Shown here piece after piece: positions 1-64,000 of a DNA stretch of 64,000 bases (positions within the stretch are counted from its first letter, which is position 1; each line of letters opens with the position of its first letter). Made by a program: the position numbers and the translations under genes. This DNA comes from Mobula hypostoma. Lineage: Eukaryota. The notes beneath the pieces are model-generated. The model saw only the letters and a list, made by a program, of their open reading frames with translations, was not told the DNA's origin and made no database searches. The stretch spans positions 58,964,001 to 59,028,000 of the forward strand of contig NC_086108.1 of the NCBI RefSeq assembly GCF_963921235.1, in the 5' to 3' direction.

Positions 1-883
1 TGTTGTGGACAGTGTTGGGGGCTGTCAGAGGTTACAGTGGGACATCGATAGGATGCATAACTGAGCTGAGATGTAGCAGATGGAGTTCAACCCAGGTAAG
101 TGTGACGTGGTTCATTTTGGTACGTCAAATATGATGGCAGAATATAGTATTAATGGTAAGACTCTTGGCAGTGTGGAGGATCAGAGGGATCTTGGGGTCT
201 GAGTCCATAGGTCACTCAAAGCTGCTGCACAGGTTGACTGTGTGGTTAAGAAGGCATACAGTGTATTGGTTTTCATCAACTGTGGGATTGAGTTCAAGTG
301 CCGAGAGGTAATGTTACAGCTATATAGGACCTTGGTCAGACTCCACTTGGAGTACTGTGCTCATTTCTGGTCGCCTCACTACAGGATAGATGTGGAAACC
401 ATAGAATGGGTGCAGAGGAGATTTACAAGGACGTTGCCTGGATTGGGGAGCATGCCTTATGAGAATAGGTTGAGTGAACTCAGCCTTTTCTCCTTGGAGC
501 AATGGAGAATGAGAGGTGATCTGATAGAGGTGTACAAGATAATGAGAGGCATTGATCGTGTGGATAGTCAGAGGCTTTTCCCCAGGGCTGAAATGGCTAG
601 CATGAGAGGGCATAGTTTTAAGGTGCTTGGAAGTAGGTACAGAGGAAATGTCAGGGGTAGGTTTTTTTACGCAGAGTGATCAGTGTATGGAATGGGCTGC
701 CGGCGGCTGTGGTGGGGGTGGAAACGATAGGGTCTTTTTAGAGACTCCTGGATGGATATATGGAACTTAGAAAAATAGAGGGCTATGGGTGAACCTAGAT
801 AGTTCTAAGGTAAGGACATGTTCGCCACAGCCTTGTGGGCTGAAGGGTCTGTATTGTGCTGTAGGATTTCTATGTTTCTATGT
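1..883 (+). mobile_element. CR1 LINE, 3' part (RT C-terminus, 3'UTR, (TTCTATGT)n tail); continues off the window start
   Basis: ORF 242-679 has CR1 ORF2 C-terminal motifs (LYRTLVRLHLEYCAHFWSP, RMRGDLIEVYKIM); short tandem tail ttctatgtttctatgt at about 868-883. Confidence 0.92.
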
Positions 884-2411
884 TGGTTCCTATCCCTCTC
901 CAATGCTATGGTAAAGGAGATAGAATTGTGATCACAATCTCCAAAATGCTCTCCCACTGAGAGACCTGACACCTGACCAGGTTCATTTCCCAATACCAGT
1001 TCAAGTACAGCCTCTCCTCTTGTAGGCTTATCTACATACTGTGTCAGGAAACCTTCCTGATCACACCTACAAACTCCACTCCATCTAAACCCCTCGCTAT
1101 AGGGAGACACCAATCAATATCAAGGAAATTAAAATCCTCCATCACGACAACCCGGTTGTCACGGCAGCGTTCCAGAATTTGTCTCCCTATCTGCTCCCCA
1201 GTATCCCTGTTACTATTGAATGGTCTATAAAAAACACCCTGTAGGGTTATTGACCCCTTCCTGTTTCTAACTTTCACCCACAGAGACTTAGTAGACAACC
1301 CCTCCATGGCTTCCTCCTTTTCTGCAGCCTTGACACTATCTCTGATCAGCAGTGCTATGCCCCCACCTCTTTTGCCTCCTTCCCTGTCCTTTCTGAAATA
1401 TCTAAAGCCTGACATTCTAAGTAGCCATTCCTGCCCCTGACCCATTCAAGTCTCTGTAATGGCCATAATATCATAGCTCCAAGTACTGATCCATGTTCTA
1501 AGCTCATCTTCTTTTTTCATGATACTCCTTGCATTAAAATAGACACATCTCAAACCATCAGTCAGAGTGCATCCCTTCTCTATCACCTGCCTATTCTCCC
1601 TCTCACACTGCCTACAAACTTTCTTTATTTGTGAGCCAATCGCCCCTTCCTCTGTCTCTTCATTTCTGTTCCCAGCCCCCTACAATTCTAGTTTAAACTC
1701 TCCCCAGTAGTCTTAGCAAATGTCCCTGCCAGGATATTGGTCCCCTTCGGATTCTAGTGCAATCTTTCCTTTTGGTACAGATCACGCCTGCGCCAAAAGA
1801 GGTCCCAATGATCCAGAAATCTGAATCCCTGCCCCCTGATCCAACCCCTCAGCTACGCATTTATCCTCCACCTCACTCTATTCCTATACTCACTGTTACG
1901 TGGCACAGGCAGTAATCCCGAGATTACTACATTTGAGGTCCTGCTTCTTTGCTTCTTTCCTAACTCCCTGTAGTCTGTTTTCAGAACGTCCTCCCTTTTC
2001 CTACCTATGTCGTTGGTACCAATATGTACTATGACCTCTGGCTGTTTTTTTTTCCTTCCCACTTCAGGATATCGTGGATGCAATCAGAAACATCCTAGAC
2101 CCTATCACCTGGGAGGCAAACTACCATCTGTGTTTCTTTCCTGCATCCACAGAATCGCCTGTCTGACCCCCTAACTATAGAGTCTGCTATCAGTGCTGCC
2201 ATCCTCTTCCTTTCCCCATCCTCGAGACACAGGACCAGACTTTGTGCCAGAGGCGCAGGCACAGTTGCTTCCTCCAGGTAGGTTGTTCCCCCACCCCCAA
2301 CAGTACTCAAACAGGAGTACTTATTGTTAAGGGGGACGCCCATTGGGGTACCCTCAAGTATCTGACTCTTGCCCTTCCCTCTTCTGACTGTTGCCCACTT
2401 ATGTCTCCCAA

Positions 2412-2962
2412 GGCTCACAACACGCTGGAGGAACTCAGCAGGTTGGGCAGCATCCGTGGAAACGATGAGTCGATGTTTTGGGCCGGAACCCTTTGTCAGG
2501 ACTGAAGAGGGCAGGGGCAGAGGTGGGGGGAGGGCGGGAAGGAGGAGGCTGGTAGGTTCCAGGTGAAAAATCAGTAAGAGGAAAGATAAAGCAGTGGGGG
2601 AGGGGAAGCAGGGAGGTGATAGGCAGGAAAGGTGAAGGAATAGGGGAAAGCACAATGGGTAGCAGAAGAGGCAGAACCATAAGGGAGGTAGTAGGCAGCT
2701 GGGGGAGGGGGCAGAGTGAAACTGGGATAAGGGAGGGAGGGGAAGGGAATTACCGGAAGTTGGAAAATTCAATGTTCATACTCTCCTCCCACCCTCCCCC
2801 CACCTTCTTTATAGGGCCTCTGCCCCTTCCCTCTTCAGTCCTGATGAAGGGTTCCAGCCTGAAACGTTGACTGATCGTTTCCACGGATGCTGCCCAACCT
2901 GCTGAGTTCCTCCAGCATGTTGTGAGTGTTGCTTTGACCCCAGCATCTGCAAGGTATTTTGT
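2412..2962. mobile_element. Penelope-like element (PLE) fragment with inverted pLTRs
   Basis: 13-bp TSD TTATGTCTCCCAA (2399-2411 and 2963-2975); arms are inverted copies; the minus arm includes the PLE ORF end MNIEFSNFR*; hammerhead motif at 2836-2873. Confidence 0.88.
2836..2873 (+). ncRNA. Minimal type I hammerhead ribozyme motif in a PLE pLTR
   Basis: cagtc-CTGATGA-agggttccagcct-GAAAC-GTT-gactg; the flanking cagtc/gactg can form helix I. Confidence 0.7.
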
Positions 2963-3473
2963 TTATGTCTCCCAATGCCCCGGTGTGACTACTTGCCTGT
3001 AGCTCCTCTCTATCACCTCCTCACTTTCCCTGACCAGACGAAGGTCATCGAACTGCAATTCCAGTTCCCTAACACGGTCCCTAAGAAGCTGCAGCTCGAC
3101 GCACCTGGCGCAGATATGGCCATCCGGGAGACTGGGAGTCTCCCGGACTTCCCACATCTGACACCCAGTACAAAACACCAGCCTCACAGGCATACTTTCT
3201 CTTCCTATTCTTCACAAGAAACTTGCCTCGCCTTGACGCGTTATTGCTGACGCCCCATTGAGCCAAAGCCCTCCTGCTCTGACTCCCTCTACTCTGTCAC
3301 CCACCCCTCAGTTTAAATTCTTTTAAAATTCTTCCTGCCGGTCTAACTTGTTGACGTCCATGCGCCTGCGCAGTCGTGCCTCGATAAAACCGCTGAAGAA
3401 AAAACTCTCTCCTTTTAAATTCTTCCCAATGGCGTAACTCACTGATGTCTATGTGCCTGCACAGTTTTGCCTC

Positions 3474-3752
3474 TATCTTCCTTTATCTGTTTCTATCTAT
3501 CACCCACTGGCTGCTTTTTCATCTTCACCTCTCCCCCTTCCACTTTCCCACCTCCACCGAGCTCCATCTGTCCATTATCACACTCATCAGATTCCACCTG
3601 TTGTATGCCAGTCCCTTCCTCTCACCTCTAAGTACTGACTGTCTTTCCTTTTCACCCTCGGTCCTAGTTTGGGTCTTGACCCAAAATGTTGTCCATCCCT
3701 CTACTCCACAGCTGCAGCCTGACCCAATGAGCTCCTCCAGTAGTTTGTTTTA
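3474..3752 (+). mobile_element. Old, degenerate PLE 3' end
   Basis: Pyrimidine-rich tract followed by decayed pLTR words (gggtcttgacccaaaatgtt...gctgcagcctgacc..gagctcctccag). Confidence 0.55.
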
Positions 3753-4865
3753 TTTTGGCGTCAGAAATTAGACTGGCAGATTGCCACTCATTTAAATCAG
3801 ATCCAACTGTGAAAGCTGACTGGGTCCCCTGCCAAAATCCCTGGGAGAGTAGTGATATTCCTTTGATCGCTCGCTTAATCTGTGTAGCAAATGAAAGTCA
3901 GCCTCAATTTACATATCAGCTCTGCCACCACAACACCTTAATGTTATCTTATCAAACTTTTAAACTCGTAGTGGCTATCCTGAGAACTGAGACAATTGCT
4001 TCAGTTGTCTATTCCTGCATATCAATGTGAGGTGTGATAATGTTGGTAGCTAGAGTACAGAGATACAGAAGGACAGGTAATTTTACTCCTTTTCTGGGAC
4101 TCATTAGTTGGACAGACAGTATGTCATTTTGAAACACAAATAATATGAGACCAAACATTTCATGCCAGACCAAGGATCAGTGGTTATTATCAGAAAGCAG
4201 GGTATGAATAATGAAAAATAAATGCAAAGGGCTAATTTTGCTAAAGGAAATCATGAAGGTTAAACAGATGATAAGGTAGATTATAGAAAAAGAGAAAACT
4301 ATCATAAGATGAAAAATGAAACACTGAAAATACAGTTTTCTAATATCATACGGACTCTTATTTTCAACTTGACCCATGCTAGACTAACCACCCTCTTTCT
4401 CAACGACTTTGAAAAATGTTTGCCTAGCTATTCCATCTGAATTTTCATTTATATTGGACTAAACATTATGTCCAATGTTTTAAAAATTATAAAATTGTTA
4501 CCAAGTCATCATATCCATGCTTCCCTCCCTCTCCCTTCTTCACTTCCCCTTGCTGGCACCATAAAATTTGATTTCAGGCATCTTCAAGTTATATGCCTAA
4601 ACTTTGCTAGTTAACTGCTAATCAAGCCTATAACAGTAACTCTTGTCTTTATAATTTGAGCTCATATTTTTGTTGGTTTTGAGAAATGATCTTCTATATT
4701 CATTAACAGCTCAGTTTTTAGAATTGGGCATTACTTTTTGGTCACTCTGAAGAAAGGTTAAATTAATCACCAAACCCTTGACAATGTTTTTTGATATTTT
4801 GCGAGAAGGGAAAAAGCAATGTGGTAAACAGCTGAACTCAGATTTTCGTTCATGTGTGTATTTAC

Positions 4866-4986
4866 CTCTTGTCTCCCTTGTACCATTCAAAAGCTGCCGC
4901 AGGAACTGCAAAAGCCTCGCATCTCAATAGCCCAACTTTACCAAGGACCATCCCAGGACTCTTAATTTCCTTTATTGCTGGAGGAT
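4866..4986 (-). CDS. NEGR1: Internal coding exon (first half of the third Ig domain) of an IgLON-family neural cell adhesion gene, NEGR1-like
   Basis: Acceptor ttttattgtctgctctag|AT and donor AAGAG|gtaaa; 121 bp, phase 1 to phase 2; reads (Y)PPAIKEIKSPGMVLGKVGLLRCEAFAVPAAAFEWYKGDKR. EIKS, GLxRCE and AFEWYKG resemble NEGR1 more than LSAMP/NTM/OPCML as I recall them. The IgLON call is firm; the paralog call is less so. Confidence 0.8.
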
Positions 4987-5682
4987 CTAGAGCAGACAAT
5001 AAAATATAAGCATTAGAATACCACTCAGAAACAACATATAAAAGCATAAGCAGATTGTAAAGTTAGATTGATCACTTTTGCATCTGCAAAGATCTACAGA
5101 TCATTCATGCCTGGTGTTGTGTACTATAGTTAACATGTAAATCAGATGTCTTTGCTTTCATGTATCATTTGGGCAACTTTGCATCATATTGCCCCCAATA
5201 TTACATTTTGCACAGGAAAATTTAACAGTCTTTTCACAGCCCTCCTTTAATGTCCCATATCCAGCTTAATCTTTAGCCAATAGTTCTACTGAGCATCACT
5301 GAGGATCTGTAATCCGTCACTCAGCAACTGTGTACTGCTATACAAGCAGCTGACTTCCAGTTCTGCTGCTGGACTCATGACTGGGCCCAATGGTTAAACG
5401 CTGATGCATGAGGTGATTGTGGTCCAATTGTATCCAGCCCCTGGCCTAGAGCTTGCTGGCTAAAGAACAAATAGTATCACCATTCTTGTAAAGAGACCTA
5501 AGTATTGACAAGTGGCTTATTTATTTAGATTTATATTAAATAATTTTAAAATAATCTACTTAATTTATAAGGGTTTAAAGATTGTTTTTTATTTTGTTAC
5601 TAATTTTTAATTTTTTGTTTATTTATATCAAGGCATTTGGGAGCTAATGGAAGCTAATATACCTGAGGTGTATTTCCGATAC

Positions 5683-6000
5683 AAAGATTAAAGATTAGCT
5701 TTATTTGTCACATATATTGTATATCAAACCATACAGTGAAATGCAACATTTGCGTCAAATCAAATCAGCGCAGATTGTGCACGTGTCCTCATGTCTCTGG
5801 CACAAACATAGCACGCTTCACATATTACTAACCCTAAATGTACATCTCTGGAATGTGGGAGGAAACCAGAACACCCAGAGGAAAATCACACAGTCACAGG
5901 GAGAATGTATAAACTCCTTGCATACACTGTCCAGAATCGAACCCTGATCTTACAGCTGGTGCTGAAAAGTGCTGCGCTAACCAGTACACTATCATGCCCC
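5683..6000 (-). mobile_element. tRNA-derived V-SINE (HE1-like head and V domain) with a non-CR1, Rex/L2-like tail
   Basis: Minus strand: ggggcatgatagtgtactggttagc head, B-box GGTTCGATTC (about 5934-5943), V-domain ggtttcctcccacattcc; tail gtgacaaataaagctaatctttaatcttt. Confidence 0.75.
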
Positions 6001-6781
6001 CTGGTATGCCTCTCAAATACGCAGGGCCAACTCAGGCAGTCTTCTATATCCGGAACAAACTGCTACAAACAGGCAGTAGGGCAGATCTAGTGTTATCAAG
6101 CCCACAGAATAACTGTTTCTCTCTTACTTTTCATACCACTTCCTTAAGCAAAAAGGCACTTACATTTGATTACAGCTTACTACATCCTCATGATGTGCAC
6201 TTTGCTCTGTTATTTTTTTGGGTGCAGTGACCTTTGTCTTCCATGAATTGAAGAAGTCAAATTGAATGCAGCAAGATCTCAAGCAGCAATTAGATGAATG
6301 GTCAGATAAATAGTTTTAATTGTATGAGGGAGGGGTAAATGTTAGTGATGATTAGTTCTTAGAACAATGACCATGTTAACAAATTTCATGTCACATGCCA
6401 GTGATAATAAACCTGATTCTGATTCTGATTCAACATATAAATAATGCATTGTTTAATTATCACTTGACAAAAAAAACCCTTTCTCGATGCAGCACTGACT
6501 CAGTTCAGAATGAAACAGTTGGATTTTGTGTGAAATCTTGGAAAGTGACTGGAACTTCTAGGCACAACCAAATCTTCCACACCTCCACGAATTCTCTGAT
6601 CACCTCTACTTAATGGTTCATCCAATAAGGTAGAATTTCCTCAGGTTAAATGGCTTCCATCCATATTTTTGTTTTCAATGTCAGAAACATTAATTAAAAA
6701 TACACATTAAATGTATGAAAAATATTAAATGCACTTAAAACCTCTAATTAAAGAATTAAAATAAATTCTAAGATTACCAGA

Positions 6782-7212
6782 GTTCAAAATTCAAAGTAAA
6801 TTCATAATCAAAGTACATATATGTCACTATATACTACCCTGAGATTTATTTTCTTGCAGGCATTCACAGTAGAACAAAGAAATACAATAGAATCAATGAA
6901 AAATTATACACAAAGATTGACAATCAACCAGTGTGCAAAAAAAAGACAAATAGTGCAAATACAAAAAACCCAAGTAATAAGAACAAGTAAGTAAATAACT
7001 CTGAGAACATAAGTTATAGGGTCTTTGAAAATGCGTCCATAGGTTGTGGAATCAGTTCAGTGTTGAGGTGAATGAAGTTATACATACTAGTTCAGGACTA
7101 GGTGAAGGGTATCCTGAACCTGGTAGTGTGGTTCCTAAGGCTTCTGTATCTCCTTCCTGATGTCAGCAGTGAGTAGAGAGCATGGCCTGGATGGTGGGGA
7201 TTCTTGATGTTC
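6782..7212 (-). mobile_element. Rex-Babar-type LINE 3' fragment
   Basis: caagaatccccaccatccaggccatgctctc (KNPHHPGHAL motif) followed by 3'UTR and a tactttgaattttgaac tail. Confidence 0.7.
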
Positions 7213-7304
7213 AATACAAGAACTTCACAGAGGCTTGGACTAATCTGTGTCAGATTGTTTAAGTGAATTACCCATTAAAAGTAGAAAGGAAGTTCACAAC
7301 TTCT

Positions 7305-8860
7305 TAAATTGATAAATTGGTGGATTATTGTTAAATGTACTGAGGAATAGTGGTGAACCTGTCTTGCATACAGATCAATTAATTACAATGGTGCACTGAG
7401 GCGGTACAAGGTCAAAGAGTAATAGAGTGCAGAAAGAAATGTAACAGTACAGAGGAAATTCAGTACAGGCAGACAGTAAGGTACAAGGTCACAATGAGGA
7501 AGATTATGAGGTCAAGAGGAAACCATTTTCAATAGTCCTTTAGCAGTGGGATAGAAGCTGTCCTTGAGTCTGGTGTTACATACTTTCAAGCTGGTGTATC
7601 TTCTGCCCGGTGGGAAGAAGGAGAAGAGAGAATGTCCATGTTGTTTGGTACCTTTAATCATACTGGCTGCTTTACTGAGGTAGCAAGAAGTAGAGACAGT
7701 ATCCACGGAAGGGAATCTGTTTTCCGTGATGTGCTGAGTTGTGTCCACAACTTTCTGTACTTTCTTGTAGTCAGAGCAGTTGCCATGCCAACCCATGATG
7801 CATTCAGGTAGCATGTTTTCTAAGGTGCATCAATAAAAACTGGTGAGATCAAAGAGGGCATGCCAGATCTTTTTAGCCTCCGGAGGAAGTAAAGGTGCTT
7901 TCTTGGTTGTGATGTCAATGTGGTTGGACCAGGATAGTCCATTGGGGATTCCTAGGGATCCTCTCACCCTCAGCACCTTTGATGTAAAAGTGAACATATG
8001 CACTGCCCTCATTCTGAAATAAATGACCTGCTCTTTTGTTTTGCTAACATTGAGGGAAAGGTTGTTGTCATGACACCATGTCACTAGTTTCTCTATCTCC
8101 TTCTTGCACTCAGACTACGGTGGTATCACCTGAAAACTTGTAGATGGAGTTAGAGCAGAGCATGTCCATGCAGTCATGTGTGTCCAGGGAGTAGTGCAGG
8201 GTGCCGTGGACGCAGCCTCGTGTGGCACCAGTGTCGAGAATGATCGTGGTGGTGGTATTGCAGCCATTCCTTACTGACTGCAGTCTGTTGGTCAGGAAAT
8301 CAAGAATCCTGTTGCAAAGGGAAGTATTGAGTCCCAGGTTTAGGAGTCTGGAGATGAGTTTGCTTGGAATTAAAGTACTTAAGGAGGAGCTGTGGCAATA
8401 AACAGTAGTTGAATGTAAGTGTCTTTACTGTCCAGATGTTCCAAAGATGAGTGCAGAGCCAGGGAGATAGCATCCACTATAAACCTGGTGTGACATCAGC
8501 TGAACTATAGTGGGTCGAGGTGGTCTGAAAGGTTGGAGTTAATGCGGGCCATGATCAGCCTCCTGAAGCATTTCGCGATGATGGATGTCAGAGCCACCTG
8601 GCGCTAGTCATAAGGCACATTACTTTGTTTTTCTTAGGTACCAGGATGATGCTAGTCTTAAAGCAGATGGGAACCGCGGATTGAAGCAGGGAGATATTAA
8701 ACATGAATGCAAATACTTCCGCCAGCTGCTTTGCACATGATCTAAGGGTACTATTTGAGCCAGTTGCCTTCTGCCTGTTCAGCCCCCAAAGAGACTGATC
8801 TCATGCCAGCAATGGTGACTCTGGGTTCAAGTACATTGGAGGCTGTCATGTTGTCTTCTT
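7305..8860 (-). mobile_element. Rex-Babar-type LINE, degenerate RT and C-terminus
   Basis: ORFs 7512-7814 (WHGNCS..KKVQKVV..PGRRYTSLKV..TRLKDSFYP) and 7830-8084 (WCHDNNLSLNVSKTKE). Confidence 0.85.
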
Positions 8861-8949
8861 GCTGGCATGTTGAGGAATCTATTGTTGGAGGGTATTCCTG
8901 AAAAGCAGCTGAGAGCAGATTTAGGAATCCTTGGAGAAAACCCAAGCTT

Positions 8950-9225
8950 CCTGTGACTTGGAATTATTTTGTTTTATAAATTTCAAGAAATATCAGTTAT
9001 TTTTTATACATACAATTCTCAGTTTTGTTTCTGCATGCAGCATATTCTTGTTACAATGTTTTTCCCCTTTCTTTGCGCATCGGGTTTTGGTCTTTTATTT
9101 TTATTTTTTTCTTTAATTGGGCTCTTTTGGGTTTCTTACTTTGTGGCTACCTGCAAGCAAACAAATCTCAAGGGTGTATTATTTATACATTCTTTGATAA
9201 TAAACGTACTTTGAATCCTTGAATC
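8950..9225 (+). mobile_element. LINE 3'UTR fragment, Rex-Babar-like
   Basis: T-rich body ending in ttgataataaacgtactttgaatccttgaatctt. Confidence 0.55.
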
Positions 9226-9864
9226 TTATAATGTTTAAACATAGGCAATCTAAAGTGAGTATTTCTTTTGAAGCTGAACAAGGCACTCTGGTGCATGAAG
9301 ATAACTTGAACTTGCCTTTTCTGCTTTGTTAATGGGTGTTAGTCAAATGCTTTCAACAGGCTCTAGATCTAATTTCCAAACAAACACATATTATAGTGAA
9401 GGAACTTCACATAAATGAACGCAGATTGCGGTAACACTTAAAAGAGAACAAACTATCAGTTTAAAGAAATACACATAAATATTGAGTGTACTCCAAGCTA
9501 TATAGCCTTCCAGTTATCACAGTGTGGAACAAAACAATATACTCAAATATATTTGCCTCATTTAATTTGGTTGTTTCTCCACGCTGCCTGCAACCTGCAT
9601 TCTTGCGAGACTTCAGTGTCAACAACTTGATGGTTTAAAGGCCGAGCTGCTTAGCTATATTTAAATGCATCATAATTTAACCTATGGCTCTATGAGCAGT
9701 GGTTGTTCATCCAAAGCACTTCAGCAGCAAACCATCCTTGGAATTAACTTCCAATTTTACAGGTCGTTAGATAAGGAAATCTCAACAAACTAGCACTGGT
9801 GTCTTGCAGAGCAAAATTAGTTAAAAATTATTTTCATGTAATTTTTATTAAAATACAGTAATAA

Positions 9865-9980
9865 AGTCACACAACACAGAAGCAGGCCCTTCAGTGACAT
9901 CCAAAAGCTAGTCCCATTTGCCCATATCTTTCTAAAGCTTTCCTATTTATGTACTTCCCCAACTGTCTTTTAAACTTATA
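9865..9980 (-). mobile_element. CR1 3' end remnant
   Basis: acacagaagcaggcccttcag...ctagtcccatttgccc is the reverse complement of CR1 3'UTR words. Confidence 0.55.
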
Positions 9981-10819
9981 GCAAATGTCAAATATGGTAG
10001 AGAATGCAGTGGAGAGAAGGGGTTAAGAAAAATTGTGAAAATGCTAGCCCAGAGATGATAAGAATTAAAAAGGATTAAAAGAATTAAAAGATTTTATTCC
10101 AATTTTAAAAGATGCATTAAAGAGCAACAGAGGAAATGACTGGATGGAAATGGGCAAAGCTTGCATCTACATTGTCAGGAATTCTGTGAGGACTTTGGTA
10201 TTTACACTGACAAAGATGAATGGCCTGCAACTACTGTAGCCTTCAGAGACGTTGCTCTTTGAATTGCCACAGTGAGCTTTATTGGATATTACAGATGCAA
10301 TCTCACAATTAAGCTTGTGAGGGACAGAATATTTCAGGATAGTGAAAAGATTCTGATATATCTCATCTTTGAGTACAAAGAGAAAAATTCCAAGTTGCTC
10401 TGAAAAATGTATCTGAGATTAGTGTATCAGTAATGGTGCAACACTTTATCAGTACTGATTCATTAACCTCAAGCAAATAAGTTCCATGCAATAGAAGGGG
10501 AAATTGGGTCTGATACTGCACATTCTTTGACATCATGATGCCTTTTAGAATTCTAAGATTGTGCTCACTGAATACCATGCACATTTCTGGTATGAAAGGG
10601 TTACTGCACTCTCACGTAAGGTGTATTTGGAAGTACGCTGAGCAGCAGATGCAGCTGATTGAGTGTTAATACTGCTGTTCTAGATATCGGTGCTCCAGAG
10701 CTGAACATAACATTAAGTGAGGTGAAGGCTCCCAATGATACTATTTAATGACTTCATTAAATACTTACTGATTAGTTGTTTGTTTATTTAGTCTGGCTAT
10801 ATTGCTACAATTTAAAGGG

Positions 10820-11040
10820 GACTTGAGAAGGCAAGTTTGACACATGGAACAAACTGGCAGAAGAAGCGGTAAAATTACATTCAAAATACATTTGGACAGG
10901 TACATGGATAGGAGAGATTTAGAAGGATATGGACCAAATGCAGGCAAATGGGACGAGCTCAGTTAGTAACGGAACGAGCGCAGGTAGTCAAGGGACAAGT
11001 TCGGCACAAGTGCCTGTTTCTGTGCAGTTTAACTCTATGA
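10820..11040 (+). mobile_element. CR1 3' end remnant
   Basis: tttggacaggtacatggataggagagatttagaaggatatggaccaaatgcaggcaaatgggac...gcctgtttctgtgc...ctctatga. Confidence 0.7.
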
Positions 11041-12036
11041 ATCTGCAACATTACATTTTTGGTGTATACTTTAGTTGCCTTATTCTCAAACTTCTGGAAT
11101 AAGTGAAATTACTGAAGGTTTTTTTTTTGTTGACTTCAAGGGATCGTCACAAACCAGTTGTTCTCTCGCTTGGGTATATATCATCCGAGAGTGCCATACC
11201 TGCTGGGTGCATGCAGAGCAAAATAAGCTGCTGGAAGAGGAGGGAGGACGGGGAGGAGGTAGAAAGTAGGGGCTTCAGCAAGGTGTTCAGGCAGAAGTTC
11301 TTATCTTTTCACTTGAGCAAAAGAAATACTTGAGGCACCTGGTCTTCACTACAGTAAAGGATGCGATTGTAATCTACAACTTCTTCATCTACAACCCCAA
11401 CATCGAAGTAGGGCTAAGATGGCACTGTCAGCTACTGTAAAGGTACTCATGGATATATACTTGCCTACAGCCTTTCGGGCTGCTGGTAGGTGCATTTACA
11501 AAATCTCTCAGTTTGTCATCCCCCACTACATTAGCGAAGACCCTGGTGCTCTCTCTATCTTCACTCCCTCTCCTGACAGCAATAGACAGAGTGATCAAGA
11601 AGGTTAGCAGACTTCAGGCTGTCATTGACTGCATGTATGTTGCTTTGTGGCTGGTTTAGGTTAACTGTGCCACATCCGTGAACAAAATGGGATTATACTG
11701 TGCACCCTCACCCAGCCTCAGATAAATTTTAAGAAGCTATTCAAATGGTTTACCAGTGACCTGAACTCCAAGGTTCCTGACAGTCATCCTAAAAGAAGGT
11801 TGAAGGTCTGTATCTTGTGGAACATTAGCATTCCCCAGGTTACATGACAGCAGCACTAAGCACACACTACAAGATCAGATTACTGGATTTTTGATACTCA
11901 GAGTCCCTTTGAACACCAATAGCAAAGTTATTGTGATGTTCTCCAAATGACCTGAAACATTATTTCCGTTTTTCTCTTTATTGAGCACACCCAGCTTGCT
12001 CAATGTGCCCAGTTTCTTTCTGTTTTATTTTTGACA

Positions 12037-15012
12037 GAACAAATGTTTACTACAGAACAAAGGACTGATCACTTTGTAGTATCCCTTTGCTATTGAAACG
12101 AGGATGTAACTTGATCGGTCTTAAGGTGTTGTACTTAAATGCACGCAGCATAAGGAATAAGGTGGATGATCTTGTTGTACAGCTACAGATTGGCAGGTAT
12201 GATATTGTGGCCATCACTGAGACCTGGCTAAAGGATGCATGTCTCTGGGAGCTGAATGTCCAAGTATACATGGTGTATCGGAAGGATAGGAAGGTAGGCA
12301 GAGGGGGAGGCGTGGCTTTATTGGTAAGAAATGATATTAAATCATTAGAAAGAGGTGATATAGGATCGGAAGGTGCAGAATCTTTATGGGTTGAGCTAAG
12401 GAATAGCAGGGGTAAAAAGACCCTGATGGCAGTTATTTATAGGCCTCCAAACAGCTGCAGGGATGTGGACTACAAATTACAACTGGAAATAGAAAAGGCT
12501 CGTCAGAAGGGCAGTGTTATGATAATTGTGGGGGATTTTAACATGCGAGTAGATTGGAAAAATCAGATCAGCACTGGATCTCAAGAGAGAGAATTTGTAG
12601 AATGTCTGCGAGATGGCTTTTTAGAACAGCTTGTTGTTGAGCCCACTAGGGGATCGGCTGTACTGGATTGGGTATTGTGTAATGAACCGGAGGTGATTGG
12701 AGAGATTGAGGTGAAGGAACCCTAAGGAGACAGTGATCATAACATGATTGAGTTCACTGTGAAATTAGGAAAAGAGAAGCCGAAATCTGATGTGTCGGTG
12801 TTTCAGTGGAGTAAAGGAAATTACAGTGGCATCAGAGAGGAAATGGCCAAAGTTGACTGGAAAGAGGCACTGGCGGGAAAGACGGCAGAGCAGCAGTGGG
12901 TGGAGTTTATGCGAGAAATGAGGAATGTGCAAGACAGGTATATTCCAAAAAAGAAGAAATTTTCGAGTAGAAAAAGAATGCAACCGTGGTTGACAAGAGA
13001 AGTCAAAGCCAAAGTTAAAGCAAAGGAGAGGGCATACAAGGAAGCAAGAATTAGTGGGAAGACAGAGGATTGGGAAGTTTTTAAAACCTTACAGAAGGAA
13101 ACCAAGAAGGTCATTAAGAGAGAAAAGATTAACTATGAAAGGAAACTAGCAAATAATATCAAAGAGGATACTAAAAGCTTTTTCAAGTATATAAAGAGTA
13201 AAAGACAGGTGAGAGTAGATATAGGACCGATAGAAAATGATACGGGAGAAATTGTAATGGGAGATGAGGAGATGGCAGAGGAACTGAACCAATATTTTGC
13301 ATCAGTCTTCACTGAGGAAGACAGCAGGATACCGGACACTCAAGGGTGGCAGGGAAGAGAAGTGTGCGCAGTCACAATTACGACAGAGAAAGTACTCAGA
13401 AGCTGAATAGGCTAAAGGTCGATAAATCTCCTGGACCAGATGGAATGCACCCCCATGTTCTGAAGGAAGTAGCTGTGGAGATTGCAGAGGCGTTAGCGAT
13501 GATCTTTCAAAAGTCGATAGATTCTGGCATGGTTCCGGAAGACTGGAAGATTGCAAATGTCACTCCGCTATTTAAGAAGGGGGCAAGGAAGCATAAAGGA
13601 AATTATAGACCTGTTAGCTTGATGTCAGTGGTTGGGAAGTTGTTGGAGTCGATTGTCAAGGATGAGGTTACAGAGTACCTGGAGGCATATGACAAGATAG
13701 GCAGAACTCAGCATGGATTCCTTAAAGGAAAATCCTGCCTGACAAACCTATTACAATTTTTTGACGAAATTACCAGTAGGCTAGACAAGGGAGATGTAGT
13801 GAATGTTGTATATTTGGATTTTCAGAAGGCCTTTGACAAGGTGCCACACATGAGGCTACTTAACAAGATAAGAGCCCATGGAATTACAGGAAAGTTACAT
13901 ACATGGATAGAGCGTTGGCTGATTGGCAGGAAACAGAGAGTGGGAATAAAGGGATCCTATTCTGGTTGGCTGCCGGTTACCAGTGGCGTTCCACAGGGAT
14001 CAGTGTTGGGGCCGCTTCTTTTTACATTGTACATCAACGATTTGGATTATGGAATAGATGGCTTTGTGGCTAAGTTTGCTGACGATACGAAGATAGGTGG
14101 AGGGGCCGGTAGTGCTGAGGAAACGGAGAGTCTGCAGAGAGACTTGGATAGATTGGAAGAATGGGCAGAGAAGTGGCAAATGAAGTACAATGTTGGAAAG
14201 TGTATGGTTATGCACTTTGGCAGAAAAGATAAACGGGCAGACTATTATTTAAATGGGGAAAGAATTCAAAGTTCTGAGATGCAACGGGACTTGGGAGTCC
14301 TCGTACAGGATTCCCTTAAAGTTAACCTCCAGGTTGAGTCAGTAGTGAAGAAGGCGAATGCAATGTTTGCATTCATTTCTAGAGGAATAGAGTATAGGAG
14401 CAGGGATGTGATGTTGAGGCTCTATAAGGCGCTGGTGAGACCTCACTTGGAGTACTGTGGGCAGTTTTGGTCTCCTTATTTAAGAAAGGATGTGCTGACG
14501 TTGGAGAGGGTACAGAGAAGATTCACTAGAATGATTCCGGGAATGAGAGCGTTAACATATGAGGAACGTTTGTCCGCTCTTGGACTGTATTCCTTGGAGT
14601 TTAGAAGAATGAGGGGAGACCTCATAGAAACATTTCGAATGTTAAAAGGCATGGACAGAGTGGATGTGGCAAAGTTGTTTCCCATGATGGGGGAGTCTAG
14701 TACGAGAGGGCATGACTTCAGGATTGAAGGGCGCCCTTTCAGAACAGAAATGCGAAGAAAGTTTTTTAGTCAGAGGGTGGTGAATCTATGGAATTTGTTG
14801 CCACGGGCAGCAGTGGAGGCCAAGTCATTTGGTGTTTTTAAGGCATTGATACGTATCTGAGTAGCCAGGGCATCAAAGGTTATGGTGAGAAGGCGGGGCA
14901 GTGGGACTAAATAGGATAAAATGGATCAGCTCATGATAAAATGGCGGAGCAGACTCGATGGGCCGAATGGCCTACTTCTGCTCCTTTGTCTTATGGTCTT
15001 ATGGTCTTATGG
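12037..15012 (+). mobile_element. Young 5'-truncated CR1 LINE with almost complete ORF2 (endonuclease plus RT)
   Basis: [50 protein letters not shown] and KFADDTK; lesions are one in-frame stop (12723-12725), one frameshift near 13400 and a small 3' deletion; (TCTTATGG)3 tail. Confidence 0.97.
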
Positions 15013-16809
15013 AAATAATAATGTTAATAGATGCTTTTATTTTTAAAATGCTGTTTCCCCAGTTCATTTAAAATCATAGTAATAATAAAGAAACTCCTCC
15101 ATTTTTGCCAGTCTCCTAGAGTTAGACTAGATGATCTGGCCCTTCAGCATGATCTCAGTAATTGCTTGACTAACTTTCATGCTCTGAAGTAGAGGAACAG
15201 TAGTCTTGCGGACTCATCACCATGGCAACAGTACTTGTTCCCGAGTCAAAGGAAACAATATTCAAGCTTCTCTGAATTGAGTGTAATCAACTCAGTGATT
15301 TTAAAATTGAACTGGATTAGTATGTTAGAGTGGAGTACCTCACTGGGCCAATGCAGCAGAGTTAATGCCTAGCTTGGAGGTTAAGGCTTTGAATTATTTT
15401 ACTTGTATGTGAGAAGAATGAAAGGTAATTTTGTTCCTGAAGAAAATGTCACGAGTTTTCTGAAGGATAATTGCAGAAAGTTGCCATGCTGAAACAGTTT
15501 TTTCACTTTCCCTAACGCGGCTATGAATTTTTGTAAGTAATAAAATCCCCCAGTTACTGTAATATTGTGTTGTGCCACCATTCATCAGCACAAGTATCCT
15601 GAGCCTCATCGAAATCAGAGCCTCAAAACTCACTCTCAGGTGCCTACTGTACTGCAGACTCCTGCTGGGCATGCTCACACAGGATACTGTTGAAAGGTAA
15701 TGTAGGCAATAGCTCACAAAAAAAGACTAGGGAGAGGAGCAGATGTGATCAAGAAAGGAAGATTACTATTCTCCTTTTCTGATCATGTCCATTGCAGGAA
15801 GAGGTGCATTGAAAAAGGCATTGGGGTGGTTGAAAACTGGAGAAAGGGAAAATATTCGGAAGGGAGAAGGGATTAGGAGAATGTGGAAGCGATCGGTAAC
15901 TAGAGACTAAGCAGAGGAGTGGAAGGACCTGGGGCCAGCAATGACCTTTGGCATGAAGCACCCGAGCAATATGAGGCTTCACATTCAGCAAAGTTTATTA
16001 AAATGTAGCTTTAATTCAGGTTCATTCAGATCACTTCTGTTGGGGCAGCCTAATTTGATAAAGTGGTCTTCAAACTGCCATTAACCCCTGTATTTGAGAT
16101 GCAATAAGTCTAATACCACATATGACAAATGTGCAATACAGTGGCTACTTGGGTACCTGTTGTGTATTTGAATGATAGCTATAATGACATCAAAGTTCCA
16201 GGCCTATACTTGCTTCATGAGCCATAGCTGTTGTGTAGCGGAATGAACTGTGGAACTACAAAGATATTTTATTCTTGCTGCTGTGTGCCTCAGTCCTAGG
16301 CTGAACAATGCAAGGGACTGCTTCTATTCCCTGTCCTATATCTTTGATATGACCAAGAACCAATCCCAGCAGACTCTCTTTCTCTATGATGTGGTTCCTG
16401 AAACAGGCGGGAGAAATTGAAATGCAGTGCATACATCCCTGGTCTCCACATGCATTTATAACAACTGACTGAGAGAACAGCAAGAGACTCAGTGCCAACA
16501 GTCCTTTGGGGGTAAGAGAACAACTATTAAATGGGCAATTTGTCATCATTTGCTGCAGGACTTTTGGCTTGGACCCAATATATGGTTCCTTTGGGTGCCC
16601 CTCCAACTATTCACTTATGTGAAGGAATATGGGCTTCAAATGAGTAGGTTGCTAGTGCACATTCTGCCACCTTTACCTGATTCACGTGCAGACTTAGTTG
16701 CATGCCAGCCTTCCCATTTATTACAGATGAGAATGGAACCATAATCATTCCAAGAATAAGACAACTACAGTGGATCCAGATTAACTGGGCCATCGGCTAA
16801 TTTGGGAAA

Positions 16810-17831
16810 TTGTTCACAAATGGAGGAAACTCAATATTGTTGCTACTCTCTGTAGGAGTGGGCATCCTGCAAAGATCTGAAGGACGTGAAGTAGAACCCA
16901 AGGATAACAGCCAAAGACTTGCAGAAATCTCTAGAACTTGCCAAAGTCCCTGTACATGTGTTTACAATAAGAAAAACACTGAACAAAAATGGTGTTCATG
17001 GAAGGACACCACGGAGGAAACCACTGTTCTCTCTATACAAAAAAAAACATTGCTGCATATCTCAAGTTTGCAAAAGACCACCTAGATGTTCTGCAATGCT
17101 TCAGGAACCATGTTCTGTGGACAGATGAGACAAAAGTTGAACTTTTTGGCAGAAATGTACACTGCTATGTTTGAAGGAAAAAGGGCACTGCCCACCAACA
17201 TTAAAACCTCATCCCTACTGTGAAGCCATGTGGAAGGAGCATCGTGCTTTGGGACTGCTTTGCTGCCTCAGGGCCTGGACAGCTTGCAATCATTGAGAGA
17301 GCAATGAATTCAAAATTTTACAGGAGAATGTCAGGGTAGCAGTCCATCACCAGAAGCGTAATAGAAGTTGGATAATCCAATAAGACAATGATCTGAAAGA
17401 CAAGAGTAAATCAACAACAGGATGGTTTAAAAAGAAGAAAAGTCGTATTTTGGAATGGCCAAGTCAAAGACCTGGCATTAATCAAATAGAAATGTGGAAG
17501 GACCTGAAGCAAGCAGTTCATGCAGGGAAGCCCACCAGAGTTGAAGCAACTTTTTAAGGAGGAATGGCCTAAAATTCCTCCAAGCTGGTGTGCAGGACTG
17601 ATCAACAGGTTGGTTGAAGTTATTGCAGTACAAGAGGGTCACGCCAGTTACTGAACGCAAAGGTTCCTATACCCTTTCCTCAATAAATAAATGAACAAGT
17701 ATAATGCTTCTGGTGTCACTTATTTAATTGTGTTCTCTTTCTCTAGTTTTAGGACTTACTTGAAGATCTGATCACATTTTAGGTCATATTTATGCAGAAA
17801 CACGGGGTTCACGAACTTTCTAGCACCACTG
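16810..17831 (+). mobile_element. Tc1/mariner DNA transposon relic (degenerate transposase and right end)
   Basis: TIRKTLNKNGVHGRTPRRKPL, VLWTDETKVELFGRN, decayed QDND and WPSQ motifs; ends ...aactttctagcaccactg at 17831. Confidence 0.85.
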
Positions 17832-17859
17832 CATGGTTTACTGAAAAGAAAATCATGTG

Positions 17860-18420
17860 GACAGATTTATAAAAGTGTTTTGAAAATGTAACTAGTAGGT
17901 TGGCTAAAGGGAAGCTGTGGATTAATAATAGCATTTGATATGGTGGCATATACAGGGGCATCACATAATGTAAGGGGTTCTATGTTTAGGGACAATATAA
18001 TTGCAGATAGAGGATTGACTTTTGGACAGAAAACGGAGTTGGGACCTATGAGCTAGCTCAGTAGGATTTCACTGCTCAGGGGTTGCTGGGCCCAGTGCTT
18101 GCGCAATGGCTTTTCATAATTTGCATTATTGACTTTGATATAAGAACAAACTGCAACTGCCTGGAGAATGAGTAATGTCTCTGAATGTGCATTTATGAGG
18201 CAGTATTTTACAGGGAAAAGCCAGCAAAACAAAATTCTGCAGTGTTTAAGGCCCAAGACAGAATTAGTCTTCCCCACATAAAAAACCCTTTCTTCATGCA
18301 TATTGCTGCTGCAATGGCAATTAGATTGTCTTGACAAGGAGAAAACTGTGGGGAGGATAGTGTGGACAATTGGTAATGGAGGGTGGTGGGGTGTTCTGCA
18401 CTTTGATTTTGGGTAGCTTC
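17860..18420 (+). mobile_element. Very old CR1 RT remnant
   Basis: Decayed words gcatttgatatggtg, tttccactgctcaggggttgctgggcc-like and gttctgcactttgattttggg. Confidence 0.4.
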
Positions 18421-19129
18421 ATAAGGGAAAGAGTAATAATTGGCAGGTGGTGATGGAAGGGGTGGTGGATTGAAGAGTTCGGACTGACAATTGGCTGTAA
18501 GTAGGTTAGAGACTCAGTGTAGGCTGGGAGAGAAGGCTTGTGTCTGGGAAGAAGTTTGAGGCCAAGGGAGAACTGTCAGAAAGACAAGGTTTTAAATTTA
18601 AAGAGGACATACCTGAGGAGAATATCCTTTCTGGATTGTACTCCGCATGAATGGGTGCTGTCCTTTCAAGTAACGAATTGGCAGGCTTCGCAGGAGCTGC
18701 ATTTCTAAACAGCAGGCCACACATGTGCCAACTAAGTTACGGAAACAATACCTTTGCGTGTTTTGGATGCCATGTTCACATGCAAGTGACTCTGTCTAGA
18801 TGCAGAAATGGAGGACGTGCATTGAAGGTGCAAACGTCACAGAACTCATACTATCTGCAATTTTCCTTTGCATTTTGCTTTACTGAAACTGACATTGTGC
18901 ACAATTCAAATTCCAGCTAACCAAGTTTCTTGATAATATCAAACCAGGTGGATAAGTTAAGTTTTGAGGAGGATGGATATCAAAAGTTTATGTGATTAGA
19001 TACAATGTCAGAGGAACTGAAACATTTGTTGCAGGATGGCATGTAAGCCGGGATCCTAGTGTGGCATCCACTAAATGAGCCCTACCTCAGTGCAGCTGGT
19101 GTTAAGCAAACTAGAACATCATCCTGACA

Positions 19130-19390
19130 CTTCTTTTTTCTGTTTTCTTCTCCATAATGCTACATCTCAGAGAGACATAGTATCAATGATGACAGCCTTT
19201 CCCTCAATGCCAGCAAAACTAAAGAGCTGGTCATTGACTTCAGATAGCTGGCAAGGTCAAGAGGGCTGACAGATTCAAGTTCCTAGGAACAAACATCACC
19301 AGTAGCCTGATCTGGTCCAGCCACATAGTCGTCATGGTCCAGAAAGTGGATTCCCTCCTCTATTTCCTTAGGAGACTAAAGTAATCCAGC
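19130..19390 (+). mobile_element. Rex-Babar-type LINE RT fragment
   Basis: ctcaatgccagcaaaactaaagagctggtcattgacttcag and ttcaagttcctaggaacaaacatcacc (LN.SKTKELVIDFR, FKFLGTNI). Confidence 0.65.
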
Positions 19391-20007
19391 ATAGCTGTAA
19401 AATGTCACTTCAGAGGTACAATGGCAAAGAAATGGAGGAGGATCTTCATAAGTATTTTGCTCAGTCTTCATTGTGGAGGATACGAGCAGTTTGCCTGAAA
19501 TTCTAGAGTGTCAGGGGGCGGAAGTGAGTGTAGTTGCTTATACCGTGGAGAAGGTACCTGGACCTCATGGACTACGCGACAGGGTTCTGAAAGGGATCGT
19601 TGATGAGATTGTGGAGGCATTAGTAATGATCTTTCCAGAATCATTGGATTCTGGAATGGTTCCAGAGGACTGGAAATTTGCAGATGTTACTTCACTCTTT
19701 AGTAACGGAGGGAAGCAGAAGAAAGGAAATTATGGGCCTGTTAGCCTGACTTCAGTGGTTGGAACAATGTTGGAGTCTATTAATAGGATGATGTTTTGGG
19801 GTACTTGGAGGCAATTGATATACCAGGTCAGAGTCAGCATGATTTCCTAAAGATAAAATCTTGCCTGACAAATCTGTTGGAATTCTTTGAGGAAATAACA
19901 GGCAGGATATAAAAAGGAAAGTCATTGGATGTTGTGTACTTCGATTTTCAGAAGGCCTTTGACAAGGTGCCATACATCAGGCTACTTAACAAATTACGAA
20001 CCCATGG

Positions 20008-23000
20008 CTTTTTAGAGCAGTTTGTTGTTGAGCCTACTAGGGACCAGCTATACTGGATTGGATGTTATGTAATGAACCAGAGGCGATTAGGGAGCTTCAG
20101 GTAAAAAAAACCTCTCAGGAACCAGTGATCACAATATGATTGAGTTCAACTTGAAATTTGATAGGGAGAAAGTGAAGTCTGATGTAGCAGTATTTCAGTG
20201 GAGTAAGGGAAATTACAGTGGTATGAGAGAGGAGTTGGCCAAAGTAAACTAGAAAGAGCTGCTGGCAAGGTGTCAGCAGAACAGCAATGGCATGCATTTC
20301 TAGGAAAAATAAGGAAGGTGCAGGACTTATGTATTCCAAAACTGAAGAAATACTCAAAAAGTAAAATAGTACAACAATGGCTGACAAGGGAGGTCAAAGA
20401 TATTGTAAACGCAAAAGAAAGGGAATACTACAAAACAAAAATTAGTGGGAAGATAAAGGATCGGGAAGTTTTTAAAAACCTACATAGAGTAACTAAAAAA
20501 ATTATTAGAAGGGAAAAGATAAAATATGAAAGCAAGCTAGCAAATAATGTCAAAGTGGGTAGTAAAACTTTTTTCATGTATGTTAAAAATAAAAAAAAAT
20601 GAGAGTGGATATAGGACTGCTAGAAAATGAGGCAGAAGAAATAATAACAGGGGACAAGGAGATGGCTGATGAGCTAAATGAGTATTTTGCATCACTCTTT
20701 ATGCCTAATGTTGTAGTGTGTGAAGGAAGAGAGCTGAGTGCAGCTATTATAATAAGAGAATATGTGCTCAAAAAGCTGAAAGACCTAAAGACCTATAAGT
20801 CAACCAGACCAGATGAACTGCACCCTAGGGTTCTGAAAGAGGTAGCATTAGAGATTGTGGTGGCATTAGAAATGATCTTTCAAAAATCATTGGACTCTGG
20901 TATGGTGCAAGAGGACTGGAAAATTGCAAATGTCACTCCACTCTTTAAGAAAGGAGGAGGGCATCAGAAAGGAAATTATAGACCAGTTAGCCTGACTTCA
21001 GTGGTTGGGAAGATGTTAGAGTCAATTGTTAAGGATGAGGTTATGGAGTACTTGGTGACACAGGACATGATAGTACAAAGTCAGCATTGCTTCCTTCAGG
21101 GAAAATCCTGCCTGATGAACCTGTTGGAATTCTTGGAAGAGATCACAAGTAGGATAGATAAAGGGGATGCAGTGGGTGTTGTATATTTGGACTTTCAGAA
21201 GGCCTTTGACAAGGTACCACACATGAGGCTGCTTACCAAGTTAAGAGCCCATGGTGTTACGGAAAAGTTACTAACATGGTTAGAGCATTGGCTGATTGGT
21301 AGGAGGCAGCGTGTAGGAATGAAAGGATACTTTTTTGGTTGGATGCCAGTGACTAGTGGTGTTTCGTAGGGGTCGGTGTTGGGACCACTTCTTTTTATGC
21401 TGTATATAAAGGAATGATTTAGATGATGGAATAGATGGTTTTGTTGCGAAGTTTGCAGATGATACGAAGATTGGTGGAGGGGCAGGTAGTGTTGAGTAGG
21501 ATGCAGAAGGACTTGGACAGATTAGGAGAATGGGCAAGAAAATGGCAAATGAAATACAATGTTGGAAAATACATGGTCATTCATTTTGGTAGCGTGGACT
21601 ATGTGTGGACTATTTTCCAACTGGGGAGAAAATCCAAAATCTGAGATGCAAAGGGATTTGGGAGTCTTTGTGGAGAACACCCTAAAGGTTAACTTGCAGT
21701 TTGAGTTGGTGGTGAGGGAGGCAAATGCCATGCTAGCATTCATTTCAAGAGGTGTAGAATACAAGAGCAAGGATGTGATGCTGAGGCTTTATAAGGCACT
21801 GGTGAAGCCTTATCTTGAGTACTCTTCTGAGTACTCAGTAACAGTTTTGGGCCCTTCATCTTAAAAAGATGTGCTGGCATTGGAGAGGGTCCAGAGGAGG
21901 TTCACAAGGATGATTCCAGGAATGAAAGGATTAAGTTTTAAAGGATTAGCTTTAAGTTCCTCGGGGTCAATATCACCAATGACCTGACTTGGTCCAACCA
22001 AGCAGAGTTCACTGCCAAGAAGGCCCACCAGTGCCTTTACTTCCTGAGAAAACTAAAGAAATTTGGCCTGCCCCTAAAACCCTCACTAATTTTTATAGAT
22101 GCACCGTAGAAAGCATTCTTCTAGGGTGCATCACAACCTGGTATGGAAGTTGTCCTGTCCAAGACCGAAAGAAGCTGCAGAAGATCGTGAACAGGGCGCA
22201 GCACATCACATAAACCAATCTTCTGTCCTTGGACTCACTTTACACCGCATGCTGTTGGAGCAGTGCTGCCAGGATAATCAAGGACACGGCCCACCCAGCC
22301 AACACACTTTTTATCCCTCTTCTCTCCAGGAGAAGGCTCAGTTGCTTGAAGACTCGTACGGCCAGATTTGGGAACAGCTTCTTTCCAACTGTGATAAGAC
22401 TGCTGAACGGATCCTGACCCAGATCTGGGCCGTAACCTCCAAATACCTGGACCTGCCTCTCGGTTTTTTTGCACTACCTTACTTTCCATTTTTCTATTTT
22501 CTATTTATGATTTATAATTTAATTTTTTAATATTTACTGATTTTTACTATTTTTAATATTTAATATTTGTAATCCAGGGAGCGGGAAGTGCAGAATCAAA
22601 TATCACTGTGATAATTGTATGTTCTAGTATGAATTGTTTGGCGACAATAAAGTATAAACTATAAAGTATTCTCATATGAGGAACATTTGATGGTTCTGGT
22701 TCTGTACTCACTGGAATTCAGGAGGACGCAGGGAGATCTCACTGAAACCTTTCAAATGTTGAAAGGCCTAGACAGAGTAGATGTGAAAAGTCTAGGACAA
22801 GAGAGCACAACCTCAGGATAGAGGAGCGCCCTTTCAAAACAGAGTTGCGGAGAAATTTCTTTAGCCAAAGGGTGGTGAATTTGTGGAATTTGTTGCCACA
22901 TGCAGCTGTGGAGGCTGGGTCATTGGGTGTATTTAAGGCAGAGATTGATAGGTTCTTGATTGGACATGACATCAAAGGTTACGGGGAGAAGGCCGGGAAC

Positions 23001-23103
23001 TGGGGTTGAGGACGAGAAAAAAAAAAGGACCAGCCATGATTGAATGGTGGTGCAGACTCGATGGGCCAGATGGCCTAATTTTGCTCCTATGTCTTATGGT
23101 CTT
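20008..23103 (+). mobile_element. CR1 copy B (end of endonuclease, RT, 3' end), interrupted by a Rex-Babar fragment
   Basis: ORFs 20270-20602, 20599-21369 and 21559-21864; tail tcttatggtctt at about 23092-23103. Confidence 0.88.
21934..22670 (+). mobile_element. Rex-Babar-type LINE 3' fragment inserted in CR1 copy B
   Basis: NFYRCTVESILLGCITTWYGSC..DRKKLQKIV and RTARFGNSFFP; CR1 continuity atgaaaggatta|tcatatgaggaac is restored on removal. Confidence 0.88.
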
Positions 23104-23299
23104 CAGAGCTCCTGGTATTACAGGAAAGATATTAGCACAGGTAGAAGAATTGTTAATCGGCAGGAGGCAAAGGATTGGAATGGGGAGGGGCAAGTGGTGT
23201 TCTGTAGGGGTCGGTATTAGGACCGCTTCTTTTCATGTTATATGTCAATGATTTGGATGACGGATTTGATGTCTTTGTGGCCAAGTCTGCAGATGATAC

Positions 23300-24193
23300 T
23301 GTTACGTACCCCGTAACTGGGTTGCTAAACCAGCAGAAATGGACCACTCAGTTGGAGTCTGGATTACTGGAACTAAGAAAGTTTTATTAAAGAAATAGGC
23401 AACACAGTACTCTAATAGTAAGGATATAAATGCAACAGGTTAGCAATGAATAAACACACATGTACACAGAATTAGGATAATAGGGTCAATCAAGCTCTAT
23501 CGCAGTCTAGGGGTAAGATGTTCAATCACAAGTGACAGAGTTCAGTTTAGTTCAGTTCGCAGTAATCGCCGTCGTGCCGTTGGAGAGAGAGAGAGAGAAC
23601 GAATGAATACTCAAATCGGATTCCAAACAGACCTTCTATATTCCTCGCAGTCAGCTTTCGGGCGAGCCCTTTGTAATGTCTTCTGAGGTCACTGGCTGTG
23701 ACCCCTCCATTTCAGATACGATCGTTCTTCAGCGGTGAACCCGGCACCCAGGCAAGGGCGGACACACACCAGGTTCCCGCCGACCGTATCTTTCCACCCT
23801 GTGCGTCTATGGCTAGTCCCGCGATCAGACCTCCAAAACTCCCACTGACTTGTGGGGGCGCACCACTTCCAGGGTCTCGTTACCTCGTGGTGTCGTGTGT
23901 GGTGTCTCAGTGAACCTGCCCCTTTTTTATCCCCCTGCTGGGGTATCGCCTGTCCATCACACTTCAAACAGTTTAGGGTTCAAAAGGAGCCGGTCTTGAC
24001 AATACTCAGACCAGTGTCTCCTTCCGTTAAACTCTCTCGTCTCTTCATTAACATTTCCAAATGCTGCTCCATTGTCTTACTTATCTCTCTCTCCTGAAGA
24101 GAGGTGGCAGATCAACTGTTGATCCCACTGGTGCTAGCACAGGACAGTTAACATCTTAGTCTATGTGTACTTTTGTAACCCTCTTTCGTCACA
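23300..24193 (-). mobile_element. Solo LTR (894 bp)
   Basis: Ends TGTTACG...CGTCACA; 4-bp TSD ATAC (23296-23299 and 24194-24197); strand inferred from a minus-strand AATAAA near 23383 and a TATA-like gataaaaaa near 23925. Confidence 0.88.
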
Positions 24194-25208
24194 ATACAAA
24201 GATAGATGGAGAGATAGGTAGTACTGAGGAAGCAGGGATTCTGCAGAAGGACTTAGACAGATTGGGAAAATGGGCAAAGAAGTGACAGATGGAGTATAGT
24301 GCAGGGATGTGTATGGTTATGTACCATGGTAGAAGGAATAATGGTGTGGACTATTGTCCAAACATGGAGAAAATTCAAAAATTAGAGGTGCAAGGGACTT
24401 GGGAGTCCTTGTGCAGGAATCCTTAAAGATTAACTTGCAGTTTGAGTTGGTGGTAAGGAAGGCAAATGTAATTTTAGCATTAATTTTGAGAGGACTAGAA
24501 TATAAAAGCAAGGATGTGATGCTGAGGTTTTATAAGGCATTGGACCAACTGCATTTGGAGTATTGTGAGCAGTTTTGGGCCCCTTATGTAAGAAAAGTGC
24601 TGCCATTGGAGAGGGTCCAGAGGAGGCTCACAATAATGATTGTGGCAATGAGAGAGTTAACGAATGAGGAGCGTTTGATGATTCTGGACCTGCATTCACT
24701 GGAATTCAGAAGAATGAGGGGGTACCTTATTGAAACCTATCAAATATTGAAAGGCCTACACAGAAAATTCAAAATGGAGGTGCCAAGGGACTTGGAAAGG
24801 ATGTTTCTTGACATGGCTGAGTCTAGGACCAGATGCCAGAGCCTCAAAATAGAGGGACATCCATTTAGAATAGAGCTGAGAAGGAATTTCTTTACCCAGA
24901 GGGTGGTGAATCTGTGGAATTCATTGTCACAGATGGAGGCCAAATCTCTGAGTATATTTAAAGCAAAGGTTGATAGGTTCTTGGTTAGTCACGGTGTCAA
25001 AAATTACAAGGAGAAAGCAGAAGTGTGGGGTTGACAGGGATAAAAAAAATCAGCCATCATAGAATGGCGGAGCAGAGTTGATACGCTGAGTGGCCTAATT
25101 CTGCTCCTAATTCTTATGTCAATTTTTATATCCCTATCAACCCTTACTAGCCTCTCTTCCATAGATTCTGTCCACACTTATTGCCTCAATAAAGACACCA
25201 CCCGTCAT

Positions 25209-25498
25209 GGGGCGGCATGGTAGTATTGTGGTTTGCTCAGTGCTTTATAGTACCAGTGAACCGGTGCAAATCCTGCCGCTGCCTGTAAGGAGTTTATAGG
25301 TTCTCCCCCTGACCATGTGGGTTTCCTCCGGGTGCTTAGGTTTCCTCCCACAGTCCAAAGACGTACTGGTTGGTAAGTTAATTGGCATAGCAAATTGTCC
25401 CGTGATTAGGCTAGGGTTAAATTGGGAGATTGTTCAGCCACGCTGCTCGAAGGGCCGGAAGGGCCTATTCTGCACTTTATCTCAATGAATAAATAAAA
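25209..25498 (+). mobile_element. HE1-like V-SINE with CR1-derived tail
   Basis: tRNA-like head ggggcggcatggtag, B-box-like ggtgcaaatcc, V-domain tgggtttcctccgggtgcttaggtttcctcccacagtccaaagac, tail aagggccggaagggcctattctgc. Confidence 0.85.
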
Positions 25499-25519
25499 GT
25501 GATAAATAACTGAAGACCT

Positions 25520-26150
25520 CACCTGTCACAGGCATTCTCTCTTCTCCCCTTCCCATCAGGCAGAAGATTCACAAGCCTGAAAGCACATGCTACAAAGCTC
25601 AAGAACAGCTTCTATCTGCTATTATAAGACTATTGAACAGTCTCCTTGTATGTTAAGATGGACACTTGACTGCACAATCTACCTCTTTATGGCCTCATTG
25701 CCTGCTTACACTGCACTTTCTTAGTAACTTTAAGATTTCATTCTGCATTGTTAATGCCTCTCCCTTGTAAAAAAGTTCGAAAGTTCTCAATAAATCCATG
25801 ATAGCATAATAACCATAATAGAATCAATGAAAGACCGCACTAACTTGGGCATTCAACCAATGTGAAAAAAACAACAAACTGCAAATACAAAAGGACAAAA
25901 CTAATAACAATAAATAAAAAGCAAAAAGTATTGAGAACGTAAGATGAAGAATCCTTGAAAGTGGGTCCATATTCTGTGGAAAAATTTCAATGATGGGGCA
26001 AGTGAAGTTGAGTGAAGTTATCCCCTTTGGTTCAAGAGCCTGATGGTTGAGGGCTAATGATGATGGATGCTGCCTTCCTGCAACAATGCTCTGTGTAGGT
26101 GTGATGGATTGGGCTACATCCACTACTTTTTGTAAGATTTTCCATTCAAG
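25520..26150. mobile_element. Two opposed Rex-Babar-type 3' fragments (plus about 25520-25770, minus about 25775-26150)
   Basis: cttcccatcaggcagaagattcacaagcc..ctcaagaacagcttct on plus; MDVAQSIT and a matching 3'UTR on minus. Confidence 0.6.
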
Positions 26151-27067
26151 GGGATTGGACCTCCTCTGTGCAACCCTGCCTTCCCTTAATAATACTAATG
26201 GTTCACAAAGAGGACCTGGAAAATATGACCATTCTGCATGTCTCAGGAGCCACCTCAGTGAAGGAAGGCATCAACGATGAAATTTACCATTGCTTTCAGT
26301 GCACCTTTGGCTGCATGAGGTAAAAAGAGTGTTAGAAGATCAAGAACTCAACCCAGATATAAACCAGTCACCAATGATATCTCTGCAAGGTCCTCTAAAA
26401 CCATGGCAACATAAACAACCGACATCACCTACTTCTTCTGGAGAAATACCCACAACTTTGAGGCCCTAGTCATATCCTGTCTGTTGGACTATTGAAGCGG
26501 GTCCTCACTGCATCAGGACAGCCAGGTGGAAGGAGTAAAAGATTCTAGGATGTTCTCAAAGCTTGTTTGAAAATGTGTAATGTTCTTAATAATTTCCAGA
26601 AATCACTGTACAAAGTGGTGGAGAGGGATTCAGGATGGCATAGAGAACCTTGAGTCAATGGGTTAGATGCATGCAGAAGCCCAATGTAAGCAGTAGAAGG
26701 AAAGTACCGTCACTCAAACTGTCCACCGGATACCAAGCATATCCTGCATGATTTTCTACATTGACCTCATCAGTCACCTCAGCACTGATAGAACTCGAGT
26801 TAAAATTCAGTCATCTTTGATCCTAAGAGAAGTAGAGTGTGCACAACATAGGCAAATGTCAGTCACTTACTTCGGAAATCAGAAAACAAAATAAAGAACA
26901 ATTATTGAAATCAGTATTCAGGTTCAGCAAACAATTAGGAAGGAAATGACATTTTGACACTTATTTCAAAAGGATGGAGTACAAGAATAAATAAGTCATG
27001 GTGTCAGGTAAAGGGCTTTAATGAGATTACATCTTAAATACTGAATACAGTTTGATCCTCTTAACCC

Positions 27068-27137
27068 ATGAAGAATTAATTCCCTTGCAGATATTGCAAC
27101 AGCAGTTCATGAAGAATTAATTCCTTGCAGGTATTGC
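27068..27137. repeat. Short tandem duplication, about 40-bp period
   Basis: atgaagaattaattcc(c)ttgcag(a/g)tattgca occurs twice. Confidence 0.8.
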
Positions 27138-27819
27138 ATCATTAATATGGCAGCACACAGGAATGCAGCGGCTCCTCTGGCTCCCAATAATAGTGCTAGT
27201 TTTATATTCTAAGATAGTGTTTCAAAGTTTCTAGTCAGGGAATTCAGGCAACCAAAGCTCTGCAAATTTAGCGCTGCTGAAATCTTCAACAAAATTCCTT
27301 TTAATCCGCCTGCTGCAGAGTTAATAGTGGTGTTCATTGGACTAGGGATTCTGTGGGCACCAGACCCGATGACAGCAACCTGGCTGGCTGAGGAACTGGC
27401 AGGTGCAGGCAGTGTGATAGAAAGCAGAAATGCAGCAAGAGAGCCAGGGCATGAGCTAGGCTGAGAGTTAAACTGACCATTAGTTACTAAACTGACTATT
27501 AGTACATTATTTTTCCTGGCCAACATCCACTCGCTAGAAAATAAAAAGACTCGCTGATACTGAGAATAAATGCAAAGAAGGAGATGTGAAATTGCTGCCT
27601 TCTGGTTTTCACCGAAATGTGGCTAAGTACCAATATGCTGCACTTGGTGTTTCAACTTGACCGGATTACTCTGGTCCACGCAGACAGAAAGTCCAAAGAA
27701 GTGGAATCGGTATGTACATTAACAAAGGTTAGTGTACAACCTCATCTGCAGTTAGCAGTCACTGTTCGAGGGCAATTGAACGTCTTATAATTAATTGCCA
27801 GCCAGGAATAGATTTTGTT

Positions 27820-28350
27820 GCCAATCCGCACCGACTGGGGTCAAGGATCCGGTTGCATAAGGAAGTATTGAGGCCTAGGTCTTGAAGTTTATTGATTAGT
27901 TTTGAATGGATGATAGTATTAAGTGCTGAACTGTAATCAATGAAGAGCATCCTGATGTATGTGCCTTCACTATCCAGATGTTTTGGAGTTGAGTGATGAG
28001 CCAATGAAATGGAATCTGCTGCTGATCTGTTCTGACAGTAGGCAAATTGGAGCATATCCATGTCACTTCTCAGGCAGGAATTGATATGTTTCATCACCAA
28101 CTTCTCAATACACTTCACCACAGTGGACACAATTGCGACTGGTTGATGGTCATTCAGGCAGGTTATCTCGTTCTCCTTAGGCATCGGTATAATTGAAGCC
28201 TGCTTGAAGCAGGTGGGTAACTCAGACTGCTGAAGCGAGAGGTTAAAAATATTATTGAACAGTCCAGCCTGTTGACAGCACAGGTTTTTAGTACTCGGCC
28301 TGGTACCAGCTCTGTGCTGGATGGTTTTTGTGAATTTACCCTCCTGATGG
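27820..28350 (-). mobile_element. Rex-Babar-type LINE RT fragment
   Basis: ORF 27759-28184: CLNDHQPVA..LQFAYCQNRSAADSIS..RMLFIDYSSALNTI. Confidence 0.85.
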
Positions 28351-29156
28351 ATGGTCTCATGTCAATCTCAGTCCATGCTGGACACTCACCAATATGTTTA
28401 CTGAATGATCCACTCTATGACAGATGCCATAGGATCTGTCATGCACCTGGCCCTGACACCAAGGGCACACTTGTCAGAATGCTGTTTCTGGATCACATTT
28501 TGGCATTCAACACTATTGTCCCACTGATCCTGGTGTACAAACTCTTACTCCTCGGTCTAAATACACCAACCACTGTGCAATGGGGTGTTGGACTTCCTAA
28601 CTAACAGATCTCAGATACTCAAGGTGCACAAATGCTCCTCCCTCCCCATCATCCTCAACATGAGTGCCCCCAAGGCTGTGCGCTGAGCCCATTGCTGTAC
28701 ACTAGTGGTCGCCAACCAGTCGATCGTGATCGACTGGTCGATCTTTGAGACTTTCCCATTAGATCCTGAAAAAAATGAAAAATAAATACACAAATACATT
28801 ATGCCTGATAAACCTTCTGATGCAAAAGCAAATTTTACCCCTAGAGTGCATATGTGAGTCGTTTTTAACCCACACTTAGTTGCTTTCCCTGGTTATTGTG
28901 TTTCTCTTTTTCCAGCGTCGTGCGCCACATGTGTGCTGACATCATGTGACTATTGCCGCTGTCTGTCAAATTTCCGTGGAGTGTGGGAGAACTTCGTTTA
29001 TCTTAAACATAAATGAACAAACAGGCAAACTGTCCAATGGCGAAAGAAAACAACACGTGTGGGTAAAAATGACTCACTTATGCATTCATGACTTAACTAA
29101 AATTTGATCAACTTTAATCGGTTTTGACTCTATTATGCTGCTATTCATATTACGTC

Positions 29157-30569
29157 AGAGAATCCTGGGAACTATAGACTAATGAGTCTTATGTCGGTGG
29201 TCTGCAAAGTATTGGAAAGGATTCTTAATAATAGGATCTACGAGCACTTGGAGAAGTACAGTCTACTCAAGGATAGTCACCATGGCTTTGTGAAGGGAAG
29301 GTCATGCCTCACGAGCCTAATTGAATTTTTTGAAGAGGTAACAAAAGGAATTGATGAGGGTAGGGCGGTAGATGTGGTCTACATGGATTTTAGCAAGGCA
29401 TTTGACAAAGTCCCTTACGAGAAACTCATCCAGAAAGTCATAAGGCATGGGATCAGTGGAACCTTGGCTGTTTGGATAAAAAATTGGCTTGCAGGAAGAA
29501 AGCAAAAGGTAGTAGTGGAAGGAAAGCATTCTGCCTGGAGGTCGGTGACTAGTGGAGTACCACAAGGATCTGTCCTGGGACCCCTGCTCTTTGTGATTTT
29601 TATAAATGACCTGGATGAAGAGGCAGAAGGATGGGTGAGTAAGTCTGCAGATGACACGAAGATTGGAGGAGTTATGGATGGAGCTGTAGGTTGTCAAAGG
29701 TTACAAGAGGATATAGACAGGATGCAGTTGGGCAGAAAAGTGGCAGATGGAGTTCAATCCGGATAAGTGTGAGGTGATGCATTTTGGAAGGACAAACCAG
29801 AAGGCTGAGTATAGGGTTAATGGTCCGTTACTTAAGAGTGTGGATGAACAGAGGGACCTTGGGGTTCAAATCTATACATCCCTCAAGGTCGCTGCATAGG
29901 TTGATAGGATAGTTAAGAAGGCCTATGGGATGCTAGGCTTCATTAATAGGGGGATTGAGTTCAAGAGTAGAGAGGTCATGTTGCAACTCTACAAATCTCT
30001 GGTGAAACCACACTTAGAGTATTGTGTTCAGTTCTGGTCACCTCATTGTAGGAAGGATGTGGAAGCTATGGAGTGGGTGCAGAGGAGAATTACCAGGATG
30101 TTGCCTGGATTGGAAAACAAGTCTTATGAGGCAAGGCTAGCAGAGCTGGGACTTTTCTCTTTGGAGAATAGAATGATGAGAGGGGACTTGATAGAGGTCT
30201 ACAAGATTATCAGAGGCATAGATAGGGTGGATAACCAGTACCTGTTTCCCAGGGCATGAATAGCAAACACCAGAGGGCATACGTACAAACTTAAGGGAGG
30301 GAAGTTGAGGGGAGACATCAGGGGTAAGTTTTTTACACAGAGGGTTGTGGGTGCCTGGAATGACTTGCCAGGGATGGTGGTGGAGGTTAAAACATTAGGG
30401 GTATTTAAGAGCCTCTTGACAGGCACATGGATGAAAGAAAGATAGAGGGTTACGGGGTAGTGTGGGTTTAGTACTTTTTTTTAAGGAATATATGGGTCGG
30501 CACAACATCAAGGGCCAAAGGGCCTGTATTGTGCTGTAGTATTCTAGTGTCTAGTGTCTAGTGTCTAGT
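29157..30569 (+). mobile_element. 5'-truncated CR1 LINE inside the hAT element
   Basis: ORFs 29182-29766 ([27 protein letters not shown]) and 29930-30259; (CTAGTGT)n tail. Confidence 0.93.
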
Positions 30570-30843
30570 TATGCAAAAGTTTGATCAGTTGTACTACCTG
30601 TTCTTTCGAATTTTTTGCCTTTGATACCGTGAATTCATGTTTAGCATTTCGGATAGTGTGCTAGTAATTAGCATTAATTTTTGTTTTTACTGAAAAGTTA
30701 GCGCATCTCTCTTTCTCTTGATTTAGCTGTTGTTTTTTTTTCAGCATAGCTTGTGCTGCATCAAGGTGACCAATTAGTTTAGATAAGAGTACAGACTGTC
30801 GCAAACATCAATATACGGCACTTGCTGGTGATGTCTTGCAAGC

Positions 30844-33800
30844 ATGGTGGAGACTCCACAAAAGAAGGAGAAAATGTACAAATTCCATCCAGAATGGGAA
30901 GAGCAGTTTCTATTTACCTTGGTGAAAGACAAGTGTGTATGTACGTTGTGCTGCCAAACACAAGCACTGACTAAAAGAGGGAATCTGGAGTGGCACCACA
31001 ACACCAACCACCAGAAATTTAAAGACACCCACCCCCCCAAAGAGCGCAATTCGTGCCAGGAAAGTTGAGGAACTGAAATCGGGGTTGAAGGTCCAGTAAT
31101 CATCTTCCACAAAACATGCTGCTCAAAATAAGGCTGATATTGAAGCATCATTGCATGTAAGTCACCTTTTGGCTAAACACAAGAAGCCTTTTACAAACGG
31201 TGACTTATTCAAGGAAGCAATGGCCATTACCACAGAGACTGTTTTTAATGACTTTAAAAACAAAAACGACATCAAAACCGTAATACATAACATACTGCTT
31301 GGCCCTGCAACAGTGACAAGGAGGTTGGAGTCACTGTAAGAGGATGTGGATCGACAAATCTTAAAGGACTTGTCATTCTGTGAATATTTTTCACTACAGT
31401 TCGATGAATCCCTGGATGTAATGCAAACAGCTCAGTTTGTTGTATTTGTCAGAATGGCTTTCCAGGATTTTACAACCAAGAAGGACTTCCTCACTCTTTT
31501 GCAATGAAAGGAGAGAATGAGAAGTGAGGATATTTACAATGAGTTTAAAAAATATGTCCATGAAAATGACATCTCCATTCATAAACTGGTGACAATTACT
31601 ATTATGGGGCCCCCGTAATGCGCGGTGTGCACGTTAGTTTTATAGCACTGTGCCGTAACACTGTGATTTTCCCAACTTCCTGGATTATCACTGTGTGATT
31701 CATCAGCAGGCCTTGGCTGGGAAGGTCGTGGACTTTCCTCATGTAATGACACTGGTGGTCAAACTGATAAACTTGATTCGAGCAAAAGTGCTGCAGCACC
31801 GATTATTCAAGGCGTTACTAGGTGAGCTCAATACCGCTTACTTCGGCAGTTGAACGGGGCACGACTGCGCAAACGCATGTGAGTCGGACCGTGAGGCAGT
31901 GGGAGTGTTTAAAAGAGAGCAGTTTGTGGAAGTCGGTCATTTTCTTCAGCAGTTGAATGGGGCACGACTGCGCAAGCACATGTAAGTCGGACCGTGAAGC
32001 AGCAGGAGTGTTTAAAAGAGAGTAGATTAATGGAGCAGGCGATGTTGTAACGGGCGATGGAGTAGAGGGAGACAGAGTAGGAAGGCTTTGACTCCTGAGG
32101 CTTCGGCGAGCAGAGACTGAGGAAGAACTTCACTCCAAGTGAGGTAAGGTTGGGTAAGTTCCTTTAATAAATCTAATTACCTTAAGAGTAGGTAATGGAG
32201 GCAGCAGTTAAGGCAGTTGAGTGCACCATTTGCAGGATGTGGGAAGTCAGAGCGAGCACAATCGTCCCTGATAACTACACCTGTGAAAGGTGTATCCAGC
32301 TGCAGCTCCTGACAAACCGAGTTAGGGAACTGGAGCTGGAGCTGGATGAACTTTGGATCATTCTGGAAGCAGAGGCAGAAATAAACAGGAGTTACAGGGA
32401 GATAGTCACCCCTAAGAGTCAGGAGATAAGTAGCTGGGTGACTGTCAGGAGAGGGAAGGGGAATAGACAGAATGAGCAGAGCACCCCTGTGGCCGTTCCC
32501 ACCATCGTTTTGGATACTGTTGATGGGGACGACCTACCAGGGACAAGTTGCAGTGTTTGTGTCTCTGGCACCGAGACGGAACCCTCAGCTCAGAAGGGAA
32601 GGAGGGAAGGGAAGGAGGGAAAAGAGGAGAGCAGTAGTGATAGTGGATTCAATAGTTAAGGGGACAGATAAGAGGTTCTGTGGAAGAGATCGAGAATCCC
32701 GGATGGTCTGTTGCCTCCCTGGTGCCAAGGTCCGTGATATCTCGGATCGAGTTCTCGGTATTCTCAAGAGGGAGGGTGAGCAGCCGGAAGTCATGGTCCA
32801 TGTAGGGACCAATGACGTGGGTAGGAAGAGTGAGGAGGTCCTGAAAGGTGAGTTTAGGGAGTTAGGCGCCAAGTTAAAGGACAGGACCTCCAGGATAGCA
32901 ATCCCAGGATTGCTACCAGTGCCACGTGCAGGCGGGTTTAGAAATACTAAGATAGCGTAGATCAACACATGGCTGAAGACATGGTGCAGGAGGGAGGGCT
33001 TCAGATTTTTAGATAATTGGGCAGTTTTCCAGGGAAGGTGGGACCTGTTCCGGTGGGATGGTCTACAACTGAACTGGAGGGGGACAAATATTCTTGCAGG
33101 TCGGTTTGCTAGAGAGGCTCCAGTGGATTTAAACCAGATACGGGGGTGGGGGGGATGGGAAACTAGAGTGTAGGAACAGATATAGGGAAGAAGGAAGAAA
33201 AAGAAAATAGTAAAGTTGTTTGCACCGTTAGTGATAAACAGAGAGAAAGAGGTGGAAAACTCCTTAAATGGATTTATTTTAATGCTAGGAGCATTATAAG
33301 AAAGGTGGTTGAGCTTAGAGCATTGAATGATACCTGGAAATATTATTTTGTAGCTATTAGTGAAACATGGTTACAGGAGGGGTGTCATTGGCAACTAAAT
33401 ATTCCTGGATTTCATTGCTTCAGGTGTGATAGAATCGGAGGGACAAGAGGGGGAGGTGTTGCATTGCTTGTCAGAGAAAATATTACAGCGGTGCTCTGGC
33501 AGGATAGATTAGAGGGCTAGTCTAGGGAGGCTATTTGGGTGGAATTGAGGAATGGGAAGGGTGTAGTAATTCTTATGGGGGTGTATTATAAACCACCAAA
33601 TGGGGAGCTAGAATTGGAGAAGCAAATTTGTAAGGAGACAGCAGATATTTGTAGTAAGCACAGGGTTGTGATTGTGGGAGATTTTAATTTTCCACACATA
33701 GACTGGGAAATCCATACTGTAAAAGGGCTGGATGGTTTGGAGTTTGTGAAACGTGTGCAGGGTAGTTTTTTGCAGCAATACATAGAGGTATCAACTAGAG

Positions 33801-36800
33801 AAGGGACAGTGTTGGATCTCCTGTTAGGGAATGAGATAGGTCAGGTGACGGAGGATTGTGTTGGGGAGCGCTTCGGGTCCGGTGATCACAATGCTATTAG
33901 TTTCAATATAATTATGGAGGAGCATAGGTCTGGACCCAGGGTTGAGATTTTTGATTGGAGAAGGGCTAACTTTGAGGAGATGCGAAAGGATTTAGGAGGA
34001 GTGGGTTGGGACAATTTGTTTTATGGGAAGAATGTAATAGAGAAATTGAGGTCATTTAAAGGTGAAATTTTGAGAGTACAGAATCTTTATGTTCCTGTTA
34101 GGTTGAAAGGAAAGGTTAAAAGTTTGAGAGAGCCATGGTTTTCAAGGGATATTGGAAACTTGGTTCAGAAAAAGAGAGATATCTACAATAAATATAGGCA
34201 GCATGGAGTAAATGAGGTGCTTAAGGAATATAAAGAATGTATAAAAAATCTTAAGAAAGAAATTAGAAAAACTAAAAGAAGATAAGAGGTTGCTTTGGCA
34301 AGTAAGGTGAAAATAAATCCCAAGGGTTTCTACCATTATATTAATAGCAAAAGGATAGTGAGGGATAAAATTGGTCCCTTAGAGAATCAGAGTGGACAGC
34401 TATGTGTGGAGCCAAAAGAGATGGGGGAAATTCTGAACAATTTCTTTTCTTCGGTATTCACTAAGGAGAAGGATATTTAATTGTGTAAGATAAGGGAAAC
34501 ATGTAGGGAAGTTATGGAAACTATGATGATTAAAGAAGAGGAAGTACTGGAGGTTTTAAAGAATATAAAAGTCGATAAGTCTTCGGGTCTGACAGGATAT
34601 TCCCTAGGACCTTGAGGGAAGTTAGTGTGGAAATAGCAGGGGCTCTGACAGAGATATTTCAAATGTCATTAGAAACGTGGATGGTGCCAGAGGATTGGCG
34701 TATTGCTCATGTTGTTCCATTGTTTAAAAAGGTTTCTAAGAGTAAACCTAGCAATTATTGGCCTGTGAGTTTGACATCAGTGGTGGGTAAATTGATGGAA
34801 AGTATTTTTAGAGATGGTATATAAAATTATCTGGATAGACAGGGTTTGATTAGGAACAGTCAACATGGATTTGTGCGTGGAAGGTCATGTTTGACAAATC
34901 TTATTGAATTTTTTGAAGAGGATACTAGGAAAGTTGACAAGGTTAAAGCAGTGGATGTTGTCTATATGGACTTCAGTAAGGCCTTTGACAAGGTTCCACA
35001 TGAAAGGTTGGTTAGCAAGGTTCAATCGTTAGGTATTAATATTGAAGTAGTAAAATGGATTCAGCAGTGGCTGGATGGGAGATGCCAGAGAGTGGTAGTG
35101 GATAACTGTTTGTCAGATTGAAGGCCAGTGATTAGTGGTATGCCTCAGGGATCTGTACTGGGTCCAATGTTGTTTGTCATATACATTAATGATCTGGATG
35201 AAGGGGTGGTAAATTGGATGAGTAAGTATGCAGATGATATTAAGATAGGTGGTGTTGTGGATAATGAAATAGGTTCTCAAAGCTTGCAGAGAGATTTAGG
35301 CCAGTTAGAAGAGTGGGCTGAAAGATAGCAGATGGAGTTTAATGCTGATAAATGTGAGGTGCCATATTTTGGTAGGACTAATCAAAATAGGACATATATG
35401 GTAAATGGTGGGGCATTGAAGAATGCAGTAGGACAGAGGGATCTAGGAATAATGGTGCATAGTTCCCTGAAGGTGGAATCTCATGTGAATAGGGTGTTAA
35501 AGAAAGCTTTTGGTATGCTGGCCTTTATTAATCAGAGCATTGAGTATAGGAGTTGGGATGTAATGTTGAAATTGTACAAGGCATTGGTGAGGCCAAATTT
35601 GGAGTATTGTGTACTGTATTGGTCACTGAATTATCGGAAAGATATCAACAAAATAGAGAGAGTACAGAGAAGAATTATTAGAATGTTACCTGGGTTTCAT
35701 CACCTAAGTTACAGAGAAAGGTTGAACAAGTTGGGTCCTTATTCTTTGGAACGTAGAAGGTTGAGGGGGGACTTGATAGAGGTACTTAAAATTATGAGGG
35801 GGATAGATAGAGTTGACATGGATAGGCTTTTTCCATTGAGAGTTGGGGAGATTCAAACAAAAGGACATGAGTTGAGAGATAAAGGGCAAAAGTTTAGGGG
35901 TAACTTGAGGGGGAACTTCTTTACTCAGAGAGTGGTAGCTGTGTGGAACGAGCTTCCAGCAGAAGTGGTTGAGGCAGGTTCGATGTTGTCATTTAAAGTT
36001 AAATTGGACAGCTATATGGACAGGAAAGGATTGGAGGGTTGTGGGCTGGGTGCAGGTCGGTGGGACTAGGTGAGAGTAAGAGTTCGGCACGGACTAGAAG
36101 GGCCGAGATGGCTTGTTTCCGTGCTGTAATTGTTATATGGTTATATGGTTACGGAGCCATAATTCTTCAGGTTGATGTTCGGTGGTTGAGTCACGGCAAA
36201 GTGCTGCAATGATTTGTTGACTTGCTGCCTGAGATAAAGACTTTTCTGTCGACAAGAAACGAGGAGCATGAGGAACTGTCAGATGATGCGTGGCTACTGG
36301 ATTTAGGGTTTCTGACAGACCTAACAGCTAAATTAAATGCACTTAACAACGAGCTTATGGGAGAAGACCGAAACCTGTCCCACATGATAAGCACAGTAAA
36401 TGCGTTTAAGGCCAAGCTCTGTATTTGGATTTCAAATTTAAAGAACGGAGGCTGACACGTTGGAGAAAATGTTACAGGCCATCAAGGGAAAAAAATGATT
36501 TTTGCTCTGTGCAGTACTGTGCTTACCTAGACAAACTGGCAATAGAGTTCGATTGGTGTTTTGGGGAGTTATCATCATGAAAGATATTGCTGCATTTATT
36601 TCAAACCCAATTCTGCCGATTGATATAGAACAGATAGCAGCCAAATTCCAGCAAGTATTTGGTGTGCCAAGTGATATTGAAATGGAAACAATTGATTTGC
36701 AAAATGACATCGAGCTTAAAGCAAGATCAAGGGACGGTGACTTTTGGGGGCTTGTCAGCAGGGAGAAGTTTCCTCATCTCACCACGTGCACTAAAAGTCA

Positions 36801-36990
36801 GTACCTACTTCCGGTCAACATATCTGTGTGAAAATGCATTTTCACAGATGAAAATTATTAAATCTAAGTACAGGAGCTGTCTTGCTGACAGACACCTCAC
36901 AGACTGTCTCAGACTGGCTGTCTGTAGTTATGAGCCAAATTTCAGGAAACTAGCAGAAAAGTATTCAGCCCCAGTCATCACACTGATTGT
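30844..36990 (+). pseudogene. Disrupted hAT-Charlie transposase (30844-31841 plus 36153-36990)
   Basis: FHPEWEEQFLF..CVCTLC (N-terminal zinc finger), KKPFTNGD, SLQFDES, HCVIHQQAL-like segment, VRWLS, FLTDLT..LNALN and STYLCENAFSQMK..KSKYRS (hAT dimerisation domain); multiple stops and frameshifts. Confidence 0.9.
31842..36148 (+). mobile_element. Full-length (about 4.3 kb) degenerate CR1 LINE inserted in the hAT transposase
   Basis: Tandem 5'UTR units, ORF1 from ATG 32195 (CxxC zinc finger, leucine zipper, SGNH), ORF2 endonuclease and RT in pieces, (TTATATGG)n tail; possible TTAC TSD; transposase ELNTAY|GAIILQVDVRWLS restored on removal. Confidence 0.95.
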
Positions 36991-38091
36991 AACAGCCAAT
37001 TTTTATTCATTTACTTTTCGTGTTGAAATAAAATTAAATAATGAAACTTAGAATTAAAGGTATGAAGTATAGTAATATTCCTAAAGAAAGACAGCTATGG
37101 CCTGTATGATATGCTAGTTACCGTGTTTTCTTTGTTGAATTAATTTGAAAGTTTGACAGAAGCATTTTATGTAATTCAAATACAATTAGCCCAAATAAAA
37201 GGCCTCAAGTTGGAAGTACAATTTGTGCTGTGTTTTCTCTAAACGATTTAGTAGGTAGATCTTGCCTTTCACTAAGGCCGAGGTAGGGGATCTTGGGCTT
37301 AAAAAGGTTGGCGACCACTACTGTACACTCTGCTCACACATGACTACAAGGCCAATCGTTCCGAGCAATCACCTTGTCAAGTCCACCGATGACATGACAG
37401 TGATGGGGCCCATCACCAACAATGATGAGACAGCCTGTAGAGAGATAGAAGGACTCAAGGCCTGGTTCTACGCAAATAACCTCTTTCTTAATGTCAACAA
37501 GACAAAGGAGATGGTTATCAACTTCATGAGAACTCACACACTGACACCCCTCTTTTCATAGGTGGCACAGCAGTGAAAACTGTGAGCAGTTTCAAACACC
37601 TGGACGTGCACATCTCACACAACCTCTCATGGTTCCAGAACATATCATGCATAATCAGCAAAGCTCACCAAGACCTTTATTTTCTGAAGGAAGCTGAAGA
37701 GAACTGGGCCATGCATATCTGTACTCACGTCATTCTACTGATGGTCAGTAGAGAGCACCTAACAAGCTGCATCACTGCATAGCATGGAAGCTGCACCATG
37801 GCGGGCAGGAAGGCTCTACAACGCATAGTCAAAACTGCTCAGCGCATCAGTAGCAACAGCCTACCGTGGACATATAGTATGTACAGAAAAGTGCCGGAAG
37901 AGGGCATGAAGGATCTCACCCACCCCACTCATGGACTGTTTGTCCCACTGCCATCAGGGAGGAGACTATACAACATCCACATCAGGATCATCATGTTTAC
38001 AAACTGCTACTTTCCCTAAGCAGTAAGTCTGATCAACACCTCCAGCCAATAATCCACCCCTCCACACCTCCAACCACGACTACTTTATCAT

Positions 38092-38156
38092 TGCGTTCAC
38101 CAGCAACTTTGATGTGTGTTGCTTGAATTTCCAGCATCTGCAGAATTCCTGTTGTT
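38092..38156 (+). mobile_element. 65-bp PLE terminal fragment
   Basis: Matches the pLTR tail of the 56-57 kb copies; 11-bp TSD TACTTTATCAT (38081-38091 and 38157-38167). Confidence 0.85.
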
Positions 38157-38331
38157 TACTTTATCATCACCTGTCAATCATTTTATGTACAGGTACTCCT
38201 GTGCCTAGCATCACTTTATGGACATTAAATCAATCTAAGTATATAAGCTATCATGTATTTATATTTATTTTGTTCCACACCTAATTGTGTTTTTTTTGTG
38301 CTGTAACAAATCCAGAGTAATAATTATTTTG

Positions 38332-38542
38332 CAAACACGAGGAAATCTGCAGATGCTGGAATTTCAAGCAACACACATAAAAATTGCTGGTGAACGCAGC
38401 AGGCCAGGCAGCATCTATAGGAAAAGATATAGACGATGTTTTGGGCTGAGACACTGGGTCTCGGCCCAAAACGTCAACTGTACCTCTTCTTATAGATGCT
38501 GCCTGGCCTGCTGTGTTCACCAGCAATTTTTATGCAAGTTGC
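38332..38542. mobile_element. PLE-derived fold-back element
   Basis: Inverted arms centred near 38455; 14-bp TSD TAATAATTATTTTG (38318-38331 and 38543-38556); both arms are cut before the CTGANGA box. Confidence 0.88.
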
Positions 38543-38629
38543 TAATAATTATTTTGTTCTCTTTTACACTTGTGTACTGGAAATAACATTAAACAATCTT
38601 GAATTACCCTGAATTACTTGAATTATTAA

Positions 38630-39008
38630 AATGGTTCCTGGAATAAGATTGTTTTAAAATAATGAGAGGTGATCTTTGTAATCCACTTAAGATTCTGAAG
38701 TGGTATGAGGTTGCTTATCTTGGCTGGACAGTCTGGAACTAGGGGGTGTAGTCTCAGGATAAGAAATTATATTTTTTGGTCTGAGTTCAAGAGGCATTTT
38801 CAAAGAAATCTAAAGGGCACAAGTGAGCAATTGGGACTTATCTACAAGGGTGAGACTGATGGATTTTTGGAAACCATGATAACTACGGAATATGGAAATC
38901 AGGCAGAAAATTGCTGAGGTTGAAGATCCACTATGATCTGGTCGAATGACTGAGGAGCTTTGAAATGTTAGGAGTCCTAATCCTGCTCTGATTTCTTATG
39001 TTATTATG
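38630..39008 (+). mobile_element. Old CR1 3' remnant
   Basis: aatgagaggtgatct, gtctggaactagggggtgtagtctcaggataag and cctaatcctgctctgatttcttatgtt. Confidence 0.65.
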
Positions 39009-40277
39009 GACAGCATGCTCTGTTGCAATGATATAATTTCCTCCCACATGGATAATGGATTTTGTAATCAGAAGTTGAAAGCCACCGACAGATTTGACTG
39101 ATATGTAGGATGGAAAATGATGTTAACTTGATGCTATTTTCATTGAGCTGGGGGCGGAGGGTGGGGGTTGGAGAGTGAAGATACTGAAAAGGGCAAACTT
39201 CTCAGACAGGAGATGTGAAAACCATTTGACCATCAATTTGTAAAGGTTCTTACATCTACAATAACTGGCATTAACTGTAATAAGGGAACAGATACAATGA
39301 ATAGTCTTTCTCCTAATTCACCACTCTATCAATCGAAATAATTTTTTCTCATACAATTGAATACACTGTTTTGCAATTCATTGTTTAATTGGGGAAAAGT
39401 AGATTTCCCTGCAGCTGGTATGTTATGTATCTGAAAGCAGCCTCCTCAGTCATCCCTCATTCATGCCAGACTCTAGCTTGACATCACATTTAGTGGAAAG
39501 CAATTTAGCCAGGATTCATGTGCTCACAAATTACTGTTGACAGCATTTGCAGCCAAAAGCTTAATGCATCTGATTGACATTCTATATCCAATGTATTAAC
39601 GTGTACTAATTTGTTTATTTTATTTAAAAACTCTACAGACATCAAGCTCTAACTTGCTACTGTAGGTGCGTTCAGCATTTTTGGGTTTCTGTCAATCTGC
39701 AGTATCAGTACTGTCAGAATTCAGTATCAATCAAGCAAAAAAACTACTTCAAAGTGGATTGTTAATAGTCATTAATCAGTTCTGTCATCATATTGTGCAA
39801 ATGTACTTCACAGCCTGAACCTCGTTCAGGGTGGGTAACTGATGCCAAGTGCAGATCTGGACTGAAACAAACACTGGATTAATCAATTTTCTAGACAGTG
39901 CTAAATGTGGGCTGCAGTAAGAGAGTGATGCAGCCGAAGAATTACTCTCGAAGACTGATAATTCTTTCTTGACAGCACAATTTTCTCAGATGAAATTTAA
40001 TACTGATAAACACTTGAAAAATACAGCAGAGGTACAGATCCTTGGTCCACACTATTGGTGCTGGCCACGATGCCAATCTAACTAGTCCCATTTGACTGTA
40101 CATGTTCTACAACTCCTCCATTCCCTGTCTCTTCATGTGCCTGCCAATTATCTGAGTTCTATTGTCATGTGAATGGTTGGGATCCAAGCAGTAATGCTAT
40201 GAAAAAGTCCCATTTACTTCTAGTGTGATTGTAATGAGTTTGTTGTCTGTGAAGTTCTGAACTCAAATGAAAATCTT

Positions 40278-41582
40278 AAGGCATTTGACAAGGTGCCGCA
40301 TGGGAGTCTGGCCAAGAAGGTTCAGTTGCTCAACACTTAGGTTGAGGTAGTTAATTGGATTAGACATTGGCTTTGTGGGAGAAGCCACAGAGTGGATGTA
40401 GCAGATCGTCCCTCCGAGGCCTATGACTAATGGTATGCTGTAGGGATCAGGGCTTAATGTTTTGCTGTTTGTCATCTATTTCAATGATCTGGATGATAAT
40501 GTGGTTAACTGGATTAGCAAAGTTGTGGATGACACCAAAATTGGAGTGTAGTGGACAGGGAGGAGGGATCTGCATCAGCTGGAAAAATAGGCTGAAAAAT
40601 GGCAGATGGAATCTAAGGCAAAGAAGTGAGAAGTTTTGCACTTCAGTAGCACCAACCAGAGTAGGTCTTACACAGCCAACAGTAGGACACTGAAGAATGT
40701 GGTAGAACAAAGGGATCTGGGAATACCAGGTCCATAATTCATTGAAAGTGCTGGCAAAGGTAGATAGGGTTGTAAAGAAAGCCTTTGGCCCATTGGCCCT
40801 CATAAATCAAAGTATTTAGTGCAGGAGATGGGATGTTATGTTGAAGTTGTATTGTAGGGTAACATAATTGGGAAAAATATACATAGTTCACAAACACTGA
40901 CATTGAGTTGGGGTTTCGCTTTAAGATGCTGGTGTGACATGATGACGTTATGTACAGAGATTTTTAGGGCGATGTTTCCGGTTTCATGAAACATGAAATG
41001 CCCATCTTCATTTTATTTGCAAAAACCTACAGTAGAAGATGTTGGCAAGGCCTTATTTGGAGTATTGTGTGCTGTTTTGGTCACCTACCTACAGCAAAGA
41101 TGTAAACAAGGTTGAAAGAGTACAGAGTAAATTGATAAGGATGTTGTTGGGTCTGGAGGACCTGAATTATAATGAAAAATAGAGTAGATTAGGACTGTAT
41201 TCTTCAGAATGTAGAAGATTGAGAAGAGATTTGATAGAGGTATACAAAATTATATAGGGTGTAGGGTAAATGCAAGCAGGCTTTTTCCACTGAGGCTGGG
41301 TGAGACTACAACCAGAGGTCATGGGTGAAGAGTGAAAGGTGAGGTTTAAGGGGAACATGTGGGGAAACCTCTTCATTCAGAGGACTGTGAGAGTGTGGAA
41401 TGAGCTGCCAGCACGAATGACGCATGCAAGCTCGGTTTTAATATTTAAGATAAGTTTCGGCTAGGTGCATGGACAGTAGGGGTATAGAGGGCTATGGTCC
41501 ATTTAAATCAGTTTAAATGGTTTTGACATTGACTAGATGGGATGAAGGTCCTATTTCTGTGCTGTCCTTCTCTATGACCCTG
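40278..41582 (+). mobile_element. Degenerate CR1 (RT to 3' end) containing a 179-bp LTR-like insert
   Basis: aaggcatttgacaaggt (KAFDK), gtggatgacaccaaaatt (VDDTKI), ttggagtattgtgtg; tail ttctctatgaccctgac. Confidence 0.85.
40853..41031. mobile_element. Miniature solo-LTR-like insertion (179 bp)
   Basis: Ends TGTAGG...CCTACA; flanks GTAT/GTAG (imperfect 4-bp TSD); the CR1 frame LKLY|K resumes after it. Confidence 0.75.
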
Positions 41583-42987
41583 ACACTGCGTACTCATGAA
41601 ATGACACTGAGAAAATACAGTCCACATACTAACTGAAAAAAAATCCTCTTTTTAAAAAAATAATTGGCCTAGTTGTGACAAAGGCATATTATCAAATTGC
41701 AGACGAAGGGGGTCGCCATTATAGGAATTGAAAGAATGGATTCTGGTCACCATGTCTTTCTATCATTCTTCTTATCATTTCTTGACTATTCCTTGACTGC
41801 TCTCTAACAGTTACACTGTTTTTTTGGTACTTGGTGACTTCACACACATGTGATATTCTTTCAGATACCTTTGTTAGGAAATTCACATGTATGGTCTAAA
41901 AGGTCCTGAGGATAGAGATTCCCAGACACCTAAAATTAATGCTGTGAGGGCTGACTGTCTGAGCACATAAATCTCCCAACTATTGATTGATCAGCTATTT
42001 GATATGCTAAGTGACAATATTAGTCTGGTCTGCAAGTTTACTTGAGCTAAATAACTTAGCCAGTGTTGTCTAGTTTGAGGCCGGACTAGTTAACATGAGC
42101 ACATTGTCTTACACTGTATCTCTTGAGTAACCAGCCCAATACTGTGGGCCAGCAGTCTGATCTCTATAGACAGTGTTGTTTATTTGCAAAGCCATCCTTT
42201 TAACTTCAGACTGATTATTGCTTGCAATGTATTCCTGAGTAAAGAATATTGGTTGGGAGTTCAACCTACTCAGAAAAAACTCTTTGACCCCCCCCTGCCC
42301 TCCCCCCCGGAAGAGTCAGCTGCTGTGTTAGAAAGTTGAGCTTGGCAAAGAGCACATCTGGCAGTGAATATCCATCACACTAGTGTCTAGTTCATGACCA
42401 TCAGCCATCTTTCAATCCTACCTGTAAATAACCCTAAAGTGATGCATTCTAATTTTGCACACTAATCCTTTATGTGGGACGCGGGATCTACTGTCAAAAA
42501 TTTTGCTCTAATGTCACATTGAAAAGAGATTGGAATACCTAGAATATGTATTTGTTTTCCCTTAAATATGGTCGCACAGAGTTACCTGGCTGGTATCCCG
42601 ATGCTTAAACTGATGATCGGGAGACACGAATTTGAACCCTACAATAGCAGCTGAGAATTTAAATTATAGTAATTGTCTGTGTCTAGCATTAGCTGCAGTG
42701 ACCAAGGAATTACTGTCATTGGAAAAACTGTTAGATTCACTAACACTAATCAGTACAGAAAATCTACTCCTTGTTTGACTTAGTTTAAATGACTATGTCC
42801 ACAGCAATGCAATTGACTCCTAACTGTCCTTAGAATAGCAGAGCAAGTCAACAGTACAGTGACAATAAATAATAAATGGTGGCCTTGATCATGGCGTCCA
42901 AATCCTATGAGCAAACAATGAAAACTTCCTATTCCCATTGTGGGCCAAATATTAATGCAGCTCTCTGCTTCACACAGCACTAATCAA

Positions 42988-43215
42988 GAATCTGCAGAAC
43001 TGGTAAATCTGAAATAAAAACACGAATGCTTAAAGACTCAGCAGAAAAGGCACATATGTGGAAAGTAAAACTGTGTTAACATTTTAGATCAGCGACCTTC
43101 TATCATATCAAAACTCTTCATCAGATGAAGGGCCATTGATTTTAAATGTTAACTTAGTTTCTTTTTCCACAGAAGCTGCTTGACTGGCTGAGAAATTTCT
43201 GATATTTCTTCTTTT
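42988..43215. mobile_element. Ancient degenerate PLE fold-back
   Basis: ctgcagaactggtaaatctgaaa..actcagcag..gttaacatttt on one side and cagatgaagggcc..aaatgttaac..gctgcttgactggctgag on the other. Confidence 0.55.
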
Positions 43216-43279
43216 ATTATCTCTAATATTATATTCATATTTTATCTGGCAAGAAGTAGACTGGAGCTCCTCAAGTGGT

Positions 43280-44031
43280 TGCCAGTGGAACAAGTACTGC
43301 ACCTGTCCCTACACCTCCGCCTTTACTATTATTCAAACACTCCTTCCAGATGAGGTGACACTTCACCTGTGAGTCTGTTGAGGTCATCTATTATATCCAG
43401 TGCTCCCGGTGTTGCCTCTTGTATATCGATGAAACCCGACATTGATTGGAAGACCGTTTCACCGAGAACCTACGCTCTGTCCGCTAGAAAAAGCAGGATC
43501 TCCCAGAGGTCATCTTAATTCTACTTCCCTTTCCCATTCCAACATGTCAGTCCATGGGCTCCTCTACTGTCGTGATGAGGCCACACAGGTTAGAGGAGCA
43601 ACATCTTATATTTTGTCTGGGTAGCCTCCAACCTGATGGCACGAACATTTATTTCTCAAACTTCTGATAATGCTACCCCCCCCATTTCCTGTTCCCTTTT
43701 CACCTTCTCATCGTATCTCCTTACCTGCCCATCACCTCCCTCTGGTGTTCCACCCCTTTTCTTTCTTCCTTAGCCTTCTGTCCTCTCCTATCAGATTCCC
43801 CCTTCTCCAGCCCTGTATCTCTCACCAATCTTTACTTCATCCTTTCCCCACTCCTGGTTTCACCTATCACCTTGTGATTCTTCTTCCCCTCCCCCCACAG
43901 TCTAACTCTGACTTCTTATCTTTTTTTGTTCAGTCACGATGAAGGGTCTCGGACTGAAACGTCAACTGTACTCCTTTCCATAGATGCTGTCTGACCTGCT
44001 GAGTTCCTGCAACATTTTGTGTGTGTTGCTT
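43280..44031 (+). mobile_element. PLE (Neptune-type) 3' fragment: Cys-rich linker, GIY-YIG endonuclease, pLTR
   Basis: CQWNKYCTCPY; HFTCESVEVIYYIQCSRCCLLYIDET; LGSLQPDG; decayed hammerhead motif at 43931-43968. Confidence 0.88.
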
Positions 44032-44171
44032 ATTATTTAACAGTTTGTTTTTAACTTTGCTCTTCTTATTTTAAAGATTTTTAAAAACTAAAACATTTTA
44101 AATGCAGGCCAATTGGTAAAGTGAATGAAACACCACATCATTATTGTTGAAAGACACCGGAACTAAGAGCA

Positions 44172-44376
44172 AACAAGAGGAATTCTGCAGATGCTGGAAA
44201 TTCAAGCAACACACATCGAAGTTGCTGGTGAATGCAGCAGGCCAGGCAGCATCTGTAGGAAGAGGTACAGTCGACGTTTCATGCCGAGACCCTTCGTCAG
44301 GACTAAATGAAGGAAGAGTTAGTAAGAGATTTGAAAGTGGGAGGGGGAGGGGGAGATCCAAAATGATAGGATCACA
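44172..44376 (-). mobile_element. Single PLE pLTR fragment with intact hammerhead core
   Basis: TSD TAAGAGCA (44164-44171 and 44377-44384); minus strand 44268-44305 reads tagtc-CTGACGA-agggtctcggcat-GAAAC-GTC-gactg. Confidence 0.85.
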
Positions 44377-47300
44377 TAAGAGCAGATAGAGTGAGAAACA
44401 GCTATTCACTTGCATTGTTTGAAAATTAAAGGTATAGAGAAATTGGTGTTTGATTGTGAATACGCTGCAGTTTTTCATTTCAGCTGCCTATTATACTACT
44501 CATCCCAAGTCCACAATTTCCCTTGTATTTGCTTCAATGACGAGGGATGGGAGTACCATCACTATCATTTTGGAGATCACAGATGAGGTTCTATTCTACA
44601 GATATGTAGTAAAAAAAATGGACAGGGATACAGATTTTCAGAATTATGGTTAAAAAAATGACAAATAATCTTGCTGATACTGTATTAATATAATAAGGAT
44701 TTAATGATGAGACTGATTAAACAAGAAAATGTGAAGCTTATTGGTGCAAAACAAAACCTTGGTCCTGTTCTGGGACATTCACACAGCTGTGATATTTTAG
44801 ATCTACATCATATTTGTATTATCTAATTTCATTCTGATATTCCATATTTGGAAGTTTTGTTTATGCTTCACAAAAGCATCCCTCAATATTACTTATTAGC
44901 AACCAATCAATGTTTTTTTTTTCCCTTCTTGTACTTTCTTTATTTCTTTTTTACCTCTGTAATTCCACGTGCACAATAAATTCTGCATTTCGACTGTGTT
45001 CCGAGCAATGGTTTCTTCTGATTACCTTTTTAGATTTAGCAAATACTAACTTAGTATATGGCTTTTGGTTACAGTCATAACATCTCACTTTTCACTGCCA
45101 TTAACCACTCTAAGCAGATATCATTTTAAAGATCTTATAGTAAGTTAATTTATGATTTACTTGTTACAGCTTCTTGTAAAGAAACATTTTGATAAAAGCT
45201 CAAAATGCAAAGAACAGAATTTTCCATAGTTAAGGGCCAAATTGATGAGGCTAGTATCCTGGGAGCAGGGATATATTAGAATATCCAATATATCAAGATG
45301 GGGAGAGGGATAACCGTTCTCCCTAAAGAGTCATCGAGTTGTACTGCACAAAAATGAACATTTTGGCCCGCCACAAACATGTTGAAAATGTTTTCCCATC
45401 TAGTTTAATTCCACTTTCTTGCACTTTCATCTTACCTTCTTTGCCTTGCCTATTTAAGTTTCTGTTAGAATCAGATTCTTCCTTAATGCCCCTTAAACAT
45501 AATAATTATATCTGATTCCAAAAGAGTGGTCACCATAAACACAGTATTTATTGTGCCCAAGAATATGACCCACATAGCACTCCTTTTGTGATGTGTGCAG
45601 CACTAAGGCAGTTTCACAGAAAAAAATGTTATTTCAATGCATTAGCTCCTGTGTTTTGACAGAATATTTTAGTTGGAAAGGATTACAATTTTATTATGAA
45701 AGCAATTCAGTTTTTTTCTTAATGGTATAGATTATCATAAACTACCCAGTACAACAAAACCTGCATGCTTATTTTTCACATGGTTTATTTCATTCTATGA
45801 ATAATGTGTTTTTGATGGGATCTGATTCTTGCTGAAAAAAGGTGAGTGTCACTGATTCATTAAATTGATATAACCACAACTAAATTATACATCTTTGAAT
45901 TTCAGAGCAAGAGGTTTACTCATCTGAACTTCGTACTATTGAGTTCAAATTTGAAGTACAGCATTTGTTTCAAATGTAATGAAAAAAATAATTTTTGATC
46001 TACTATTCATACCCAACTTTAACAAACATACCATTAAAGCTTCTTTTTTATTCCAGTCATTTTCTTTGTTATTCCAGCTTTAATGTAGAAAAATCTATAT
46101 TAGAGCTAGAATAGGAATAGTGCCAACTCTAATTGTGCTCAGAATTGCATTGAGTCCACAAATAACAGGAATATTGCCTAATTGCTCATTATGACACTAA
46201 TAAACATTTACATAAGTCATTGAGCAGAATTTAATGCTCTTGTGCATAAATTTAATCATTATATGATCATATGAATATGGTTGCTTTTGTTAACATTCTC
46301 ATAGATTAAACAGAACTTCACTATGCTGTCATTTATTTTGGGTTAAATGAAGAGTAACCTTTCAGTCCTTTTTAGCAGTGGTAAAATGAGGTTACACCAT
46401 GGCAAGAAAGTTCTTTTTTACATCTGTGCTATGTATATTTAAAGCCTTTTATCAGAAGAAGCATAAGGTGGCCCTTGACCATGACAGAATTTTACGAACA
46501 ATTTTTTTTGACTGGTCATGGTCAATTCAGGGTCCTGCAAGAGACAACTTCATCTTTCATTAGCTAGTGAGAAAGTCTCCAGCAGTCTTTGAAAAAAAAT
46601 GCTGGCTAGTGTATTATTTCAAATGGTAGGATCCAAGTTCTGAATTTTCAGTATGCCTGGCTTGCAGATATAACTGTAAAGGTCAGCTTTCATTGCCTAC
46701 TCCCCAATGGTATCTCAAAAAAGTTGCCTTCTTGAATTATGGCAGTTGGCATGGTAAAGTACTTCTACATTGCTTCTGGATAAGGATACCAGGATCCTGA
46801 TCAGCAATAATCAGGGAATGATTATATATATAAGGTAAGGACAGTGCCTCAAATGGACAGCCATTTGAAGGTGATGAAGCTGCATATGCTGTTTTAGTCT
46901 TACTTTATGATAGATATTTGATGATGTGATGTTGTTATACATTTTGTAGCTTATACGTCTTGTAGAGACAGTGGTATGGAGAGCGAATGGGTTTGGTCTT
47001 GCCACAACTGGTCCACTACTTGGAATTACCATCTTTGTCTGATTGGCTAGAAGGGAAGGGCTAATCTTCTTAGCCTTCTACACTGAATATGGTGGCAAGT
47101 CTAGGCAAAGGATAAGGCTCAGGTGGCACAGTGCAAAGGGTTGGCACCCAGCACTTCCTGTTTGGTTTCAGCAGAAAGGAAGCAAGGATGGAACTTTGCC
47201 TCTGTCAAAACTGTCATAAGTTCACATTTTTAAATGTGCCTGACATTCAGAGGCATTTAAAATCAATTAAAATTGCAATGAATGAAAAAAACTAATAACA

Positions 47301-48069
47301 CTGATTGAAAACAATCAAAAATACAGTTAATTTTAAACATTTAAAATTATTGATACAATTTCATGACACAATACTGTATATGAAGCAAAATAACTTTTAA
47401 AAATATACTTTCCCATTTGCTTATTATCAGAAGGATCAGACTTCTCAATAAAGTTAGTGGGGACCCAGATCCTATTCCACATCTAACATGGTAAGGATCT
47501 GAGTGGCATTTTTCCAACATAATGCTGAGCAATCCCAGCAGAGACTCATGTGGACCTTGCAGACGGGTATCATGTCAGATATGACACCGACTGACATTCA
47601 GTAGGTCATGGGTATTTCAAAGAGCAAGTCTGTGGCTTACTCAAATTGGAATTACTGATTCCAGCTAGAAAGATTCCTCTTGATATTTATGGTAGTAGAT
47701 GGGTGCCAATCAAGGGCCCTGGATGATGTCAAGTTCCTTGAATATTGTAGGTGCAGCACTTCTTGAAGGCAAATGGAGAATATTCCTTCACAACTGCCAT
47801 GCGCTCTGTTGATAGTGGATATAATGAATGATTTCATGTCTGGAACTCTGTCATTACATCTTTCACAGATAGCAAAGTTCTGTTATGTGGATGATCCAAA
47901 TCAATTTCCAGGCTGCTGCTATCCTAGATATGTGAGAAAATGGCATTTAACCTTGGCACTGGAGAGAACATTTCCAGAAAAGATCACAGGAAGGGATAGG
48001 ATGGAATATAAGTGAGTCACTTCACCAGCTTTCTGTCCAAATGGTGAATTACTATCAGTTTGCACATTC

Positions 48070-48270
48070 TCCTCACAATGATTCCTGTGTGTTCTTACTT
48101 CATGAACCAATGAACACTACCTCAATTTTTGGTATTTTTGTTCTGCTTAAAAATATATTTCTTATTGCAACTTATAGTTTTTTTTACTGTATTGCACTGT
48201 ACTGCTGCCTCAAAACAACACATTTCATGACAAGTATCAGTAATAATAAGTTTAATTCTTATTTTGATTC
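48070..48270 (+). mobile_element. LINE 3'UTR remnant, Rex-Babar-like
   Basis: attgcactgtactgctgcctcaaaacaacacatttcatgacaagtatcagtaataataa...ttttgattc. Confidence 0.5.
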
Positions 48271-50076
48271 CGAGTACAGTATACTGCTACTCCTCAGGCT
48301 GGAGTTCAGTGGTCCGTTGGGAAGTACGCACCTACTGGGGACTTTTGGGGTAATACTTGACCGGAAGATCTGTTAAAAATTTAAATGTCCTTGTATTTTC
48401 TTTTATTAGGTATTTCTCAGCTGTGAAATGTAATGCTTTTTTCAATTAATCAAAATTTATAGTTCATAATGTGAAAGTAGAACATCGTCACAGACGTATC
48501 AAATCATTATGCCAATATGATGTTTTCAGGAATGAAATAAGTTACTTTTTCCTGAATGCACTTATTCTTTAATTTCACTTTACAAAAAGGAAATCTTAGA
48601 GTCTACATATTTAGTTTCAGATGTTGTGCAGTTACACCATCTTTGAGCTCTTTTGTGTTTAAAACTGGTGATTTTCCTTCACAATTTCTAGACTGGAATG
48701 CTTGACTTGAGTACTTAAGAAATGTTTGTGTTCCAAACTCTAAGGATAGCAGTGACCTTTATTAACATCATCTATGCAATAAACCTGGCAGACTTTGTAA
48801 ATTGTCACTGAATGTCAACATACTTCAGTGACAGCTTTCAGGCTGAGTCTGAGACTTCTCAACATTTCACCTACAGTTATTTAAAACAGAAATTAATTTC
48901 ACTAGGTGAAGATTTCTCACTTTTCTCTGTGAAATGTTTTAATCCATTTCTTTGAACTTTATCTGTTTCAGAATCAGATACTTTATATTATGGCAGTTGC
49001 TGACGCTGATTACCAGTCTAAAAGAATTAATAGAAGTGTTAGTCTCTGCTTCATAAAAAATTTTTATTACATTATGGGGGTCCTATTCTGATTACATCAC
49101 TACTTTGCCTGTAAAATCACTACATCACTGTAAAACAATATCTTTTCATCTTGTTTTGTCATTTGATTTCTGTTAAAGGAAATTCTTCTGGTGTGTTATT
49201 TGAACTAGTAACTGAGCAACGATCATGCTTTTTGATAAAGTCAAACAATAGATCCATCATTGTAACAGTTCAGGAAATATGAATAAAGCTAGAATATAAA
49301 GTTGACAAAAGGAAATGGGATATATTGCTATCTGACCTTTTTGTCTAATGTAGAAATTTTGTATATGTTAATTAAACAGGTTTTAATTGGTAATTAGAAT
49401 CCAAAACAGCACTTTGTAATTCAGGGAAAAGTCAATCAATGTTTTCTTAAAGGTCAAGGATGTGACATGTATATTGAAGTAATATCACAAATTACTACTT
49501 TTGCTGCGTGGTAAGAATATGACAGATAATGTGTGTGTACTTTTTCTCCACAATCTAATCTAATGATTCGTACCACACTGATACAGCAGTTTAGGCAAGT
49601 TCTACTAACTCCTCTCTAACATACTTGGAAAGGCTAGAATCCAAGCCTCACTGATGAGCTACTGATTTTTCTTTCATTCCTACCTGCCAATCCTTCTGGA
49701 ATTATATTCCATTGGTGTACAACATAAAGAATGACTGCTTTCTCTGGCAGTCACCCACATCGCATCCTTGTTGAGACAGAGGTCGAAAGCAGCAGTGTGA
49801 CTGCAGATTTCAGAACTGGTACTCTTTGTTCCTTCCCTTGCTTTTCCCTTCTTCTAACATTTTGTAACCTTGTTAACTACAGACTTAGTTTAATCTAGCT
49901 GTAAAGATTTATTGTGCCTCTGCACAGATCTAATTTTAAAGGTTTTCTGCACAATGAAATTTCGCCTGTCAGCTAGTTTTTTCAAAAATGATTACAAATT
50001 GTTATGCTGCAAGTTTGTGAAGTGAGCATGAACCGAGTAATACATTTACTCAGTGACTGTATGTGCTAGAACTTGA

Positions 50077-50114
50077 ACACACAGACACACACACAAACAC
50101 ACTCACACACACGT

Positions 50115-50158
<44 letters not shown>

Positions 50159-50244
50159 ACACACACGTGCACACACACACGCGCACATACACACGCATGC
50201 ATGCGTATATACAAACACACACACACACACGCACACGCACACAC
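50077..50244. repeat. Compound (CA)n microsatellite
   Basis: Directly visible, with a repeated acacacaaacacactcacacacacgtgc subunit. Confidence 0.98.
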
Positions 50245-51168
50245 AACATTTAAATAAAGGCACTGAGAAACACAGTGTAGTAAATTCCTGATGTGCATCA
50301 AGTGCAGAACTACACATCATGTACTGCAAATGTGAGACATAAATTGGACAATTTATTAATGCCTGTGGCAAATAAAACATTCCTAGAACCAAGACTATTG
50401 AAGGTTATATTCTGCAATCCTAAACAGCTTAAAGACACCACAGGGACCATTGCTTGAAAATAATAGCCCAGACTGCACTGTGGATAACAAACCTCACACT
50501 TGCACAATAATCCTGTCCTCTGAGCCTCAGTTGGATGTTGCACCTGAACACAAAATGAAAGAGTTACCACTTTCCCTATACGTGCTTAGATCTCTTAAAC
50601 TGTCAAAATTCAACTTCTTGTTGTAGATACAGAGTCTGCCTCACTCCCATCTCTCAGAGGGAATACGGCATGAAATGGTCAGCAGCACAGCTCAATCCAT
50701 TCACTCCAGTCATTTCCAGTCCACTCTATTCCCTTTTTATGATACCTCTCTCACCCAGTGCAAGGAATAAAGACATCTGAGTGAATGAAATGCAGCATGT
50801 TATATGTCCAATTAAAGAGTATAACTTCTGTGTTTACATATCTTAAAGTTACATCACATGCCACCATGTTTCTGGTACTATTTAATTGAAAGGTTACTTG
50901 CAAAGACTAATCATAGAGTCAAGCACTACCAAGTCTGCAGTTTTCACTTTGCATTCTCTTTGCATGTGATCAACTAAGACGTAGAGGGAGTCCAGACTGG
51001 TGCAATGGTGGGACAATAACGTGCAACACTTGATGACTTGACTCCTTTTCTGGATTTTGGATTATGTAATATGTAGGCTTTCACATAGCTACTCAGACAT
51101 GTTTCAATATTATGCAATTTGGGCATGAATCAAAAGTTGCAGGTAACTTTTCTTAAATTTAAAATATA

Positions 51169-51844
51169 AGTAGCCCCCCTGGCTACCCTCAGGGTCGCTC
51201 GGCTCGCTGTCATCTAGGGAAACAGCCCTCGGCCCCGCCAAACTGGGTAATAGTTTGTGTGGATGCTGTGTGATGTACCCCACCCCACCCAAATAACAGA
51301 CAATACACCAGATACAATTAAATGATTTACAGTTTATAGATATTACTGGGACTATATAATTAATAGAGAATAAAATATATAAGGAAAATAAAAGGCGCCA
51401 CACTGATCAAAGTTCAATTTCTTCGTGCACAACAGTTGGAGCTCAATCAATTCCTGACGACCACCCGGATCCTGTCGACTCACGGCTCGGGACCGGAGCC
51501 TTTCCGCACGTCCACCATCCTCTCTGTCTCCTCTCCTCGCCGAACACCCCGCTCGGGGTCCCACCCCATTAGCGGACCCCACAGCACCTTCCATTCTCTG
51601 TCCCTCTCTCCCACCTTCTGCCTCAAGACCCCACGCATGTAGTATCTTCAAATTCACCAAAAACATAACAACTATCCCAATTGGTTCATTCGTCCTCATA
51701 TCAATAGATAATACAAAACAAACCGCTAGCGGGAAGGACTTTCTCGGCATTTAACATAACAAAGAAGCATTCCTCAGTATAACATAACAAAGAAGCCATT
51801 TTAATTAGCCTCCGCAGTAACATAAAAGACGAAAACCCCTTACA
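51169..51844 (-). repeat. 3' LTR (676 bp)
   Basis: Direct repeat of 54625-55303, roughly 95% identical by eye; terminal T changed to A at 51169. Confidence 0.96.
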
Positions 51845-51856
51845 CTCTCCCCCACC
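51845..51856 (-). other. Polypurine tract
   Basis: Minus strand GGTGGGGGAGAG directly before the TGTAAGGGG start of the 3' LTR. Confidence 0.85.
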
Positions 51857-52344
51857 AAATAAAGTCATGCCCTCATGACTTCTAAATAAATCTCCAACCA
51901 GTCCTGCAGACACACAACACACACATACACAGATACGCACAGTGACAGTGCTCCCCAAACAGTGGACCTTACGCCTGTCCTACGGGCACTACATAGGCCA
52001 ACCTATCTGGGAGCTTCTTAACCCTCCGAGACCTCCGCACCCTCTCACCTAAACCCAAAAGGCTCAGACACTACTAGGGATACCTTGGGCCTGCTTGCCA
52101 ACTCCTCTCTCACTCAGGCCACCATTACAGCTCGGAGCCCCCAGTCCCGTGACCAGGGCCCCACCTCTTTTCCTTCCTGATCCTGCTGTAACTCAGACTG
52201 CCCACAGCTAGGTCTCCCCACTTCACCTGACTCAGTGGGAAAAGGGCCAAAGGTCTCTTCCTCAATCACGGGGAAGTTAGCGGAAGGCAGCATGTACTAC
52301 ATGTGCAGCACATCATCCTTCGAATCCGTATTCTTCCTCATTCC

Positions 52345-53190
52345 CTCGATCGATAGCTGCTGTTTGAGTTTCTCCACACTGAAACATTTAGCCGGGGCTA
52401 CTCTTTCGGCCTCCTGCAGTCGAGACGTCGGCTTCGGGGACTCCTTCAACTCTCACCACAGCCTCAGCAGCTCTGACTTAGGGTTCTTGGCCATCTCCAT
52501 CTGGGATGCAGTTACCCCACCAGCTTCTTCCACCCTGACCTGAAAAGCAGCAGTTAAAAGATGTTCAGCCTCCAGTTTTTCTTCCTGATGACGTCTTCCA
52601 GGTCAACTTTCAGGCTCCTTTCAAATGTCCGCCTCCCTTTTCCGAGATCTGTCCTCCATTTCTTCATTTCACCGGGAGTGTAGTCAAACTCCCCTCCCTG
52701 GGCTCTCGGTTTTCTGCTGGCCTTAGTCAGAACACTTCCTTGATCTTCCCCAACTTTTAAGTCTTCCAATCTTTCATGAATCGACGTCTTGAGTTTCCGC
52801 TGATCCCTTCGAAGGTGGGTCATTGTTTCTTCTTGCTGGATTAATTCATCAGTACATGACCGCAGTGTCGGCTCGGAATTCCGTTGCTCCTTCTCTACGT
52901 TGACGAGCGTGAATTCCAAATCTGCAATGGTCGTCCCACAAACGTGGCACTCAGTCTCCGGCCAGCATTTCTGGGCACTCAGTTCAGCGGTGCAAATCCC
53001 CTCTCTCCCCTGTGTCTCTTTCAAATTGACGACCTGGGTTTTCATCCCCAGGTCCACCAACGTCTTTTCCAACACCAGGAAGTTCAACTGGTATGTCGGG
53101 TCAATTTTCTCACATTGCACCAAACTCTTCCGGCCAAAAACTCCTCCACATTTTATACTTCGCTTTTGTTGCCTGGGCTCAGCCACTCGC
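52345..53190 (-). pseudogene. Captured, internally deleted sarcomeric myosin heavy chain rod (S2/LMM) fragment
   Basis: ORF 52554-53195: AELSAQK..ETEC...IADLEFTLVNVEKE...LEDLKVGEDQGSVLTKA...KKWRTDL..RRTFERSLK; second frame 52345-52587: [54 protein letters not shown]; motifs are colinear with the myosin II rod as I recall it. Confidence 0.85.
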
Positions 53191-53191
53191 C

Positions 53192-53480
53192 TCACCTCAT
53201 AGCCCCCCCGGCGAATCCAAACTCTAGGAGGTCATCCACATACGTCAAAACTCCACACACCTTCACTTCCCCCATGGTCTTCCTCTTGCCCTGCGGGAAG
53301 GATGCAGGGGCTCCGGATATGCTCTTGGGCATCTTTTTGGATCGGAAGAATCCTAGGGAACTAATAACGGCCGTCGTCGGCTCGACAGCCACACTCCTCG
53401 GGATCTGGCAACATCCACTCCTCAGATCCAGCACATTAAACCACGTCGCATAATCCACACACATGCTGCCTCCATCTTCC
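53192..53480 (-). pseudogene. Degenerate, deleted Gypsy RT fragment
   Basis: [35 protein letters not shown] and TYVDDLL; ends just after the YxDD motif. Confidence 0.9.
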
Positions 53481-53689
53481 ACGCCGCTAGGGTCCAGTTG
53501 CCGTGACCTCTCTCTCACTGAGGTGTCTTCAGCGGTCAACTCCCCTCCCTCATGGTAGTTTGGAGCGTCTACTAAGAGGGTCTCACCCTCAGCTACTTTC
53601 CCCAGGCTGTACTACCGCTGGGTCTTGTTTAAATTCAGTACCGGCTCAAGGCTGCTACACATGTCCCCAGAAGCAACTCGACGCGCTGG

Positions 53690-53960
53690 CTGCCCAGACA
53701 ATGCCCCCATGAACTCCAGGGTCATTAACCAATCATTGTCTTCTGGATAACTACTGGCACTGGTACCCAAAATCTCCGGTGCCCTTGCGGTTGTCAAGGG
53801 TAAATGCTTCAGACACTGGTTGTAAAACGAACTGTACAACTTGACCTGTGCCCCGGGGTCGAGGATGGCTTTAGCGTCGCTTCCCTCTATCCGTAATGAC
53901 ACCCTCGGGCGTGGTCCCTCTACGCCTTCAGGAATAGGGTCTTCTCCTTTCGGAAGTTCA
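53690..53960 (-). pseudogene. Degenerate Gypsy aspartic protease
   Basis: PIPEGVEGP...[14 protein letters not shown]: the DTG/DSG site reads DPG. Confidence 0.8.
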
Positions 53961-54099
53961 TTGGTACATTGCTGGGAACATGCTTCCCCAGAGACCCCAA
54001 GCCGTTCCCCCACTGGGCCTTCACTAAGTTTCCCGACACCCCTCTGATTAGCTGAACAACTGACGGAGGGGCTGATCCCCTGAAATGATCCCCCGGCAC

Positions 54100-54600
54100 T
54101 GCAAGCAATTTAGCTGCCCTCCTAGCCAGAGAAGACACACTGAAAACTTTCCCCCCTCTTTCAAATAACTGACAGCTGTCACTCCGGTGTAAGTGAACCT
54201 GACAGCTCTAACACCGTCACCAGCCCGCCTACTCAAACTTTCAACCAATCCCTGTCGCTCTCCCTCCACCGAGCACTGCCACTCATCTAACAACTGAGAG
54301 ATCCACTCTGCCCATGTCTCGCACGTCTCCGCCCCTTTTGGGGTGGACACTATCCCCAGCGCCAGACCGAGCCTGCCAGAGCTAGAACAATTATTCGCAG
54401 ACCCTACCTCCAAATCAGACCACTCTTTCCTCTCTCTCCCAACAGCAAGGACAGCCCCGAGTTCCACCTCCAACTCGTCAATGCTAGTCTGAACTCGAAC
54501 AAAGACCGCACCCACCACGCATGCAGCAATAACCAGCAAATAACCCACAGAGACACACATTACAGATTTAAACAGGGCACCCACACAGCATACAGTAGAC
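54100..54600 (-). pseudogene. Degenerate PNMA-type gag remnant
   Basis: [41 protein letters not shown] resembles the PNMA/Gypsy capsid motif (P.GEE.FE.W....L.EWQ.S..EKR..L.ESL). Confidence 0.8.
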
Positions 54601-54603
54601 CCA

Positions 54604-54621
54604 ATCTGGGACGAGCCTCCA
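54604..54621 (-). other. Primer-binding site, tRNA-Pro-like
   Basis: Minus strand TGGAGGCTCGTCCCAGAT matches the canonical Pro PBS TGGGGGCTCGTCCGGGAT at 15/18, 3 nt after the 5' LTR. Confidence 0.8.
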
Positions 54622-54624
54622 CAT

Positions 54625-55303
54625 TGTAGCCCCCCGGTCACCCTCAGGGTCGTTCGGCTCACTGTCATCTAGGGAAACAGCCCTCGGCCCCGCCAAACTG
54701 GGGTAATAGTTTGTGTGGATGCTGTGTGATGTACCCCACCCCGCCCAAATAACAGACAATATACCAGATACAATTAAATGATTTACAGTTTATAGATATT
54801 ACTGGGACTATATAATTAATAGAGAATAAAATATAAAAGGAAAATAAAAGGCACCACACTTATCAAAGTTCAATCTCTTCGTGCACAAAACAGTTGGAGC
54901 TCAATCAATTCCTGACGACCACCCGGATCCTGTCGACTCACGGCTCGGGACCGGAGCCTTTCCGCACGTCCAGCGTCCTCTCCATCTCCCCTCCTCGCCG
55001 AACACCCCGCTCGGGGTCCCACCCTGTTAGCGGACCCCACAGCACCTGGTCCATTCTCTGTCCCTCTCTCCCGCCTTCTGCCTCAAGACCCCACGCATAC
55101 AGTATCTTCAAATTCACCAAAAACATACAACTATCCCAATTGGTTCATTCGTCCTCATATCAATAGATAATACAAAACAAACCGCTAGCGGGAAGGACTT
55201 TCTTAGTGTTTAACATAACAAAGAAGCATTCCCAAGTATAACATAACAAAGAAGCCATTTTAATTAGCCTCCGTAGTAACATAAAAGATGAAACCCCCTT
55301 ACA
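54625..55303 (-). repeat. 5' LTR (679 bp)
   Basis: TGTAGCCCC...CCCCTTACA on the plus strand; direct repeat of 51169-51844. Confidence 0.96.
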
Positions 55304-56129
55304 TATATATATCTATTCCCACTACCTACACTAACTACTGCATAGCCTTTACTGACATCCCAGTCTGAAATTCATCTCAAACCCCATTTGAAAGTACTTC
55401 CTTTTTACCCCTTTCCAGCTAGCATTCCTGATTATTTCCATACTGGATCAAACTATTGACTCTGTGGTTCAGGAATCTGGAGCCATCACTTGCCCAATTC
55501 CCTCACTGATCCTTAGTGCAGCAACTTCTCCTAAACCCTGACAAACAACATTTAATCCTTGGTCTAAGCCTTCTTACTCATCATCAGCTCATTTCTACCC
55601 CCTTATAATTAATTTCACAATCCATTTGTAACCCTGTCCTGACCTGACACTTGAGGACTCAATCACCTCTCAATGAAATTTGACTCTGAGTCACATAAGA
55701 TGATATGATGACTGAGAGGCAGAAAGCTTGGCTATGACACAGATTTTAAAAGAGAAACTAGATAAAGAGAAATAGAGTTTAAAGAAGAAATGATATAGCT
55801 TCTAGCCATGATATCAAAAAGGCTAACTTCCAATGATGGAGCAAGTACATTTGAAGATACTCAAGTGACCAAGAGCAGGGGATACAGAGTTGTGTGGGAA
55901 AGTATTTTTCACCCAGTGAATGGTTATAAAACTCATATAATCAAACAGGCGTGGAAATAGTCAATCAAATCTCAAGTCTGAATAAACATACAAAAGGAAT
56001 TGTGAGGTCAGAGAGATGGAACTGAATATTCTCCCTCTGCCATACTGATTTGTATTTTCTACAATTGAGGATTTCAAAGGTAGAGCAGAACTGGTAGTGG
56101 AAAAGGACAATCTTAGTTATGGTGCTAAT

Positions 56130-56383
56130 AACAGGAATTCTGCAGATGCTGGAAATTCAAGCAACATACATCAAAGTTGCTGGTGAACGCAGCAGGCCAG
56201 GCAGCATCTATAGGAAGAAGCGCAGTCGACGTTTCAGGCCGAGACCCTTCATCAGGACTAACTGAAGGAAGCTCTGGAAGCCTTCAGTTAGTCCCGACGA
56301 AGGGTCTCGGCCTGAAACGTCGACTGCGCTTCTTCCTATAGATGCTGCCTGGCCTGCTGCGTTCACCAGCAACTTTGATGTAT
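56130..56383. mobile_element. Young PLE-derived fold-back element with hammerhead motifs
   Basis: Arms 56163-56268 and 56281-56386 (106 bp, 2 mismatches, 12-nt loop); 14-bp TSD GTTATGGTGCTAAT (56116-56129 and 56384-56397). Confidence 0.95.
56223..56260 (-). ncRNA. Minimal type I hammerhead ribozyme motif
   Basis: tagtc-CTGATGA-agggtctcggcct-GAAAC-GTC-gactg; the opposite-arm copy (56289-56326) has CCGACGA, a core mutation. Confidence 0.8.
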
Positions 56384-57155
56384 GTTATGGTGCTAATCTT
56401 TGGGTGAAATATGAAAACATAGTGGCATACAACTTGCATAAGTTTCTTACAGGTGCTATTGAGGAGGATGAAGTTGTTGTCGCAAGAACACAAGAATTGA
56501 ACACAAGGGTTTTGCTATTCCCTAATATCCAGTTGGAGGGGATTTCTGCCATTAAGTGCTGTACATCATGCAAGTAGGTCCAGAATTTAGAAATGCAGAA
56601 AGGGCTGAGAAAGGAAGTAGTGAGATCAAACTGGATAATACTTGCATACATGTGAATGTTTACAAAGGTTTGCAAGTTTTATTAAAGATTTAGACTCTGG
56701 AATCCAAAATATAGTTTCTAAATTGACAGAGGAAATAAAATTAGTGGGGATAGCCAAGAATGAGAAGTATCATGACAAATTACAATACAGTGCTAATATA
56801 TTTTCAATATGGCCATATAATTGGCAAATGAATGCCTGTACTGAACAGTGGGAAATATTAAATGTTGTTAAGAAAAATTAAGTTGCCATATATTACTTGA
56901 AAATTGGAAACTAAATGGGGTAGAAAAATAAAGGAGGCTCATAGTCCAATTACACAAATCATTATAACTATGTTAGTAGGGCAATTAAAAAGAAAGCTGA
57001 GCACTATGGTTTATTCCTAGATGAATATAATTAAAGCACAGAGAAGTCATGTTAAATGTTTCAACAGGAATTCTGCAGATGCTGGAAATTCAAGCAACAC
57101 ACATCAAAGTTGCTGGTGAACGCAGCAGGCCAAGCAGCATCTATAGGAAGAGGCG

Positions 57156-57193
57156 CAGTCGACGTTTCAGGCCGAGACCCTTCGTCAGGACTA
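57156..57193 (-). ncRNA. Minimal type I hammerhead ribozyme motif
   Basis: tagtc-CTGACGA-agggtctcggcct-GAAAC-GTC-gactg. Confidence 0.8.
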
Positions 57194-57202
57194 ACGTAAC
57201 TA

Positions 57203-57240
57203 GGGTCCTGACGAAGGGTCTCGGCCTGAAACGTCGACTG
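57203..57240 (+). ncRNA. Minimal type I hammerhead ribozyme motif
   Basis: gggtc-CTGACGA-agggtctcggcct-GAAAC-GTC-gactg. Confidence 0.75.
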
Positions 57241-57786
57241 CGCCTCTTCCTATAGATGCTGCCTGGCCTGCTGCGTTCACCAGCAACTTTGATGTGTGTT
57301 GCTTAAATGTTTCAACTTGGGTTACACTATGCATGGAATTCTTTTCTTGCTAACATGTTTCAAAATTGATTGAGTGACACTAGTCACATATAAAAATGAT
57401 TTCCAAAGATTATACTTTGAGTTGTAAGCCTACACCATCAGCAAAGTGTGAACAGAAAAATCTGTGAATGACGACCTAATCGTCATCTTTAAAATTATTG
57501 AAGGTCTTGATGAAGTTAGACAAAGTAGGATACTTTCCCTTTTGAGAAAGAGCTAATCTGTTATTTGAGAAGGCACCAATAAATCAAAAAGGGAAAAATT
57601 TTTACTCAGACAGACACAAGAATACAGCATACAGAGTGTGGTGTAAATGGATTTAAAAGGAGGTTCGAGAAGCACATGAAGGAGGAAGAATGAAAGGGCT
57701 ATGCATCTTCTTGCTCAGTCTGCATAAGCATTTACAAATTAAGTTAGAGTTTTGTAAGCCTCTGTACGGCTCTGTTGAAAGGGTGG

Positions 57787-59559
57787 CACACACAACATGC
57801 TGAAGGAACTCGACAGGTCAGGTAGCATCTATGGCGGGAAATAAACAGTTGATAATTTGGGCCCAGACCCTTCATCAACACTGGAAAGGAAAGGGGCAGG
57901 GCAGAAACCAGAATGTGAGGGTGTTGTGGGCAGGAGGGGGAGTACAAGCTGGCAGGTGATAGGTAAGACCAGATGAGGGGGAAGACAGGCAGGTGGGGGA
58001 GGAGTATTGATACAAGAAACTGGTAGGTGATAGGTGGAAGAGGTAAAGGGCTGATGAAGAAGGAAGAATCTGATAGGTGAGGGCAGTGGACCATGGAATA
58101 AAGGGAATAAAGTGGGGAACCAGAGGCAGGTGATAGGCAGGTCATGGGGTAGAGGATGAGAAAGAATGAGAAGGTAACCAGAATGGGGAATGGAAGAAGA
58201 GAGAATGAGAGGGTTTGTCAGAAATTGAGGAGAGTGATTAGCAGAAGTTGGAGAAATCAATGTTCATGCCATCAGGTTGCAGGCTGCCCAGATGGAATAT
58301 CAGGTGTTGCTCTTCCAACCTAAGTTTGGCCTCACTGGGGCTATAGAGGAGACCATGTACAGACATGTCAGAATTGGAATGGGAAGTTGAACTGAAATGG
58401 GTAGCCACTGCGAGATCCTGCCTTTCGTGTTGGACAGAACAAAGGTACTCAACAGAGTAGTCTCCCAATCTGCTTTCATTCTCACTGATTTACAGGAAGC
58501 TGCTCCAGGAGTACGGGATGAAGTGGATAACCCCGGCAGACTCCCAGGTAAGGTGTTGCCTCCTCTGGAGTGCCTGTTTGGGGCCCTCAATTGTGGTGAG
58601 GGAAGAGGTGTAGCACTTGTCACATTTTCAGAGATAAGTGTAGATCAGTGGGGAGGGATGAGTAGACAAGAGAGTCATGTGGAGAACAACACCTACAGAA
58701 AGTGGAGGGGGTGTGGGTAGAAAAAGATGTGCTTAGTGATAGAATCCAGTTGAAGATGCTGGAAGTTATGGAGAATAGTGTACTGGATATGAAGGTTCTT
58801 GGGGTGGTAGACAATGACAAGGGGATCTCTATCCCTATTACAAAGGAGGGGGAACAGAAGTACAGGAAATGGTGGAGGGCAGCATCAATGGTAGTGGAAA
58901 TAAAACCCCAGTTTTAGAAAAATGAGGACATCTTAGATGTTCTGGAAAGAAGCCCTCATCCTGAAAATTGATGCAGTGGAAATGAAAGAACTGAGAAAGG
59001 GAAATAGCATTTTTACAAATGACAGAGTGGGAAGAGGTATATTCAAAGTAATTGTGAGCCAGTGGATTTATAAAGAATGCCAATGGATAGTCTGTCTCCA
59101 AAATGGAGACAGAGAAATTGAGAAAGGTGACAGAGGTGTCAGAAATGGATCTGGTAAATCTGAGGACAAGTGAAAACTGGAGAAAAGAAAATGATGAAAT
59201 TGACAAGTTCAACATTGATGCAGGATGCAGAATCAATGTGGTTGTCAATGTAGTGAAGAAGGAGTTGGGAAACATTACCAGTGTACTTTGCAACATGAAC
59301 TGATCCATGTAGCTGATAAAAAGACAAGCAAAGCTGAGGCCCATCTGAGTGCCCACGGCTACATTTTGGAGAAAGCAGGAGCAGTAGAAAGAGAAAGAAA
59401 ATTGCTGAGGGTAAGATCCAATTCTGTCTGATGGAGGAGAGTGGAACATTGACTGATTATTTCCCTCCATGGATGCTGCCTAACCTGTTAAGTCCTTCCA
59501 GCATTTTTGTATCTGTTGGTCAAGATTTCCAGCATCTGCATAAGTTCTTTTGTGTTAAC
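57787..59559 (-). mobile_element. 5'-truncated PLE (RT C-terminal half, GIY-YIG, pLTR) with an inverted 5' pLTR
   Basis: VAVGTQMGLSFACLF and LLHYIDNHID (RT motifs); EQHLIFHLGSLQPDGMNIDFSNFC (endonuclease end); inverted pLTR at 59445-59557; imperfect TSD tgaaagggtgg / tgagagggtag. Confidence 0.9.
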
Positions 59560-59792
59560 TGAGAGGGTAGTAATGTCTAGAATATTTCCACTGAATTTGT
59601 ATTCAAGGTATGATGTGATGGTATGGTCCATTGTTTGAAATAATGAAAGGTTTGGTTCACTACGTATTAATTAAAAATAATATCACTGCTTGACTTTAAC
59701 TTCAATGTCCTTTTGATATCCTGTTTGGAACTATCCTGCTTCTTTGGGTATCCATAAGATCCACAAGACCATAAGAAAGTAAGATATAGGAG

Positions 59793-60304
59793 TTCTACGA
59801 GTCTGTGGTGGCCAGTGCTATCACGTTTGCTGTTGTGTGCTGGGGCAGCAGGCTGAGGGTAGCAGACACCAACAGAATCAACAAACTCATCCGTAAGGCC
59901 AGTGATGCTGTGGGGATGGAACTGGACTCTCTCACGGTGGTGTCTGAAAAGAGGATGCTGTCTAAGTTGCATGCCATCTTGGTCAATGTCTCCCATCCAC
60001 TACATAATGTACTGGGTGGGCACAGGAGTACATTCAGCCAGAGACTCATTCCACCGAGATGCAGCACTGAGCATCATAGGAAGTCATTCCTGCCTGCGGC
60101 CATCAAACTTTACAACTCCTCCCTTGGAGGGTCAGACACCCTGAGCCAATAGGCTGGTCCTGGACTCATTTCATAATTTACTGGCATAATTTACATATTA
60201 CTATTTAACTATTTATGGTTCTATTACTATTTATTATTTATGATGCAACTGTAACAAAAACCAATTTCCCCCGGGATCAATAAAGTATGACTATGACTAT
60301 GACT
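59793..60304 (+). mobile_element. Young Rex-Babar-type LINE 3' fragment
   Basis: ORF 59805-60152 VASAITFAVVCWG..RINKLIRKAS..HPLH..SFLPAAIKLYN; tail gggatcaataaagtatgactatgactatgact. Confidence 0.88.
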
Positions 60305-60879
60305 AGAATTAGGTAATTTGGCTCAGATTCTGCTCTGCCATTTCATCATAGCTGATCCATTTCCCTCTCAGCCCCAGTCTCCTGACTTCTTTCTGTAACC
60401 CTGACTAATCAAGAATTTATCAAACTCTGCCTTAATTATACCCAATGACTTGCCCTCCACAGCCATCTAAGGCAATGAATTCCACAGATTTACCACTCTC
60501 TGGCTAAAGAAATTCCTCTTCATCTGCGTTCTAAATGGATGTCCCTCTATTCTGAGGCTGTGCCCTCTGGTATTAGACTCTGCTACCATAGGTAACTACC
60601 TCTGCACATCAACACTAATGAGGCCTTCTAACATTCGATAGGTTTCAATGAGAACCCCACTCATTCTTCAGAATTCCAGTGAGAACAGGGCAGAGCCATC
60701 AAACACTCCTCATATGATAAACCTTTCAATTCCAGAATCATTTTCCTGAACCTCCTTTGAATCTTCTCCAATGTCAGCACAGCATTTCTTAGATAAGGGG
60801 CCCAAAACTGCTGACAATTCACCAAGAAAGGCCTCACCAATGCCTTAGAAAGGTTCAATATTATATCCTTGCATTTATG

Positions 60880-61755
60880 TGTAACCGGGTGACCATCGGA
60901 ACTTATTTAGTATCGTTAAAAGTGTACTTAGGCATCCATCTGGGTAATGCAGAATAGTTGCCTGTGCCTTTAAGGGAGACGGTGATGTCATTACGCACGC
61001 GCGGGATAGTGGGGAGACCATTTTGCTTTCTGCTGAAGACGTGGTAAGGCGTTGGGATTTGGGCTCCTCCTGAGGCTGGGCATGGTGAGGAAAGGTGAGC
61101 ATAAATTGACATATCCATGTGAATTAATTTATGCTTGCTGGCGAATTGAGAGTATCGGTAGTTTGACATGTTTTACATGTAGATGCTTTAGATTTTCTCG
61201 AGTGAATGACTCAACGCTGGATCGTGTGGCTTGGGCAAAGTTCCTCACCATCCAAGTAGGTCAGGCTTCCTGTAATTTAACTACCAGGCAGTACCTTGTA
61301 AAAGTTGTGCCAAAGTGTACCTTTTGTCTAACTTTATTGTATCAGGACTGATTGTGCATGTAACCGCGTAGCATGAATGTTTCATCTCTGTTCGGAAGTT
61401 CGGCACGAGTGTACGTCTTGGATGAGATGTATTTGCTTACATTTTTCGCTGTTATGTATAAGATGCAGGGTGGGTGGGATTCTAGTGTTGTTTGTATTGT
61501 GTTCCTTCAGGATTGCCACTACCGTATTTGTACCATATTAGTTCTGGTATTTTTTTATACTGCATACGCAATTCTGTCCATACACAAGGGTGTGAATTGG
61601 AAGTTAAACTGAGATTGTAACGGCGAGAACTGTTTGTAAATTCGTTCGTTTTGTCTCACGATCCTCTACTGGCACTTAAACATTGAAAACCGATAAAGGA
61701 ATTAAAACCCAAAGAAGTCTTTGTTGTCTGAGCGTGTACTTTTCCCCAGGCTACA
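60880..61755. mobile_element. Solo LTR (876 bp)
   Basis: Ends TGTAACC...GGCTACA; flanks TATG/TATA; CR1 sequence is continuous on both sides. Confidence 0.82.
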
Positions 61756-63659
61756 TATACTTTAGTATTTTCAAAATGAATGCTAATGTTGCATTTACCT
61801 TCCTCACCACAGTTTCAACCTACAAATTACCTTTAGGGAATCCTGCACGAGGACTCCTAAGTCCCTTTGCACCTCTGATTTTTGAATTTTCTCTCCATTT
61901 AGAAAATAGTCTACACTTTTATTTCTTCTACCATAGTGCATGACCATACACTTTTAAACACTGTATTCCATCCGCCACTTCTTTACCCATTCTCTTAATC
62001 TGTCTGTCCTTCTGCTTCCTCAACACTACCTGCACCTCCACCTATCTTTGCATAATCCACAAATTTGCCCACAAAGCAATCAATTCCATCATCCAAATTA
62101 CTGACATATAATGTAAAAAGAAGTGGTCCTAACACAGACCCCGGTGGAACACTACTAGTCACTGGCAGCCAATCAGAAAAGGCTTCCTTTATTCCCACTC
62201 CTGCCAATCAGCCAATGCTCTATCCATGCTACTCTTTCCTAAAATTTCCTGTAACTTTATAAGCAGCCTCATGTGTAGCACTTCGTCAAAGGCCTTCTGA
62301 AAATCCAAGTACACCACACTCACTGATTCTCCTTTGACTATTCTGCTTGTTATTTCTTCAAAGAACTATAACAGATTTGTCAAGCAAGATTTTCCCTTAA
62401 GGAAATCATACTGACTTCAGCTTATTTTATCATGTGCCTCCAAGTACCCTGAAGTCAAATCCTGACAATCAGCTCCAACATCTTCCTAACCATTGAGGTC
62501 AGACTAACTGTCCTATAACTTCCCTTCTTGAAGATTGGAATAACATTTGCAATTTTCCAGAACCATTCCAGAATCTAGTGATTCTTGTAAGATCGTTACT
62601 AATGCCTCCACAGTTTCTTCAGCCACCTCTTTCAGAAGCCTAGGATGTACACCAGGTGATTTATCTACCGTCAGACCTTTCAGTTTCCAAAGCACCTTCT
62701 CCCTAGTAATAGCAACTGTACTCACTGGGCACCCTGACATTCCTGAACTTCCAGCACACTGACAGTGTCTTCCACAGTGAAGTCTGATGCAAAATACTTA
62801 TTCAGTTCATCTGCCATTTCCTTATCTCCTATTACTACCTCTCCAGCATAATTTTCCTGCAGTCCAATATCTTCTCTTGCCTCTCTTTTACTCTTTATAT
62901 GTCTGAAAAAGCTTAGGTATCCTCCTTAATATTATTGGCTAGTTTACCTCCATATTCCATCTTTTGTCTCTTTATGACTTTTTTAGTTGCCTTCTGTTGG
63001 CTTTTAAAAGCTTTCCAATCCTTTAACCCCATTAATTTTTGCTCTATATGCCCTACCTTTGGCTTTTATGCTGGCTTTAACTTCTCTTGTTACCCATGGT
63101 TGTGTCATCTTGCCTGCAGAGTAACATTATCCAAAATAGTATACTTATTACTGAGGGGAATGGCCACAGGGCTACTCTGTACTGGCTGTCCATTTCCCTT
63201 TCTTCTCCTGACAATCACCCAGTTATCTGCCTTCTGCAACCTAGGGGTGATTATCTCCCTGTAACTGCTATCTATAACTTCCTCAGTCTCCCATATGAGC
63301 AGAAGGTGATCAAGCTGCAGTGCTAGTTCCTTAACATGTTCTCTGAGGAGCTGCAGCTCAGTGCACCTAACTTTGGAGAACACAGCACAGACTCTGGAGC
63401 CGTATTCACTGCACTAACTCTGCCCCAACAGATGACAAATGAAGAAGCTTCCAAATCCTCTAACTTCCCATTAATTTTTGCTCTATTATATGCCCTCTCT
63501 CTGGCTTTTATGTTGGTTTTGACTTCTCTTGTTACCCACGATTGTGCCATCTTGTCTGTAGAGTAACATTATCCAAAATAGTATACTTATTATTAAGGGG
63601 AATGGCCACAGGGCTACTCTGTACTGGCTTCCCATTTTTCTTTCTCACCCAAGCCTGAT

Positions 63660-63707
<48 letters not shown>
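63660..63707. repeat. (GAACCA)8 microsatellite
   Basis: Directly visible. Confidence 0.97.
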
Positions 63708-63849
63708 AAGCCTCCCCAGTCTAACTTTGGCCCACCCACACAATGGCTACTCTGCATGCTCCTGCCTTATTTTTATTTGCCTTTCTTAATGAATCTCATT
63801 CACTGGTTGGACGCAGTTCAAACCCTAAAAACTGCTGCAAAGCACTGGG

Positions 63850-63945
63850 TGTGAGAAGGATAATAAATCAATTATGATGGAATGACAGAACAGACTCAAT
63901 GTGTTGAATGGCCTAATTTGCTCCTACGTCTTATAGTTTTATGGT
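63850..63945 (+). mobile_element. CR1 3' tail remnant
   Basis: gaatgacagaacagactcaatgtgttgaatggcctaatttgctcctacgtcttatagttttatggtc. Confidence 0.7.
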
Positions 63946-64000
63946 CAGCAGATCAGGGACTCCGAGATGTTTCGATAGATTCCAGTGCAGTTTACTGATC

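Follow-up and report, generated by a model that had tools for sequence, protein, structure and literature searches.

The interval 51169..55303 of the 64-kb window (the whole stretch of DNA that was analysed) is one dead, minus-strand Ty3/gypsy copy from an abundant family of ray LTR retrotransposons. Very probably the copy in the window is a decayed member of a family that lacks integrase, occurs in stingrays and devil rays, bears a fragment of a sarcomeric myosin rod and is likely copied in trans. The copies are many, they share deletions and a junction, and their decay lies mostly on shared branches.

Structure of the element and its myosin cargo

We recognised the following features, given in window coordinates:

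51165..51168, no strand, left target-site duplication TATA; low information, flanks TA-rich
51169..51844, minus, 3′ LTR, outer base changed (LTR pair alignment)
51845..51856, minus, polypurine tract (PPT), directly ahead of the 3′ LTR
51960..52344, minus, pol tail remnant (region behind integrase); stop at 52297-52299
52345..52584, minus, later pieces of the myosin cargo (about residues 1140-1190 and 1395-1434), with whole-codon deletions between; stop at 52453-52455
52578..53045, minus, first piece of the myosin cargo (S2/rod, MYH7 915-1070); frame broken near 52580 in the window copy
53052..53138, minus, RNase H remnant covering the mid-portion of the domain, without its first catalytic motif; domain limits taken from P0009
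53204..53611, minus, RT remnant; 26-aa internal deletion, YVDD retained, frame broken near 53205
53612..53935, minus, protease remnant; D-P-G at 53860-53852, stop at 53612-53614
54028..54034, minus, slippery heptamer GGGAAAC, by position and frame; a -1 shift would connect the frames of gag and protease
54035..54570, minus, PNMA-type gag, internally deleted; Pfam PF14893 at 54356-54174, P0010 169-227 (E 6e-5)
54604..54621, minus, primer-binding site (PBS), tRNA-Pro-like (15/18)
54625..55303, minus, 5′ LTR, TG...CA intact (LTR pair alignment)
55304..55307, no strand, right target-site duplication TATA; opens a short TA run, low information

The two LTRs, judged by eye in a preliminary description to be about 95 % alike, are 94.7 % identical over 680 columns and differ by 29 substitutions at 673 sites (K2P 0.045). 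The short target duplication, the PPT and the near-canonical PBS reported there are present as well and complete the Ty3/gypsy signature, with one terminal base altered; the TATA at both ends is weak evidence given the TA-rich sequence. The PBS agrees with the tRNA-Pro PBS at 15 of 18 positions. Elsewhere in the window we found no match to the element apart from the LTR pair itself, and Rfam gave no match over the window.

The remnants of gag, protease, RT and RNase H are collinear with the gypsy-type sequence of P0009 and P0010. Matches to domains and to intact pol agree with the earlier statement that gag, protease with its D-P-G, RT and the myosin piece are all decayed. The Pfam hit of gag (E 3e-5) is below the curated cut-off, its frame is broken near 54089 and the capsid region is truncated in the window copy. 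The heptamer is the same as in PEG10/PNMA3, according to the part of PMC11299033 consulted, and the fold of a stem downstream of it is no better than that of shuffles (z 0.53). The protease is 51 % identical to P0009 1-82 (E 1e-17; Pfam RVP E 0.15) and the RT 44 % to P0009 398-485 (E 5e-18 against intact pol). The 26-aa RT deletion appears as a gap against P0022 and P0031 and recurs in other copies.

Regarding RNase H, which had been described as not recognisable, we did identify a remnant at 53138-53052. Its similarity to intact RNase H (41 % over 29 aa, E 0.12) is weak alone, and is backed by the relatives P0016 (56 %, E 1e-8) and P0008 (E 0.002). No integrase was found behind it, either with Pfam or by comparison with intact pol, as had been noted before. 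The place of integrase is occupied by the myosin cargo, and the element is therefore a derivative and not an autonomous Ty3/gypsy member. The stretch 52587-52117 is 80 % identical to P0001, and 52046-51993 in the pol tail resembles the C-terminal motif of the intact pol P0009 weakly (E 0.47).

The cargo is thus bounded by element sequence on both sides, the RNase H remnant and the pol tail. Its first piece matches MYH7 915-1070 nearly without gaps (phmmer E 1.9e-12) and P0024 at 31 % over 157 aa, while its closest host-type match is P0025. The later pieces were found by tblastn of P0024 (E 9e-6 and 3e-4) and are 77-81 % identical to P0008 and P0002. The junction between myosin and pol tail had accordingly been placed about 200 bases off, as myosin extends from 52584 to about 52345 in another frame. 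The 213-codon frame reported earlier is indeed open, but only about 155 of its codons are myosin because the RNase H remnant occupies 53138-53052; about 50 codons are pol remnant.

At the protein level the 155 aa align to myosin without a gap, and going by myosin gene structure they presumably cover several exons. A single capture by template switching, with a spliced host mRNA as the source, likely gave rise to the fragment, possibly in a myliobatiform ancestor. The template switch would have broken off inside RNase H and re-entered in the pol tail behind integrase. The capture junctions have since been overwritten by later deletions, and repeated whole-codon deletions may have founded the subfamilies.

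No Pfam myosin domain was found in P0008, P0001 or P0012, and the ESM Atlas returned generic coiled-coil look-alikes only, all under 0.9. The cargo contains nine prolines in 250 aa in P0002 and seven in 208 in P0008, against none in 176 aa of P0024 and none in 151 of P0025. These fixed prolines, together with 0.47 substitutions per site, speak against purifying selection on the cargo protein. The donor label MYH16-like comes only from the NCBI name of P0005, other models being named after other myosins.

Copies in four ray species and the timing of decay

Fourteen named gene models carry related chimeras; they come from four ray species (six from Mobula birostris, six from M. hypostoma, one each from Hemitrygon akajei and Hypanus sabinus) and are biased toward open frames, for which they were picked. 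Those of M. birostris lie on contigs of five different lengths and those of M. hypostoma on contigs of four. The 26-aa RT deletion is common to the window copy, P0004, P0007 and P0008, a 13-aa myosin deletion is common to the window copy and P0001, and one myosin-to-pol-tail junction recurs in the four species. Dispersed copies with shared disabling deletions, the pattern by which a non-autonomous LTR family is recognised, are therefore what we found. Two other candidates were set aside, P0006 (a cluster member) as unrelated and P0033 as a match that looks like chance.

In read contigs, the depth of the interior relative to the flank was 673-3,690x in run X1 and 1,241-4,986x in run X4, which is summed depth and not copy number. 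Myosin bins reached 1,181 and 2,820 times the flank in X1 and X4, compared with 1,812 and 3,147 for gag-pol bins. The contigs that exit the LTR end into unlike flanks numbered 120 (X1) and 97 (X4), with an agreement of 0.38 and 0.37; solo LTRs and other families are among these ends. The joints and indels discussed are those listed for the read contigs (15 of 170 and 12 of 18, respectively). The multi-copy family predicted in the preliminary description thus exists in gene models and in read-contig depth alike. Run X9, which may be RNA, covers the interior of the element without the flank. Metagenome contigs scanned with P0008, and metagenome and viral contigs scanned with the LTR motif, gave no match.

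In a tree of the cargo based on 72 columns, a branch (support 93/90, not starred) sets the 12 element rows apart, next to the Narcine myosin model P0025. The window row, with 44 matched columns against a bar of 45, was left out and its place was taken from P0001. Shared internal branches hold about 0.40 of the 0.47 substitutions per site, or about 85 % of the cargo protein divergence, and terminal branches 0.07. Most of the decay therefore preceded the insertion, largely as had been proposed, and the window copy probably went on to decay neutrally afterwards.

As integrase is absent, the element likely spread in trans, with enzymes supplied by an intact relative. Such a helper would recognise the LTR ends, PBS and PPT, and would package and integrate the element RNA. 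Of 8,000 candidates in a profile search for long relatives, two were intact pols, both distant, and none was a ray helper. In P0009 and P0010 the RT, RNase H and integrase are complete, but an identity of only 44-51 % makes them remote stand-ins for the helper, not the helper itself. LTR-end bins were 11.9x (X1) and 6.6x (X4) deeper than the interior; an autonomous partner with the same ends, or other defective families, may account for this. Moreover, contigs departing at 53840 (30 and 21 of them) show a canonical aspartic-protease motif, possibly again from other defective families.

The open frame and alternative explanations

In P0004 and P0008 the protease end, RT and myosin stand in a single frame of 432 and 450 aa. 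The earlier suggestion was that the open frame reflects either chance or selection. No selection was seen in the window copy. What the family lineage preserved was probably the frame and not the myosin sequence; it seems to have held the frame open as prolines became fixed in the coiled coil. We lean slightly toward the view that selection in the copying lineages favoured a readable pol frame and not a myosin protein.

The main competitor assumes the same family and the same trans mobilisation but explains the open frame by chance, mutation bias or annotation bias without selection, and we regard it as possible but doubtful. An open frame is a precondition for a gene model to be called, the window copy shows at least three stops besides its three frame breaks, and the 22 well-supported near-fixed differences in X1 are flat over codon positions (9/6/7). 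The ORF of P0001 and P0015 also stops at about 52114, short of the end of the pol tail. Taking 50 replacements and the nonsense/missense ratio at its lowest, the probability of no stop is 0.17, whereas the roughly 100 replacements on shared branches predict 3.5-6.9 stops, and P(0) falls to 0.001-0.03. Among the listed multi-base indels of known length seen in at least two runs, all four are multiples of three (120, 60, 3 and 3; chance 1 in 81), compared with one of four listed single-contig deletions. One of two listed inserts at 52613 nets 38, which is not a multiple of three. The window copy, not picked for an open frame, likewise has whole-codon deletions.

As to what selection for a readable frame would act on, we tentatively suggest that the RNA is selected to be translatable, with ribosome passage through the pol frame serving stability or helper packaging and the myosin rod serving as stop-free stuffer. 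This would account for the whole-codon deletions and for the open 450-aa frame amid dead domains.

It is improbable that the cargo protein itself is useful, as a Gag-pol-coiled-coil fusion made by -1 frameshifting that aids entry of the RNA into the helper particle. In favour of this, relatives have an open frame, the slippery heptamer lies in the right register, and no variant examined has lost the rod entirely. However, the cargo has acquired the prolines described above and lacks a Pfam myosin domain in the three models named, different subfamilies drop different parts of it, and the gag capsid region is truncated in the window copy.

Very little speaks for the view that one recombinant copy decayed where it stood while gene conversion kept its LTRs alike. 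Two observations would fit it: in X1, places that differ at a share of at least 25 % number 201 in about 3,450 nt (5.8 %), exceeding the 2.2 % (half of the LTR distance) expected after insertion, and two of the four listed LTR differences are common to both LTRs. Subfamily structure explains the excess, although LTR conversion may contribute. Without invoking conversion, the LTR age agrees with the flank divergence to organism B of about 1.5 %, and LTR gene conversion is not needed to account for the data. Interior divergence did not equal LTR divergence. A single copy genome-wide, against which the preliminary description had set its proposal, was not found and is ruled out by the gene models from four named species, with their shared deletions, and by read-contig depth. 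Equally implausible is DNA-level duplication in place of retrotransposition, for which the missing helper could be cited. Against it, depth jumps at the LTR end from a single-depth flank to an interior about a thousandfold deeper, each run shows about 100 unlike flanks, there is a 4-bp duplication, and models lie on at least five chromosome-sized contigs in one species.

Comparison with known elements and significance

The kind of element is already known from animal retrocopies and from maize Bs1; its scale is unusual. According to the parts of Tan et al. 2016 (PMC5131818) used here, LTR-mediated retrocopies in animals can yield chimeras that serve as non-autonomous elements and retropose again. 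Like these, the ray family carries partial host coding sequence in sense orientation inside an LTR element, in place of enzyme genes. However, the cases in those parts are young and have few copies, whereas the ray family stands about a thousandfold over flank in depth, occurs in four named species and has deletion subfamilies. Bs1, as presented there, also has captured gene pieces, switch points common to copies and secondary retroposition, but with 1-5 copies, three donor genes and a protein argued to be functional; the ray family has one donor, many copies and an unconserved cargo sequence.

Among vertebrates, CrocERV29 (KIT-ligand) and CrocERV31 (nectin3) likewise multiplied captured mRNA within LTR elements, with in-frame cargo indels (Chong et al. 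2014, PMC4299795, in the parts consulted). By the same parts, these two crocodilian endogenous retroviruses count nine and six copies, their pol is not replaced, and their cargo ORFs are near-complete and under purifying selection; the ray family, by contrast, is a gypsy element without integrase and with degenerate cargo. In its PNMA capsid, the order of protease, RT and RNase H, and the pol tail motif, it resembles the PNMA-type Ty3/gypsy elements (Metaviridae) P0009 and P0010. Among the papers listed in literature searches there was no description of a ray myosin-cargo family, and the main text of a mobulid genome preprint (10.64898/2026.10.27.761883) has no occurrence of myosin or MYH.

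Family copies appear in RefSeq as genes: P0005 under the name myosin-16-like, P0012, P0014 and P0016 as myosin heavy chain-like, and P0008 even as an isoform of glutathione S-transferase. Such entries can skew the counts of ray gene families. The family represents gene capture by a vertebrate LTR retrotransposon multiplied far past the 1-9 copies of the published cases compared. Its many copies and nested subfamilies make it testable whether non-autonomous LTR elements are selected for a reading frame without selection for a protein. If the rod does serve as stop-free stuffer, the same would be predicted of other cargo families, which would make for a recurring, thousand-copy route of host-exon amplification.

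Structure of the element and its myosin cargo

The element is a Ty3/gypsy LTR retrotransposon carrying a piece of myosin rod, and its main features are placed as follows.

55303-51169, minus strand: the element
54625-55303, minus strand: 5′ LTR, paired with the 3′ LTR at 51169-51844
54034-54028, minus strand: GGGAAAC heptamer, at a site suited to a −1 shift from the gag frame into the protease frame

The LTRs, judged by eye to be about 95 % alike in the preliminary description, are 94.7 % identical over 680 columns. The signals listed there as retained are all present, with TATA as the likely TSD at both ends, a PPT before the 3′ LTR and a PBS after the 5′ LTR. The PBS lies three bases beyond the LTR and agrees at 15 of 18 places with what we take to be the tRNA-Pro PBS.

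The gag frame hit PNMA in Pfam with an E value of 3e-5, which is short of the curated cut-off, and the protease and RT remnants share 51 % and 44 % identity with P0009, an intact gypsy pol. GGGAAAC is also the heptamer of PEG10 and PNMA3 in the excerpted text of PMC11299033, while the excerpt of PMC11011659 gives background on frameshifts only. The stem behind the heptamer folds no better than shuffled sequences (z 0.53). No integrase match was found anywhere in the element interior, as previously described. RNase H, reported as missing, has left a remnant at 53138-53052 that is weak by itself (E 0.12); the same stretch matches P0009 RNase H at 56 % (E 1e-8) in the relative P0016 and with E 0.002 in the relative P0008. 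The myosin therefore starts near 53045.

The frame 52554-53231 aligns nearly gap-free with MYH7 residues 915-1070 (E 1.9e-12), and all 12 of its 12 PDB matches are striated-muscle myosins. The stretch 52584-52345, at first placed in the pol tail, is still myosin and consists of two later rod pieces joined by deletion; the real tail begins near 52344. The putative donor is a sarcomeric myosin nearest to P0025, a host-type myosin model from Narcine. The label of a MYH16-like donor was based on the NCBI name of the element copy P0005, and other models carry other myosin names. RefSeq labels on the copies P0005, P0008, P0012, P0014 and P0016 read myosin-16-like, myosin heavy chain-like and glutathione S-transferase theta-2 isoform X1. 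The cargo would have been acquired by template switching from spliced mRNA, because it lies in sense orientation and its 155-aa match runs gapless across what we take to be several exons. The model of Tan et al. 2016 is a further ground for this step.

None of 18 long window frames matched a host-gene family, so the surroundings look repeat-rich, intergenic or intronic. LINE-type endonuclease and RT remnants lie at 12069-14860, 20593-21369, 27759-28361, 29128-29766 and 33521-34285, one of them with a 514-aa open stretch, and an AC microsatellite of 84.5 units (50077-50245) is located 0.9 kb left of the element. Two near-perfect hairpins (56155-56386 and 57088-57308; arms of 104-106 nt, 98 % complementary, spacing of 12-13 nt) are head-to-head copies of a short repeat also found at 44169-44316 and 38092-38543, and neither had an Rfam match.

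Age of the insertion and timing of decay

The LTR pair differs by 24 transitions and 5 transversions over 673 sites (K2P 0.045), or about 2.2 % change per LTR since insertion. The likeness of the LTRs may also owe something to gene conversion: in sequencing run X1, differences with a share of at least 25 % occur at 201 places (5.8 %), which is above the 2.2 %, and part of these differences were inherited or converted, because two of the four LTR differences listed occur in both LTRs. However, the divergence of the flank in organism B fits the LTR age, and gene conversion is unneeded for this agreement between the sequences. This orthologous flank (run X4, 50270-51197) shows 14 differences, about 1.5 %, and one 15-base gap, and suggests that the insertion is older than the split of organisms A and B, two of the organisms behind the read runs. 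The contig reaches 28 bases into the LTR, the required minimum being 31.

That the decay predates the insertion, as proposed earlier, agrees with deletions shared among copies. The window copy and the relatives P0004, P0007 and P0008 lack 26 RT residues present in P0022 and P0031, 13 myosin residues present in P0002 and P0008 are absent from the window copy and P0001, and the myosin-to-tail junction is identical in models of all four species. In a tree of 22 rows and 72 columns, a branch (93/90) sets the 12 element rows apart, and they adjoin P0025 (own branch 0.007). Of the path to the P0001/P0002 group, shared branches account for 0.40 substitutions per site and the last branch for 0.07, to be compared with the change of about 2.2 % in each LTR. 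The window copy (44 matched columns), P0019 and P0029 were left out as having fewer than 45; the window's place was read from P0001 because this relative is 82 % identical and has the same deletion.

Copy number and mobilisation in trans

As a query, the window frame recovered three relatives in 64 candidates and one in 491. Their clusters held three further relatives and one unrelated member, P0006, which was rejected. With P0002 as the query, a full HMMER scan produced 29 matches; ten named ones among the 23 retrieved comprise seven ray element copies and three host-type myosins. The predicted multiple copies are thus found as 14 named models in four ray species (six in Mobula birostris, six in M. 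hypostoma, one each in Hemitrygon akajei and Hypanus sabinus).

We also compared read contigs of four runs over 50270-54620. Against flank depths of 8.98 (X1) and 34.2 (X4), interior depth was 673-3,690x and 1,241-4,986x; this is summed depth and no copy number, so only its order is taken, hundreds to thousands. The depth of the myosin bins is comparable in order to that of the gag-pol bins, and all interior bins were covered in X16, from a third organism. At the LTR end, 120 (X1) and 97 (X4) contigs continue into unlike flanks, counts that include solo LTRs and other families.

By established retroelement biology, this element is incapable of copying itself, as it has no integrase, a deleted RT and only part of RNase H. 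Its copies are nevertheless dispersed and LTR-bounded, and for this reason we infer a helper that would mobilise it in trans. Of the earlier claim of trans mobilisation, the non-autonomous family stands on these same features, while the helper is a prediction. LTR-end bins are 11.9x (X1) and 6.6x (X4) deeper than the interior, and the LTR middle equals the interior. In all four runs the ends, 51146-51437 and 51730-51875, are far deeper than the middle at 51438-51729. The ends seem common to a much larger set of elements and the middle specific to the myosin-cargo family. Contigs departing from the window at 53840 (30 and 21) read into a canonical aspartic-protease motif; together with the deep LTR ends they may point to the helper, or to other defective families.

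Reading frame of the family and known chimeras

Selection on the open frame, raised in the preliminary description, has left no sign in the window copy. Its frame breaks near 54089, 53205 and 52580, with stops at 53612, 52453 and 52297, and the 22 near-fixed differences among the 40 of 468 rows listed fall 9, 6 and 7 at codon positions 1, 2 and 3.

For the family lineage, selection for readability and not for the protein is somewhat the likelier reading. The relatives P0004 (432 aa) and P0008 (450 aa) have a single frame from the protease end across RT and myosin. Given about 100 replacements on the shared branches, 3.5-6.9 stops would be expected, and the probability of none is 0.001-0.03. 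Among the indels listed (12 of 18, with 15 of 170 joints; four rows have no known length), all four multi-base ones of known length seen in at least two runs have lengths divisible by three (120, 60, 3 and 3), versus one of four single-contig deletions (236, 58, 141 and 37). Counting against frame selection, gene models are biased to open frames, the indels and joints listed are a fraction of the total, the net length of one of the two inserts at 52613 is 38, and two one-base indel rows fall at the window copy's own frame breaks. As to the protein, the cargo has fixed prolines, nine in 250 aa and seven in 208, versus none in the host-type myosins P0024 and P0025, and subfamilies lose differing parts of it. 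We hold only tentatively the idea of frame-only selection, in which ray gypsy parasites are selected for translatable RNA and not for protein.

The search of the literature found no account of a ray myosin-cargo family, which may be catalogued in repeat libraries, and the main text of the mobulid genome preprint leaves myosin unmentioned. The excerpted text of Tan et al. 2016 (PMC5131818) describes animal chimeras of LTR elements and host sequence, which are of the same kind, secondary retroposition included, and gives one to five copies for Bs1. In the excerpt of Chong et al. 2014 (PMC4299795), crocodilian ERVs with captured KIT-ligand number nine copies and those with nectin3 six, and purifying selection acts on them, whereas the order of depth puts the ray family at hundreds to thousands. 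The overall interpretation given earlier is upheld with its anatomy corrected and its helper predicted, and the ray myosin family is of a kind already known, but unusually prolific.

What the first reader, a model, noticed from the sequence alone, without database searches (positions are those of the whole stretch)
52345..53195. Gypsy LTR retrotransposon has captured a spliced sarcomeric myosin heavy-chain rod fragment in place of RNase H and integrase
Seen in sequence: directly after the RT YVDD motif the element switches to a 213-codon ORF and an overlapping second frame that are not pol, then returns to a pol-like C-terminal tail (VRRSRRVKKLPDRLAY, near 52000-52040). Established knowledge, recalled rather than searched: these frames align colinearly with the myosin II rod. 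AELSAQK..ETEC...IADLEFTLVNVEKE matches AELTAKKRKLEDEC...IDDLELTLAKVEKE; LEDLKVGEDQGSVLTKA matches LDDLQAEEDKVNTLTKA; KKWRTDL..RRTFERSLK matches [27 protein letters not shown] matches EEELEAER; RVEEAGGVTASQMEM matches [31 protein letters not shown] matches RLQEAE..AKCSSLEKTK. The W* in LLRLW*EL is TGG TGA, as expected from CpG decay of CGG CGA (RR). Inference: the segment crosses several positions that are introns in vertebrate MYH genes without interruption, so a spliced mRNA was captured by RT template switching and later deleted internally. ELLRLRREL-like wording hints at an ancient class (MYH16/MYH7B-like).
Basis: partly seen in the sequence, partly recalled or inferred. Interest (0 to 1): 0.93.

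Follow-up and report, generated by a model that had tools for sequence, protein, structure and literature searches.

The report
Jumping gene family carrying a myosin fragment
A crippled LTR retrotransposon in this ray genome long ago swapped its integrase for an intron-free piece of a muscle myosin gene. It then copied that piece to roughly a thousand places, where it decays as a passenger and is sometimes mislabelled as a myosin gene.

Summary
Window 52342-53045 (minus strand) is a colinear, internally deleted fragment of a sarcomeric myosin heavy-chain rod (PDB Myosin-7 residues 915-1070, E 1.9e-12). It lies inside a 4.1-kb LTR-bounded, Gypsy-type, non-autonomous element (51171-55303).

I found the donor. 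It is a divergent, intron-rich sarcomeric MYH gene of the same genome, at G000:C68 about 14.61-14.67 Mb. Less-decayed copies of the element match its exons at 89-97% nucleotide identity. They join exons that lie 2.7 and 12.4 kb apart in the gene. This shows that a spliced mRNA was captured.

In those older copies the myosin piece sits between the end of RNase H and the C-terminal tail of pol. The capture therefore replaced integrase. The window's subfamily later lost the end of RT and most of RNase H.

The family is large: about 900-1300 first-look candidates. It also occurs in Mobula, Hypanus and Hemitrygon annotations, some named "myosin heavy chain-like". I found no sign of protein-level constraint.

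The mechanism is known (LTR-mediated retroposition, Tan et al. 2016). The scan had already found this family in another window (e1-7791871).

The parts
54626..55303 (-). 5' LTR (678 bp), starting TGTAAGGGG
   Evidence: Direct repeat with 51171-51844. MAFFT alignment shows 34 differences in 673 aligned bases, K2P 0.053.
54048..54668 (-). gag-like frame (PNMA-type capsid)
   Evidence: Pfam PNMA E 3.1e-5, 23.9 bits against a cut-off of 25. tblastn of autonomous gag-pol P0005 residues 159-222 maps to 54374-54183.
53711..54106 (-). Protease region
   Evidence: P0005 residues 423-563 match at 45% identity, E 9e-24. Pfam RVP is weak only, E 0.15.
53216..53530 (-). Reverse transcriptase remnant with two internal deletions; YVDD at 53242-53231
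   Evidence: P0005 residues 816-979 match at 36% identity, E 1.9e-21, with gaps of 33 and 26 residues. Coordinates.
53046..53126 (-). RNase H remnant (SLVQCEKIDPTYQLNFLVLEKTLVDLG)
   Evidence: Read by eye against P0005 'SLSPSERNYPTHKLEFLALKWAVVDKLG'. The same RNase H stretch is matched by tblastn in copies L058 and L059. Coordinates.
52578..53045 (-). Myosin rod block 1 (about MYH residues 915-1095; donor exons B, C, D). This copy has a 44-bp deletion inside exon D.
   Evidence: PDB phmmer E 1.9e-12. blastn to donor exon D (L070 9756-9904) covers window 52690-52581. Other copies carry the extra 'MTIASLNEVEKLK'.
52537..52577 (-). Remnant of donor exon E ('LEAEH-LLTAAFQV' = 'LEDEQSLTAALQ'), in a shifted frame
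   Evidence: Comparison with less-deleted copies P0006, P0017, L060 and L066. Coordinates.
52438..52536 (-). Myosin block 2: end of donor exon F2 joined to start of F3 (RVEEAGGVTASQMEM|AKNPKSELLRLW*ELKES), with TGG TGA at 52458-52453
   Evidence: blastn to L068 2778-2817 (87.5%) and 5489-5556 (80.9%); these lie 2.7 kb apart in the gene. Codons.
52342..52437 (-). Myosin block 3 ([11 protein letters not shown]...[17 protein letters not shown], about MYH residues 1395-1440)
   Evidence: P0002 residues 203-248 hit the MYH7(1361-1425) construct 4xa3, E 0.0023. tblastn of P0019 q526-565 on family copy L006 gives 55% identity.
52222..52341 (-). pol C-terminal tail resumes ([38 protein letters not shown])
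   Evidence: tblastx E 3.8e-8 and blastn 67% over 118 nt to the tail downstream of integrase in an autonomous P0005-like copy, L071.
51845..52221 (-). Rest of the decayed tail, including the VRRSRRVKKLPDRLAY motif (52040-51993) and a purine-rich tract GGTGGGGGAGAG just before the 3' LTR
   Evidence: Sequence. Homology of this part to pol was not shown.
51171..51844 (-). 3' LTR (674 bp)
   Evidence: All 19 other copies end their match at 51158-51170 or carry the LTR.

Best explanation
Window 51171-55303 (minus strand) is one decayed copy of a non-autonomous Ty3/Gypsy-type LTR retrotransposon family.

An ancestor of this family lost its integrase coding region. In its place it acquired, in sense orientation and in frame with pol, a reverse-transcribed piece of spliced mRNA from a host sarcomeric myosin heavy-chain gene. 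That gene is the intron-rich, divergent MYH at G000:C68 about 14.61-14.67 Mb, and it is probably MYH16-type.

The most likely route is template switching of reverse transcriptase between a co-packaged myosin mRNA and the element's RNA. This is inferred, not shown.

The chimera kept its LTRs, gag, protease and RT, so it could be mobilised with integrase supplied by autonomous relatives. Further internal deletions in RT, RNase H and the myosin piece produced the 4.1-kb form seen here.

That form multiplied to roughly a thousand candidate loci and is shared by mobulid and dasyatid rays. Today the myosin piece behaves as a neutral passenger.
For: Shown:
(1) Myosin homology: PDB E 1.9e-12, colinear. 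A second block hits MYH7 1361-1425.
(2) Donor: exon D of the C68 gene matches less-decayed copies at 97.3% (L061), 96.6% (L058), 93.3% (L066), 92.6% (L067), 92.5% (L060) and 91.9% (L059) over 147-149 nt. It matches family copy L006 at 82.6%, and the window at 76% and 91% in two pieces. Every match stops at the exon edges.
(3) Splicing: copy L066 joins exons F1, F2 and F3 directly, whereas in the gene they are separated by 12.4 kb and 2.7 kb. The window itself joins F2 to F3. It also runs uninterrupted across the two junctions ...ENK|VKN... and ...LDD|LEG... of another host MYH.
(4) Signature residues are shared only with the donor: GGVTASQ and ESELLRLRREL, ARVEELEEELDAER, and [25 protein letters not shown].
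(5) Replacement of integrase: in L058, L059 and L066, pol runs to P0005 residue 1254-1272 (RNase H end plus linker) right before the myosin piece. After the myosin piece the pol tail resumes. Autonomous P0005 carries rve and Integrase_H2C2 there and has no myosin domain.
(6) Family size: 876, 1313 and 1154 first-look candidates. The 35 best other places cover the 941-nt query at 86-91% identity. Of 19 fetched copies, 16 are colinear from gag to the 3' LTR.
(7) One origin: the same 3' fusion ('...KQQL..E..KNTDSKD..VWYMLP') and the same 'LEE(A/S)|KKKL' deletion occur in all subfamilies.
(8) No constraint: the shared versus private non-synonymous/synonymous counts are 81/31 vs 175/63 in the myosin+tail region (p 0.80), 28/16 vs 80/41 in gag, 37/18 vs 101/43 in PR, and 41/17 vs 86/42 in RT.
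(9) The mechanism is documented in animals: Tan et al. 2016, PMC5131818 (abstract, passages).
Against: - Template switching is inferred. I could not inspect the fusion points for microsimilarity, because donor exons B, C and E and the 3' exon were not retrieved and the parental element is unknown.
- Pfam Myosin_tail_1 does not recognise the window frame or L058.
- The main family is much more diverged from the donor (17-24% in exon D) than the sister subfamily (3-8%), although both share the fusion points. I explain this by many more replication cycles in the main family, but that is untested.
- The autonomous partner was not identified. The only autonomous relative compared (P0005-like) is just 36-46% identical in PR and RT and 67% identical in nucleotides in the tail.
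- The no-constraint test used 20 copies and a single real copy (L006) as reference.
Confidence: 0.9

Rival explanations
1. A LINE-made processed pseudogene of the myosin gene landed inside an integrated LTR element. A later deletion removed integrase, and the damaged element then amplified.
For: The myosin piece is intronless, as any retrocopy would be. Other intronless myosin-tail fragments without nearby pol exist in this genome, so retrocopying of MYH genes does happen here.
Against: The piece is an internal part of the rod with no 3' end or poly(A). It abuts pol sequence directly on both sides, in the same orientation and frame. No integrase remnant flanks it. Integrase is replaced, not interrupted.
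Confidence: 0.04
2. The rod fragment is, or was, kept because the Gag-PR-RT-rod fusion protein is useful to the element or the host, for example as a coiled-coil multimeriser.
For: The fragment is in frame with pol. One copy (L006) keeps a 716-codon open frame from gag into the rod. Many copies show long stop-free frames, up to 824 aa. Annotation pipelines call such frames as genes.
Against: Shared (lineage) changes show the same non-synonymous to synonymous ratio as private (post-insertion) changes in every region, gag included (Fisher p 0.73-0.85). The rod has been whittled down by several different deletions in different subfamilies. The window copy has frameshifts and stops.
Confidence: 0.05
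3. There was more than one capture, or the rod piece was repeatedly refreshed by recombination with the donor mRNA. This would explain why one subfamily is only 3-8% from the donor while the main family is 17-24% away.
For: The identities to donor exon D are very unequal.
Against: All subfamilies share the same 5' and 3' fusion points and the same LEE(A/S)|KKKL deletion. Independent captures would not reproduce these. Exon D is only 149 nt, so the 3% figure rests on 4-5 differences.
Confidence: 0.08
4. The similarity to myosin is generic coiled-coil resemblance.
For: Pfam gives no Myosin_tail_1 hit for the window frame. Weak hits of relatives go to other coiled-coil families such as CENPH and MAP65.
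Against: Relatives show 89-97% nucleotide identity to exons of a host MYH gene, bounded by the exon edges. All 12 PDB hits are myosin II heavy chains aligned at the same rod positions.
Confidence: 0.005

Closest known systems
LTR-mediated retrocopies of animals (Tan et al. 2016, Genome Res 26:1663, PMC5131818; abstract and searched passages read)
   Same: A spliced host mRNA piece sits inside a discontinuous LTR retrotransposon. It is in sense orientation and can be in frame. It arises by template switching during reverse transcription.
   Different: Those cases are young and single-copy or a few copies, with 'secondary retropositions' noted for only a few. Here the chimera became a non-autonomous family with about 1000 first-look candidates, shared by several ray genera. 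The microsimilarity at fusion points that defines their mechanism could not be checked here.
[quoted passage not shown]
   Same: An LTR retroelement carrying transduced fragments of cellular genes, with all copies sharing the same switch points.
   Different: Bs1 has 1-5 copies and three donor genes, and is reported as a functional chimeric gene. This family has one donor, about a thousand candidate loci and no detectable constraint.
Oncogene transduction by acutely transforming retroviruses (recalled knowledge, no call)
   Same: Replacement of part of pol or env by spliced host cDNA, giving a replication-defective element that depends on a helper.
   Different: This is an endogenous Gypsy-type element in the germ line. 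The cargo is a structural coiled-coil fragment with no evident activity.
Autonomous PNMA-gag Gypsy elements of rays (P0005, Hypanus sabinus; P0005-like copies in this genome)
   Same: Same gag type (PNMA), same PR, RT, RNase H and pol-tail homology, and the same single gag-pol frame.
   Different: The autonomous elements carry integrase where this family carries myosin. Identity is only 36-46% in PR and RT, so P0005-like elements are relatives, not shown to be the helper.

Membership tests
LTR-mediated retrocopy / transduced host gene fragment in an LTR retrotransposon | Host-derived sequence lies inside an LTR pair, flanked by element sequence | tested here: met
   LTRs at 51171-51844 and 54626-55303. 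pol lies on both sides of the fragment.
LTR-mediated retrocopy / transduced host gene fragment in an LTR retrotransposon | The fragment lacks the introns of a parental gene present elsewhere in the genome | tested here: met
   The parental gene is at C68:14.61-14.67 Mb. Exons F1, F2 and F3 (12.4 kb and 2.7 kb apart) are joined in L066, and F2 to F3 is joined in the window. Junctions B|C and C|D were judged on another host MYH.
LTR-mediated retrocopy / transduced host gene fragment in an LTR retrotransposon | Short microsimilarity at the fusion points (template-switch signature) | not testable with these tools
The parental element is unknown.
LTR-mediated retrocopy / transduced host gene fragment in an LTR retrotransposon | No poly(A) tail or LINE-type hallmarks at the fragment's ends | tested here: met
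   The 3' end of the fragment runs straight into the pol-tail coding sequence.
Autonomous Ty3/Gypsy LTR retrotransposon | gag, protease, RT, RNase H and integrase all present | tested here: not met
   gag, PR and a deleted RT are present. RNase H is reduced to a remnant. There is no integrase match anywhere in the element. The element is a non-autonomous derivative.
Pfam Myosin_tail_1 (PF01576) | Score at or above the gathering cut-off (38.1 bits) | tested here: not met
   The window frame has no hit at E<=1. Family copy L066 scores 41.0 bits for one piece (met) and 19.7 bits for the other. L058 has no hit. Homology rests instead.
MYH16-type ('ancient' masticatory) myosin as donor | Extra introns and large gene size relative to other sarcomeric MYH genes (Lee et al. 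2019, PMC6402096, MYH16 section, passages read) | tested here: met
   The stretch that forms one exon in host genes C40, C2 and the C68 cluster (q250-387) is split by two extra introns in the donor. Exon D to exon F3 alone spans 54 kb.
MYH16-type ('ancient' masticatory) myosin as donor | Orthology to MYH16 by sequence phylogeny or synteny | not tested
   No MYH16 sequence was available to me. The donor exons are 61-67% identical to a lungfish myosin-7-like protein. The Narcine ortholog is named 'myosin-6-like' by its source.

The most novel reading that the evidence does not exclude
The in-frame coiled-coil rod gave this one chimeric lineage a replication advantage when it expanded. It might have done so by multimerising its Gag-Pol-like polyprotein, or by helping it enter the particles of the autonomous helper. 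This would explain why one defective chimera reached roughly a thousand candidate loci and persisted across ray families. The signal of selection would since have been erased in the decayed copies sampled here.
Probability: 0.07. Interest if true: 0.75.

Novelty: new member of a known kind. Interest (0 to 1): 0.45.

Why it matters
This is a clean vertebrate example of gene capture by an LTR retrotransposon. The donor gene, the spliced origin and the replaced element gene could all be identified, and the chimera went on to become a high-copy family. Reported animal cases are single or few copies.

It also matters for annotation. Frames of this family are annotated in ray genomes as 'myosin heavy chain, skeletal/cardiac/striated muscle-like'. 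That inflates myosin gene counts.

The family gives a set of dated pseudo-copies of an ancient-type MYH exon series. These could help calibrate neutral rates in elasmobranchs.

Tried and rejected
- **Non-muscle MYH loci:** blastn and tblastn of the fragment against the first three host MYH loci I fetched (C45, C36, C68:25.5 Mb) found nothing. By exon pattern these are the non-muscle/smooth-type genes, so they were the wrong comparison.
- **Long query:** the search with the whole 1943-aa P0019 failed twice. A 610-aa part worked.
- **Early mis-reading:** I first read 'DPTYQLNF' as the RT thumb motif and 'KTLVDLGMK' as myosin. Less-decayed copies showed both belong to RNase H.
- **P0018** (an unnamed 958-bp contig) looked like a possible donor but has no close gene in this genome. 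Its nature stays open.
- **P0020** (Narcine) first looked TE-borne. It ends exactly at donor exon F1 and is 90% identical to donor exon D, so it is more likely the donor's ortholog.
- **The 10 kb upstream of donor exon D** holds no further rod exon.
- **ESM Atlas** on a donor exon gave only 'myosin heavy chain', with no class.
- **Expression:** no RNA holder is listed. Four runs guessed to be RNA hold short contigs of the family over all 30 bins of the element, but they may be DNA, so nothing can be said about transcription.
- **Target-site duplication:** ambiguous, because the element sits in a TA-rich tract.
- **Literature:** searches with 'LTR retrotransposon' + 'myosin heavy chain' + 'gene capture' (0 papers) and with retrotransposon + myosin + captured + coiled-coil + LTR (8 papers, none by its listed title or abstract opening on this) found no description of this family. 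Only the held library was searched. Repbase and Dfam could not be consulted.

Full report
**What is at the site**

The window is part of a 3.48-Gb vertebrate assembly (G000:C50). The closest annotated proteins come from devil rays and stingrays.

Two 674-678-bp direct repeats lie on the minus strand, at 54626-55303 and 51171-51844. They differ at 34 of 673 aligned bases (K2P 0.053). They bound a 2.8-kb internal region.

Reading downstream from the 5' LTR, the internal region holds:
- a PNMA-type gag frame (Pfam E 3.1e-5, just under the cut-off);
- a protease region;
- a reverse transcriptase remnant with YVDD at 53242-53231.

All three are confirmed by tblastn of a 1566-aa autonomous gag-pol of Hypanus sabinus (P0005). 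P0005 carries the domains PNMA, zf-CCHC, RVT_1, RNase H and rve. The RT remnant has two internal deletions of 33 and 26 residues.

**Check of the observation**

The 225-codon stop-to-stop frame 52554-53231 gave 12 PDB sequences at E<=10. All are striated-muscle myosin II heavy chains, aligned as one colinear stretch to rod residues about 915-1070 (best E 1.9e-12). Pfam's Myosin_tail_1 did not hit this frame at E<=1. I count that against the claim only as a sign of how decayed and divergent the piece is.

A more intact family member from Mobula birostris (P0002) gave E 4e-13. For the downstream block it also gave a separate hit to an MYH7(1361-1425) construct.

**It is a family, not one copy**

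The 941-nt stretch 52300-53240 has 876 first-look candidates in the genome, of which 40 were scored. The 35 best other places cover it end to end at 86-91% identity. Protein queries gave 1313 and 1154 candidates. These counts are unscored approximations.

Of 19 other copies fetched, 16 are colinear with the window element from gag to the end of the 3' LTR. Three (L004, L010, L019) match only from RT or the myosin piece onward.

One copy (L006) has a single 716-codon open frame running gag-PR-RT-myosin, and P0004 reads PR-RT-myosin in one frame. The rod is therefore fused in frame to pol. The window copy has shifted frame at least three times relative to L006 and lacks 44 bp inside the rod.

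**The donor**

My first comparison used the wrong host genes and found nothing. By exon pattern those were the non-muscle-type MYH loci.

A whole-library phmmer search with P0002 returned 29 hits. Many of those scanned against Pfam have no named domain or only an RT remnant, like this element's frames. Others are genuine myosin-tail proteins, including a 1943-aa lungfish myosin-7-like protein, P0019.

Searching the genome with P0019 residues 870-1479 revealed the host's sarcomeric MYH genes: a tandem cluster at C68:15.3-15.9 Mb, plus genes on C2 and C40. It also revealed one more divergent exon at C68:14.667 Mb.

That divergent gene carries the residues that mark the element's rod:
- 'RLEEAGGVTASQ' and 'ESELLRLRRELEEA';
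- 'ARVEELEEELDAERAMRAK';
- '[44 protein letters not shown]'.

At the DNA level, its exon D (149 nt) matches the copies as follows:

| Copy | Identity to donor exon D |
|---|---|
| L061 | 97.3% |
| L058 | 96.6% |
| L066 | 93.3% |
| L067 | 92.6% |
| L060 | 92.5% |
| L059 | 91.9% |
| L006 (main family) | 82.6% |
| Window | 76% and 91%, in two pieces |

Exons F1, F2 and F3 match L066 at 89-91%. All matches stop at the exon edges.

**Spliced origin**

In the gene, F1, F2 and F3 are separated by 12.4 kb and 2.7 kb. In L066 they abut, and in the window F2 abuts F3 at about 52493.

Exon D and F1 are 39 kb apart in the gene. In L066 they are separated by 98 nt, which encode the intervening exon-E peptide.

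Upstream, the window frame runs without a break across two junctions mapped on another host MYH (C40)...ENK|VKN... and ...LDD|LEG.... The donor's own exons B and C were not retrieved, so those two junctions are judged on a paralog.

**What was replaced**

In the less-decayed copies L058, L059 and L066, pol continues to P0005 residue 1254-1272. That is the end of RNase H plus the linker '...NIDADALSRWEPGEEERDEEWES'. The rod starts directly after it, at about 'ADIEQHCTQHLK'.

After the rod, '[15 protein letters not shown]...[14 protein letters not shown]' matches the tail that follows integrase in an autonomous P0005-like copy (L071). The scores are tblastx E 3.8e-8 and 67% over 118 nt.

So the capture replaced the integrase region. 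The window's subfamily later lost the stretch from the end of RT to mid-RNase H, leaving a 27-codon RNase H remnant at 53126-53046. That assignment is by eye, anchored.

**Deletions inside the rod**

All subfamilies share a jump from '...RRELEE(A/S)' to 'KKKL..RLQEAEE...'. This skips about 200 rod residues and lies inside an exon, so it is not exon skipping. Both sides read '(E)LEEA' in myosins, which suggests a homology-guided switch. That is inference.

Subfamilies differ by further deletions. In the window family 'LEAEH-LLTAAFQV' is what remains of 'KLEDEQSLTAALQ'.

**The W* codon pair**

The donor has CTG CGG CGA GAG. L066 has CGT CGA, and L060 has TGG CGA. Of the 20 main-family loci, 17 matched my pattern. 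All 17 have TGG. The next codon is CGA in 10, CGG in 2, AGA in 1, and TGA in 4, including the window.

**Constraint**

I aligned 20 copies and used one real copy as reference, with no consensus. I then compared changes seen in two or more copies (made in replicating lineages) with private changes (made after insertion). The table gives non-synonymous/synonymous counts.

| Region | Shared | Private | Fisher p |
|---|---|---|---|
| gag | 28/16 | 80/41 | 0.85 |
| PR | 37/18 | 101/43 | 0.73 |
| RT | 41/17 | 86/42 | 0.73 |
| myosin + tail | 81/31 | 175/63 | 0.80 |

Nothing in the element, gag included, shows protein-level constraint. This fits a non-autonomous element mobilised in trans, with the rod as a passenger.

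**Age and range**

The window copy's LTRs differ by 5.3%.

Proteins with the same fusion and the same deletions are annotated in five ray species:
- Mobula birostris and Mobula hypostoma, some named 'myosin heavy chain, skeletal/cardiac/striated muscle-like';
- Hypanus sabinus;
- Hemitrygon akajei.

The deleted architecture therefore predates the split of mobulid and dasyatid rays, unless it moved horizontally. I did not date that split.

P0020 of the electric ray Narcine ('myosin-6-like isoform X4') is 90% identical to donor exon D and stops exactly at the F1 exon edge. It is probably the donor's ortholog, not a copy of the element.

**Donor class**

The donor splits into three exons a stretch that is one exon in the other host sarcomeric MYH genes. 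It also spans 54 kb between exon D and F3.

Lee et al. 2019 (PMC6402096, passages read) describe human MYH16 as about three times the size of typical sarcomeric MYH genes. They report five additional introns in it, and orthologs in sharks. This fits an MYH16-type donor. I made no sequence comparison with a named MYH16, so the class remains probable, not shown.

**Comparison with what is known**

Tan et al. 2016 (PMC5131818; abstract, passages) showed that, in flies, mosquito, zebrafish, chicken and mammals, young retrocopies are chimeras of mRNA flanked by discontinuous LTR retrotransposons. They found microsimilarity at the fusion points, often in-frame products, and occasional secondary retroposition. 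They cite Bs1 of maize at 1-5 copies.

The present case is the same kind of event. It differs in how far the chimera amplified and how long it persisted.

My literature searches found no description of a myosin-carrying LTR family. Repeat databases could not be checked.

**Open points**

- The fusion-point microsimilarity was not examined.
- The helper element is not identified.
- Transcription is unknown. Searches give only contigs from runs whose RNA status is a guess.
- I cannot yet explain why the main family is so much further from the donor than its sister subfamily.

Noticed in passing
G000:C76:3024901-3026700 (L071) and genome-wide: The P0005-like autonomous Gypsy family is very abundant: 15925 first-look candidates for its integrase core, with open frames up to 1714 aa. 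Its pol tail contains a tandem array of a 14-residue unit (GLGEGVAEPPVFQP).
   Followed up: partly
G000:C18:48745523-48746731 (L021); C50:30689110-30689772 (L022); C184 and C157 (L023, L024); C21:138691427-138692201 (L025, L036): Other intronless Myosin_tail_1 fragments with internal stops, up to 432 bits over profile positions 514-920. No P0005-like pol was found in those of these loci that were tested (L021-L025). They are probably ordinary retrocopies of other MYH genes.
   Followed up: partly
P0013, P0033, P0028 (library proteins): Annotated proteins elsewhere combine a piece like this element's rod with unrelated domains: Complex1_LYR in P0013, AbLIM_anchor in P0033, and an NPHP3-like TPR protein in P0028. 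These may be exonised copies or gene-model artefacts.
   Followed up: no
window 50051-50260: A (CA)n-rich microsatellite just outside the element.
   Followed up: no
window 56125-56390: Frames on opposite strands give the same peptides (…GRSAVDVSGRDPSSGLTEG…; …RLRFFL). This indicates an inverted duplication of about 130 bp arms.
   Followed up: no
window 12000-22000 and 32000-36000: Stretches with a strong G-over-C skew, up to 0.48 in 2-kb windows.
   Followed up: no
window 51431-55244 (joints): Public contigs join the two LTR positions directly, skipping about 3.4-3.8 kb. This is as expected for solo LTRs of the family elsewhere.
   Followed up: no
G000:C68:14.61-14.67 Mb vs C68:15.3-15.9 Mb: The divergent donor MYH lies only about 0.65 Mb from the tandem cluster of at least nine fast-type MYH genes on the same contig. 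In human, by contrast, MYH16 is reported as unlinked (PMC6402096 passages).
   Followed up: no

Follow-up and report, generated by a model that had tools for sequence, protein, structure and literature searches.

The two inserts described here, E1 (56130-56383, 254 nt) and E2 (57066-57302, 237 nt), are each best explained as a separate, recent retrotransposition of a Penelope-like element (PLE) that left two truncated pLTR ends back-to-back, likely through priming on both target strands, and with hammerhead motifs that are predicted to be inert; we assign this reading a probability of roughly 0.8. Both lie in the window, the 64-kb stretch of DNA analysed in this study. Each insert is bounded by its own exact 14-nt target site duplication (TSD), and the inner TSD copies are 654 nt apart. 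A repeat at least as long as these was obtained from 11 of 20,000 random flank pairs placed 250 nt apart. On the top strand, each insert shows the same order of TSD, antisense arm beginning at its tail end, central junction, sense arm and TSD. Both left arms carry an unpaired tail, of 33 nt in E1 and about 28 nt in E2, that the right arms lack, and the two left arms differ at 4 of 133 positions. The first-pass annotation had described two inserts of about 240-250 bp, about 0.7 kb apart, each a near-perfect hairpin of 100-106 bp with its own 14-bp TSD and a different loop. This anatomy and its coordinates were correct, with inverted pairs of 106 and 104 nt found at 98% identity; what it missed were the unpaired tails, the G-U pair at 10.1/11.1 of the hammerhead motifs and four further fold-backs in the window.

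The left TSD of E1 (56116-56129) was located by repeat search and occurs as one copy only in the contigs from two relatives that have the site empty. It is followed on the minus strand by the PLE tail (56130-56162), a 3' extension that the arm alignment places on the left arm only (the term is used as in the available parts of PMC8557442 and PMC11167929), and by the left arm (56163-56271, minus strand), which repeat search and arm alignment identify as a 5'-truncated pLTR 3' end. This arm contains a minimal hammerhead motif (56224-56259, minus strand) with an intact CUGAUGA core, G10.1-U11.1 and a predicted cut between 56228 and 56227. The central junction (56272-56280) consists of 9 extra nt, including a repeat of the adjacent GGAAG, and leads into the tail-less right arm (56281-56383, plus strand), where the hammerhead motif (56290-56325, plus strand) has a broken core, with U4 changed to C at 56295. 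The right TSD (56384-56397) is an exact repeat that also agrees with the empty-site contigs. The inverted pair (56163-56268/56281-56386) is 106 nt long at 98% identity with a gap of 12 nt and includes a 3-nt overlap with the TSD at 56384-56386; without this overlap, the arms are 103 nt long with 2 mismatches. The predicted fold of E1 has an energy of -228.9 kcal/mol (z of -29 against 200 shuffles).

In E2, the last 4 nt of the left TSD (57052-57065) also match the 3' end of the element, and microhomology blurs the limits of the tail of about 28 nt (57066-57093, minus strand). The left arm (57094-57195, minus strand), again recognised by repeat search and arm alignment as a 5'-truncated pLTR 3' end, carries a minimal hammerhead motif (57157-57192, minus strand) with an intact CUGACGA core and G10.1-U11.1. 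The central junction (57196-57204) has 9 extra nt resembling nearby arm sequence, and the tail-less right arm found by repeat search (57205-57302, plus strand) begins with a hammerhead motif (57205-57239, plus strand) that has an intact core, a shortened helix I and a predicted cut after 57235. The first 6 nt of the right TSD (57303-57316) equal the continuation of the template at 5 of 6 positions. The inverted pair (57088-57191/57205-57308) is 104 nt long at 98% identity with a gap of 13 nt, or 98 nt with 1 mismatch without the TSD overlap.

Sequence comparison supports the view that the arms of both inserts are the 3' ends (pLTRs) of a PLE family encoding a reverse transcriptase (RT) and a GIY-YIG endonuclease, as the first-pass annotation had proposed. 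The window also contains older relatives, at 71-74% identity to the arm, that continue directly into coding remnants, namely a GIY-YIG remnant at 43335-43664 and an RT plus GIY-YIG remnant at 58244-59458. A phmmer search returned 695 matches up to an E-value of 0.001, the best being a stingray protein (P0001, XP_059828265.1; 72% identity, E of 4e-18), and tblastn aligned this protein to the two remnants with E-values of 1e-28 and 1e-44, respectively. Its source name, 'mucin-2 isoform X2', is probably a mis-annotation, the C-terminal part being a PLE GIY-YIG endonuclease. Among 10 phmmer-matched proteins searched against Pfam, 9 contained GIY-YIG or RVT_1 at E < 0.01, with 2 above the curated cut-off. 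A direct Pfam search of the decayed ORF remnants recognised no domain, and two word-index protein searches gave no match. The closest protein matches (P0001, P0046, P0073 and P0116) have a CX2-5CxxC linker upstream of GIY-YIG, found in decayed form at 43280 and 58627, and this linker marks the Neptune/Nematis type in the available text of PMC8557442. The 64-kb window contains neither an ORF nor a full-length copy of the young subfamily to which E1 and E2 belong, and the coding link therefore runs via the older relatives. On this evidence, the host is most probably a ray. A 24-nt family pattern gave no match to viral and metagenome contigs. Overall, the inserts combine several hallmarks of endonuclease-bearing (EN+) PLE insertion: homology to an RT plus GIY-YIG 3' terminus via older relatives, a TSD with a matching empty site, an inverted, 5'-truncated, head-to-head copy, and a tail at one end only. 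As a separate observation, TACTAAC followed by a pyrimidine run and CAG lies directly upstream of helix I at 56260-56271 on the minus strand, as it does at 44300-44325 on the minus strand, where CAG is CAT; the arrangement resembles a branch point followed by a 3' splice site, and the intron of the Drosophila virilis PLE is described as ending at helix I in the accessible portion of PMC4209133.

Six fold-backs were found in the window, with central junctions that differ among all six and arm lengths from below 100 to about 1650 nt. Besides E1 and E2, these comprise an older copy with a 13-nt TSD at 2397-2973, in which the short arm is tailed and the tail-less arm is about 250 nt longer and reaches the ORF end; a copy at 38331-38543 (38321-38557 with its surroundings and 14-nt TSD), in which both arms are cut inside the hammerhead and joined without a loop and the tail-less arm is nested within the tailed arm; an ancient, decayed hairpin that belongs to a related PLE family, at about 42978-43200; and a decayed inverted unit with RT and GIY-YIG remnants at 57787-59551, in which a tail-less arm of 1.65 kb faces a short tailed arm and a TSD was sought and not found. 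Single copies also occur. A young one, at 38081-38169, is 5'-truncated to 67 nt and has a tail and an 11-nt TSD with no inverted partner, while a tailed copy at 44161-44381, 92% identical to E1, has a possible 8-nt TSD and extends about 100 nt upstream past the hammerhead. Sequence comparison further identified a decayed PLE copy with RT and GIY-YIG remnants at 43270-44031. Two other kinds of element were noted in the same DNA: an LTR-retrotransposon-like element at 51170-55303, whose ORFs are decayed and whose direct terminal repeats of 680 nt are 94.7% identical, and a LINE-like element with long, near-intact ORFs at 12069-14860, which we take to be CR1/L2-like and which has many older copies across the window.

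The age of the inserts was assessed with contigs from four public runs aligned to 55600-57780, including those of organisms A (X1), B (X5) and C (X10). Contigs from organism A span all four outer junctions of E1 and E2. In organism B, one contig (record 15) runs gap-free from 56115 into 56384 and from 57051 into 57303, with 20 substitutions in 1662 nt, and in organism C one contig (record 9) likewise has both sites empty, with 73 substitutions in 1662 nt. The empty sites are precise and retain a single TSD copy each in both relatives, which indicates that E1 and E2 are young insertions; the earlier claim that the two are young and independent is supported. A G variant at 57154/57242, found in all four arms, accounts for 29-32% of the depth in organism A, 1-2% in organism B and at most 1% in organism C, and this contrast places both inserts in a young subfamily that expanded in the lineage of organism A. 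The pLTR family itself is very abundant: six arms of at least 92% identity occur in the 64-kb window, and the depth in organism A is about 0.9-4 million over the arms against about 8 in the flanks, a ratio that is not a copy number. Low cover of the flanks in run X9, which may be RNA, was left out of the evidence. The possibility that E1 and E2 reflect an assembly artefact, a DNA-transposon MITE or a miRNA gene is close to negligible. Long perfect inverted repeats can indeed be mis-assembled, but all four outer junctions are bridged by the organism A contigs. Further points against this reading are an inverted repeat made asymmetric by a tail, TSDs varying from 8 to 14 nt among copies, and arms that are PLE ends. 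Three Rfam miRNA models do match the inserts with E-values of 9e-8 to 5e-4; however, these scores fall far under the gathering cut-offs and reflect hairpin shape only.

The first-pass annotation had left open whether such hairpins are extreme products of 5' truncation or a self-propagating, non-autonomous family. Contig joints on 55600-57780 were surveyed among the best 15 of 730 by depth and the best 12 of 472 with letters between the joined parts. From these, 17 antisense-to-sense joints (12 and 5, respectively) were mapped, the other 10 being deletions, head-to-tail joins or a duplicate. The 17 joints among those listed have 17 different position pairs, which speaks for varied junctions, and three of these pairs are probably one junction in different subfamilies; the listed joints reach depths of 80-236, or about 10-40 single-copy equivalents, and several occur only in organism A, which would fit a limited re-amplification of some hairpins. 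The junctions of E1 and E2 themselves would align without a joint, and their absence from the joint table carries no weight. At the centre of the E2 loop (57200), depth is 508 in organism A and 353 in organism B, which is without E2, compared to about 2 million in the arms, so that the loop amounts to about 0.02% of arm depth in organism A. With six different junctions in the window and, judged from the depth of E2 only, a loop that is not amplified, the shared junction of a propagating family was not seen, and de novo formation of E1 and E2 as separate 5'-truncated insertions is favoured. It is distinctly unlikely that the hairpins form a non-autonomous family, whether MITE-like or retrozyme-like, copied as whole units by a PLE enzyme. 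The near-equal size and layout of E1 and E2, the more frequent and organism A-specific junctions and the fold prediction that leaves the tail unpaired at the 3' end of a minus-strand transcript would suit such a family; set against them are the loops and end points, which differ between E1 and E2 and across the six fold-backs, the similarly low E2 loop depth with and without E2, and the fact that one frequent junction appears to recur in different subfamilies and organisms. In addition, many of the frequent junctions lie on microhomologies of 2-4 nt or on a CTATAG palindrome, and recurrence is thus a simpler account of them than amplification. A retrozyme-like unit would also require tandem hammerheads, which these hairpins are without. 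If, with the same small probability, a subset of fold-backs were nevertheless re-copied as whole hairpin RNAs by a Penelope enzyme, constituting a retro-MITE, the antisense arm would mask the hammerhead until the element's protein opened the hairpin, and its first subfamilies would be represented by the organism A-specific junctions, at 10-25 single-copy equivalents.

Two further kinds of joint were observed in this survey. In one (57160 to 57236, organism A, depth 48), both arms end at the predicted cut site and 22 nt of tail sequence are joined to the cut-site end, which could reflect a circular or end-jumped RNA template. In the other (56258/56259 to 57062, organisms A and B, depth 38-70), the tail end is joined head-to-tail to the start of helix I, giving short, retrozyme-like tandem repeats with a unit of about 130 nt. 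The idea that copies are generally truncated at the predicted cut site was considered and set aside: 4 of 34 mapped joint ends, drawn from the joints ranked best by depth, fall exactly there, two of them in one record and one blurred by a 4-nt microhomology, and other positions recur too.

De novo insertion may have proceeded in the following way. The GIY-YIG endonuclease would nick both strands of an AT-rich target 14 nt apart, an activity suggested by the available part of PMC11167929, while the TSD and empty site are observed. The element RNA would then pair over 2-6 nt with each target 3' end, at its tail end in one case and about 30 nt upstream in the other; the microhomology and the two end points are observed, and the priming step is the interpretation placed on them. 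Synthesis of both cDNAs would break off after 130-140 nt, shortly beyond the hammerhead, and a few extra bases would be included where the ends are joined, the junctions again being observed and the end-joining presumed. The product would have no ORF, and its read-through transcript is computed to form a duplex of more than 100 bp that buries the ribozyme, so the hairpin would be a dead end that contributes dsRNA at most. That two RNA-templated primings, one per nicked strand, made each fold-back is more likely than not. The order of TSD, antisense arm, junction, sense arm and TSD would be expected if each staggered nick primes first-strand cDNA. In the copies aligned, the positions of the tail-less ends vary by a few bases only. 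The outer junctions match the template over 3 nt (one pair being a G-T wobble), 3-4 nt, 4 nt and, again with one wobble, 6 nt, a comparison that comprises four junctions only and has no null; the narrow range of the ends and the TSD microhomology match a second RT start site. In the anole system, as far as the excerpts of PMC11167929 extend, the PLE protein, modelled as a dimer, cuts both strands and extends them, two RNA start sites bound the tail, and the hammerhead is dispensable for insertion. The same excerpts describe initiation at RNA sites without homology to the cut DNA, which counts against microhomology priming.

The main competitor to two-strand priming is a snap-back mechanism, in which the 3' end of the tail-end cDNA folds over to copy its own strand, or the RNA primes itself on a template of antisense sequence, the latter having been proposed for such palindromes (Arkhipova 2013, PMC3846280, in the part available). 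This is a rather unlikely alternative, yet one that E1 and E2, taken by themselves, also fit and that has specific evidence behind it: the tail-less arm is nested within the tailed arm in E1, E2 and the copy at 38331-38543, short repeated bases occur at the loop, and the arm alignment identifies two minor variants common to both E1 arms and absent from E2 and from the copies designated solo44 and solo38. The copies at 2397-2973 and 57787-59551 argue against it, since their tail is on the short arm and their tail-less arm is far longer; at 2397-2973 in particular, copying of one arm from the other can be excluded in either direction. Two further points against it are the template microhomology to the TSD and the confinement of the tail-less ends to the same few nucleotides. 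The inserts are young, with clean empty sites in a relative diverged by about 1% and with preserved junctions, and two-strand priming and snap-back could consequently be distinguished by counting.

All four arms have the hammerhead layout C(U/C)GANGA-A-GGG-UCUCGG-CCU-GAAA-C-GU-C with a helix I of 3-5 bp, an extra A after A9, a palindromic 15.2-16.2 segment (ACGU) and a GUC triplet. The CUGANGA core is intact in three of the four arms, as had been noted before, the exception being CCGACGA (U4C) in E1-right. All four have G10.1-U11.1 where a G10.1-C11.1 pair is conserved, and older copies read CCCA and CCTG, consistent with decay of CCCG. An Rfam search of the inserts, an approach that had been suggested for finding hammerheads, returned 10 matches up to an E-value of 10, which included no hammerhead model and only sub-threshold miRNA models. 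The motif features agree with the minimal type I hammerheads that had been claimed, and folding predictions agree with the claim that the fold-back sequesters them: the energy penalty for imposing helices I and II is 62.7-70.9 kcal/mol in the whole hairpins, compared to 4.0-7.7 kcal/mol in single arms (ViennaRNA). The hammerhead motifs of E1 and E2 are accordingly modelled as inert passengers, predicted to be locked by the fold-back. Two-copy ViennaRNA folds, which cannot judge catalysis and were given no weight, yielded an extended duplex (-30.7) in preference to a dimeric hammerhead (-10.7 when forced). The further idea that a ribozyme motif is placed on whichever strand is transcribed holds at the level of sequence, but the plus-strand core of E1 is broken, and the 5' ends meet in the middle, so that transcripts of either strand contain the antisense arm first and a single sense motif, whereas motifs of this kind depend on a partner.

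It is very improbable that the hairpins are working, strand-independent ribozyme switches. Three intact cores, the isolated E2-left arm, in which helices I and II are predicted to form with a probability of about 0.8, and the cleavage of an anole PLE hammerhead when the element's protein is present, which it requires (PMC11167929, in the text available), are the points in favour of this idea. In the whole hairpins, however, the predicted probability of helix I is at most 1e-39, and the antisense arm precedes the one sense copy on both strands. A single minimal motif gave no cleavage and dimers cleaved poorly in the accessible part of PMC4209133, where G10.1-C11.1 is also described as highly conserved, while the arms examined here have G10.1-U11.1 throughout and U4C in one. 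Furthermore, selection would not yet be visible in insertions of such recent origin. A recent burst of perfect hairpins of more than 100 bp is a likely source of dsRNA, and siRNAs in Drosophila map to inverted Penelope copies (PMC3681739, available part).

The fold-back architecture of E1 and E2 is already published and is ordinary for PLEs. An inverted, 5'-truncated copy with a tail of 30-40 bp on one end is described as typical of these elements in the available parts of PMC8557442 and PMC3846280, and the mechanism giving rise to inverted copies is called undefined in the former. Like the inverted-pLTR EN+ PLE insertions in these sources (PMC3846280; Craig 2021, PMC8557442), the inserts have a one-end tail, a variable TSD and a head-to-head palindromic junction; compared to the insertions described there, both partners here are 130-140 nt long and give a near-symmetric hairpin without an ORF, the family is extremely abundant, the tail is 28-33 nt long and empty sites exist in two relatives. 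The boxes, the extra nucleotide after A9, the palindrome and the short helix I resemble the minimal type I hammerheads of metazoan PLEs (Cervera and De la Pena 2014, PMC4209133, as excerpted), but the motifs studied here have G10.1-U11.1, a helix II of about 4 bp and one broken core, and the members of a pair are about 15-30 nt apart, while pairs on opposite strands are reported there at 100-700 bp. Similarities to Anolis Poseidon PAc in vitro (Frangieh 2024, PMC11167929, in the part accessible) include an AT-rich target, a pLTR hammerhead and start sites that bound the tail; in contrast, relatives of the ray family carry the CX2-5CxxC linker of the Neptune/Nematis type, the junctions show short microhomology, and the accessible text offers no model for inverted inserts. 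Our literature search, which left most subscription papers outside its reach, found no paper that deals with the ray family or explains PLE inversions by priming on two strands. With non-LTR retrozymes, as far as the available text of PMC7229834 and bioRxiv 10.64898/2026.07.22.740005 goes, the inserts share a non-coding, PLE-pLTR-related make-up and a type I hammerhead; retrozymes are head-to-tail tandems that allow dimer cleavage, whereas the arms of E1 and E2 meet head-to-head and each strand has one sense motif. A retrozyme is characterised by two or more successive head-to-tail units whose hammerheads are intact, and the arms here are inverted. In L1 twin priming, cDNA synthesis starts from both target strands and the two products are joined in the middle, giving an inversion without duplication. 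E1 and E2 differ from this in that the second start has a fixed position close to the element's 3' end, and the outcome is therefore an inverted duplication.
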